From Nemertoderma westbladi (lineage: Eukaryota; Animalia; Xenacoelomorpha), in contig JAUCBJ010003225.1 in the NCBI GenBank assembly GCA_032718475.1, forward strand, positions 32,801 to 96,800: a stretch of 64,000 nucleotides of DNA, written 5' to 3'. Below are positions 1-64,000 of this stretch, in pieces (the first letter of the stretch is position 1; every line of letters starts with the position of its first letter). The notes under the pieces are model-generated. The model saw nothing but the letters and a program-made list of their open reading frames with translations, did no database searches and was not told the DNA's origin. The translations under genes and the position numbers were made by a program.

Positions 1-2137
1 ACATTACACCACCCCATATGGTTACTGGGCAGCAACCACCCGCACTATTCTGTCAGTTACTCAACTAGATCACTTGTATTATTTTCAAACAAATAAATAT
101 AGCTGGAAACCTACCTTACCATTCCTACAAACTTCTAAACCACAGACAAGCTTCAAGGCTTATAGACAGACACCAGTCGATATTATTATAAACAGATGAT
201 AAATAAAATACCATTCTCAACGTCTCAAACTTTTCAGGTATTTTCGATCCGGATGTGCCGAATTACCATTGGTACTGGGAAGTAATTCCAATATGTTATT
301 AATAGAGATCCTCATGTAGACTGTTTACTACTGCGGGAATCATCTCCATAATTCATTCCAAAATCGGAAGCAAAATGTTTTGTTTGACATTTTCCTACGT
401 TGTCTGGCATTGGTATTGGTATATGCTAACTTTTTTAACTGGTAATACTACAATTTAACTCTAATAATAAGTATACTATATAATTAAACTTAATAAACCT
501 TATGATTCTAACATTGTAAATATTATGCAAATAAGTATTCAGGCAACGTCTATGAAGTATCTAGCTGTTTTCTTGAATTCCCATAGGTCCTCATATTTCC
601 TGCGGTTTTTCCTTAAACATATCTATCCCCTGTGGCCTCATTAGGCCATTGTGATAGTTTGTGCCTAACCAACCAAAGCACGTATACCATAAAAACAACG
701 TATTAGATAGAATGTCAACTCTCGGTCAGTGCTCAGCATTTAATATAAGATATAAAAACATAAATAAATAATTACTGTATAAGTATGGACTACCGAACTT
801 AGCCACAGGGGATTTTGGGTGAGCCCGTACATATTTCTGCATTATATAATATACACTATATGGTGTCTCGCAACATTAGAAATTTGATACGTTTTCATTT
901 TTTAATAACTCACCGAAATTTAAAAGATAATACGCTTTCATGGTCTCATGTGAAAGCCAGGAGATGGACAAGGTTAGCTTAAAATTAAAGTGGCTAGCAC
1001 GTACAAGCAACCTCGGCCGACACCACAACCCAAGCTTGCACATTTGACCCGTCGAATCGACGTCGATAAATGGAAATATAAGATTGTTGCAGTAAATTTG
1101 CTACCGAGCATAATACATAAGAATCACTAATGCAGTTCCTTCTTCAAATGCAGCCTACAGTATAAAAGACGACTACTGTAGTATGCTATATACATTAAAT
1201 AAATTTTACATAAATCAACATATCAAACAAATTAAATTTGAATTTCCCACGACTCTGTTACAGTTTGAATGAGTGCATTTACAACTCATTGGGACACTGG
1301 GAAGTGAAAATAACATTTAAAAATCGCAACCTATGTAAATAATGTAAAATTTACCAAGAGCTTCAGAGCTCCTGGGGCCAATAAAATGTTATCATAAAAC
1401 TGAATTACCACACCTTATACATATACATGCCAATTTTCACTCCACCCAACCTATACCACCACTGCAACTCTTACACAACAGTATGAAACTCGCTGCAGAA
1501 TAACTGAAGCGAAAGTTTTGCTTGAAAATAGCTCTTTTTTCAAGTAACTGTATATTATGTGATAAACGCTCTCCGTACAGTACCGGTATCATTAAACAGG
1601 ACATAACTGTCCTTTCCAATGCTGTAGCTTTTATTAGTACATCGACCCAGAAGTTAAGGGCGATACGTTTGGGTCATTAGGCGTTAGGGCAACTATTTCA
1701 CAAGTGGCAGTGGGTTATATCTAGATGGGGAGTTTTTGTCTGTTGCCAATTTAATATTAATGCTTCAAAATCATCGAATTTATTTTCGTCAAGAAATATG
1801 ATATTTTCATTATGTAATTTTAGTTCATGCTATGCGAATGCTATGAATGATTACAAATGTGTTAGTAGGTTGGCTTCCTGTTACTAGATCCACGAACAGC
1901 ATTGCATCATTAACATGACTTGTCATGTTGCCTGTCAGGGTAATTATTAATACATAAAACGAACAAAAACATTAAATTATCGTTGACATGAGATATCGAT
2001 GTCCTTACATATTATAGGTACAAGTGAAAGAAAATTGATGCTTTATTTATGTTTTGATGAGTTGAATTATGATAATTCTTGAAATGTACAGTATGTACGT
2101 TGGTATATAGTAAATATACTTCTAAGTTGGGATAATT

Positions 2138-2463
2138 GCACTCTTAATAATTATCAAGAGCGCACTTGATAATTCTTGATTTGGTGGGAAGTTCAAATGC
2201 ATAAGTGAGGTAACGGTTTAGGGTGGTACCGGTATGCTAATTTATTATAAATCTGTTACCGATCTGCCGGTCTAGATAATGATGAGATCAAGCATTTTGA
2301 AGTTCCCGCCAAAGCAGTTCAACCAATCAAATCAAGAATTATCTTGTGTGCTCTTAATAATTATTAAGAGCGCTCTTAATAATTATTAAGAGCGCTTTTA
2401 ATAATTATCTAGAGCGCTCTAGATAAAATTATTTTTTCAAAATGTCCCTTTAGGGGCACCGTA
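2138..2463. mobile_element. Right part of a non-autonomous IS3EU-type (TAYGG...CCRTA) DNA transposon with ~20-bp internal repeats
   Basis: Ends in ...TGTCCCTTTAGGGGCACCGTA (2463), preceded by CTCTTAATAATTATTAAGAGCG-type repeats (2138-2175, 2340-2425). No left TIR seen. Confidence 0.55.
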
Positions 2464-2793
2464 CACACCACAAATTATGTATTACCCCACAGGTTTAGAA
2501 TATATTGCCAGCCCATAAGTTTTCATTACTCTGTTTCTATTTTGCGCCTCACTCCCACAGAAAACAATGTCTATATTATAAAGGGTGAAAGACGAAGAAC
2601 ATTGACAATCTCCAGTGAAAACACCAACACCAGAATTGTTGTCCCAATCTTGGAACTTTTTCCCTTAATCAGAACTGTCATGCAACCATAACCCAGAGTC
2701 ATAATCTCAGAAATAAATTGGCTTAATTTTAGAATTACTGTATATGGCAATTTAATCAGGTTCTCACCAATAAACCCTTCCCTAATAATAAAC

Positions 2794-2885
2794 TACGGAG
2801 CCCCTAAAGGGATTTTTTGAAAAAAAAAATTATAAGATAAATTTTTTTTCTACTAAATTTCTACTGTCCACTTAGGGGCTCCGTA
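2794..2885. mobile_element. 92-bp mini-MITE, IS3EU-type termini
   Basis: Perfect 14-bp TIRs TACGGAGCCCCTAA / TTAGGGGCTCCGTA; same terminal motif as at 2450-2463. No matching TSD. Confidence 0.6.
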
Positions 2886-4613
2886 AGGTGTGATATTTAA
2901 ATAGATTTATTTAAACATTATTTAAAAACTATAACAATACATCAATTAATTATTGTCCAACATAACATGATTATTGATTGCCCATTAAGCTTTCCAGCTT
3001 ATTTACATGGGGGTCGTCTCCTTTTTGAAACATTGCCAGAAGTGGTGCCAATATGTGGTGAGCTATACAAACCATAAAAATACTTAATATATAAACACTG
3101 ACTACGACCTAGAAAAAAGGTTCGAAATAATTTTAGTAATAACTAAAATAAACTTCCAGGAATTTTGGATTCATTCATTCATTTAATTAACGTGCAAGAA
3201 ACACATAATTTACCATGAACCCAATGGACTTTAGTCTTTGATGTACTTCTTTGAAATTTTAGTTAGCGAAGTAAAATAGATTACCTGTTACAAGCTTTAT
3301 CAATATGCATAGATTGTTGATAGTAAACTGATGCGTTTAACTTTTTCTCAACGTTTTCCGATTCAATGTTCCATCTTGCGGTCGCATAAACGAGTTTTTA
3401 ATTGGATATCGGACGACTTGCTGATCCTATGTTTTGCATTAAAGAGCTCAGACTGCATTTCCTTGATCCCGTTAGCTGTGATTCCTAATCTCGGAGACTT
3501 TCCATGAATGTTATCTAGAATAGGGCTGAATTAGTGAAAATGGTATCTCTGTTTCTACCCGCAGGGTAACAAAGCAGATATATCCATCCAGCTTATCGAA
3601 TCCGGTGTGTAAGTTGAGAGAAAAGATTGGTTTTTTTTGCGAAAATAATTGGTACTTTATTTTGCAGGGCTGTTTTTGCTAGCCATCCTATAATTTCCAG
3701 TTTATCAAGGGTTAGGTTACTACTTGAAATTTTAACAGTTAATTAATTTAATCTCCTAGACTGTCTGGAATAAGACTTAATAGGGATTGAATATCAATGG
3801 CCATTAATCCCTGGAACGGGATTGGATTACACTAAGACATCCATCCCTTAATCAAAGTACCACTAATTTACTTTCGTATTTCAACAAATGGAAATATTTC
3901 CTAAAAAAATTAAAATGTAAGGTTTACATATTTATAGTTTGATTTACCTACTTTCATGAAAAATTAAATATTCTGTGAAGCCAAATGAATAATTTGTCTC
4001 AAGCGTGTCTGTTCTACGATTGTCCAATGGCTAAACTATAGATTACATTATATAGTATATATCTATATATATAATAAACATTAACGTAAAATGTCGAAAT
4101 TTTACGATATTATTATTTTATGAACGACAGACTTAATTTTACCCATATTAGGAATGATAAACAATTTTAATGGCCTATGAGAAATCGTCAGATCGTCAAT
4201 GCATTATCAGCAGTTTTGAAATTGTTGTGATGAAAAAAGTGTTTAGAATTTCGGTATAATATTTTTAGATAACAACGGAGAAGTTACAGCAAGAAATTGA
4301 CAGAGTATTGATATTGAATAATTTAGGGATAAATTAAGGGTCTTCCCCAATTGCAAACGAGTTTGAAAGTTGTTGAATGAGTACCAAGAAAATTTGTTAC
4401 TTTTGCAGCGAAAATGTAGTCTCTGATGTAACATGTATCCTACAGTATTTTAGTCTACAGTACTTCAAATATCACTAAATTGCTGTAGAGTCCAGTTCCG
4501 TCATTGTACTGTCCCCAAACCGCGCCTATCAATCAGCCTTTTATTTACTTCAGTTATGAATAAATCAACAATTAATTTTTATATGTAAATCGTACGATAT
4601 TTTTTACATTTAG

Positions 4614-4781
4614 ATGAGATATCTGCAGTATACCTTTGTGCTGATCACACTTCAGTATGTGATACCTGTGACCTTCCTAATTTTTGCCTATGGTCGAATT
4701 ATATGGACACTATGGAGACGACAGACACCAGGCGAGAGTGAAATTGCAAGAGACCAGAGACAGGTTCACACAAAACTTAAG
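4614..4781 (+). CDS. Class A neuropeptide GPCR (RYamide/luqin-receptor-like), exon encoding TM5-ICL3
   Basis: tttag|ATG...AAG|gttagt, 168 nt, phase 0/0. YTFVLITLQYVIPVTFLIFAYGRIIWTLWRRQTPGESEIARDQR resembles the LQY.P...AY..I and PGE....RDQR motifs of RYamide receptors. The ATG is internal; TM1-4 exons were not found in the window. Confidence 0.9.
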
Positions 4782-4840
4782 GTTAGTGAATGTATAACAT
4801 TGTGAGAGAGACATGGACGACCTGTTCAAATATATACTAC

Positions 4841-6710
4841 ATCGGCGAATTTAATATTTCGTCTAGCGACATCATTGGGAAAAGAACAGATTGAAGGACA
4901 GGCTTTTCTTACCAAAACATAACAATAATCGAGTCAATAGTACAGGTTACAGCTTCATTTTGACTATTTTATTTTCAACTTGATGGTATTTGCTTAGATT
5001 TTCCCGTTGGTAAGGATTTGATTGTGTAAAGTCCCCCCCCCCCCCCCCCCCCCCATCAGAATATTGTTGTTTCATGATAATAAGTTATTTACTTTTAAAC
5101 AGAATGTATTTAAATTGCTATTTCACAAATTAAGAAATGTATTCTTCAGTAAATTATGAAAGAAAATATTTTCAACGACTTTCTGACTGAAATGATGTGA
5201 CAAATAACTTATTGTGCAGGTTTGCGAAATATTTATTCATAAAATCAATATAAACAATTTCAATGTTCAATGAATTTGATCTCGTAATCCTGTATAATCC
5301 CAGATGATCTTTTGACGTTTTGTATTTCACCATTAAACTGACTACCTACCTACCTACATTGTACGGCAGACATTGCACTTACACAACTATACTCATAGAC
5401 TGTAGAGGATAATCTACAATTTTATAAAATTAATGTTTAATAACAATCAGCAAATTTTTAGAGTCAAAATAGGCTGGGTAACGCCAGACTTCCATTCTGG
5501 AGGTTATGAGTTCGATCCCACCTGGACGTCATCCACCGAATTTGCTAGGTGGTGCCCAACGAAGATTTCAATAATATTAAACTACTCATCCACCAAAAAT
5601 ACCAAAAATAATTACAAAAATATGATGCGATGGCGTAATGTTTGTCACTTTTGTGCGAGAACTTACTTATATGCCATATACAATTGTATACTGTACATAA
5701 AGTGGGGTAGTATGTAGTGGCGTAGTATGCCGAAATAATATAGATTTTGTTTTGGGGGATAGCAAAAAGTCTAAATTACGACCCCCCCCCCCCCCCTTAA
5801 TGCAGTGCCAAGCAAGAGTTCATGACCCCAACGTCAAGGAGGGCCTTACAAAGTACAGTATGTGAATAATTGAATGGGATAATCTTTTAGGCTCGTTAAG
5901 CAAGGAATGCCTGATCACCACCATGGCTGATCTTCCACAGTAAACCCTTCCACTCTGTTTGCCAAGTTGCCTTGGTTCCCATATATCGACCACTGAAGGA
6001 TGAAAGCCGGGGTTGGGCTAGGCTGCAGCATTTAAAGCACTGTGCCCAAACAGTGCTGCTCAATCTAGGGATCGAACCCGGGCTCCCTAATCGGAAGCAC
6101 AGAAATCTCACCACTAGACCAAGCCTAGCTAAATGTGAATAATTGAATATGAATTTTTTTTTATAAACATACAATAATTAAATAAATATTTGGAAAAACA
6201 TCGAAGTATTAATTGATATTATTAACCTTAATGTAAGGCTGTGGTTTGTCATATGTAACATATATCGTATAAAAGGTTTAAAAAAATACTCAAAAAACAA
6301 GCCAAGAAATGTGTTTCTTTCGGAACACTTTCTGTGTCTTCTGAAACAACTGTAAAATAATACACCCATACCTAGTTCCTCCATACATATAGGTAGCTGA
6401 CATGGAATTTCTGTTTTCTTCAAATCCTTCCTGTTCTGTGCCATATAATTATTTCACACATTTTATGCCAAATCACATAAGGGGAGGGGGGGGGGGGGGG
6501 GGGGGGGATTTCGACACAATCTAAATTCATCCCTCTCCAGGGGAAAATCAAAATCGACGCAAATTACAGCTGATTAATATCAAAAATAAAACTGTTACCT
6601 GTTCTATTGACTTTCGTTTATTGTTTTGGTTAGAATAACGTGCCACTGTAACCTACTCCATTCCCTTAATTGTTAATTTAACATTGGGGCGCGATATTAA
6701 TTCGCCGAGG
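4841..6710. mobile_element. Foldback/MITE-like element with ~200-bp degenerate inverted arms ending in poly-C / poly-G
   Basis: 4841-5055 (TCGGCGAATT...GTCAATAGTACAGGTTACAG...polyC) is the approximate reverse complement of 6481-6710 (polyG...CTGTTACCTGTTCTATTGAC...AATTCGCCGA). A third arm copy lies at ~9990-10120. Confidence 0.55.
5900..6130 (-). mobile_element. tRNA-derived SINE with Nin/Deu-like central domain
   Basis: Minus strand: A box TGGTCTAGTGG, B box GGTTCGATCCC, then GGCTTTCATCCTTCAGTGGTCGATATATGGGAACCA resembling the Nin/Deu core. Homologous copy at 21554-22015. Confidence 0.75.
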
Positions 6711-9161
6711 CGAATTAATCGTCCCCCCCTATCTCGCTAAATAATATGATATAATAATAGCTTTGAGTCAAGCAGAAATAATGATACAAGCGTATAGGCA
6801 ATTTAAATTTGATGGTTTTTGTCTGTAATTCTGTGTCAGAAATTCGTAAGTCCATATTGTCCAAGTAGCTAAATTATTTTACTGGTTAAAACAAGCGAAG
6901 ATAAAAGCTTTAATTTGTTATTCTAATTTCTTCGACCTTGTCTAAAGAGCAGTAAGCACAGCTTAGGAATGTTATGGAAAGGCCAGTGACCCAGTTAAAA
7001 ATAGGCATGCGATTCACATAAGAGCAATGTATGGGTAACTAGCGTGATTCATACAAATCTGACCGACGCTTTACAATGCAAACTACTTGACCACTCATTC
7101 ACACTAATATCGTGATAATTTGGTTCATTTACTTTAAACTCACATGTCATTCACTATTGGCGGAATTTATTATACGTTTTCCTGATATATGGCAGAAATA
7201 TCCCGTTATATATGTCTATATTAAATTCCACTAATTTAAACATTAGATACATAATCTTGATCGATACATCTTTCCAAGATTTAATCATATTTATTGTAGC
7301 ACACTTGTTTTCGATTTAAAATTTATCACATTGCGGATCTTCAAAGACGACCAGTTTGTATTTCTTACTAAATGTTCACACATGAGCCTCATGTAGTAAC
7401 ACTGCCAAATGTTCAAATTTGTTTACTCGCGCGAATTTGTCCATATTCCGTTCTCAACCTATAAACAAACAGTCCGAAGACTTTGTAGCGAAATCTTGCT
7501 AGAATACTGTTTGCATGTAGGCCCCTCCCTACATTTCAAATCGTGAATTCGCTGAGTATAGGGCACTCCAAAATGGTTGCGATTATATTATAAATTTTAT
7601 TCTATTATTTTGTGATACATTACTAATACGCTGCCTTACATAAGCTTTACGCAAGCTTAGATATGCTTTTCATAAATTGACTTATACACAAATATGTAAT
7701 GTTAACCTGTGTGCATTAGTTATCTTCAACTCACGAGACGATATCCCTCACAATTGGAGAAAAGCTCAACAATATGCCACTTTTAACCGTGTCATCTGAG
7801 TTGTCTGGTCTTGAGGACACACACATACATGGGAAGTAAACTAAGTTGTGGATCTGCTCGCAGCAAGCCATAGCTAAATAAACGAAAGACCTGGAGCTGC
7901 TTGACCAAAGGCTACATTTTCCGGATGTTGCCATTTCTATTCTCGGCTGCATGGCTCAGAAACTCCAAGAGTTTTCATAGTTCGAAATTCAGAGCCCGGA
8001 TCAAAGATCAAAGTACACTGCACCGGTAGTAGTGTGACAAGAACACGATGTGCAATACATCTTCCTCCATCATTTGCCACCATCTGCCACCGAGTTGCTA
8101 ATTATCCTAGTTATTTTATTTTAAAAATATCACCGTCATTTGAGAAGAACAGAATATATTTTTATTTTTGTGGAAATTCACTGAACTGTAAGCAGGATTT
8201 GGGATTAATAAATTATATCAAAAGTGGTTTCAGAAACAATATTAATCTTAGTATATAATGCAATCAGGGATTGTACCAAACAACTTGTGTAAAATAACAA
8301 TCTATTCGAATAAAATAAAATTGTGTTACCTTGTGAATCCAATGGTTTTATCACTATAATTATTAATGAGCCAAAAGAGAGACGCATGCCGTATTATTAT
8401 CTATCACATGCAATACCTTTTTTCGCTCAGGAGTTTGCAAAACTTCCAAAAATATTGGTCAGCATTATTCAGAATTTTTATTATCTTTAATTCGTTCAGT
8501 TTTGCTTATATTTTACGTGTATATCTTTATTTTATATCAATCACTGTATTAAAATCCTATTGTCAGAAAATCAAAGATATTAACACCTTGGTCTAAACTC
8601 CTGCAAGGGATTAAATGCTGGAAAGAAATCTAGGATCGAAATCCATTGAGTAAATTAATGGCAGTAATGCTGGTTGGTGGCAGTTAGGAGGTAGCTGGGG
8701 GCGATCATTCCCCATGTGAATGCCGCAACGTGTGATTATAGTGCATGCTGATACGTAATGATTTATGTGTTTCATGGGTGCCTGTGCAGAGAACTAGTTA
8801 TCATGACTTTAGTATGTTATCAAAAAGCGTGGACCTTAATGAGACGCCCATTTGACACCTCATTTATCCTTCCTACTTTTCTGATGATCACCAATTTTAA
8901 TGTCAAATCAATCCCATGAGTGAGTGAGTATATGGATGCTTACATACAAAACGTGCTAATATACATATCATAAACTGCTGGGATCCTACCTTACCATGCG
9001 ATGACTGCCTGATTGCTTGCTATGGCAGCTTGATTGCTTTTTTATGATTGCTTGAGTGATGCTATAATTGTGTAATTGGATCGACTGCTTGCGATGATTG
9101 CTATAAAATTGACCATAGCATTCTAGAATCAATGTCTTATAGTCACGGACTACTGAAGCAA

Positions 9162-10800
9162 GGACCGGCACACTGTAAGTCCAGACTTTGCTAGCGAAGG
9201 CCATGTTTCATGTTTATGTTTCCGGTAACCAGTTGAACTGATACATACTTCTCATCCTGGGTTAAAAATATGGAGAATCTATTTTTGTTATTCGTTTTTC
9301 AATTACATGTTGCTTTCATGTATTATTTTCTATATTTTAATGTTTCTTAATAATGTAGACTAGCTGTATACAGGTATAGGCTGATAGGCCTCGTTCTATA
9401 GTTCAGGTAACCCACCGAAGCGGCATAGCACTCACTGGCTGACGTAGTCTGTAGTAGTTATATTTTGCCATACAACCGTTTACCAGACAGCCAGAACGAG
9501 ACCACTGGATTGCCGCATTGCCAATGCGACTCGGCGATGACTGGGTGATGGTTCGCCTTTCATCTAAGAGAAGAAAGCGGTCATCTGTATCACCCACTGG
9601 CGAGAGTTTCCCCGAGGATGTTCCACACATCAAGTGCGCACTACTGTACTATGTTCCAATATTTATGTTTCCGCAGTGAATTCCGCTAGTGATCGCTTGT
9701 TGTTGCGTCACTGCCTGGGACCAAATAACCAACTGTTCCGAAAAGAGACACAGATCCCCGAAGCGCTATAGGGTACCTCCAGAAGGCCCACGAACATATT
9801 TTGAAGGTCGTCGACTCTGGTACCAGAGTCAGTTGGAGTTTATGACTCGCCAACTTGAACTAAATTGTTCGAAGACATTTTCACAGGTTGATCAAATGAT
9901 CACAATCCAAGGTTATCCATTAAGTTACAGTACCGGATTCTGTGGACTATTGCAATATCGCCTTCATAGAACAAAATCTGACCTTTCCCAAAAATAAAAC
10001 TGTAACCAGTTTTATTGACTTTAGTTTATTATTTTGGTTATAATAACGTACCACTGTATACTGCTCCTTTCACAAAATTGAGAATATAACATTAAGGCGG
10101 GTTATTAATTCACCGAGATGAAATTTGCATCCAGGTTCCCCCCTTGTCTCGCCTGAGCACAGAGAGACTACAAAACTGACACACATTTCTCTACAGAAGA
10201 GTCACACTATTTCCTATTTTATGTTAAATTTTCAGGATTGTTACTTAATCTATTTAATTAATGAAGAGCCCATACCAGAACCATTGATATGTTTACACGC
10301 TGGAGTGGGGTATATTGGGTCAGCAATAGTAATTAATAATAAATTAAATAAGGTAATATAAATAAGTTAATATAAATAAAGTAATAACATAAAGTACCCG
10401 ATGGTAATAATAAGTATGGTATTAATATAAGTGATAATATAAAATAGCCAATCATAAATAGGCCTATAAATAAAGTAGTTATAAATTAATGAAATGCATC
10501 TTTAATGATCTTAAAACAAATAATAAAAAAAATAATAGGCCCTACATAGAAACTAAATAACGTCACCTGATAATGTAGGACTTCAAAAGGACACAACGAA
10601 AGGAACTAGGCCTAAATAATTTATAAACACAAAAAAATATAGAAAACAATTCATGAAAGCAACAGATAATTGAAAAACTAATACCAGAAATAGATTCTCC
10701 ATAACTTTTTTCCCAGGATGAGTATGTTTAACATTCAAACTGGTTACAAATACAACATGGCCTTCGCTAGCGAAGTCTGGATTTACCCTATGCCAGTCCT
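9162..10800. mobile_element. Non-autonomous TIR element (~1.6 kb)
   Basis: GGACCGGCACACTGTAAGTCCAGACTTTGCTAGCGAAGGCCATGTT (9162-9207) is inverted at 10754-10799. No coding capacity and no clear TSD. Confidence 0.6.
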
Positions 10801-11084
10801 GTAGTCTTTGCTTCTAGTTAAAGAAAATTTTTTATAGGCTTCCTCAAGCTCAGAAAAACCGAGTTCCGCAAGAAAGACTCTCGCTGAGGAATGGCTCTCG
10901 GGCTCTCCCTTCCAATCAGTTTGTCCTAAGAATTGTTTGTAGTGGTAATACAAGGCATTGGATACGCATTGGACGCAATTGAGCAATTTGTTGTTGCCTG
11001 ACATTGTACCTATGACATGGTACTTATGAGCATGTATGTGCAATCAACTTTATGTGATCCCCTAGAAGCATTGTGTTGGTGTTG

Positions 11085-11640
11085 ATGGGCAGCCTTGAAT
11101 AGGCTTTCCAGGATTTGGAAGTCACCGAGAATTAATCGGAAACTTAAGATCCGATTATTTAGAGCAGCAGTAGTTCCAGTACTCCTCTACGGGAGTCCAT
11201 GCTGGGCTCTAACTGCTGAGGACACCAAATCTCTGGATGGCACATTCACAAGAATGCTACGTCGGGCTCATTGTGTTAAGTACAATGCACACATCTCCAA
11301 CCAGACACTATATAACATTGGAGGTGTCTCATTGGTTCCCCCACGCTTGACACTAGAACAAAATCGCCTCCGCTTTGCAGGACATTGCTTTCGCCGTGAG
11401 GACCAGCCAGTGCATAATCTTGTACTTTGGCAGCCTCATGGAGTGAATAAGCATGGTGGACAGCCCATGACTTTCTTGAGACGCATCTTAAAGGACACTG
11501 GCCTTAAAGATGCGGATGATCTAGCAAATGTCATGGGTGATAGGGAGTTGTGGCGGTGCAATTTTGTTGACAAGCCGGCACAGCATTCCTAAAAATGCAG
11601 CTGCAATGCAGCACGCCGATCCTAGTAGTAGTAGTAGTAG
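11085..11640 (+). mobile_element. 5'-truncated RTE-clade LINE (3' end of ORF plus (TAG)n tail)
   Basis: ORF 11095-11592 with KIRLFRAAVVPVLLYG...W and RLRFAGHCFR; tail CCTAGTAGTAG; 11-bp TSD GTGTTGGTGTT (11073-11083 / 11640-11650). Confidence 0.93.
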
Positions 11641-14600
11641 TGTTGGTGTTACGCTGTTGCTCGTTTTGGAATTTCCTTTCATTTTCTTGGTTCTCCTTGC
11701 TATTATGGCTTGCTATGGTTGGTTACCTGGCTATTTGCTATTATTGTTTGATTGCCTGCTACGTTTACTTTACCTGCGTAACCTTACAAATCCGTAACCT
11801 GTTTTGGTTTTCGATGAGAACCGGCTACAACTTTTACTAATCTTTGTTTCTATCTTGAATTATTGAACTGAATATTGTTGGATATTTTTAAAAACGACCT
11901 TTCGAATATTCTTTATATATTTTTATGACAGCTAAATATTTTTATTTTATATATATTAAATTGAATCATGATATAACTGATCTTCTAGATGGTAGTTCTC
12001 ATTAAGCTAAAAAAGCGGTAGCGTTCTCATTACCAACTTAGCTTACGTTATTATGTGCCATGCCTATCTATGTAAACTTAAGCTAACGTAACTTATTGAA
12101 TTGAATTTGAAAGGCATCTGCTAAATATATTCAAAATAAATATTAAAGGTTTTGTAATATGGGGATATTTGAAAGTCTTCAACTTATTTTTCTGCTATAA
12201 ATTATCCTGCTTTTATTTGTGTTATTATTTTGTGTTATTGTTTATTTGTATTATTTGTGTTGTATTATTATGTTATTTTATGAATTATTCATCTGTATTA
12301 TACAAGAATGCCATTGTCGTATGGTTTAGTAATACCCCCATTAAAATTAAAGCAACTAAATTAATTCGATAATCACTTTCAGCAACATCAACTGTTAGAA
12401 ATAAACAAGGAACGATTGTCCTACACGACTACAGTATTTCCACGACACAATCTCTATTCTCATTTTGAACTACCCTGCTCCAAAACCGTAAGGGGGTGGG
12501 TGGGTGCACTGGTTTAATAAGCAAACATTTATCAGTATATCTCCATCGGTTTTACATGGGGTAATGTTAACACCATCGTACCGTACATCCCATAAACCAT
12601 GCTGAACGGCTTGATATGTATGATAAAGATAATTGCCCGTCCAAGGGTTAAAGGGTGACAACACGGTCCATTAGCGTGACATAGCCTAGGTGAACGTAGT
12701 ACATTAACGATATCCTAAAATACCGGTGAAGAGAAATGTAAGAGGGGAGATTAGTGGCTAATTCCTACTAATTCGGGGACTAACTGTGTGTGACCAACTC
12801 TAAAAGTTGTATCGTTTTTATTAACATGAGAACATAAACTGCATTCTGGTGAAAAGTTATGAGAGTGAGAAAAGGAGAAAACTTATAGGTGAGTGAGGCA
12901 TTGGCATTAATGATCACAGAACAAGTTGTTCAATTTATTTTGTGTTCTTTGAAGCAGGTTTGATCGTGAGTTTGCATAATTGATTACGTTTTTAAACAAA
13001 TCAGACATCCGCTAATATTCTTTGAAGAATTTTATTTTCATTCAGTGAGTACAATATATCTAATTTGAGGCATTCTGTGGAATATATCAGTATTTGAGGC
13101 TTGCGCTGCCCCAGGATTGTGGAAACGGGACCTGATTCATTAAAACAACGAACGAGAGTTTTCCCTTCCTATACTGAGTGGAGCTTGCCTTAGGGTAGTA
13201 GATCAATCCCTAGTAGTTTGGTTATCGAGAAGGTCGTATTTAATTGGCAGTATCGCCTGAAGAACTATGACCTCGGAGTAAATAAAAAAATATTAAAAAT
13301 ATTGGATTCCATCTGATATTGGGACTACTAAAAGATAATATTATAAATTTTATGACAATTATATTTCTTTATTACAACAAAGCGTTATGTGTTAAAAATA
13401 ATTTAAAATTAATAATTAAAAGTTATTAAATTAAAAATAAATATATATTAAAATTTATATAAATCAGCCTGATTGGGGTCGTCCCCATGTCGCAGTTCCA
13501 CTATAATTATAATTTGTAGTTGAGGTGAGCGGCTAGTTGTAGTGGTGTTAGATTATAAATTTTATACAAAACCAACACTATCGAACTCTTGGCTCAAACT
13601 GATGCAGTTCGCGAGATCATTTGATTTCTTCCGACTTGTTAAAAAAATATTTTTAATTAAATTTAGTTCCTTTTACAATGTTGAGTGGATTGAAGAGTTA
13701 TTTTATTAACTGCAGTTGTCATATCTCAGCATCCATTAAGTAAAGTGATGAAACGTGTCCGTGTGGTGCTCAGGTGCACAGGAAACAGAGAGATGTCACA
13801 AAGTTCCGCGGTACAAGTACCGGGGTGTCCTTAGAGTAAAACAACCCTTATCTATAGGTCAGTGTATTAACTTAATTAAATACGGGAACCCCTTATACAC
13901 ATAGCAATACAGTGCATTAATTAATGCGCTGAACTTTCAATCATATTTAAGCGCACAACTGTATACATCAATCTTCCAACAGCCCAAATCATTTCACATT
14001 TATTACTAAATAACGGTTGGGAATTGGGGAAAGAAAAGGTTTCGATAGTTACAGAGTGTTAAACCTTGGGAGTTAAATGGCGCCTTCTATGTACTTCAGG
14101 TAACAGCAAATATATTGTAGCCTTCGGGTGGCATCAAGTGTTTGTTATTCACGGAGAATTTAAGAATATCTTTTAACATCAGCAAAGTATATGCCATAAC
14201 AAAATAAATTTATAAAACACTTTACGTAACCACAATTTTAGATTGTAATTGAGTACAATAAGATGCAGCTAAAGATATTCCTGTTAAGTAATGATGAATA
14301 GGAAAAATTCCAAATTTAATTTAAACCTTTTACGGTGTTTACTTAGGGTGTGCTGAGCGAGGTGTACATTTGGGATTACCAATTTAGAGCAGTACATGTG
14401 TTAAATTACTGATGATCAATATTTTCACAGTTTTCCGTGTATTTTACAGTGTTTTTCCTATGTTTTCCTAGTATTTATTTAATTTAAGAAGTCAATATCG
14501 TTTGTTCTACAACTAACTCTACTTGTTGCAATCAGGTTGCCTATTTCTTATCTTTTCATCTTCCTCTATCAGCAAATGTATAGAAATCGAGTATCGAGAA

Positions 14601-15076
14601 ATCGATCGAGTTTTGTATTTAGATTGATAATAGAAATTTATTGATTCCTCCATCATGCGAGATGACCTAATATTAGCAAACAAAATACATCATACAAAAT
14701 CGGACTTTGTCCTGTAGAGGTAAACATACATTATCTGCACTACATAGACAGACATCAAAACATATGTTGATGTGCTATTTAATTAGGCCACATAATGTGT
14801 GGAATGCTCATTCAATCTATTCATTTATTCAATTGCCTATTGTATTCAGCAGCACGATAAAATCTGAGGCGAGAATAAATATTCCTAATAAAACGAAATT
14901 AGACATTTTGGTGGCCAAGTTGTCGGATTTCATTATAATGTTTCATCTCAATTGACTAGGGATCATCCTGTTATTACGTCAGCATTTTTCGCCCGATTTC
15001 TTAGACTTGCCTACCTAATAGTTATTAGGTCGCCATCAGGAGCCTGAGACCAGTCTTGCCTATCGAAAATTACTAT

Positions 15077-15260
15077 TTATTTAAAGGTTTTTAGGTTAAG
15101 GGGCGATTCCGATTCGGTCCATTGCTGAGAATGGAAACAATCGGTATTAGTTGAGTAACGTTTCAGCCTTCCCGCCCACCCTAGCCTGGACGTGTGATGC
15201 ACATGGTATATGGCTTGGTGTGTAGTGTTGAATTGTGACACGAGTGGTATCCAACTGGAA
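15077..15260 (-). pseudogene. Possible very degenerate Tc1/mariner transposase relic
   Basis: Two frames give QHYTPSH and HTSRL...FHSQQWTESESPLNL, loosely like QQDNAPSH / HTSR..W / WPPSSPDLNP. Confidence 0.3.
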
Positions 15261-15869
15261 ATTGCAGTACACAAATTGGATTTTGGACCAAATGAAATGT
15301 GCGTTAAGCGGGTCATCTAAATAATGATGTCTGATGACGTCAGAAATAGACTTTTCACCTTCATCCAACCTAATATGTCAGCTGCATTCGTCAAATGGGG
15401 CTGAGGACCTACCTCGAAATGCTGATCTAATAAAAGGAGGACATGTAAAAACATTCTAAATAATTAAGTAAAATAACATCAGAATTAATCGATTATAATA
15501 TCAGCATGGTAGATGTAATTTATGAGTTATGCTTTTTAATTTGTTTACCGAGTATGACTGGATTGTCGGTTAGATTTATGAATAAGTTTATTTTAATACA
15601 ATTAATTATTATGTCTGGACTCTCTTGGTCACAAGTCACATCCATATTCTTAATTTTTTTTGGCACTATATAAAAAGGAAGTACAATATAAATTACTTAT
15701 AAGCGTATTATTAATTAAGAAAATACCGCTTACTGTACAGTAAAACAGTGCAGCATTTTTATAGTTGAGATATGTATGCATGTGGCTCGTTAATTTTGCA
15801 CATAAAAATGCCCCCAATCATTTTTTATATATAATTTTACATAAATAGGTAAAATATAACAACGTTACG

Positions 15870-17786
15870 ATGCTCTTCCAAGGACTTATTCTCTTAGCGA
15901 TTCTAGTTAATGGAAAGAGCTCGCCGATCTGGACTTATGTCTGCAACACTATTTACGTGGAAGAAGATGGGTTGTGTGAGAAGCAGTTTAGTAGAATTAA
16001 TGAAAGTGTCCAAAGTTTGGCTACATGTCGACTTCGCTGCGGCACACAGGTGCTGTGGCCCCAGCCAAGGGAGTTTGTATCCAGTCACAATGTAACTTGG
16101 TTTTCTGCTGATGATATATTATTAGCAACCGTCCCATTGGAAGTGTCTTTCTCAAGACCGAATGAAGACGGCAAACGCCTGCTAGACCAAGCGACATTAA
16201 TATTTAAAGAAACATTAGCAAAGATGTACCCTCCAGGGATAAAACCAACAGCTACTGGTGTTAAATTCTATCTGTATGCTTCAATCAAAGATGCCAATTC
16301 ACGATTTGTTATAGGAGAAACTAGTGAAGAATATATTCTTTCAGTGACTAATGATGGAAATGATGGTAAGACTACTACCATAAAAGCAGAAATTAAAGCA
16401 GAAACTTTCTATGGGGCCAGACATGGTTTGGAAACCCTCTCTCAGTTGTTAGCTTACGACAATATTGAGAAGAACTTGGTTGTTGTAACAGATGCCACAG
16501 TAGTTGATTCTCCAGTATATCCATACCGAGGTATTCTTATTGATACAGCACGGAATTACGTTACAGTAAATGAACTAAAGAAAGTGATAAATGGTATGTC
16601 AATGAACAAATTGAACCATCTGCATTGGCATATAACAGATAGTGCTAGTTTCCCATTGGTCATTTCTTCTCAACCAAACATGACATTATATGGAGCGTAC
16701 AGCCCTGACATGGTTTACAGTAAGACAGATGTAAATGAGCTAATTGAATATGCCAATTTACGGGGTGTTGTCATAGTGCCGGAGATTGATGCACCTTCCC
16801 ATACCGCTAGTGGTTGGCAGTGGGGCGAATCAGCTGGTTTAGGGACCTTTGTTGCATGCTTGAATATCCGGGATTGGATGAAATACTGCGATGGTCCACC
16901 ATGCGGCCAGTTAAACCCAGCCAATCAACAGATGTATGATGTACTCTATGACATTTATAACGATGTCATTGATATGTTTAAAGCGCCAAATTTGTTTCAC
17001 ATGGGGGGCGATGAAATTAAAATTGAATGTTGGAAAACATCAGAAGAAATACAAAATTATGTGTATGAACACAGTCTATCTTATATGGACCTGTGGGCTG
17101 AATTTCAAAGAAAAGCTCTAAATGCCATTCAGAAACATTATGGTACTGATAAACCAGTTTCAACTATTATCTGGACCAGCAAATTGACCATTGATGGAAA
17201 TTTGCAAACCTATTTGAATAATAAAGACTACATAATACAAATTTGGACCAAAATTGACGATGAACAAGTGAATACATTATTAGAAAACAATTACAGAATT
17301 ATTTTATCGAATTCTGATGCTCTTTATCTGGATTGTGGATTTGGATCCTGGGTTGGACCACCTGGCGTTAATTGGTGCTCGCCATATAAGGACTGGAAGA
17401 CCATATATGAAAACGACCCAAAGAAGCTTCTTAAGAATTGGGATGTTAAAGGACATTTAGTGTTGGGTGGTGAAGCAGCGTTGTGGACGGAAGAGGTCGA
17501 TGATCTTCATGTTGGTGAACGCATCTGGCCGAGGGCTTCAGCTATGGCAGAACGATTCTGGACGGATCCAACACAGAATTACCAAAAGGCAGAACGTCGA
17601 TTAGTCTACCACCGGGACCGCATGGCCAGGCGAGGTATTACACCAGCTGCTATTCAACCCCTATGGTGCCTTCAGAATGAGGCTATGTGCTTCAGCAATC
17701 CGCCTTCATTCGCTGCGAAAGCTAACTCAAACAGTTTTTTATTCCTATTCCTTGTTGTTAACAGCCTTGATTGTATTATGTCCTAA
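15870..17786 (+). CDS. GH20 beta-N-acetylhexosaminidase (chitooligosaccharidolytic NAG1/Hexo1-like), 638 aa, single coding exon
   Basis: Signal peptide MLFQGLILLAILVNG; CRLRCG; YPYRGILIDTARNY; HWHITDSASFP; catalytic HMGGDE; LYLDCG; WCSPYKDW; GGEAALWTE; WPRASAMAERFW; hydrophobic C-terminal extension. No stops or frameshifts. Confidence 0.97.
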   Translation: MLFQGLILLAILVNGKSSPIWTYVCNTIYVEEDGLCEKQFSRINESVQSLATCRLRCGTQVLWPQPREFVSSHNVTWFSADDILLATVPLEVSFSRPNEDGKRLLDQATLIFKETLAKMYPPGIKPTATGVKFYLYASIKDANSRFVIGETSEEYILSVTNDGNDGKTTTIKAEIKAETFYGARHGLETLSQLLAYDNIEKNLVVVTDATVVDSPVYPYRGILIDTARNYVTVNELKKVINGMSMNKLNHLHWHITDSASFPLVISSQPNMTLYGAYSPDMVYSKTDVNELIEYANLRGVVIVPEIDAPSHTASGWQWGESAGLGTFVACLNIRDWMKYCDGPPCGQLNPANQQMYDVLYDIYNDVIDMFKAPNLFHMGGDEIKIECWKTSEEIQNYVYEHSLSYMDLWAEFQRKALNAIQKHYGTDKPVSTIIWTSKLTIDGNLQTYLNNKDYIIQIWTKIDDEQVNTLLENNYRIILSNSDALYLDCGFGSWVGPPGVNWCSPYKDWKTIYENDPKKLLKNWDVKGHLVLGGEAALWTEEVDDLHVGERIWPRASAMAERFWTDPTQNYQKAERRLVYHRDRMARRGITPAAIQPLWCLQNEAMCFSNPPSFAAKANSNSFLFLFLVVNSLDCIMS

Positions 17787-19612
17787 ATAATCTCGTATTG
17801 TTTGGGCGAACCACAGTGGGTGGCGACGCATTACACACACATAGATACATTTTACGTACAATATTTGTTATGAAATGGCGGTACTTCAGTTGGTAGCTCA
17901 GTTATTGTTATTTGGCCAGATTATCTGTTGGTTGGTCATTCAGTTATTCAATCTGTCATCCCTCTAAATTCGGGGCTTCAAGTCATTTTATCAAATATTT
18001 AATTTGTTGCTTGGTCTGGTCAGTCTCTCCTATGGGCCATGCGCGGTAAATCGGTCAATGGGTCAAATGAATACAGTAGGCCTGCACAGTCGACGTTAGT
18101 GCTTACAGTACTTTACTGAAATTTTGAAAATGATGATGTTAGTCAATTTTCTTTTTCAATTTAATTGGGTTTTTTTAATAATAAGTTATCTAATTAAATG
18201 AACATGGAAAGCCCACATAATTAGTGTTTATCAATCATGGCTGATAACATTTTGAACTTAAATAATTTGTTTATGTTATTGTGATTTAAATAGTATAATT
18301 ATGGCATGTTAAGTCCTTGAAACTCAACATTTCTTATTTTGTTAATGGCATATTGTAAAGTAAACAGATAAACAGTGTGATAAACAGATCACACATACAT
18401 ATCATGTGCTGCATTGAACAGGGTCACTAATGCTGCTTGTGGTAGTAGTTGTGTTATAGTATCCTTGCCATGTTATGGTTCCATAAGAATAGATTTATTA
18501 AAGGGAAAAATCGATCTTAAAGAAACAATAAATTCAAATTCAATTAAATTTAAATTTTTTCAATTTTTTCAACGAAGATTTTGGAAACGAAAATATTTAA
18601 TGAAATTTATTTTTTTGTTGGTACTTTTTTTTCTGTTACTCTATAGAATTAGATGCATCTAGAATACCATCAAACGACTTTAACCTATTTTTATTGTGCT
18701 ATTTGTATTTACGTATTCTCGTACTACCATTTTTTGACTCACCACTGGTTTGACTGCCATTTGCTTGTGTAGCCTTTTCGTTTGTTTATTCTTTCTGAAA
18801 TTCGTCAAAAACATATCTACTGTATCTATCTAACTAATGATTTTAATAGAATAATATCAGTTTGTGAAAAAGAACAGCAATCTTTTCCAAATACAGTAGT
18901 ATCTTGACTATCTTCCGCAGTATCGGTAGCAGGTATAAATAATACCAAATGTAAAGGTAGCCGGTGAAAAAACTTAAAACCAATAAGCTCCTGTAGTCTA
19001 TGTCCCTAAACAAAAGCTAACCAAACTATGTTTGGAAACTACCGTGGAATATGGAATCTATATTCCATCAAAAATATTCAGCCGAAGAATAATTGCATCA
19101 AGAGAACATATTGCGAAGGAATGATACTGGCTGCCAGCATCATAGCAACGAGTTCGTTGGGGCCTAGATCTAATCGTTCTGAGTCTAGAAGAAATATCAA
19201 ATCACAAAACCAAAACCAAAACTAACCATTAGGACCTACAGTACCTTGATTTCCAATCACATACACAATTTAACTTAGATAATACTACATAACAAGAGCA
19301 TGAATTGCTAGATTTTATAAATATAGGTCATTCAAGTATGAACGATAATGAAATGATGAATGTATGATAATGAAATAAAAGAATAAAGGACTTTTACGTT
19401 TTATATTCAGTTTTCAGCCATTTATCGTTAAAATTGATAAGTACGGAGTAACTGTCACCTCACCTAAGATAATATAAGATAATAATATACTGCTGGGGAA
19501 TAACGGATCCAATTTATGAATCATATTATTGACTTATGTTAAATCCGGCCCCACCTAAGATTGTAACCCATAAAACCGATAAATTTTAATATTTCTTCAA
19601 TTTAATTTTTAG

Positions 19613-19713
19613 TTAATAAAGATGTTGGCTCTCGTTGTAGTAATTTTCGGTCTCTGCTGGCTTCCCCTCCATCTCTTCATCTTGGTAACGGAACTCAACC
19701 GTGATCTATTAAG
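19613..19713 (+). CDS. GPCR exon encoding TM6 (not in the ORF track)
   Basis: tttttag|TTA ATA AAG ATG... = LIKMLALVVVIFGLCWLPLHLFILVTELNRDLL(R), ends AG|gtatgg; phase 0/2 fits both neighbouring exons. Confidence 0.92.
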
Positions 19714-19716
19714 GTA

Positions 19717-19950
19717 TGGTAAAGTAGGGGGTAGGCCTACTATTCACAAGCATTTATAGGGCTTTAGTGGTAAAGTGTATTTATACAGTAGGGGTTTGAT
19801 GGTAAAGTAGGGGGTAGGCCTAATACTGTACACACCAGTATTTATAGGGATTTGATGGTAAAGTAAGGGTAAGCCTACTACACACAAGTATTTATAGGGG
19901 TTGGTGGTAAAATAGGAGTAAGCCTACTTACTACACACAAGTATTTATAG
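19717..19950. repeat. Degenerate ~50-60-bp minisatellite, 4-5 copies
   Basis: Repeats of TGGTAAAGTAGGGGGTAGGCCTAC...CACAAGTATTTATAGGG starting right after the TM6 donor site. Confidence 0.8.
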
Positions 19951-20141
19951 TGGTATATGGGGATTTATTTGTTCAAATTAAGTCATTTTTAATGTTGGAA
20001 TGGTTCTTATCTGAGCTAGTAGTTATTGTCGCAGTGAAGCGTCTAGCCAGTAGTGGCATGTTCCCAGTAAGTGGATGAATAAATGTGAGTCAGGCGGGCG
20101 AATTTGGGCTACATCTACTGTGTTTCATTTTACCGTTACAG

Positions 20142-20255
20142 GTACAGAAATATCAATCAGGTTTACTTTGCCTGCCACTTTATCGCAATGTCTAACAGTT
20201 GTTCGAACCCTATTCTCTACTACAATATGAATTCAAGATATCGAAACGGAATGAG
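20142..20255 (+). CDS. GPCR exon encoding TM7/NPxxY (not in the ORF track)
   Basis: ttacag|G TAC AGA... = YRNINQVYFACHFIAMSNSCSNPILYYNMNSRYRNGM(R), ends AG|gtggg; phase 2/2. Confidence 0.93.
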
Positions 20256-20393
20256 GTGGGTTTCACATATCAAATAATTCCGACATACAGTAAGTAGTGC
20301 AGAATTGTTTATATAGTAAATGACATTGTACGTACATTAATTACCTATGTACAACCTGCAGTAGGTAACTATTCTAAAACCCAGCACCAGCCT

Positions 20394-20447
20394 ACAGGAA
20401 CAACGGTTCGGTCTTGATGATGGCTATGTTGGAACTCATCAGCCTGT
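20394..20447 (-). ncRNA. Degenerate type I hammerhead-ribozyme-like motif, probably repeat-borne
   Basis: Minus strand ACAGG-CTGATGAG-ttcc...agac-CGAAC-cgtt-GTT-CCTGT: perfect stem I and CUGAUGA, but imperfect GAAA and stem II. Confidence 0.4.
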
Positions 20448-21230
20448 GTGTGACCTTGCTATACTGTATAGCAGCGCTGAGTGGGCGTTTGGCTTGGGTT
20501 ACTGTCGAGTTGTTTTGGGGAACAACTTTTAATTCAATAAATGTAATAATGTGCCTAGTTTTACTAAAGTAATGCGATGCGATGTGAGAAATGCCTGTTG
20601 CATACTTACCCTGTATTAACTAACTGTAAGTCCCCCCCCCCCCCCCCCCCCTCCCTGCATACTCTAACCTACTACAGTTGTAGATGAACTCTATTGAAGC
20701 AACTCTATTGAACATCCATTACCTATTGTAGGCCTACATCCAAGGATGTAGGCAATAACTGACTGTTGAACCGTGCCGACCTCTGCGGGTTGACCAAATA
20801 AAATAATGTCATACATTTGTACACATGTTGTCAATACATTCTCATTTGCATTATTAATTTGTTTATTAGCAAGTCTTCTACTAGACATTATAAGCAGGAT
20901 GTTATTTTCAAAAGCAACCAAAGAAAGGTTATAAATAATTTATAAAAATGTTAAGACACAATAGTAACAATTATTAACAGAGTTCAAACAAAGACAGTAG
21001 TATGCGAAATATAAGGTATTTCGGTGACATATTCTTTAGGCCTAATAGAATTAATTAGACCTAAAAGTTATTGCAGTACGTTTATGGTAAATGGGCTTAA
21101 ATTTCATACATCTTTAAATGTGAGAATCTATTCGGTTTATTAAGCCAGGCCCCCACCCACCCTGTTCCCTGGAGGAATGCCTGTTTACCTCCATATACGT
21201 GATCTTCCACAGTAAACCCTTCCACTAGCT

Positions 21231-21553
21231 GTTTCCAACGGATTCTATTAAATCGCAACAGGGATCCCATTGAGAGACAGCTAAGTGGAAATCAAAATGG
21301 GTTCCGTAAAGGTCGTGGGACCATGGAGCCCATTTTGGCACTTCATCACCCCATCGTCATAATGATGATGGGGTGGTGGTAACTCCACATCCAGAATTTA
21401 GAAGTCAGATAGAATTAATCGGAAACTTAAGGTTTGATTATTTTGAGCAGCAGTAGTTCCAGTACTCCTCTATGAGAGTCCATGCTGGGCTCTATCACCT
21501 GTTGTGACACCAAATGTCTGGATGGCACATTCCCAAGAATGCTACGTCGGGTT
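21231..21553 (+). mobile_element. Two non-adjacent RTE LINE fragments joined by a hairpin filler
   Basis: ~21240-21343 matches RT region 23281-23386; ~21390-21553 matches the post-RT region 11110-11270. The junction carries CACCCCATCGTCAT-A-ATGATGATGGGGTG. Confidence 0.75.
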
Positions 21554-22015
21554 CCTTCCACTCTGTTTCCTAAAGGAATGCCTGTTCACCGCCATGGGTG
21601 ATCTTCCACAGTAAACCCTTCCACTCTGTTTCCTAAAGGAATGCCTGTTCACCGCCATGGGTGATCTTCCACAGTAAACCCTTCCATTCTGTTTCCTAAA
21701 GGAATGCCTGGTCGCCACCATGGGTTATCTTTCACAGTAAACTCTTCCATTCTATTTCCTAAAGGAATGCCTGTTCACCACCATGAGTGATCTTCCACAG
21801 TAACCCTTACATTCTCTGCTTCCTAAGTTGATTTAGTGACCAGTCAGCAGTCAAGGATATAAGCTTGGGTTGGGTAAGGATGCGGCATTGAAAGTACTGC
21901 ACAGTACGTGCAGTGCATTGGTTCATAATAGCACAGTTTGAGTCTGCCTAGGGATCGAACCTGGAGCCTCTTGATTGGGAGTCAAAGAATGTCAATTACT
22001 AGACCATTACTGTGC
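21554..22015 (-). mobile_element. tRNA-derived SINE whose 3' segment is tandemly amplified (63-bp unit x ~4.3)
   Basis: Head near 21950-22010 (CTAGGGATCGAACC, ACTAGACCA on +) as at 6065-6120. Unit CCTTCCACTCTGTTTCCTAAAGGAATGCCTGTTCACCGCCATGGGTGATCTTCCACAGTAAAC repeats over 21554-21825, with another unit at ~21165-21225. Confidence 0.8.
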
Positions 22016-22322
22016 TTCCTATTAATCTCTATCTACTACAACTGTAATCAAAGATAGTTGTTGATAGTTGTTTTAATTAATAATTAGCCACTACTAACAC
22101 ATTATTGGTATATATGAAAAAAGAGAATCATATTATTGCATTTTAACAAAACTTTCCATTCCCTCAGTTTATTATAAAATCTATAAATTACTAATTACAT
22201 GAATAGGCCCTACACTTTACCTATAAAGTGTGAGTATACCGTACACTGTACTCCATTAAAAAACGTAGCGACAGAATGGTAATAAGGAATAAAAATGCAA
22301 TGGAATTTATTATTATTTTCAG

Positions 22323-22653
22323 ATATCTTGTGTCTCGATTATGCCCATGTATGGAAATTTATATCTGGGAAGACTTGACAATAAATAGAAGACGAAGTAC
22401 TTTTCAATCGGCTCCACACAGCCGTCATTCGTCGTTCTACTTAAAACCAATGCGAACTAGACAAAACAGTTCGTTTGCAAACAACCACCGAATAACTCAC
22501 CAAAGCGGATCCTTAACAGTTGTGCCGAATTCCCATCTAAAATACCATAAGAAACATGTTGTTAAAGACGGCACTATAAGACGTTGTCACTCAACAAAGG
22601 AAGAGTTAATGGCGCAAAATGATCGCAGACATCAACTGTGTTTAGATGGTTGA
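22323..22653 (+). CDS. GPCR terminal exon (helix 8 / C-terminal tail)
   Basis: ttttcag|A TAT CTT... completes the AG+A Arg codon; YLVSRLCPC (palmitoylation-type Cys), Ser/Arg-rich tail, stop at 22651-22653. Confidence 0.85.
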
Positions 22654-22979
22654 AAACAATTAAATAAAGAAGGAGATTACAGTGGCGCTGTTTTCTAACC
22701 AAAACAATAAAGTAAACGTTATTTCACTTGCGGTCAATTTGCGCCACTATCTGCCTACGAAGATACCTAATAATGAATATTAGTTCTTATATAAATAGTC
22801 CATTAAACTACAAAGAGTATGTCTACTTAAATATAATATAAGTAATATAATATTATATATTAATTATATTTGAAACATTCCCCGAATCATACAGCTAATC
22901 ACCTATTGCTGTGGTTGCATGAAGTTATCGCTGCATCTGAAGTAGAACCCTGCAGACTCTAATACCAGACGAATCTTGG

Positions 22980-25128
22980 AATGAACTTGCATTCACCACC
23001 GCGGTGAAGACACCTCACAATATTAAGTCACTTGCCCAATATAAATCAGACGAGTCTTTGCCCAATAAAAATGTATCTAAAATTAAAAAATTAATGAAGG
23101 CCAACTCTCCAGTGTTTGGAACTCATTCACCCCATTATTGTGGACATGTATAGGACAAAAAGAGTCCCCCAAGAACTGAAAAACAAATAAGTTGGTGCCA
23201 GCCCCAATGAAGGGCAATCTAACAACCCGTGGATCTTTTCGTGGAATCTCATTAATCCCGATTGCTGCAAAGCTATACAACAGAATTCTATTAAATCGAA
23301 TCAGGGATCCCGTTGAGAGACTGTTATGTGGGAACCAAAATGGGTTCCGTAAATATCGTGGGACCATGGAGCCTATTCTGGCACTTAGAAGGATAATCGA
23401 AGAGTTATCAATAAAGAAAGACAGACAACTTGCTATTTATTATCCTTGTTAATTTCTTTAAAGCCTTCGACTCTGTCTCCCGACCACTTATGTTCAGCAT
23501 ACTGGCAGCATGTGGGATCCCGGAGAAAATTATTGCAGCTATCAGATCACTGTGCGATGGTTCCATCGCGTTTGTTACTACTGCTGATACAGCTCGACTA
23601 GAGCTGACACAGCTCTAGTCGAAGTCTTATGGGGAGTCCTTCAGGGTGACACACTTTCACCATCGTTATTCGTAATTGGCTCATTCCAAAATAAAGTACG
23701 GGACATTCGAACACAATTTTGAACTTTGATTGCCTGTACAATGTTATCCACAGCACATATGCGCACAAAATGGTGCTTGGATTGAACTTTCGAATATCAG
23801 CTTACATATGGGTACCATTGACGAGTTGTCTGTCATCTGTCTAAGATTTGATCGCTAATAACTCTATCATTTATTGATGAAATTAAACCGAACTTTGTAC
23901 GTATTCAGTCTGTCAACAGTTTAGAAAGAATCTGGGGTTTACGGAATCAAAGGTCACATATCAGACAGTATGTCTGTTGGTACTAATAGTTTCAGAATTT
24001 TTTTTTATTTTGGTACACATTCTAGTCTGTCAAATTCTTTCAATTTCTGAAATTGTAAACAATTATTACTGTACTTACTGACCTTCTTATCTGCTAAAAA
24101 ATTAGATTTTGTGATATTTATTGTAAAGTACGGGACTTTACATGCATAAATCCAAAGATTAGTTGACTGAGGAATGATTCTTAGTTCAAATACATACTTA
24201 TTTATATGCTTCCCCCTACTAAAGCATTATATAACACTCCTGGCTTCACATATTACATTAATACAGTGCACTAAAATGTAATCGCCATTATAATGGTAAA
24301 GTATGGAACAATTTTCAATTGGCCGCCATGACATTTCTGAGGGAGTGAAGATAAAACTAATTGTTTCATAAGATGAAGCAACACAAACATGCTTTGCATT
24401 CCACTGGGTGATTAGGCTGAGTTAGGCCTGCTTCTTTGTGAATAAACTAAAAATTTCACTATTTTAGGTAAAGTATGGCACATAATATATGACTAACTTT
24501 CTCGATTTCAATCCAGAGGAATGAAACACTGGTCAAATTAAATGAAACCAAAAAAAATTCGAAAATGGGTTTGTTTTTGATTTGGTAGGCCTAAATGCTC
24601 AGAAATGTTAATTTATTGGTTATAACAAGTGCCTACAGCAAGCCAAACTTTAGCAAAGTACCTTACTGATCTAGACTTTGCTGATGACTTATGGGTACTG
24701 TTAGAATCACGAGAGGGAGCCGAAAGCCTCCTCTGCTTAATGGAACAAGTTGCTTCTAGTGTTGGTCTTTTTGTAAATTCCAAGAAGACCAATAACATGA
24801 AGGTCAATCTAGACAGCCCTCAAGAAATCTCTGATCGTAAGGGCATAAGCTCTAAGGATGGCTTTCTTGAACACGTGGATGACTTCTGCTACTTGGGATC
24901 ATGGATCAGAAAGTCAGGTGAAGACCTTCGAACACGTAACGGGAAGACATGGGCAGCGTTAAATTGTCTCTCCAGGATTTGGAAGTCGCATAGAATAAAA
25001 TGGAACCTTAACGTTTGATTATTTATGACAGCAGTAGTACCGTCAGTACTCTTATGAGAGTCCATGCTGGGCTCTAACTGTAGAGGATACCAAATCTCTG
25101 CATGGCACATTCACAAGATGCTGCGCTG
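22980..25128 (+). pseudogene. Old RTE-clade LINE reverse transcriptase, left part
   Basis: FRGISLIPIAAKLYNRILLNRI, QNGFR, FFKAFDSV, GVLQGDTL and LDFADD across frameshifted ORFs. Interrupted at 23678-~24630 and at 25129; continues at 39026. Confidence 0.9.
23678..24630. mobile_element. Non-LINE insertion inside the RTE copy, possible truncated DNA transposon
   Basis: LINE homology stops after the GVLQGDTL..LF region and resumes before YLTDLDFADD. The insert starts GGCTCATTCC (ISL2EU/Harbinger-like end); no matching right TIR. Confidence 0.45.
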
Positions 25129-25189
25129 TATGGCATACTTTTGGTTTTTTTATTCAATGTGTGGTGGGGTTTTTTTTCATGTATCATAG

Positions 25190-25632
25190 GAACGAATTAT
25201 TTCGCGAAAAAATTAATTGTTTCTCGCAAAAATGAATTGTTTCGCGTAAAAATTAATTGTTTCGCGTAAAAATTAATTGTTTCGCGTAAAAATTAATTGT
25301 TTCGCATAAAAATTAATTGTTACGCGCAAAAATGAATTGTTTCGCGTAAAAATTAATTGTTTCGCGTAAAAATTAATTGTTTCGCGTAAAAATTAATTGT
25401 CACGCGCAAAAATGAATTGTTTCGCGTAAAAATGAATTGTTTCGCGTAAAAATGAATTGTTTCGCGTAAAAATTAATTGTTTCGCGTAAAAATTAATTGT
25501 TTCGCGTAAAAATTAATTGTTACGCGCAAAAATGAATTGTTTCGCGTAAAAATCAATTGTTTCGCGTAAAAATGAATTGTTTCGCGTAAAAATTAATTGT
25601 TACGCGTAAAAATTATTTGTTTCTCGCAATTA
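25190..25632 (+). repeat. 20-bp tandem array in left TIR (~21 copies)
   Basis: Unit AAAAATTAATTGTTTCGCGT. Confidence 0.95.
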
Positions 25633-25742
25633 ACTGATTGGTGCTGAGTAGTACTGCATTTCTGCACTTTGACTAAGGTACAACTGTACACCTATAGGCC
25701 TATTCTGTAAGCTAGGCTAGAGTTCCTGAAAACTTGGTGCCT

Positions 25743-26340
25743 TGGATCCGGAAGTCAGGTGAGGACCTTCGAATACGTAAGGGAAAGGCATGGGCAGCCT
25801 TGAATAGGCTTTCCAGGATTTGGAAGTCACCGAGAATTAATCGGAAACTGAAGGTCCGATTATTTATTTAGAGCAGCAGTAGTTCCAGTACTCCTCTACG
25901 GGAGTCCATGCTGGGCTCTAACTGCTGAGGACACCAAATCTCTGGATGGCACATTCACAAGAATGCTACGCCGGGTTCATTGTGTCATGTACAATGCACA
26001 CATTTCCAACCAGACACTATATAACATTCGAGGTGTCTCATTGGTTCCCCCAAGCTTGACACTAGAACAAAATCGCCTCCGCTTTGCAGGACATTGCTTT
26101 CGCCGTGAGGACCAGCCAGTGCATAAACTTGTACTTTGGCAGCCTCATGGAGTGAATAAGCATGGTGGACAGCCCATGACTTTCTTGAGACGCATCTTAA
26201 AGGACACTGGCCTTAAAGATGCGGATGATCTAGCAAATGTCATGGGTGATAGGGAGTTGTGGCGGTGCAATTGTGTTGACATGCCGGCACAGCATTCTTA
26301 AAAATGCAGCTGCAATGCAGCATGCCGATCCTAGTAGTAG
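25743..26340 (+). mobile_element. 5'-truncated young RTE LINE nested in the IS3EU element
   Basis: Near-identical to 11085-11640; (TAG)n tail; 8-bp TSD TGGTGCCT (25735-25742 / 26341-26348). Confidence 0.93.
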
Positions 26341-26403
26341 TGGTGCCTGGTTCACACAGAACTAACTGACTAACAAACTATTAACATAACTTCCGATAAC
26401 TTT

Positions 26404-27570
26404 TGTTCGCGCTTTTAAGACCTTTTGGCAGTTTAACCCGCCAAATCTATATTTCTTCTAGGTTATAAATCTACTTTAGCATAGGACAAGTATTGAACAC
26501 CTATAATAATTCTAACATTAGCCGAAGCCAGTCTGTGCGCGACCATTCACCCGCTGGATATACCCGGGAGACTGGATTCGGATGCTTTAATTTGATTGCG
26601 GTGCAGGCCTACCGTACTATTCGATTGATCGTTAATATATAATCTCTGACAAATATTATTCACTTTCGGGAAATATTAGCAGTTCCTTTAGGACGTGGCG
26701 CTCTATCTATTTAAACAGAGCTATGACTTACACTATACACAACGGTATGTCTTATAGATCACCAAAGTGCATTCTTTAGGAAATGCTTTGTTACTCGGTC
26801 AAACACACACAGACTATTGCACACAACTGCACATTGAATTGCCGATATTCACTGATTTTAATCATATATAAAGAAAATAACAACCGACATTTGTAGGGCC
26901 TATTAAGTAGCATTGAACTCATTACAAACCACGATAATGTATGTCGCAAATTGTTATATGTAACCGGTCTCTCTAACCTTAGTGTATCAAGAAGATTGGG
27001 GTTTCTGATCGTTTATCAATATTCTCCAATTAATAATATGCAAACGAATGATACAATTAACAACACAGTAAATAGCAGTAAATAATGCAAGTGTACTTAA
27101 CCAAGATAACAGTTTGATGATCTTATAATTAAAGACGCTCTAATGTTAGAAAACATTCCACGGCCGGTGTTCTTAGGCGTGGGGGAAACGTCAGTACTGA
27201 ATCATGGGATTCTGCTGTACAGCTTTTACACAAAGGGAAAATCTCTGATTGGTCGAACTGACGTGGACACAGCTGATAGATGTCGTCATTTGAGCTGAGC
27301 AGAACAAAGAACCAAGGCTCCGTGCAGAGGCTCCATGTGTACAGCTCAGCTATTAGCTGTCGTCATAGTAACTGCACTGTTTCAAGAGTATTTCGGCTTT
27401 TGCGTCATAGAATTGCGGATTATGTCCGCTAAAGTACACATACAGAAGAAATTACTTTTATGTCCTCTAAAACACCAGTACAGTAAGGACACGGCCTTTT
27501 ATGCCTGGTAAACCAACTACAGAGTACTTTACGGGGAAAATAACCGGCTAATTACGCAAAAGCCTTTACA
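26404..27570 (-). repeat. 3' LTR (1167 bp)
   Basis: TGTTCGCGC...GCCTTTACA, direct repeat of 36653-37814 and 59159-60359. Confidence 0.92.
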
Positions 27571-27580
27571 CCGCTCCCAG
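27571..27580 (-). other. Polypurine tract
   Basis: Minus strand CTGGGAGCGG abutting the TG of the 3' LTR; identical at 60360-60369. Confidence 0.75.
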
Positions 27581-27648
27581 AAAATGGGATTTAAGTCTAT
27601 AAAATATAACAAATCACAGTTTCTAAAATATAAAAATACTCTAAACAG

Positions 27649-29165
27649 TTAGTCTTTCTTACGCGGACGGCGTTTACGCAGCTTTTTGAGGCTAGCAAGA
27701 GTCCTTTTCTCTTTGGGGCGAGCCACTTTACTAGGAGGGCTGTAACTCCTGGGTGAAGGGTGCAATATGATTGCATCAGAAGGTGTAGGATTATGGTCGG
27801 GGTATCCGCCGTTTCGATATGCTTCTCCTCGAGCTGATTTTCCTCCGCTCGTAGCTGGATACGTTCATCCAAAAACTCTCGCAGAGAATAGGATCGTCCA
27901 AGTTCGATAACTTCTTAGAGATTCTGGATTTCCCGATCGAACTGAGATATAGTTACTTTGTTTACCGCTTGGACTTGCTAGTGCAATTTACATTTATCTG
28001 AACAAGCGTAAGTTCTTTTTCTGATCTTTGTAGAATAGCGTCTAACTCATTTGGTACAACGCTCTCCGCCACTTTGGTGACAGGTTATATCGTGTTAAGC
28101 CGGGACGATGGTAAGGGTTAAACGGCGATATTAAATGTCCGCATCCCAATCCGGCTAGGTAGGATGGGCTAATATCTAGGAAGCCTACAACCGGGTGCCA
28201 CCGACTAATTGTTCAGGTAACACTAGATCATTGAGCAGTGAGTACAGCTCGGGAGGATCCGTCATACTAATAGGATCAAGAGTCTGAGGTCTCACTAGGG
28301 AATGAGGAGGTCTGATCGAGTATTCCGAAACTCTGATCATTGGTTTATTTAAGGATCATCTGAGTCGAACGAGCGTAGGTGATACATCGAACAAGTTTCG
28401 CTCGAAACTCCCGTAAATATAGCGAGTAAAACCGTGTTTAAAGCAACGTCTCCGCGGATGTTTATGTCTTTTCGTTTGTTGGTTGGATCTTGGGCATTCA
28501 TTGCAATAATACCAAAGACGCACGTCTTGTAGGGGAAACGCGGGTGATCGTTCTCCAGTTTTACAATATTCCTCCATCTGATCGAAGCTATCCGGTACAA
28601 CAGGTAGCGGTTGATCGGCGGTAAGATACATCATAGTGGAATAGAGCCGTTTGAGTTCTACCATGCGGTCATGAGGTATACCTTGAGGATATCGAGTTTC
28701 TAGATTCTGTTGACTGGTAATATCGAGATAGGTTTCTCTCAAGAATTCCAGGTATTTGGTGAAGTCGCTGCGTTTATCCGGCTCTTCAACATCTGCACTT
28801 TCGAGTCGGTTTCGAATATAATTTTCGTGTTCGAGTTTCAGTTTATCGTTCCGCTTCCGCTGGGTAGGATATTTAAATAAAACCATTTCCCTTTTGGTGT
28901 CTATATCGTCCGTATCATGTAGGTCGATAGGATGACCAGTAGTTAAGAAGTCCATATACATACCATTACGATGCGTATAGCGAGCGGTAAATTTTCTACA
29001 GTCCAACCCACGCGCAAGTTGCTCCCGGGAGATTGGCGGTTAGATATAATGACCATCGTCCTCCGTAGTAGTTGGACCAGGTAACATCAAGCTATCAACA
29101 AACGCTTGTAAAGGTAGAGTATATCGCTCCCTGATACCAAGATCATCATCTATCAACTCAATCAT
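27649..29165 (-). pseudogene. Decayed accessory ORF (~500 codons) at the env position, unknown function
   Basis: ATG at 29165 (MIELIDDDLG...) reads through one TAA into ORF 29006-28356 and past its TGA (SLNKPMIRVSEYS...). After further stops and frameshifts it ends in NPTPSDAIILHPSPRSYSPPSKVARPKEKRTLASLKKLRKRRPRKKD*. Confidence 0.7.
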
Positions 29166-30801
29166 ATCTGCTATATAAGTTTATCCATATTATAATGAGT
29201 TTATATTTAGGCGAGTGGGCGTCGCTGCCTACCCCTCTCTGCCCCCGGACAGTGCGAGATCCTCAGCGCTGGTGTACTTTCGTCGATGTGCCTATCGCCA
29301 ACGTCGTAGCTGCACAACGACTACAACAACCAGCACAAGTCACTCCACCGTCCGTCCCAAAGGCTTAGATATACTTCAGGTTCTTACTGGAGAGTTAGGG
29401 CTACTTTCACAATTGCGACTCGCTACTGTAAACACACCTTAGTAGTAACATTCACCTACAAACGCACAAATTCCACGTAACAGTCACAAATGGTACACAT
29501 TCTATCACACATTCGGGTCATTTGTCCGTTAGTCAAGTGCCTTCCAGAATGTCACGTTGTTATTATGTATTCTTGGATACTAGCGGTGTGCTATTTATTC
29601 CGTATGCTATTCAATGAGCAAGCTTTTTATTATTCTGTTAACTCGCTTCTAATTCTAGCGTGGTTGTTGCTATGGTGACATTATGGAAAGCTAGCGGTAG
29701 AATTAGGGTAATTCCCATGCATACAGATCTGGGATGCTATTTAATAGTAAGTCTTTAATGGTCAATATCATCTTTATACATGATTGTATGAATTTTATCG
29801 GCTATTGACTCTATATTGGAGATTCTCGCACACTAATACACTTAAGAGGTGAATCTCCGCTCCCATGATCTATTAATTAATGGAATTTTGGGAATATTAT
29901 AAATTGTATAAAATAACAATTTATCAAATTCATTAAAAAATGAATTTAAATTTATTCCCGTAATTTTATTATTTAATATTAAATAAACACAATTTTATTC
30001 CAGAACAAGTCTGGGGACTGGGATCCTTGATTCTAGGGATTTGTCCTTTTAAGAGTATCGGTAAGTGCTACGATATCTTAATCGACTAGAATTTTAAAGG
30101 ATCTAAAATTTAAGATTTTGTAAATATTAATAATTAATATTTAGGATGGGCACCAGTTTATTCCAGAACTTGTCTGGGGACGTTAACCACTGATTCTAGA
30201 ATTTGTCTTTCAAGTATATTGGTGGGTGCCGCGATATCTTAATCGACAAGAATTGCAGATGGTCAAAGGGTTTAACAGATTTATTTTGCGTTATACGCTA
30301 CTGTTAAAAGGACATCACGCTACTATATGTATTATTTAATATACGGTATGAGAGCAATATCGCACGAAGCAATGTCAGTGAGAAGAGGCAAGTCGTTTCC
30401 AAGGTCTACCCAGAGCTTGGTTTAGCCGAGACACGAGGATCTGAACTTTGCATTCCTAATACTCTACTTTACCAATAATACTTGAATATAGTAGTGGCTT
30501 TATTGTACTTTAATAAGTACGGATATTTCATCTTACTGTAGTCACGTATTTATAATATGATACGGACAGTAAGGAAAAGAAAAAGAATTATTTCTCGCCG
30601 TCGCACTAAATATAATATATAAGTAATTAAGTAATAAACACTAATATATTGCACTAATCTACTAAATAATCACTAAATAACATTCTACTAAATAAAATTA
30701 AAGAAAACGATTATAATAAAATTACATAATAATACATACATAATATAAAATAATAAAAATAAATATAAAATAATGTAGTCACACACCCACTCCGTATGTT
30801 G

Positions 30802-33800
30802 TTACGTTATGGAGTCCCTAGATATTTGTTGGATTAGGGAGGTGGTCGTGGGAAGAGTATCTTGCCTTCCATAGTTTCCGGACAGTTTTCGGTCTCTTTC
30901 CAGTAAACATAAACGACCAGCTGGGCGATTGAGTGGTTGTGTTACTTTCTCCGCTCCCTTGGCCTGTCTAATCTTCACCGGGGTAAGATGAGGAGGCCAT
31001 TCATCTTCTTTACTTAGGAAGTCGTCCTCATCCCAGTTATAAGGTTCCACTTGGCTGGTCGCGAAGTTCTTTATCGCTACCATTTTTACTGACCTTATGC
31101 TGTGTTCTCCTAGTTCATCCTGGGGGGTGGACAACGCGCCTACATAATAATCCGCTATTACGGTAGATTTCCAAACCTGCATAATTCCTGACATGTTTAG
31201 CTTAGTTCGGAACTTGGGTTGTCCAGCAAAGATGTCTTCGGCTAGTTCTTTGTCGATGAATGTTCCTGTACTACCGAGTCAAGGAGGGTGTTCACTACAT
31301 AATTCCTTTTAGGTCCGTGGACCCTTACCTGGACTACAGGAAATTCTCGGATTCCTACATTGGAAGGTGGCGCTTTCCAAGATGGTTGTCTGTCAGAAGT
31401 AGTTAGGGGGAGCTCGCTGTCGGTGTCCTTTTCATACGTAAGTGCTCGATACACTGCGGTATTTGTCAGGTAACAGGATTCGTTTTCGTCGGAGAATTCG
31501 TCCGTATAGAATCCTTCCATCTCGGAATATTGGTCAGTGTCGTTCACATCACTGAATTGGACATGTAGTTCGGACTCACTTACCTGACTCGGGCTGTTTC
31601 GTTCGAATTCCGTGTGCAACAAGATATGATGTTTTGCGCCGCACTTTGCACACCTTGCGTCGGAGTAACAGGTTCGCCGTTGGTGTCCTCGTCTGAGGCA
31701 ATTATAACACAACCGCTTATCCCACATGACTTCACGTCTATCCTTTAGTGATTTCCTCAGGAATTCATCACACGCATTTAAACGGTGGGGCCCGTCGCAC
31801 AGCACACATTTGGGCTTGATGTTACTTACTTTAACATGTGCTGTGTGGTGCACGCTCGTTCTTTCCTCGGGCTTTCTCACCTGAATTCTCTTAGGAGACG
31901 TAGGAGGAGTTTTTCTTACCTGTTCTCTCCTGTCATTGGTTCGAGACTTGAATTTACTTATGTCCTTAGTTGCTTTGTTGTCATAGTAAGATCTTTCAGT
32001 GTCTTTCCCGCTGTCTTCCTCTTGAGAAGCCTGGCCTTCGCCGTCGTCGGTATAACACACTGGTATTACCCTTCTCCTAGAAACGGGTTTCTCACTTACC
32101 TTGTTTTCCGGTGTCTTCTCTCTGGACTGCCTTAGGAGCTGTAATTTCACTTCTCCATCTAAGAATGACATGAGATCAGCCATGGTAGGGTCTCGTCGTT
32201 GTTGTTCCATCATATATAACACTTTCTTATCCCAGCGTGTACCTACTCCACCCTTCGGTAAAGTAGAAGCCACGGCTCCAATAACCATAGAACTCTGATA
32301 TTCATGAGACTTACCTAACCAATCCAATTGTCTACAGATCTCCTGAATCTCATCGGAAAACTCTATTATCCCGCTGCTAATGAACTTTCGGGGCGCTACT
32401 AATTTTGCGTACAAATACTTAGCTATGTTATTCCTATTACCATACCTGATGTTTAGTGTATCCCAAACTTGTCTTAATCCGTCTGGATGTCCAATAAACT
32501 TTAACGCCATTAACTTGGGAGGTCCTTCCTTCGATGAGGAATCTAAGTTTCTCTCCATTAGATAATACAGAGTTCTGTATGTTATCTTTATAATATTCAT
32601 TAAAAGGTAACCATTTCATCTCATCTTCATTGAACTTGACTATCTCTCCCACCTTTACCGCTTGCCGGGCTTCGGTTCTAGCCATTTGACGCGTAAAACT
32701 TTCTTGGGCCATCGTGTTATTTAATATCGAATTATCGGTATATAAATTTCTCGGATTATGATCGGGTCTATAGGGAATATCATTATCAACAGGTCTATAA
32801 TTACCCTTAATAGGGTTCACTATAGGAGTTTCTACTTCGCTAGCAGTATATATGCGTGTAGGCTCCACACCTTGCGCATGAGATACTTCAGACCTAACAG
32901 GATGACACATGGTTACCGGGGGTGGTGGTATACCCTTTTGAGAATTTACTAATTTATCGCGTTCTAACGCGATACTTTGCTGCACTTCTTGCAACTCTAA
33001 CCTACTTTCCCTTACTGTGCCCTTGAATTGCTGAACGGTCTCCTGCATCTGCCCGAGCAGGAGATCCATCCCCCGCCGTCTCTCATCCACCCATTCGACC
33101 GCCGAAGCGGGAGTCGCCAATGTTGTAGCGGGCGGACGAGGGACAACGGGCGACAAATCATGAATATTTCGCTCGGAGTCCAGGGCATGAACTGTCTCAT
33201 GGGCTGTTCTGCAGGGCACAGGTAGCTTGGTGCTGTGCAAAGGGAATTTAGAGGTAGGTTCAGGGAGTACAGGTGTCTCTACCACTGAAAGGGTGGCTTC
33301 GGGAACAGGCCTAATTATTTCAGGCTCATCTACTATAGTAGGGAGTCTTTCTATTGTAATTATTTGGTCTGTGGGTTCTGTACTACCTAAGTTGGTGTTA
33401 TTTAGTTGCCTTCTAACAGCTGGAGGCAAATCAGGCAATTTCTGACGGTGGGATGTTCTTTTACGTCTGCTTAGGTGAGATCTATTTCCTTTGCCTTCAG
33501 TATCGGTGGTATCGCCTTCCTCAGATGATGTATATCCCTGTCTTTTGGGAGTAGATCGATTCATCGTCTGCATATTACTAGCTGTTAACTGTTTATTTAT
33601 GCAGTCTTGATTCTCCTGAATATTTTCCAATTCTAATTGGGCGATCTCTTCAGCCGCTCTCCATTCTGCTTCTGCCGCTGCCATTGCCGCTTTTTTTTCC
33701 ATTTCGGCTGCTTTTCTTTTCGCTTCTGCCTCTGCCGCTGCCGCTTTTCTTTCCATTTCGGCTGCTTTACTTTCCTCTTCGGCTGCTTTCCTTTCCGCTT

Positions 33801-34492
33801 CTGCAGCTGCTACTGCTGCTTTCTTTCTGTCTTCTATACGTTTTTTCTTTACTTGTTCTTCTTGGACTCTTGTGATGCGGAGTTGTTCATCAAATTTAGC
33901 TTGGTTCGCAGCTAACATTTCCGCATCGATTGCGTCCAGCACAAGCTTGGTTCCTTCACTATTAGGGCTAAGCCCCTCCAGCCTTCTCCTCAACTCTTCA
34001 TCTCCTACAAAGCGTTGATAGTCTGACAGATAGATGTCAATAGCATCCCTCTTATGCGGTTTCTCTGCTGTCACTTCGCTTTCTTCTTGAGAAAAAGTGG
34101 CGTCGGTTGATTCGTCATAGGTTGGCCGCTCATCATAAACCTTATCCGCCATCTTCGCTCCGCGTTCGGGCGTCCGCTCATCAGTATCCGAACTACTGGA
34201 GCTATCGGGCCGCTGAAAACTAGGTTCTTGGCTAGCTTGGTTTGACAGCTGCTTCTTGATCCCGCTTGACTTGGGCCCGAGTGCCGATGATAGACCTATG
34301 GTGTTCTACTAGCCTAGGGTCTGACACTACTTCTGTAGGGATGGCCTTTCTTACAGCAGGAGGTGACTTAGACTTGGATCTAGGATGTTCTATACTTGGA
34401 TCTGGGTCACTGATCTTTTTAAGACACTGTCTAACAGTCATTCTTACACTATCTAGGAGACTATCCGACAGTGATTGGGTTGTGTCAGACAT
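30802..34492 (-). pseudogene. gag: BEL/Pao Gag-aspartyl protease, frameshifted (ORFs 34492-34232, 34152-32437, 32600-31242, 31194-30802)
   Basis: Coiled-coil N-terminus; DUF1759-like KFNEDEMKWLPF...LSNGEKLRFL / WDTLNIRYG; triple knuckle CVLCDGPHRLNAC, CYNCLRRGHQRRTC, CAKCGAKHHILLH; protease PVVQVRV...TLLDS(GSTGTFI after a frameshift). Confidence 0.9.
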
Positions 34493-35789
34493 GTTTGTTT
34501 ACACAGTTGAATGCCTACGGCTATAAATACAGTTAAAGCAAGTCTAGTAATTCAGTATCACTGTTAGCCTAATAATTAATTACCGATACTGCTACTCAGT
34601 GGAGCGTGATATATACTGTATATAATATATTAGAATACCGGTATGCTTATAGTATATATAAGTATTATTACAGACTAGGTTTGTCACAGAATGCCGGTAG
34701 GTACTTTCAGCACAAATATATAAAAATATATAATAGGCCTATCGTGAATACCGGTATGCAATTTACACTTATAGTGTATATATATAAGTATAATTACAGA
34801 CTAGAATTAATTACAGAATACCGGTATAATTTCAGCCTAAAATTTATAGAAATAAATATAATAAGCCTATTGTAAATACCGGTATGTCAATTATTTTAGA
34901 ATTGAATTGAATTTCTGAATTTTAGGGGTTACTTGGTTACTTTAACTTACTTTATTACCGTTATTTAAGCAGTAGTCCAACTGATATTGAGACCTAATTG
35001 TTGTATGACAGGCCTACTATTTATAAATCGTTTGAGTTGATTTATAATATATATATACCCGTTTAATGGGTTTTGTCAATATTTGAAATAAATGTTATTA
35101 TTTCTGGGAAGGAGTCACTACACCGAAGCTGTACGCTCTCAGTGAAGTGCTACTTATTGAAACACTAAAACAAATAATCCTACTTTACCTAAGTTACTTA
35201 ATACTACAAATTACGTACAATTCGGGTTGAGATTACAATCTCTAAATAAACACAAAAAAAATTATAAATACACAAATACGAATTTTTTAGGGTAATTTTA
35301 CGAGGAATTTACTAACCAGCCTAACAAAGGGTTAGAATATCTGGTTATTACAACGGACAGGTTACTACGGTATTTGAAAATAATAAGTAGTAGTAAATAT
35401 ACTGCGCTGTCCAGATAGGAAAAATACCACCGTCTGACGACCTATAACCGTATCGCTATAGGTACTACGTTATGTATCACGGAGTGTTCCTACCTGGAAG
35501 TTAATTACTGCGGTCTACCAGAACCAACGTGCCTATTAACCACTTTACAACACAAATATACTGCCTACACACTAATCACCTTCGGAAAGTACTGTACACT
35601 AAACCCTAAATTAGGTACAAGTACTTGTACAACAAATAATTAGTAGTTAAAAATCTCCAGTCTTTACCTACGCCGAGCAGCCCTGATGTAGTACCGGGGT
35701 TAGTTTAACTATAACGGTATGTATAACAAGCACAATTACTGTAGGAATAAACTTGGGGAATGAATGTTGCGAATAATAGCATAAACTCT

Positions 35790-36372
35790 GAATAATAAAT
35801 ATTACGCTACGCGTACAAACTACTCAAACAAAATGCAGACTAAATACTGACAGACTACTATCAAGCCTAAACAAACCACGGTATGTGCAGACTCCGAAAT
35901 GGTTAGTTAGTATGCGTTCTAACCTAGTAGTACAACTTATTCTTTCACAGGGGGTTTACCTCACAGCACTGGAAGCCCCTACGTTCCCAACTGGCACTTT
36001 ATCGGACATACACTCCACACACACCGAAATTTCTTCAGACCTAGCAACAGCCAGACAACTATCCAGCCTACAAATTATCTAAATAAGAATTATACGCTAC
36101 CTGTACAGACTACACAAGCAAAGTACAGACCAAACGATGGCAGACTACTATCAAGCCTAAATAAACTACAGTATATGCAGACTCCGAAATGATTAGTTAG
36201 TATGCGTTCTAACCTAGTAGTACGACTTATTCTTTCACAGGTGGTTTACCTCACAGCGTTTGAAGCCCCTACGTTCCTAACTAGCACTTTATCGGACAGA
36301 TGCTCTACACACACTGCAATCCGTTCAGACTTAACAACAGTTAGACAACAGTCAAGCCTACAAATTATCTGT
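35790..36372. repeat. ~300-bp tandem duplication in the 5' UTR of the LTR element
   Basis: 35790-36080 and 36085-36372 share GACTACTATCAAGCCTAAA...GCAGACTCCGAAATG...CAAATTATCT. Confidence 0.9.
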
Positions 36373-36633
36373 ACAATCGGAGCAGGCTTACACGCCTTCT
36401 GCTCAATATTAACCTACAAGTAAATAAAACTGACAGAAATAAGTAAAATCTCAATAAAAAACCAGGGCTGCAGTCCCTGATTAATTATTAAGGCCTACCG
36501 GTATATAACTATCAAAATCGAATAATACTGCTGTACCTGTACTGCTGTAGGTACCGGTCCGGGTGATCAGGCAGTTAGGCCTACAGATTACCGGTCGACC
36601 GGTACTTTCGACTAGATTGCTTACACCGCAATC

Positions 36634-36652
36634 TAGAAGCTATATCCGTTAT
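36634..36652 (-). promoter_or_regulatory. Non-tRNA primer-binding-site position, complementary to the element's own LTR
   Basis: Element sense CA|ATAACGGATATAGCTTCTA with no TGG; inverted partner at 37370-37388. Confidence 0.65.
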
Positions 36653-37814
36653 TGTTTGAGCTTTTAAGACCTTTGGCAGTTTAACCTGCCAAATTAGGAT
36701 GTCTTCTAGATAATAGATAGTATTTAGCCTACGACAAATATTTGATACACTACATTAGCCGAAGCCAGTCTATGCGCGATCATTCACCCGCTGGATATAC
36801 CCGGGAGACTGGATTCGGAAGCTTAACTTGATTGGAGGTGTAAGCCTACTGTATTATTCGACTGATCGTAATATATAATCTCTGACAAATATTATTTACT
36901 TTCGGGAAATATTAACAGTTCCTTTAGGACGTGGCGCTCTAAATATATAAACAGAGTTATGACTTAAACCAGACGCAACGGGATGGCTATAGATTCACGT
37001 ATATGGCGCATTCTTTAGGAGATGCTTCGTTATCAATCACAATCATACACAATGCTGCACAATGCTGCACACCAATCTGCCGACCTTCACTAATTTTAGT
37101 CAGATACAAAGAGAATAACAGACAATACATGTAGGGCCTATAAAATAGCATTAGATTCACTTCAAACCACTTAATGTAAGTCGCAATCGTTATATGTATC
37201 CGGTCTCTCTAACCTTTAGTATATCAAGAAGATTGGGGTGTCTGATTGTTTATCAGTATTCCGAATATAATGTTCCATCAACAAATATAATGAATAACCG
37301 ACAGCAAAAGCAGTAATGTTAAGGTATGAATGATTATGTTATGGATAGTTAATATGATTAGTGAGTGAGATAACGGATATACGTTCTATAATTAAGCCTA
37401 CTAATGTTGATGCTAAAGACTGAAACACGGAGGTTCCACGCCGGTGTTGTAGGCTGTGGAAAAATCACATACTGACTCACTTCCCTAGTTTCTATATACC
37501 ATCTCCAACACAGAGGCAAAAAACGCTCTGATTGGTCGACCGAACAACGAGAGAACAAAGAACAAAGAAATGTTCGACATGGCAATATCAGCTGTTAGCC
37601 GTCGTCATGGTAGCCACACTGTTTTCAAGAGTATCCGGCTTATTGCGTCACAAAATTGCGGATTATGTCCGCTAAAGTACACATACAGAAGAAATTACTC
37701 TTTTGTCCTCTAAAACACCAGTACAGTAAGGACACGGCCTTTTTATGCCCAGTAAACCAACTACAGAGTACTTTACGGGGAAAATAACCGGCTAGTTACG
37801 CAAAAGCCTTTACA
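36653..37814 (-). repeat. 5' LTR (1162 bp)
   Basis: TGTTTGAGC...GCCTTTACA. Minus-strand TATATA (37498-37493) lies ~25 nt upstream of a TCAGT initiator-like motif (37475-37471); CCAAT near 37531-37535. Confidence 0.92.
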
Positions 37815-38244
37815 ACTTTTGCCTCAGTTGTGGTATCATGTTGCAGAATCTTTCATATCTTGAGTATCGCCTGATTTACATAGTGATAATAATCGACATA
37901 TTGTACAGTACGTATGGCGAGAAATTAAACTATATTGCATCACCATGAAGGGGTATGAATGGGTAAGGACCATGAAATGCCATGGCGAGACCAGCCGATT
38001 CTTCTTCCAGAGATGAGTTGCTTCAAAGGCTTGAAATTCAATATAACATTATCTCATTATACCCTACTCCTTGCGCAGGACAACCAGTGGCTGACTGTAC
38101 AAGTGATTATAAGGACGACCTGCCTTGCCACTTGGTGATGGTCTCCGTTGGTTGTTGTACCGGTCGTTTTCTCGTAACACATTTCTACTTCCAGCCAACC
38201 TTGCTCTGGTCGTTGCCCAGTCGCGTGTAGAATATGGCGCAAAA

Positions 38245-38950
38245 ATACGCGATTAATATTTAGCGAAACAATTAATTTTTGCGCGAAACAATTTATTTTT
38301 GCGCGAAACAATTAATTTTTGCGCGAAACAATTAATTTTTGCGCGAAACAATTAATTTTTGCGCGAAACAATTAATTTTTGCGCGAAACGATTAATTTTT
38401 GCGCGTAACAATTAATTTTTGCGCGAAACGATTAATTTTTGCGCGTAACAATTAATTTTTACGCGAAACAATTAGTTTTCGCGTGTAACAATTAATTTTT
38501 ACGCGAAACAATTAATTTTTACGCGAAACAATAAATTTTTGCGCGAAACAATTAATTTTTGCGCGAAACAATTAATTTTTGCGCCTTAATAATTAATTTT
38601 TGCGCGTAATAATTAATTTTTGCGCGTAACAATTAATTTTTACGCGAAATAATTAATTTTTACGAGAAACAATTAATTTTTACACGAAACAATTAATTTT
38701 TGCGCGAAACGATTAATTTTTGCGCGTAACAATTAATTTTTACGCGAAACAATTAATTTTTGCGTGTAACAATTAATTTTTACGCGAAACAATTAATTTT
38801 TGCGCGAAACAATTAATTTTTGCGCGAAACAATTCGTTTTTGCGCGTAACAATTAATTTTTACGCGAAATAATTAATTTTTACGCGAAACAATTAATTTT
38901 TGCGCGAAACATTAAATTTTTGCGCGAAACAATTAATTTTTGCGCGTAAT
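38245..38950 (-). repeat. 20-bp tandem array in right TIR (~35 copies)
   Basis: Unit GCGCGAAACAATTAATTTTT, reverse complement of the 25190-25632 unit. Confidence 0.95.
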
Positions 38951-39025
38951 ATTTCGGTCCTATGATACATAAAAAAAATCACCACCAAACAGTGAATAAA
39001 AAAACAAATGTACGCCATAGCGCTG

Positions 39026-39412
39026 AGCCGTTCATTGTGTCACGTACAATGAACTGAACACATCTCCAATCAGTTAATCCAAGTACCAATTAATCTCCCC
39101 TAGCTTGATCCTTGAACGGAACCGCCTCCGCTTTGCAGGACATTGCTTTCGCCGTGAGGACCAGCCAGTGGATAATATTTTGCATTTGCGCCCCCTTGGA
39201 GTGTATAAGCATGATGGGCAACCCATGACTTTCATGAGACGGATGCCCTTGAACACTGCCCTTGAAAATGCGGATGATCTAGCAAATGTCATGGGTTATA
39301 GGGTGTTGTGGCGGCTCAATTTTGTCGACAAGACGGCACAACATTCGTTATATATATATAATACATATATATATAATGCAGCTGCAATGCAGCACGCGTA
39401 GTAGTAGTAGTA
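39026..39412 (+). mobile_element. 3' end of the old RTE LINE split by the IS3EU element
   Basis: RLRFAGHCFRREDQPV...; (TAG)n tail at ~39398-39411; more diverged than the other copies. Confidence 0.9.
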
Positions 39413-39833
39413 TATCAAGATGTGAATGTCCCAATATTGAATCCACTCCAATGTTAAGGATTTCGTAGACATCACAAGTCCAAACTCTATAAACTTTATC
39501 TCCATTATTTATTTCCAAACAATGAAGACATGTTATCGCATATGGACGCAATATTAAAGTTTCACTATTTAAGGAGCTACTTTATGACATACATTTAGTA
39601 TCAATATTCAATATTTTAATACGAGTGATATTATTGATCGTTTTAAATTATTTTTGCCATGTTGAATTAATTTCGATTGATATTATTGGTCGTTTTAAAT
39701 AATGTTTCAAAAATGCATTATTTTGCTTAATAGTATAGGTTGATTTAAAACATGTTGTCTGTTGAATTATTTTGCTTGATATTTAATTATTTCAACCGAT
39801 AATTATAGAATTATAGGTAGTTTTAAATGAGAC

Positions 39834-42800
39834 AGTGAATTATTTCGACCTATAATTATATGTCGTATTAAATGTGATCAGCTGACATTGAATTATTTCG
39901 ACCTATAATTATATGTTGTATTAAATGTGATCAGCTGACATTGAATTATTTCGACCAATAATTATATGTTGTATTAAATGTGATCAGCTGACATTGAATT
40001 ATTTCGACCTATGATTATTGGTCGTATTAAATGTGATCAGCTGACAGTGAATTATTTCCACCTATAATTATATGTTGTAAATGTGATCAGCTGACAGTGA
40101 ATTATTTCAACCTATAATTATTGGTCGTATTAAATGTGATCAGCTGACATTGAATTATTTCCACCTATAATTATATGTTGTATTAAATGTGATCAGCTGA
40201 CAGTGAATTATTTCGACCTATAATTAATTATTGGTCGTATTAAATGTGATCAGCTGACAGTGAATTATTTCCACCTATAATTATATGTTGTAAATGTGAT
40301 CAGCTGACAGTGAATTATTTCCACCTATAATTATTGGTCGTATTAAATGTGATCAGCTGACATTGAATTATTTCGACCTATAATTATATGTTGTAAATGT
40401 GATCAGCTGACAGTGAATTATTTCGACCTATAATTATATGTTGTATTAAATGTGATCAGCTGACAGTGAATTATTTCCACCTATAATTAATTATTGGTCG
40501 TATTAAATGTGATCAGCTGACATTGAATTATTTCGACCAATAATTATATGTTGTATTAAATGTGATCAGCTGACAGTGAATTATTTCGACCAATAATTAT
40601 ATGTTGTATTAAATGTGATCAGCTGACAGTGAATTATTTCCACCTATAATTAATTATTGGTCGTATTAAATGTGATCAGTTGGCATTGAATTATTTCCAC
40701 CTATAATTATATGTTGTATTAAATGTGATCAGCTGACAGTGAATTATTTCCACCTATAATAAATTATTGGTCGTATTAAATGTGATCAGCTGACATTGAT
40801 TTATTTCCACCTATAATTATATGTTGTAAATGTGATCAGCTGACAGTGAATTATTTCCACCTATAATTAATTATTGGTCGTATTAAATGTGATCAGCTGA
40901 CAGTGAATTATTTCCACCTATAATTATATGTTGTAAATGTGATCAGCTGACATTGAATTATTTTGATGTATAATTATATGTTGTAAATGTGATCAGCTGA
41001 CAGTGAATTATTTCCACCTATAATTAATTATTGGTCGTATTAAATGTGATCAGCTGACAGTGAATTATTTCGACCTATAATTATATGTTGTAAATGTGAT
41101 CAGCTGACAGTGAATTATTTCCACCTATAATTAATTATTGGTCGTATTAAATGTGATCAGCTGACATTGAATTATTTCCACCTATAATTATATGTTGTAA
41201 ATGTGATCAGCTGACAGTGAATTATTTCCACCTATAATTAATTATTGGTCGTATTAAATGTGATCAGCTGACAGTGAATTATTTCGACCTATAATTATAT
41301 GTTGTAAATGTGATCAGCTGACAGTGAATTATTTCCACCTATAATTAATTATTGGTCGTATTAAATGTGATCAGCTGACATTGAATTATTTCCACCTATA
41401 ATTATATGTTGTAAATGTGATCAGCTGACAGTGAATTATTTCCACCTATAATTAATTATTGGTCGTATTAAATGTGATCAGCTGACATTGACTTATTTCC
41501 ACCTATAATTATATGTTGTAAATGTGATCAGCTGACAGTGAATTATTTCCACCTATAATTAATTATTGGTCGTATTAAATGTGATCAGCTGACAGTGAAT
41601 TATTTCGACCTATAATTATATGTTGTAAATGTGATCAGCTGACAGTGAATTATTTCCACCTATAATTAATTATTGGTCGTATTAAATGTGATCAGCTGAC
41701 ATTGAATTATTTCCACCTATAATTATATGTTGTAAATGTGATAAGCTGACAGTGAATTATTTCCACCTATAATTAATTATTGGTCGTATTAAATGAGATC
41801 AGCTGACATTGAATTATTTCCACCTATAATTATATGTTGTATTAAATGTGATCAGCTGACATTGAATTATTTCCACCTATAATTAATTATTGTTCGTATT
41901 AAATGTGATCAGCTGACAGTGAATTATTTCCACCTATAATTATATGTTGTATTAAATGTGATCAGCTGACATTTAATTATTTCCACCTATAATTATATGT
42001 TGTAAATGTGATCAGCTGACAGTGAATTATTTCGACCTATAATTATATGTTGTATTAAATGTGATCAGCTGACATTGAATTATTTCCACCTATAATTAAT
42101 TATTGGTCGTATTAAATGTGATCAGCTGACAGTGAATTATTTCGACCTATAATTATATGTTGTAAATGTGATCAGCTGACAGTGAATTATTTCCACCTAT
42201 AATTAATTATTGGTCATATTAAATGTGATCAGCTGACATTGAATTATTTCCACCTATAATTATATGTTGTAAATGTGATCAGCTGACAGTGAATTATTTC
42301 CACCTATAATTAATTATTGGTCGTATTAAATGTGATCAGCTGACATTGAATTATTTCCACCTATAATTATATGTTGTATTAAATGTGATCAGCTGACATT
42401 GAATTATTTCCACCTATAATTAATTATTGGTCGTATTAAATGTGATCAGCTGACATTGAATTATTTCCACCTATAATTATATGTTGTAAATGTGATCAGC
42501 TGACAGTGAATTATTTCCACCTATAATTAATTATTGGTCGTATTAAATGTGATCAGCTGACATTGAATTATTTCCACCTATAATTATATGTTGTATTAAA
42601 TGTGATCAGCTGACATTGAATTATTTCCACCTATAATTAATTATTGGTCGTATTAAATGTGATCAGCTGACAGTGAATTATTTCCACCTATAATTATATG
42701 TTGTATTAAATGTGATCAGCTGACATTTAATTATTTCCACCTATAATTATATGTTGTAAATGTGATCAGCTGACAGTGAATTATTTCCACCTATAATTAT

Positions 42801-45800
42801 TTATTGGTCGTATTAAATGTGATCAGCTGACATTGAATTATTTCCACCTATAATTAATTATTGGTCGTATTAAATGTGATCAGCTGACATTGAATTATTT
42901 CCACCTATAATTATATGTTGTATTAAATGTGATCAGCTGACATTGAATTATTTCGACCTATAATTATATGTTGTAAATGTGATCAGCTGACAGTGAATTA
43001 TTTCCACCTATAATTAATTATTGGTCGTATTAAATGTGATCAGCTGACATTGAATTATTTCCACCTATAATTATATGTTGTATTAAATGTGATCAGCTGA
43101 CATTGAATTATTTCGACCAATAATTATATGTTGTATTAAATGTGATCAGCTGACATTGAATTATTTCCACCTATAATTAATTATTGGTCGTATTAAATGT
43201 GATCAGCTGACATTTAATTATTTCCACCTATAATTATATGTTGTAAATGTGATCAGCTGACATTGAATTATTTCCACCTATAATTAATTATTGGTCGTAT
43301 TAAATGTGATCAGCTGACATTTAATTATTTCCACCTATAATTATATGTTGTAAATGTGATCAGCTGACAGTGAATTATTTCGACCTATAATTATATGTTG
43401 TATTAAATGTGATCAGCTGACATTGAATTATTTCCACCTATAATTAATTATTGGTCGTATTAACTGTGATCAGCTGAGAGTGAATTATTTCGACCTATAA
43501 TTATATGTTGTAAATGTGATCAGCTGACAGTGAATTATTTCCACCTATAATTAATTATTGGTCGTATTAAATGTGATCAGCTGACATTGAATTATTTCCA
43601 CCTATAATTATATGTTGTAAATGTGATCAGCTGACAGTGAATTATTTCCACCTATAATTATATGTTGTAAATGTGATCAGCTGACATTTAATTATTTCCA
43701 CCTATAATTATATGTTGTAAATGTGATCAGCTGACATTGAATTATTTCCACCTATAATTAATTATTGGTCGTATTAAATGTGATCAGCTGACATTGAATT
43801 ATTTCCACCTATATTTATATGTTGTAAATGTGATCAGCTGACATTGAATTATTTCCACCTATAATTATATGTTGTAAATGTGATCAGCTGACATTGAATT
43901 ATTTCCACCTATAATTATATGTTGTATTAAATGTGATCAGCTGACATTGAATTATTTCCACCTATAATTAATTATTGGTCGTATTAAATGTGATCAGCTG
44001 ACATTGAATTATTTCCACCTATAATTATATGTTGTAAATGTGATCAGCTGACAGTGAATTATTTCCACCTATAATTAATTATTGGTCGTATTAAATGTGA
44101 TCAGCTGACATTGAATTATTTCGACCTATAATTATATGTTGTAAATGTGATCAGCTGACATTGAATTATTTCCACCTATAATTATATGTTGTATTAAATG
44201 TGATCAGCTGACATTTAATTATTTCCACCTATAATTATATGTTGTAAATGTGATCAGCTGACAGTGAATTATTTCGACCTATAATTATATGTTGTATTAA
44301 ATGTGATCAGCTGGCATTGAATTATTTCGATGTATAATTATATGTTGTAAATGTGATCAGCTGACAGTGAATTATTTCCACCTATAATTAATTATTGGTC
44401 GTATTAAATGTGATCAGCTGACAGTGAATTATTTCGACCTATAATTATATGTTGTAAATGTGATCAGCTGACAGTGAATTATTTCCACCTATAATTAATT
44501 ATTGGTCGTATTAAATGTGATCAGCTGACATTGAATTATTTCCACCTATAATTATATGTTGTAAATGTGATCAGCTGACAGTGAATTATTTCCAACTATA
44601 ATTAATTATTGGTCGTATTAAATGTGATCAGCTGACAGTGAATTATTTCGACCTATAATTATATGTTGTAAATGTGATCAGCTGACAGTGAATTATTTCC
44701 ACCTATAATTAATTATTGGTCGTATTAAATGTGATCAGCTGACATTGAATTATTTCCACCTATAATTATATGTTGTAAATGTGATCAGCTGACATTGAAT
44801 TATTTCCACCTATAATTATATGTTGTAAATGTGATCAGCTGACAGTGAATTATTTCCACCTATAATTAATTATTGGTCGTATTAAATGTGATCAGCTGAC
44901 ATTGAATTATTTCCACCTATAATTATATGTTGTAAATGTGATCAGCTGACAGTGAATTATTTCCACCTATAATTAATTATTGGTCGTATTAAATGTGATC
45001 AGCTGACAGTGAATTATTTCGACCTATAATTATATGTTGTAAATGTGATCAGCTGACAGTGAATTATTTCCACCTATAATTAATTATTGGTCGTATTAAA
45101 TGTGATCAGCTGACATTGAATTATTTCCACCTATAATTATATGTTGTAAATGTGATCAGCTGACAGTGAATTATTTCCACCTATAATTAATTATTGGTCG
45201 TATTAAATGTGATCAGCTGACATTGAATTATTTCCACCTATAATTATATGTTGTATTAAATGTGATCAGCTGACATTGAATTATTTCCACCTATAATTAA
45301 TTATTGGTCGTATTAAATATGATCAGCTGACATTGAATTATTTCCACCTATAATTATATGTTGTAAATGTGATCAGCTGACAGTGAATTATTTCCACCTA
45401 TAATTAATTATTGGTCGTATTAAATGTGATCAGCTGACAGTGAATTATTTCCACCTATAATTATATGTTGTATTAAATGTGATCAGCTGACATTTAATTA
45501 TTTCCACCTATAATTATATGTTGTAAATGTGATCAGCTGACAGTGAATTATTTCGACCTATAATTATATGTTGTATTAAATGTGATCAGCTGACATTGAA
45601 TTATTTCCACCTATAATTAATTATTGGTCGTATTAAATGTGATCAGCTGACAGTGAATTATTTCGACCTATAATTATATGTTGTAAATGTGATCAGCTGA
45701 CAGTGAATTATTTCCACCTATAATTAATTATTGGTCGTATTAAATGTGATCAGCTGACATTGAAATATTTCCACCTATAATTATATGTTGTAAATGTGAT

Positions 45801-48800
45801 CAGCTGACAGTGAATTATTTCCACCTATAATTAATTATTGGTCGTATTAAATGTGATCAGCTGACATTGAATTATTTCCACCTATAATTATATGTTGTAT
45901 TAAATGTGATCAGCTGACATTGAATTATTTCCACCTATAATTAATTATTGGTCGTATTAAATGTGATCAGCTGACAGTGAATTATTTCCACCTATAATTA
46001 TATGTTGTATTAAATGTGATCAGCTGACATTTAATTATTTCCACCTATAATTATATGTTGTAAATGTGATCAGCTGACAGTGAATTATTTCCACCTATAA
46101 TTAATTATTGGTCGTATTAAATGTGATCAGCTGACATTGAATTATTTCCACCTATAATTATATGTTGTATTAAATGCGATCAGCTGACATTGAATTATTT
46201 CGACCAATAATTATATGTTGTATTAAATGTGATCAGCTGACATTGAATTATTTCCACCTATAATTAATTATTGGTCGTATTAAATGTGATCAGCTGACAT
46301 TTAATTATTTCCACCTATAATTATATGTTGTAAATGTGATCAGCTGACATTGAATTATTTCCACCTATAATTAATTATTGGTCGTATTAAATGTGATCAG
46401 CTCACATTTAATTATTTCCACCTATAATTATATGTTGTAAATGTGATCAGCTGACAGTGAATTATTTCGACCTATAATTATATGTTGTATTAAATGTGAT
46501 CAGCTGACATTGAATTATTTCCACCTATAATTAATTATTGGTCGTATTAAATGTGATCAGCTGAGAGTGAATTATTTCGACCTATAATTATATGTTGTAA
46601 ATGTGATCAGCTGACAGTGAATTATTTCCACCTATAATTAATTATTGGTCGTATTAAATGTGATCAGCTGACATTGAATTATTTCCACCTATAATTATAT
46701 GTTGTAAATGTGATCAGCTGACATTGAATTATTTCGACCTATAATTATATGTTGTAAATGTGATCAGCTGACATTGAATTATTTCCACCTATAATTATAT
46801 GTTGTATTAAATGTGATCAGCTGACATTTAATTATTTCCACCTATAATTATATGTTGTAAATGTGATCAGCTGACAGTGAATTATTTCGACCTATAATTA
46901 TATGTTGTATTAAATGTGATCAGCTGGCATTGAATTATTTCGATGTATAATTATATGTTGTAAATGTGATCAGCTGACAGTGAATTATTTCCACCTATAA
47001 TTAATTATTGGTCGTATTAAATGTGATCAGCTGACAGTGAATTATTTCGACCTATAATTATATGTTGTAAATGTGATCAGCTGACAGTGAATTATTTCCA
47101 CCTATAATTAATTATTGGTCGTATTAAATGTGATCAGCTGACATTGAATTATTTCCACCTATAATTATATGTTGTAAATGTGATCAGCTGACAGTGAATT
47201 ATTTCCAACTATAATTAATTATTGGTCGTATTAAATGTGATCAGCTGACAGTGAATTATTTCGACCTATAATTATATGTTGTAAATGTGATCAGCTGACA
47301 GTGAATTATTTACACCTATAATTAATTATTGGTCGTATTAAATGTGATCAGCTGACAGTGAATTATTTCGACCTATAATTATATGTTGTAAATGTGATCA
47401 GCTGACAGTGAATTATTTCCACCTATAATTAATTATTGGTCGTATTAAATGTGATCAGCTGACATTGAATTATTTCCACCTATAATTATATGTTGTAAAT
47501 GTGATCAGCTGACATTGAATTATTTCCACCTATAATTATATGTTGTAAATGTGATCAGCTGACAGTGAATTATTTCCACCTATAATTAATTATTGGTCGT
47601 ATTAAATGTGATCAGCTGACATTGAATTATTTCCACCTATAATTATATGTTGTAAATGTGATCAGCTGACAGTGAATTATTTCCACCTATAATTAATTAT
47701 TGGTCGTATTAAATGTGATCAGCTGACAGTGAATTATTTCGACCTATAATTATATGTTGTAAATGTGATCAGCTGACAGTGAATTATTTCCACCTATAAT
47801 TAATTATTGGTCGTATTAAATGTGATCAGCTGACATTGAATTATTTCCACCTATAATTATATGTTGTAAATGTGATCAGCTGACAGTGAATTATTTCCAC
47901 CTATAATTAATTATTGGTCGTATTAAATGTGATCAGCTGACATTGAATTATTTCCACCTATAATTATATGTTGTATTAAATGTGATCAGCTGACATTGAA
48001 TTATTTCCACCTATAATTAATTATTGGTCGTATTAAATATGATCAGCTGACATTGAATTATTTCCACCTATAATTATATGTTGTAAATGTGATCAGCTGA
48101 CAGTGAATTATTTCCACCTATAATTAATTATTGGTCGTATTAAATGTGATCAGCTGACAGTGAATTATTTCCACCTATAATTATATGTTGTATTAAATGT
48201 GATCAGCTGACATTTAATTATTTCCACCTATAATTATATGTTGTAAATGTGATCAGCTGACAGTGAATTATTTCGACCTATAATTATATGTTGTATTAAA
48301 TGTGATCAGCTGACATTGAATTATTTCCACCTATAATTAATTATTGGTCGTATTAAATGTGATCAGCTGACAGTGAATTATTTCGACCTATAATTATATG
48401 TTGTAAATGTGATCAGCTGACAGTGAATTATTTCCACCTATAATTAATTATTGGTCGTATTAAATGTGATCAGCTGACATTGAAATATTTCCACCTATAA
48501 TTATATGTTGTAAATGTGATCAGCTGACAGTGAATTATTTCCACCTATAATTAATTATTGGTCGTATTAAATGTGATCAGCTGACATTGAATTATTTCCA
48601 CCTATAATTATATGTTGTATTAAATGTGATCAGCTGACATTGAATTATTTCCACCTATAATTAATTATTGGTCGTATTAAATGTGATCAGCTGACAGTGA
48701 ATTATTTCCACCTATAATTATATGTTGTATTAAATGTGATCAGCTGACATTTAATTATTTCCACCTATAATTATATGTTGTAAATGTGATCAGCTGACAG

Positions 48801-51800
48801 TGAATTATTTCCACCTATAATTAATTATTGGTCGTATTAAATGTGATCAGCTGACATTGAATTATTTCCACCTATAATTATATGTTGTATTAAATGTGAT
48901 CAGCTGACATTGAATTATTTCGACCAATAATTATATGTTGTATTAAATGTGATCAGCTGACATTGAATTATTTCCACCTATAATTAATTATTGGTCGTAT
49001 TAAATGTGATCAGCTGACATTTAATTATTTCCACCTATAATTATATGTTGTAAATGTGATCAGCTGACATTGAATTATTTCCACCTATAATTAATTATTG
49101 GTCGTATTAAATGTGATCAGCTGACATTTAATTATTTCCACCTATAATTATATGTTGTAAATGTGATCAGCTGACAGTGAATTATTTCGACCTATAATTA
49201 TATGTTGTATTAAATGTGATCAGCTGACATTGAATTATTTCCACCTATAATTAATTATTGGTCGTATTAAATGTGATCAGCTGAGAGTGAATTATTTCGA
49301 CCTATAATTATATGTTGTAAATGTGATCAGCTGACAGTGAATTATTTCCACCTATAATTAATTATTGGTCGTATTAAATGTGATCAGCTGACATTGAATT
49401 ATTTCCACCTATAATTATATGTTGTAAATGTGATCAGCTGACAGTGAATTATTTCCACCTATAATTAATTATTGGTCGTATTAAATGTGATCAGCTGACA
49501 TTGAATTATTTCCACCTATAATTATATGTTGTATTAAATGTGATCAGCTGACATTGAATTATTTCCACCTATAATTAATTATTGGTCATATTAAATGTGA
49601 TCAGCTGACATTGAATTATTTCCACCTATAATTATATGTTGTAAATGTGATCAGCTGACAGTGAATTATTTCCACCTATAATTAATTATTGGTCGTATTA
49701 AATGTGATCAGCTGACATTGAATTATTTCGACCTATAATTATATGTTGTAAATGTGATCAGCTGACAGTGAATTATTTCCACCTATAATTAATTATTGGT
49801 CGTATTAAATGTGATCAGCTGACATTGATTTATTTCCACCTATAATTATATATTGTAAATGTGATCAGCTGACAGTGAATTATTTCCACCTATAATTAAT
49901 TATTGGTCGTATTAAATGTGATCAGCTGACATTGAATTATTTCGACCTATAATTATATGTTGTAAATGTGATCAGCTGACAGTGAATTATTTCCACCTAT
50001 AATTATATGTTGTATTAAATGTGATCAGCTGACATTTAATTATTTCCACCTATAATTATATGTTGTAAATGTGATCAGCTGACAGTGAATTATTTCGACC
50101 TATAATTATATGTTGTATTAAATGTGATCAGCTGACATTGAATTATTTCCACCTATAATTAATTATTGGTCGTATTAAATGTGATCAGCTGACAGTGAAT
50201 TATTTCGACCTATAATTATATGTTGTAAATGTGATCAGCTGACAGTGAATTATTTCCACCTATAATTAATTATTGGTCGTATTAAATGTGATCAGCTGAC
50301 ATTGAATTATTTCCACCTATAATTATATGTTGTAAATGTGATCAGCTGACAGTGAATTATTTCCACCTATAATTAATTATTGGTCGTATTAAATGTGATC
50401 AGCTGACATTGAATTATTTCCACCTATAATTATATGTTGTATTAAATGTGATCAGCTGACATTGCATTATTTCCACCTATAATTAATTATTGGTCGTATT
50501 AAATGTGATCAGCTGACATTGAATTATTTCCACCTATAATTATATGTTGTAAATGTGATCAGCTGACAGTGAATTATTTCCACCTATAATTAATTATTGG
50601 TCGTATTAAATGTGATCAGCTGACATTGAATTATTTCCACCTATAATTATATGTTGTAAATGTGATCAGCTGACAGTGAATTATTTCCACCTATAATTAA
50701 TTATTGGTCGTATTAAATGTGATCAGCTGACATTGAATTATTTCCACCTATAATTATATGTTGTATTAAATGTGATCAGCTGACATTTAATTATTTCCAC
50801 CTATAATTATATGTTGTAAATGTGATCAGCTGACAGTGAATTATTTCGACCTATAATTATATGTTGTATTAAATGTGATCAGCTGACATTGAATTATTTC
50901 CACCTATAATTAATTATTAGTCGTATTAAATGTGATCAGCTGACAGTGAATTATTTCGACCTATAATTATATGTTGTAAATGTGATCAGCTGGCAGTGAA
51001 TTATTTCCACCTATAATTAATTATTGGTCGTATTAAATGTGATCAGCTGACATTGAATTATTTCCACCTATAATTATATGTTGTAAATGTGATCAGCTGT
51101 CAGTGAATTATTTCCACCTATAATTAATTATTGGTCGTATTAAATGTGATCAGCTGACATTGAATTATTTCCACCTATAATTATATGTTGTATTAAATGT
51201 GATCAGCTGACATTGAATTATTTCCACCTATAATTAATTATTGGGCGTATTAAATGTGATCAGCTGACATTGAATTATTTCCACCTATAATTATATGTTG
51301 TATTAAATGTGATCAGCTGACATTGAATTATTTCCACCTATAATTAATTATTGGTCGTATTAAATGTGATCAGCTGACAGTGAATTATTTCCACCTATAA
51401 TTATATGTTGTATTAAATGTGATCAGCTGACATTTAATTATTTCCACCTATAATTATATGTTGTAAATGTGATCAGCTGACAGTGAATTATTTCCACCTA
51501 TAATTAATTATTGGTCGTATTAAATGTGATCAGAGCTGACATTGAATTATTTCCACCTATAATTATATGTTGTATTAAATGTGATCAGCTGACATTGAAT
51601 TATTTCCACCTATAATTAATTATTGGTCGTATTAAATGTGATCAGCTGACAGTGAATTATTTCCACCTATAATTATATGTTGTATTAAATGTGATCAGCT
51701 GACATTTAATTATTTCCACCTATAATTATATGTTGTAAATGTGATCAGCTGACAGTGAATTATTTCCACCTATAATTAATTATTGGTCGTATTAAATGTG

Positions 51801-54590
51801 ATCAGCTGACATTGAATTATTTCCACCTATAATTATATGTTGTAAATGTGATCAGCTGACATTGAATTATTTCCACCTATAATTAATTATTGGTCGTATT
51901 AAATGTGATCAGCTGACATTGAATTATTTCCACCTATAATTATATGTTGTATTAAATGTGATCAGCTGACATTGAATTATTTCGACCAATAATTATATGT
52001 TGTATTAAATGTGATCAGCTGACATTGAATTATTTCCACCTATAATTAATTATTGGTCGTATTAAATGTGATCAGCTGACATTTAATTATTTCCACCTAT
52101 AATTATATGTTGTAAATGTGATCAGCTGACATTGAATTATTTTCACCTATAATTAATTATTGGTCGTATTAAATGTGATCAGCTGACATTTAATTATTTC
52201 CACCTATAATTATATGCTGTAAATGTGATCAGCTGACAGTGAATTATTTCGACCTATAATTATATGTTGTATTAAATGTGATCAGCTGACATTGAATTAT
52301 TTCCACCTATAATTAATTATTGGTCGTATTAAATGTGATCAGCTGACATTGAATTATTTCCACCTATAATTATATGTTGTATTAAATGTGATCAGCTGAC
52401 ATTGAATTATTTCCACCTATAATTAATTATTGGTCGTATTAAATGTGATCAGCTGACATTGAATTATTTCCACCTATAATTATATGTTGTAAATGTGATC
52501 AGCTGACAGTGAATTATTTCCACCTATAATTAATTATTGGTCGTATTAAATGTGATCAGCTGACATTGAATTATTTCCACCTATAATTATATGTTGTATT
52601 AAATGTGATCAGCTGACATTGAATTATTTCCACCTATAATTAATTATTGGTCGTATTAAATGTGATCAGCTGACAGTGAATTATTTCCACCTATAATTAT
52701 ATGTTGTATTAAATGTGATCAGCTGACATTTAATTATTTCCACCTATAATTATATGTTGTAAATGTGATCAGCTGACAGTGAATTATTTCCACCTATAAT
52801 TAGTTATTTGTCGTATTAAATGTGATCAGCTGACATTGAATTATTTCCACCTATAATTAATTATTGGTCGTATTAAATGTGATCAGCTGACATTGAATTA
52901 TTTCCACCTATAATTATATGTTGTATTAAATGTGATCAGCTGACATTGAATTATTTCGACCAATAATTATATGTTGTATTAAATGTGATCAGCTGACATT
53001 GAATTATTTCCACCTATAATTAATTATTGGTCGTATTAAATGTGATCAGCTGACATTGAATTATTTCCACCTATAATTATATGTTGTAAATGTGATCAGC
53101 TGACAGTGAATTATTTCCACCTATAATTAATTATTGGTCGTATTAAATGTGATCAGCTGACATTGAATTATTTCCACCTATATTTATATGTTGTAAATGT
53201 GATCAGCTGACATTGAATTATTTCCACCTATAATTACATGTTGTAAATGTGATCAGCTGACAGTGAATTATTTCCACCTATAATTAAATTATATGTTGTA
53301 AATGTGATCAGATGACATTGAATTATTTCCACCTATAATTAATTATTGGTCGTATTAAATGTGATCAGCTGACATTGAATTATTTCCACCTATAATTAAT
53401 TATTGGTCGTATTAAATGTGATCAGCTGACAGTGAATTATTTCGACCTATAATTATATGTTGTATTAAATGTGATCAGCTGACAATGAATTATTTCCACC
53501 TATAATTAATTATTGGTCGTATTAAATGTGATCAGCTGACATTGAATTATTTCCACCTATAATTATATGTTGTAAATGTGATCAGCTGACAGTGAATTAT
53601 TTCCACCTATAATTAATTATTGGTCGTATTAAATGTGATCAGCTGACATTGAATTATTTCCACCTATAATTATATGTTGTAAATGTGATCAGCTGACAGT
53701 GAATTATTTCGACCTATAATTATATGTTGTATTAAATGTGATCAGCTGACATTGAATTATTTCCACCTATAATTAATTATTGGTCGTATTAAATGTGATC
53801 AGCTGACAGTGAATTATTTCGACCTATAATTATATGTTGTATTAAATGTGATCAGCTGACAATGAATTATTTCCACCTATAATTAATTATTGGTCGTATT
53901 AAATGTGATCAGCTGACATTGAATTATTTCCACCTATAATTATATGTTGTAAATGTGATCAGCTGACAGTGAATTATTTCCACCTATAATTAATTATTGG
54001 TCGTATTAAATGTGATCAGCTGACATTGAATTATTTCCACCTATATTTATATGTTGTAAATGTGATCAGCTGACATTGAATTATTTCCACCTATAATTAC
54101 ATGTTGTAAATGTGATCAGCTGACATTGAATTATTTCCACCTATAATTACATGTTGTAAATGTGATCAGCTGACAGTGAATTATTTCCACCTATAATTAA
54201 TTATTGGTCGTATTAAATGTGATCAGCTGACATTGAATTATTTCCACCTATATTTATATGTTGTAAATGTGATCAGCTGACATTGAATTATTTCCACCTA
54301 TATTTATATGTTGTAAATGTGATCAGCTGACATTGAATTATTTCCACCTATAATTATATGTTGTAAATGTGATCAGCTGACATTGAATTATTTCCACCTA
54401 TAATTAATTATTGGTCGTATTAAATGTGATCAGCTGACATTGAATTATTTCCACCTATAATTAATTATTGGTCGTATTAAATGTGATCAGCTGACAGTGA
54501 ATTATTTCGACCTATAATTATATGTTGTATTAAATGTGATCAGCTGACAATGAATTATTTCCACCTATAATTAATTATTGGTCGTATTAA
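39834..54590. repeat. Satellite array, ~14.7 kb, monomers of 50/53/57 bp, often as a 107-bp dimer
   Basis: TGAATTATTTC(C/G)ACCTATAATT[ATATGTTGT(ATT)|AATTATTGGTCGTATT]AAATGTGATCAGCTGACA(G/T), roughly 275 monomers, very homogeneous. Confidence 0.98.
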
Positions 54591-55615
54591 ACGGTACACC
54601 GCGCGGTGTATCGCAGGGCCAGCGGTACACCGCTGACTGTGAACGACACAACAGGTAGTTGTGTGCTAAACCGCGCGGTTTACCGCAGCCCCTTTAAACA
54701 ATGTTAAAACAATTAATGTAATTTCCTGTTTAATTCACAGTCTACAGATAGACAATCAGTTACCGCAAGGGTACCGTTGGGTGTGAACGGGTACCGGGTA
54801 GTGTACCGCTGGCTTACCGCTTCAATACCGCCAGACTACTTTACCGCTCACGCACCGTTGGATGTGAATATAAATGCTGAGATGGGATTCACGTCATTGA
54901 ATTTTTGCTCCGGGTGGGTAAAGTTTTGATCGCAAAAGACAGAATGGTTACAAGGTTTCACAAAAAAGCCATTGTGGGTGCAAAATGCAGATTGCTCCAC
55001 TGGCTAGAACAGGCCTCTTTCTTATTAGGTGGTGCGAAATTCAAATTATAATAATAGCATTAATAACAGTAGTCACAGTCAGTCAGTCAAATTTGGCACC
55101 CGGTAGGAAAAGTTTTTATTGCACAAGACACAATGGCTACAAGGTTTTACCAATTAAGACATTGGATGTGCTAAATGCAGATAGCACCACTGGCTTCAAA
55201 AGAGACCTCTTATAAGTGGTGGGAAATACCAATTGTAATATGAGCAGTATTACAGTATCAGTCAGACACTCAGTCATCAACCTGCAATAGCCATCTTCTT
55301 TCAGTATTGTAGTAGTCTAATTGTAATTTTCTCTGTGGGACTCCTGGATTCCAGGATTCTAATTTGTTTGTAAACCCAAACTGCCTTACCCTGTAGTATG
55401 AAGGTATATAGTATGCAGGTACCAATATAGGTATACACACATATAGGCCTAACATTTTATATCTGATAGGCCAATTCATGTAAAGTAGCAATCTAGCTGT
55501 GCCTACCAAATTGCCTATTATTTTGCTATGCTTTATACCATTTGACTGTTGGAGGTGCTTTATAACATTATCTTACTGGGTTGGACTAGGCCTTCAGATA
55601 ATAGGAGAAATCAAT

Positions 55616-58244
55616 ATGCATAGGAAGATAACTAAAGTTAAATTTCGTGGCAATCAGCATTTGAGTTCAACCCGGGAAAATATATCTAAATCAAATCCCA
55701 GGTGTGTCTCAGCATCGAAGCAGAAACTGGTTGTAGATTCACTTCAAGATGATCTTCTAGGGAACACTGATTTATCCGGAAATGCAATAATAAACCTCAA
55801 ATTACTGGCAGATGCAATAACTGAAGGTGCAGTATGCATTACCTGCCATGGTGAACTTAATCTAGAATGTTATCCAATAGAAGGTCCTTCAGTGCGTCTT
55901 GTAATGGTTTGTGAGTCTTGCGATGCCGAGAATGAGTTCTATTCTTCACCAAAAGTAGATCACCATCGAGGAAATCCTGACAATTACCTAACTGATCTAG
56001 ACTTTGCTGATGACTTAGGAGTACTCTCAGAATCACTAGAGGGAGCCCAACGGCTCCTCAGCTCATTAGAACATGCTGCTTCTAGTGTTGGTCTTTTTAT
56101 TAACTCCAGAAAGACCAAAATTTTGACAGTTAACTTTGAAAGTCCTCAGCAAGTCTCTGATCGGATGAGCATAAGCTCAAAAGATGGTATGCTTGAGCAT
56201 GTGGATGACTTCTGTTACCTGGGATCATGGATCCGGAAGTCAGGTGAGGACCTTCGAATACGTAAGGGAAAGGCATGGCCAGCCTTGAATAGACTTTCCA
56301 GGATTTGGAAGTCACTGAGAATTAATCGGAAACTTAAGGTCCGGTTATTTAGAGCAGCAGTAGTTCCAGTACTCCTCTATGGGAGTCCATGCTGGGCTCT
56401 AACTGCTGAGGACACCAAATCTCTGGATGGCACATTCACAAGAATGCTACGCCGGGTTCATTGTGTCAAGTTCAATGCACACATCTCCAACCAGACACTA
56501 TATAACATTGGAGGTTTCTCATTGGTTCCCCCAAGCTTGACACTAGAACAAAATCGCCTCCGCTTTGCAGGACATTGCTTTCGCCGTGAGGACCAGCCAG
56601 TGCATAATCTTGTACTTTGGCAACCTCATGGAGTGAATAAGCATGGTGGACAGCCCATGACTTTCTTGAGACGCATCTTAAAGGACACTGGCCTTGAAGA
56701 TGCGGATGATCTAGCAAATGTCATGGGTGATAGGGAGTTATGGCGGTGCAATTTTGTCGATAAGCCGGCACAGCATTCTTAAAAATGCAGCTGCAATGCA
56801 GCATGCCGATCCTAGTAGTAGTAGTGAGTCTTGCGATGCCGAGAATGGGTTCTATTCTTCACCAAAAGTAGATCACCATCATAAGAGACGACAGTTCGAT
56901 ATCAATCTTAGATCTATATATGGCTTTCGCTCAATAGGAGTTGGAAAGGTTAAGGGTGATACATTCTTGTCAATTATGGATTTACTGTCAACTGTCACAA
57001 AGTTCTTCCACACCCAAAAGAAGGCAATACTACCTGCAGTTCAACTATGTGCTGAAGCCTCCATGAATCGGGCTGCAGCAGAGTCTATAACTGCCAACAA
57101 AGAAGCCACAGTCATGACAGATATACCAATTAGTATTGACGGATCGTGGCAGAAGAGAGGTCATACTTCCCTCAATGGCATTGTCAGTGTTATTGGTATT
57201 GATAATGGAAAGGTTAAATGATTGCGAATGTCTTAGCAAGCATTGTCATTGGTGTTCCTCAGTAAAGAACCCAAGTGTTGCTGCTAAAGCTGCTCATAGT
57301 ACACACTGTCCAAAAAACTATGAGGATACCAGTGGGGGCATGGAAGCAGCGGGAGCTATAGCAATATATAGTCGTTCAATGGCAGATCTTGGTGTTAGGT
57401 ATACCAAATATATCGGAGATGGTGATAGTTCAAGTTTCAAAACTGTTGTAAACTCATCTCCTTATGGCAGTGATGTGTCCATTGAAAAACTGGGGTGTGT
57501 TGGACATGTCCAGAAGAGAATGGGTACCAGGCTACGTGACTTGAAGTCATCATACAAAGGAAGGAAGCTCTGTGATAAGAAGACCATAGGTGGTTTAGGA
57601 CGTTTGACTGATGGTTGGATCAAGTAACTGCAGTTCTATTATGGAAGAGCTATACGGGAGAATTGCATTTCAGTCGATAACATGAGAAAAGCTGTATGGG
57701 CCACCTACTTCCATGAATTATCCACTGATAAACATCCTCAACATCATCCTCATCACCATGAGGGGAATCCTCATGGTGTCACTATAATCGAAGCATTCAC
57801 TTTAAAACCGATTATTCACATAAGAATCCAATCCCAGATGCAATAGGAGCTCTCATCAAACCAATCTATAGAGACCTCAGCCATCCTGATTTGCTGAGGA
57901 GATGTCTTCATGGAAAGACACAGAACGTAAACGAGAGTTTTAATAATGTGATGTGGTCTCGATGCCCGAAGCGAATATTTGTTGGACGAGTTGTTCTGGC
58001 TATCTCATTGTTTGATTCAGTATTGACATTCAATGATGGGGCAATATCAAGAATAGGAGTTCTTCAGGAGATGGGTTGCACTATTGGTAGCCACTGTAGA
58101 AGAGGTCTCAGTGATGTAGATCATCTTCGGGTCCGTTGTGCAGAGAGAGCACAGAAGGCAATCGAAGAGGTTACATGTAAGCAGAGCAGGAAAAATAAAC
58201 TGGTTGGAAACCCTGGCACTGAGTATGGTGCAGGAAAGTTCTAG
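55616..58244 (+). pseudogene. Kolobok-type ('Mutator-like' domain) DDE transposase, disrupted
   Basis: FRGNQH, CxxC..CxxC, DGSWQKRGHTSLNG, SGGMEAAGA, YIGDGDSS, CVGHVQKRMGTRLR, CLHGKTQNVNESFN. Broken by the LINE insertion, a frameshift at ~57218, a stop at 57625 and a frameshift at ~57750. Confidence 0.85.
55968..56823 (+). mobile_element. 5'-truncated RTE LINE with 57-bp TSD
   Basis: YLTDLDFADDL...FCYLGS...RLRFAGHC and (TAG)n tail; TSD 55911-55967 / 56824-56880 with one mismatch. Confidence 0.95.
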
Positions 58245-58726
58245 ACACTTAACTGTGAAAGGTACTATACTTGTAACTGACATAAAATTGATGTTAGGGC
58301 TCAATAAATATATCAATTACATTTAATTGTTTCAATAAAACTTTAAGCGCGATTTATTCGCATTGCCATTTGTCATCTTTGGGTACACTTTTATCCATAA
58401 TGCCTTGGTGAAATTGAATTGATGAAAACTTTGCAGATAGATCAGTTAGGACTCATAGAAGATAATCATGCTCGCATAAGTCTTGATCAATACCCATTCA
58501 CAAATTATAAGGTCTCAATTGCTCTCCGGAAACCATTTTTTGACATACATCCATATTTTCCATATTATCTAACGAACACTTCAAAATCTTTTGACAAAAG
58601 AGCATAATTTTATTCCACTTGGGCATCTTAACAAGGCAATTCACCTATGTGAACCTGAGAAAAGTGTACCTTGGTTACAAAGGAAAATGTATGGCGCGGA
58701 CAAAGAAAGGTGACGTCTCCCCTTAA

Positions 58727-58825
58727 ATCGAGCAATAATATCAAACAAAATAATTAAGTAGAAGAACATTATTTAAAACGACCAATAATATCCATCGAAA
58801 TAATTCAGCATGGCAAAAATCATTT
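58727..58825 (-). repeat. Inverted, unamplified copy of the satellite proto-monomers
   Basis: Reverse complement (AAATGATTTTTGCCATGCTGAATTATTTCGATGGATATTATTGGTCGTTTTAAATAATG) matches 39645-39704. Confidence 0.8.
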
Positions 58826-60437
58826 GTACCGGTACCTACCTGCCTACTCCTGCACTGGAATATAAAGAGCTGGGTCCTGGTTAAGTACCTACCCTGGTAG
58901 GTGCCGGTAGCTGTCCCGGTGCTACCACACTTAACTTAGGCCTACTACTGTACTTTATTTATTAGTTGTCGGCTTAGGCTAGGCCTGATCTGATAAGAAA
59001 TGAATACCCTATTTAATTTCGCGACATTTTTATTCAATAATTTCGGGAATTTTCTTATAGAAAAGCAACGCGTAGGTAATTTTATCTAAAATTTGGTACC
59101 CGGTGTTATTTTTTTGTGCTCTTTCTATTTCCAACTGTGTTCGATTGTGTTCGGCATTTGTTCGCGCTTTCAGACCTTTGGCAGTTTAACCCGCCAAATT
59201 AGGATGTCTTTTAGATAATAAATCACTTTTAGCCTCTGACAAGTATTTGATTCACTACACTAGTCGAAACCAATCGGTGCGCGATCATTCACCCGCTGGA
59301 TATACCCGGGAGATTGGGTTCGACGGCTTAATCTTATTGCTATGTAAGCCTAATGTATTATTCGACTGACAGTATTATATAATCTCTGACAATATTATTC
59401 ACCTTCGGGGAATATTAACAGTTCCTTTAGGACGTGGCGCTCTATCTATATAAACAGAGTTATGACTTAAACTACTCACAACGATATGGCTTAGTTATAA
59501 TTCACATATATGGTGCATTCTTTAGGAAATGCTTCGTTATCAGTCTCACTCATACACAATGCTGCACAATACTGCACACTAATCTGCCGATCTTCACTGA
59601 TTTTAGTCACATATAAAAGGAACACAGACCGACTCATGTAGGGTCTATCAAATAACATTAGATTCACTTCAAACCACTTTAACATAAGTCACAATCGTTA
59701 TATGTAACCTTTCTCTCTTACCTTCGGTATATCAAGAATATTGGGTTTCGGGGTTATTTCTCGTTATTCCAAATATAATAATTCATCAACCATATTATGA
59801 AGGCCCGACAGTAAATAGCAGTATAACAATATAAAGTATGCACAGTGTTACACAGTATGCAGTGTCAGTAAGATATTAAATCAGATAACGGATATATGTC
59901 CTTATAATTAAGCCTACTAGTGTTAGGCTAAAACAGAAAAGCACAAAATATTCCCAAGCCGCTCTCTCCTGGCTCAGGACAGAATGTAAACACTGCCCAT
60001 AACGCATTGCGTGATTTCTAGGAAATTTCTGTACAAGAGCCATAAAAATGCTCTGATTGGCTGACTGAACTGAGAGATGCCGTAGAACAAAGAAAATCGA
60101 CACGTATGAATATCAGCTGTTAACCGTCGTCATAGTAACTACTGTTCAAGAGTAGCTATCACCTTTTGCGTCACGGAATTGCCATAGAATCATCAACTAT
60201 GCCTTTCACAGTACACATACGGAGGAAATAGCTCTTAGATCCTCTAAAAAACACCGATACAGCAATAATACGGTCTCTTACACCTATTAAATCAACTACA
60301 GAGTATTTTAATGTAAAAGATAATAAAAATAACGGGGCAATTCAGCAAAGGCTTTTACACCGCTCCCAGAAAATGGGATTTTCAGTCTATAAAATATAAA
60401 AATCACAGTTTCTAAAACCTAAAGATACTCTAAACAG

Positions 60438-61289
60438 TTAGTCTTTCTTACGCGGACGGCGTTTACGCAGTTTCTTGAGGCTAGCAAGAGTCCTTTTCTC
60501 TTTGGGGCGAGCCACTTTACGAGGAGGGCTGTAGCTCCTAGGCGAAGGGTGCAATACAATTGCATCAGAAGGTGTAGGGTTACGATCGGTATACCCGCCG
60601 GTCGAAGTACCTGGTTGATTAATATCAACCTCGGGGGAGCGAGGTCTAACGGCCTTGAGAGCGCGTCTCAGGACAGCAGCTCCTACTGGTCCTTGACGGG
60701 TCGTCTGGACACTAGCGGTGGGTGGACCGTGAGTGGTGAGGAACTTTCTCGGTTTAATGGTTCCTTCCAGCTCGCGTTCTCGGGTTCGATATTCATATGG
60801 TCGCCGAGATACTTCCTGTAGTTCAGGATGCAAGTTCACAAAGATGTCGCCATACTCAGGGTCCTGACGGATAAAATTGATCAGGTGATATGTGGTTATA
60901 TCATTAGGGTTAACGTTTCTAAGGTATTTTCTGACAAACTTGGTGGAAATACACTCACCAACACGCTTCATTAACTCGTAACTTGGTACGCGTGTTTTCT
61001 GTTCAATCGACGCGAATAGATAAGGATGGAACGCGTAAACTCCCTCGTAAGCTCGTCCAGGGTAATAGCGATGTCGGGATTCGCAATGTAAATCCGCGTT
61101 CGCTTCCCAAGCTCGGATGTATCGCAGGGTGATCATCTCGTCTACGCTCTCTAAATCGCGATTAAAGGGACAATTGTAACTTTCATGTCCTTTAAGTTGA
61201 CAGTAGTGACATTGAGTCATAAATTGTGGGCAGACGGCAAAAATATGAGAGTTATTAAGCCGGCAATAAGCACAATATATTTCCATCAT
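60438..61289 (-). CDS. Intact 283-aa accessory ORF with two CCHC zinc knuckles and a basic NLS-like C-terminus
   Basis: CAYCRLNNSHIFAVC and CHYCQLKGHESYNC; ends ...RPKEKRTLASLKKLRKRRPRKKD* just upstream of the PPT. Confidence 0.75.
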   Translation of the reverse strand: MMEIYCAYCRLNNSHIFAVCPQFMTQCHYCQLKGHESYNCPFNRDLESVDEMITLRYIRAWEANADLHCESRHRYYPGRAYEGVYAFHPYLFASIEQKTRVPSYELMKRVGECISTKFVRKYLRNVNPNDITTYHLINFIRQDPEYGDIFVNLHPELQEVSRRPYEYRTRERELEGTIKPRKFLTTHGPPTASVQTTRQGPVGAAVLRRALKAVRPRSPEVDINQPGTSTGGYTDRNPTPSDAIVLHPSPRSYSPPRKVARPKEKRTLASLKKLRKRRPRKKD

Positions 61290-63451
61290 CGGTTGTTCGA
61301 GGAAATAGGAACAAGGTACGCTCGAGTCTAGAGGGGTGAAGTGGTCTCTCGATGCGCATAATCGACAACGTTTTCGAGAAACGTTGTAAGGGTCCAGTAG
61401 TATACCGCTTACCAGATCCTAGTAACGATGTATCTTACTATGAGACTCTAGTAATGTATACGGGCTCGTACAGTATCTGACAACAAATCCCAGTCCAGGA
61501 TATCTAAACAAGCAGATACAATACACAAACGACTACTGGCGAGGAACAGAGCCTTGTATCTATTCTATGTACGTGAGCGGGTCTAATGCCTACGTACTAG
61601 ACAGAAGGATACCTGTCCTCTAACCGGTGAGGCAGATGTACAGTTACAGTAACAGACCAAACTCACGGGAAAACAATCCCCGCGCAGGGAATCCTAACTA
61701 TCACTGACAGTCCTAAATACAGTAACTTGCCGCGGTGTGATTTATATGGGTTATATACGAACTAGGTGGTTAACAGACCTAGTGTAACAATGCTGATTAC
61801 CCCTGTCTAAATCAGCCTAAAAGGTCGTGCCTAAATGTAACGATAACTGATCCCCCTGTACGAAATCAGTCTAAAGGGTCAGGCCTAAATGTAACAATAA
61901 CTGCTGGATAGAAATCAACAGTTTAATAACGAAAGTGAAATACTCCTTATCGCCGCAACTAAATCAGATCCTAATTTTACAAATACAGATAATTTCCACC
62001 TAAAGTAATGTATAGTGCGCTATAGCTAGTAGAACTTTAAGGGCAATATGTTTTAGGGCGTGTGTGTGTGGGTGTGTTACAAATAAAACAATTTCGTGTA
62101 ATTCCTTTTACTAGGTTTTAGTGATTTTCTGACTAAATGATACCGTGCGCTAGCTACTAAAATAAACTAGTCGCGTTCCTAGAACTTTATACTCACGAAT
62201 GACGTCAAAGCTCTCTCCTTCCTATCCACAACCCAATGGGCAACCACAGTGTTAGTAACTACACCCGTGATCGGCACTAATACCAGATTCTGGTTGTAAG
62301 ATAAGAATAGGGGTTAATCGCTACCGTACGTTAGCTGATCTGGTATACTAATTTAATTCTAGAACTTTGTTGCTGCGGTAGTTAGCAGCAATACCTATCA
62401 GTACGTGGCAAGGCGCGGTAGGATATTAATAAACCTCCCTAGGCCAAGCAGTGTGCCGGTAGCAGAAATGCTCCTTGCCTGATCAAATAGCTAACTCCAG
62501 GCAGGGGGGGGGGGGGTACTAATGTACGTTCTACAAAGCGAACCGGTACCAAACAGTCAGTGCTATGAATCACTAAATTATGGAACATATGCTGTCCGTA
62601 CCTAATATGTACTCGCGTACTGACGAATGGCAATAGTTCGCACCTGTAGGAAGTACAGGTTAACCCAGGGGTTCGTAGGACTGACAAAGGGGGGGGGGGG
62701 TGTCTGGATATAATTATTTGATCCTAAATTTGCGGCGTCCAGTACGGTGTCACGCTTACCCTGATCTATAGGTCTTACGGCGGGCAAGGGCGTCGAACAA
62801 AGTCTTACCTTCTCACAAAGCGGGCGCTGCATAGCAAGTGGAGTATTTCGAAGGGGCAAAGGGGGTGCGCGGTCAATCCAATGTGGGTGCTAGCGTGTTG
62901 TGGACATCTCTTCCCTGCGTTGCTTACGGCCTAACGGTCTAGGCTGCCATCTCCCTGATGTTTGGCTGTCCCAAAGTTGGACCAAAAGAAAACATGTCAG
63001 GAATTTGCAGTATATTTACAGTTTTACAAAGGGATTTATCAAATAAAGTTTCAACAAGAAACCGAAATAAACTAATAACAATTTAGGAATTTGCAAGAGT
63101 AAGGTGGCGTTATACATAGTATAAGGTGGTAATAACGTGATAACCGAAGGCAAACCGGCCTTTTATACTAGAAATTGCACATGGAAACTAAACAGAATTT
63201 TCCACAGCTTCACATTTGAGCATTAAAGTGCTTCGTGCCCTATGATTGGCCCAGCTCATCGTTCAACGCAGTCCGGCCCTTACACTAATCTGGGACATGG
63301 AATCCTAACAGAATTTTCCACTGCCTCACATTTGAGCAATAAGATAATTTATGCCCTATGATTGGCCTGGCTCATCATTCGCTACGCTGTACGCTTCTCA
63401 TTGGCCTACCAATTAGCACCACACGAAAATAAATGGCCCCAAAATACAAAT

Positions 63452-63528
63452 TTCCCGACTGGGATTCGAACTCGTAACCTATGTAATGTAACCAACGCCT
63501 TAACCATCTGACCACTACGCCACGAGAG
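63452..63528 (-). other. tRNA-like Pol III A/B-box unit (pseudo-tRNA or SINE head)
   Basis: Minus strand TGGCGTAGTGGTCAGATGG...GAGTTCGAATCCC, with TTTT shortly downstream; no proper cloverleaf. Confidence 0.55.
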
Positions 63529-64000
63529 TACCTAAGGGTTTTATGTGTACAAATATGAATAGGCATATTACATTACTGTAGCTCAATCAAAATACGTCGG
63601 ATTTTCGAAAGTTTTTACGTTAAAGTTAAACTACAAATGCTATCTTATAGTGAAATAATTCATCACCGCTCCATGAAAACAGTAAGTAAGGCTGTTTTCA
63701 CCAATCGAAATATAAAATATTTACAAACTATTTCTAAATTTACTGGTAGGGCCTAAAATATAAAATATAATCACTATCTAATTATTGCATACTTAATATT
63801 GCAGATACGGCATAAATACAATCGATCGTACATACAAATACAAATTTACGAATTAACTTTAGTGCCTAAAATACAAAAAAGGCTTTCGGTTATCAAGATA
63901 AACAAATTAAACAAATCAGAACAAATAAATCAAACAAATCAAACAAATAAATCAAACTCTTTCGATAAATCTTTATATATTGTAAATATACATAATAAAC

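Follow-up and report, generated by a model that had tools for sequence, protein, structure and literature searches.

What primes minus-strand DNA synthesis in an LTR retrotransposon without a tRNA-type primer-binding site (PBS) is the question raised by an element on the minus strand of the window, the whole stretch of 64,000 nucleotides analysed. As the initial annotation had pointed out, no tRNA-type PBS follows its 5′ LTR; the leader has no TGG for 188 nt, the first being at +189. The reading favoured here, with a probability of roughly 0.8, is that a high-copy BEL/Pao family would prime minus-strand synthesis with its own RNA, working like Tf1, and it is as a candidate for such self-priming, drawn from sequence comparison, that the element is described.

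Because AAAGT stands both left of LTR1 (37815..37819) and right of LTR2 (26399..26403), a target-site duplication for which the chance of a 5-mer match is ~0.002, 37814-26404 reads as one insertion, that of a non-autonomous BEL/Pao derivative classed by its Gag only. Three related LTRs lie in the window, all of them, like the other features of the element given below, on the minus strand: LTR1, the 5′ LTR (36653..37814; 1162 nt, TG...CA), LTR2, the 3′ LTR, which is of a different subfamily type (26404..27570), and LTR3, the 3′ LTR of a second copy (59159..60359). LTR2 and LTR3 are identified as 3′ LTRs by an identical short purine tract directly before each (GGGAGCGG at 27571..27578 adjoining LTR2, and 60367-60360), a tract that LTR1 is without. 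A misplaced LTR boundary was considered and is ruled out by the three agreeing LTR ends, the target duplication and the polypurine tract (PPT). The interior passes from a leader of ~2 kb, holding a two-copy tandem repeat of 290 nt (35787..36370, no strand assigned), through two overlapping gag-like frames, a protease broken at its start and non-coding DNA to a broken 3′ ORF. LTR1 and LTR2, the LTRs of a single target-duplicated insertion, are 78% alike overall, with 91.5% over the first 225 nt (37814-37590 versus 27570-27346) and 52-83% elsewhere, an unevenness suggesting that subfamilies later underwent conversion or cDNA recombination with one another. The family is abundant: in three DNA runs, the contigs aligning to LTR1 plus leader number 11,053, 5,848 and 2,846.

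The assignment to BEL/Pao made in the initial annotation is borne out by a Gag triple Cys-His box and by relatives with DUF1759 and Peptidase_A17. A long open frame of 622 aa from stop to stop, with a charged coiled-coil-like stretch (32437..34305), is probably the N-terminal part of gag. The C-terminal part lies in a different frame (31242..32615) with a weak DUF1759, the triple box at ~31808-31614 and, at its end, LLDS, a candidate start of the protease motif LLDXG; the remaining protease-like region resumes in a separate frame (30802..31278), the gene being broken near 31275. All three motifs of the BEL/Pao hallmark box (CX2CX3-4HX4C, CX2CX2-4HX4-5C and CX2-4CX3HX4H in the consulted part of PMC554778) are present in frame 32615-31242, which has 9,470 relatives at E ≤ 0.001. 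Among 20 long relatives chosen from the best 150, 18 have DUF1759, 15 have Peptidase_A17 and one has no family; two word-seeded protein searches with the Gag piece gave no match at E ≤ 0.001, and viral contigs searched with an alignment of 10 BEL/Pao proteins contained no relative. Matches of 150 relatives by tblastn are confined in the window to 31398-32540, and the copy is therefore without RT, RNase H and integrase, no such Pfam family occurring in 37814-26404; the lack of an RT by which to place the element within BEL/Pao counts against the assignment. As in the Belpaoviridae there is a triple Cys-His Gag box with an HH doublet, what may be an LLDxG-type protease start, TG...CA LTRs of ~1.2 kb, a short PPT and a target duplication. 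The ICTV profile describes BEL/Pao replication as tRNA-primed, with an 18-nt PBS for tRNA-Arg or tRNA-Gly (PMC8742986), whereas this copy has no 18-nt PBS for the 3′ end of either tRNA, nor RT, RNase H or integrase. The broken extra 3′ ORF of the main element (27649..29039) and an open Cys/His-rich 3′ ORF of 326 aa before LTR3 (60438..61418; no Pfam family) are mostly different, having in common a basic tail of ~50 aa.

The PBS position, 36641..36652, is 0 nt from the LTR end and has no TGG. Its complement is the candidate self-primer at 37370..37381 (LTR nt 434-445), 36652-36641 pairing exactly with 37381-37370, so that the 12 of 12 matches originally claimed and the would-be primer 3′ end exactly at the LTR boundary both stand. 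Since this complement is unbroken at the DNA level, a primer assembled across a splice junction need not be invoked. The letters of the claimed 17/19 extension through TAGAA (37388-37384) are likewise as given, but these 5 bp are private to LTR1 and not conserved, and are not retained as part of the primer. The motif is inside the LTR as stated, at 717 nt from motif end to LTR end rather than the ~730 nt first proposed, and a loop of that length between motif and PBS is long, a point against self-priming. The identical 12-mer recurs in LTR3 (59896-59885) between differing flanks, as had been noticed, and belongs to a conserved island that includes TTAATTATA (37370..37399), 93% alike between LTR1 and LTR3 against 55% in its neighbours. 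The working criterion of Neumann 2019 for self-priming is a complementarity of at least 10 bp placed 0-5 bp after the LTR (PMC6317226, in its consulted sections); here it is 12 bp at offset 0, and 11 bp in a second PBS type introduced below.

Chance, or a functionless DNA-level event such as a small inversion or template switch, might produce such a match in a copy that is old, broken and mosaic (37814-26404) and in sequence that is AT-rich. The 12-mer is, however, present in only 8 of 20,000 dinucleotide-shuffled versions of LTR1 (a rate of 4e-4; 19 of 20,000 with offsets 0-5 allowed), and among 9,041 interior positions tested the true PBS position alone has a 12-nt complement in LTR1. With the motif forming an island between much less similar flanks, two partners covarying with it and four predicted changes observed, this explanation is largely refuted and retains very little probability. 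The missing TGG is no private deletion either, since contigs of runs X1, X2 and X3 align through the window-type 12-mer. There is no tRNA gene in the window, and no convincing Rfam match within 26000-38200.

The homologous site in LTR2, 27117-27106, carries a variant of the candidate primer (27106..27116), from which the initial annotation had forecast a second, LTR2-type PBS. The stretch 36622-36686 was examined with the contigs aligned to it, 220 in total (X1 100, X2 72, X3 48, X6 0; X1 and X2 are from one sample). Of the 16 loose-end rows, one from X2 (before 36648; 3 contigs, agreement 0.94) has the letters of the window's plus strand at 27106-27116, 11 of 11, and differs from the window PBS at all four places forecast beforehand from the LTR2 motif. 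The forecast thus came true for 11 of its 12 letters, the four changes included, and failed for the 12th, which is mismatched and counts against it. For the six free letters of the junction a chance match has a probability of 3.4e-4 per junction, with 220 contigs aligned, and the 11-mer has its complement in LTR2 only. A 153-nt contig, taken as belonging to the variant row, extends more than 31 letters on each side of the junction, and by eye the letters beyond the junction look like window leader, not random flank. The variant junction is absent from the rows of X1, although that run is of the same sample, and of X3, so that it is present in one of the three runs with contigs; also against it, the junction comes from short contigs of X2 and the motif from LTR2 of the window, not from one molecule. 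Five further rows (36652-36653) and another two (36649) have the appearance of unrelated flanks, belonging to 3′ or solo LTRs; others start at 36641, 36637 or 36628, which means that contigs span the window-type 12-mer in three DNA runs. There are then two motif types, the only two compared, each with a matching PBS type, and candidate primer and PBS covary, as seen in one run and three contigs. It is these matched types that lend support to the self-priming first proposed.

In the mechanism envisaged, a stretch of 11-12 nt in the 5′ LTR would pair, as RNA, with the PBS abutting the LTR end, and RNase H from an autonomous partner would cut the motif at its 3′ side to yield the primer, as in Tf1. 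The enzymes would act in trans, the copy encoding only Gag and a broken protease. In LTR replication the 3′ end of the primer sets the LTR boundary, and it is precisely at this boundary that the helix terminates. When the primer is copied into the plus strand, changes in the motif would be expected to pass into the PBS.

Further pairing is predicted beside the PBS. For the 29 nt after it, the best partner is one and the same segment of U5 in every LTR (36820..36851, read as 36851-36820, in LTR1, 26583..26614, read as 26614-26583, in LTR2 and 59349-59325 in LTR3), in a pretzel-like arrangement with the leader immediately 3′ of the PBS; the U5 segment is annotated as 36820..36845 in LTR1 and 26588..26605 in LTR2. 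Among 151 control pieces, 8 attain the LTR1 energy, which counts against this helix; by eye, 12 of 13 places can pair between the X2 variant junction and 26605-26593 of LTR2. In each of the three LTRs a terminal stem-loop of U5 is predicted 13 nt from the LTR end (36666..36705, core 36692-36673, in LTR1), and a leader hairpin of 9 bp (36612..36636) is an alternative to the U5 helix. Together the U5 helix and the motif:PBS helix make a pseudoknot, which is outside the model of the folding program. Tf1 has three duplexes forming a ‘pretzel’ beside its PBS (10.1101/2022.12.06.519325, in the portion available), where the leader 3′ of the PBS pairs with a U5 segment, an arrangement that the predicted helices resemble; in the present element a stem-loop is predicted 5′ of the PBS.

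The most distinctive part of the system is a predicted helix inside the LTR. In whole-LTR folds of all three LTRs the motif and ~10 nt before it find their partner 340-370 nt downstream, in a stretch interrupted by a hairpin. In LTR1 this predicted inner partner consists of 37034-37028 and 37004-36987 (36987..37034), separated by a conserved hairpin at ~37025-37008; that of LTR2, with compensating changes, consists of 26794-26789 and 26766-26752 (26752..26794), and that of LTR3 is at 59541-59495. Pair probabilities are mostly 0.6-1.0, and in a fixed register 14 of 14 core pairs form in each of the three. Between LTR1 and LTR2 there are six two-sided and two one-sided changes, and with partners swapped 9 of 14 are paired, for which the naive chance is 5.5e-4 with the register drawn from the same folds. 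Cognate interaction energies are -14.5, -13.1 and -13.6 kcal/mol, matched by 1, 2 and 0 of 290 control windows. Non-cognate pairs number six: five give -3.8 to -6.9, and the sixth, LTR1 motif with LTR3 segment, which are of the same type, -15.5. The four letters that differ between motif types are, on these data, matched in both the PBS and the inner segment.

The PBS helix and the inner helix are mutually exclusive, and the inner segment is predicted to be a decoy for the primer motif. Copies of the motif with U3 letters on their 5′ side would be hidden by the inner helix, such as the one at the 3′ end of the RNA, which would otherwise compete for the PBS; if transcription begins upstream, the helix might serve instead as a switch. 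A fuller proposal, advanced tentatively and at slightly worse than an even chance, is that BEL/Pao self-priming is gated by the decoy: the motif would coevolve with the PBS and with a split PBS mimic 350 nt downstream, and either the 5′-end copy alone would prime or priming would await refolding in the particle.

A motif with two mutually exclusive partners also resembles an RNA switch, and the pairing might be a regulatory or packaging structure, with priming left to a host RNA, for example half a tRNA. Ty1/copia is known to have half-tRNA primers that involve no TGG (PMC6317226, same sections), and half-tRNA priming is the type of Osser, Bryco and Bianca. The two PBS types, however, differ at 4 of 11 letters, each matching its own LTR, so that two host RNAs would be needed with the ends of both copied in LTRs, and the helix ends at the exact LTR boundary, which a primer 3′ end sets. 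The involvement of a host RNA is accordingly judged quite improbable, and self-priming remains the preferred reading.

Where in the RNA the motif lies bears on how self-priming would operate. The TATA at 37498 that was proposed earlier is not kept in LTR2 or LTR3 and is set aside. CCAAT is conserved 135-164 nt before the motif, and TCAGT occurs 94 nt (LTR1) and 83 nt (LTR2) before it; in LTR1 and LTR2 these two signals are consistent with transcription beginning 83-94 nt upstream of the motif, which counts against a Tf1-like position at the RNA 5′ end. There is no conserved TATA 25-30 nt before the motif in the three LTRs. One fold series gave the PBS helix a probability of 0.88-0.97 for starts up to 6 nt upstream of the motif and at most 0.04 from 10 nt; a start site deduced from this sharp switch was dropped, as the switch moved with the chosen 3′ end. 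Other folds count against priming: for RNA starts at least 20 nt upstream, the inner helix wins over the PBS helix in all four settings of the global folds; when the leader is taken to 36500, its greatest length, the probability of motif:PBS pairing is 0 at every start; and with the start at the motif the motif:PBS helix lies 7.8 kcal/mol above the best nested fold, a penalty due in part to the pseudoknot with the U5 helix that the program cannot model. A start at or just before the motif, which concealment of the 3′ copy by the inner helix requires, and a start further upstream combined with a structural switch are given about even odds.

The same LTR motif might alternatively be upstream of the start, and act as primer from the copy at the RNA 3′ end, from a second packaged RNA or from a short transcript of a solo LTR. 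Covariation is silent on which RNA copy pairs, and TTAATTATA is conserved 10-18 nt before the motif in the three LTRs; if it is a TATA box, the start falls after the motif. The inner helix accounts for part of TTAATTATA, however, and in an RNA that retains U3 the motif is predicted to be bound up in that helix. A cut in the 3′ copy would also, under standard LTR replication, lose the R region needed for first strand transfer. Priming from another copy of the motif thus seems improbable, and the 5′ copy stays the preferred source.

In Tf1 the RNA's first 11 bases pair with the PBS and an RNase H cut between bases 11 and 12 frees the primer (PMC7175516, available part). Tf1/Tf2 of Schizosaccharomyces pombe, Tj1, Tf1/sushi and Tcn1, Ty3/gypsy chromoviruses, likewise have an 11-12-nt PBS abutting the LTR CA and complementary to an LTR segment, and the Tf1 group has extra helices, resembling those predicted here, between PBS-adjacent sequence and the LTR downstream of the primer; the parts consulted of the sources for both (PMC7175516, PMC4600332, 10.1101/2022.12.06.519325) describe no covarying primer decoy for Tf1 such as is predicted here. 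The present element differs from the Tf1 group in its BEL/Pao-type Gag, its non-autonomy and the 717 nt from motif to PBS, and from Tf1 in that the primer there is the first RNA bases, whereas the candidate motif here may lie at the start of the transcript or further inside it. Tf1/sushi elements have a Ty3/gypsy Gag-Pol and a chromodomain integrase; with its BEL/Pao-type Gag and no integrase, the element is not a member; the feature itself is real, and is probably a variant of the known self-priming mechanism. The TAR lineage of Ty1/copia (Houba, Osr-1) comprises predicted self-primers by the 10-bp criterion that holds here also (PMC6317226, in the sections consulted), in another superfamily and another host kingdom. 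In the consulted portions of PMC6317226, PMC4600332, PMC5341516, PMC2864245, PMC5006619 and PMC3601003, self-priming stands as a reported property of Tf1/sushi and Tcn1 and as a prediction for the TAR lineage. No report of it for BEL/Pao was found in the literature covered, which took in few subscription papers and Repbase entries; the BEL/Pao survey PMC3118150 makes no mention of PBS, primer or tRNA, nor does PMC12440569.

If the reading is true, tRNA-free initiation would extend to all three LTR superfamilies, Ty3/gypsy, Ty1/copia and BEL/Pao, with a bearing on whether self-priming is ancestral or arose repeatedly. One further BEL-type element, Cer7 of C. elegans, has reportedly been proposed to encode its own primer, which is said to be an internal tRNA-like sequence, in contrast to the LTR motif here. 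Self-priming elements would, we infer, evade PBS-based detection, and would probably not present the usual target for silencing by tRNA fragments. The decoy helix would suggest, in a form open to testing, how the second copy of the primer in a self-priming RNA is kept from interfering. Newly described are the covarying inner partner predicted in three LTRs and the predicted leader:U5 pairing, neither of which had a place in the initial annotation.

Two blocks, 36939-36916 and 36815-36782, are near-invariant across the three LTRs, and the former has the peak contig depth, also in organism B; they are perhaps poly(A) or packaging signals, AATAAA being absent from all three LTRs. Run X6, from another organism and guessed to be RNA, has 114 contigs on the LTR and none on the PBS stretch 36622-36686. 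A 28-nt LTR pattern had no matches among viral contigs, and the single match of a 19-nt LTR pattern, to a bacterial-looking metagenome contig, was rejected as chance. Outside both ends of the element lies a 20-nt minisatellite, in opposite orientations (25195-25623 and 38252-38946), and a 14.8-kb satellite with units of 50/53/57 nt and a higher-order period of 107 nt occupies 39831-54591. An RT/DUF6451 frame followed directly by Mutator-like transposase pieces lies on the plus strand at 55484-58244, and its RT/DUF6451 segment is repeated at 11085-11635, at 25743-26345 and in shorter pieces. At 15849-17786, also on the plus strand, an uninterrupted frame of 645 aa has both GH20 beta-hexosaminidase domains; animal genes seldom lack introns, and the frame may be a retrocopy or a transfer.
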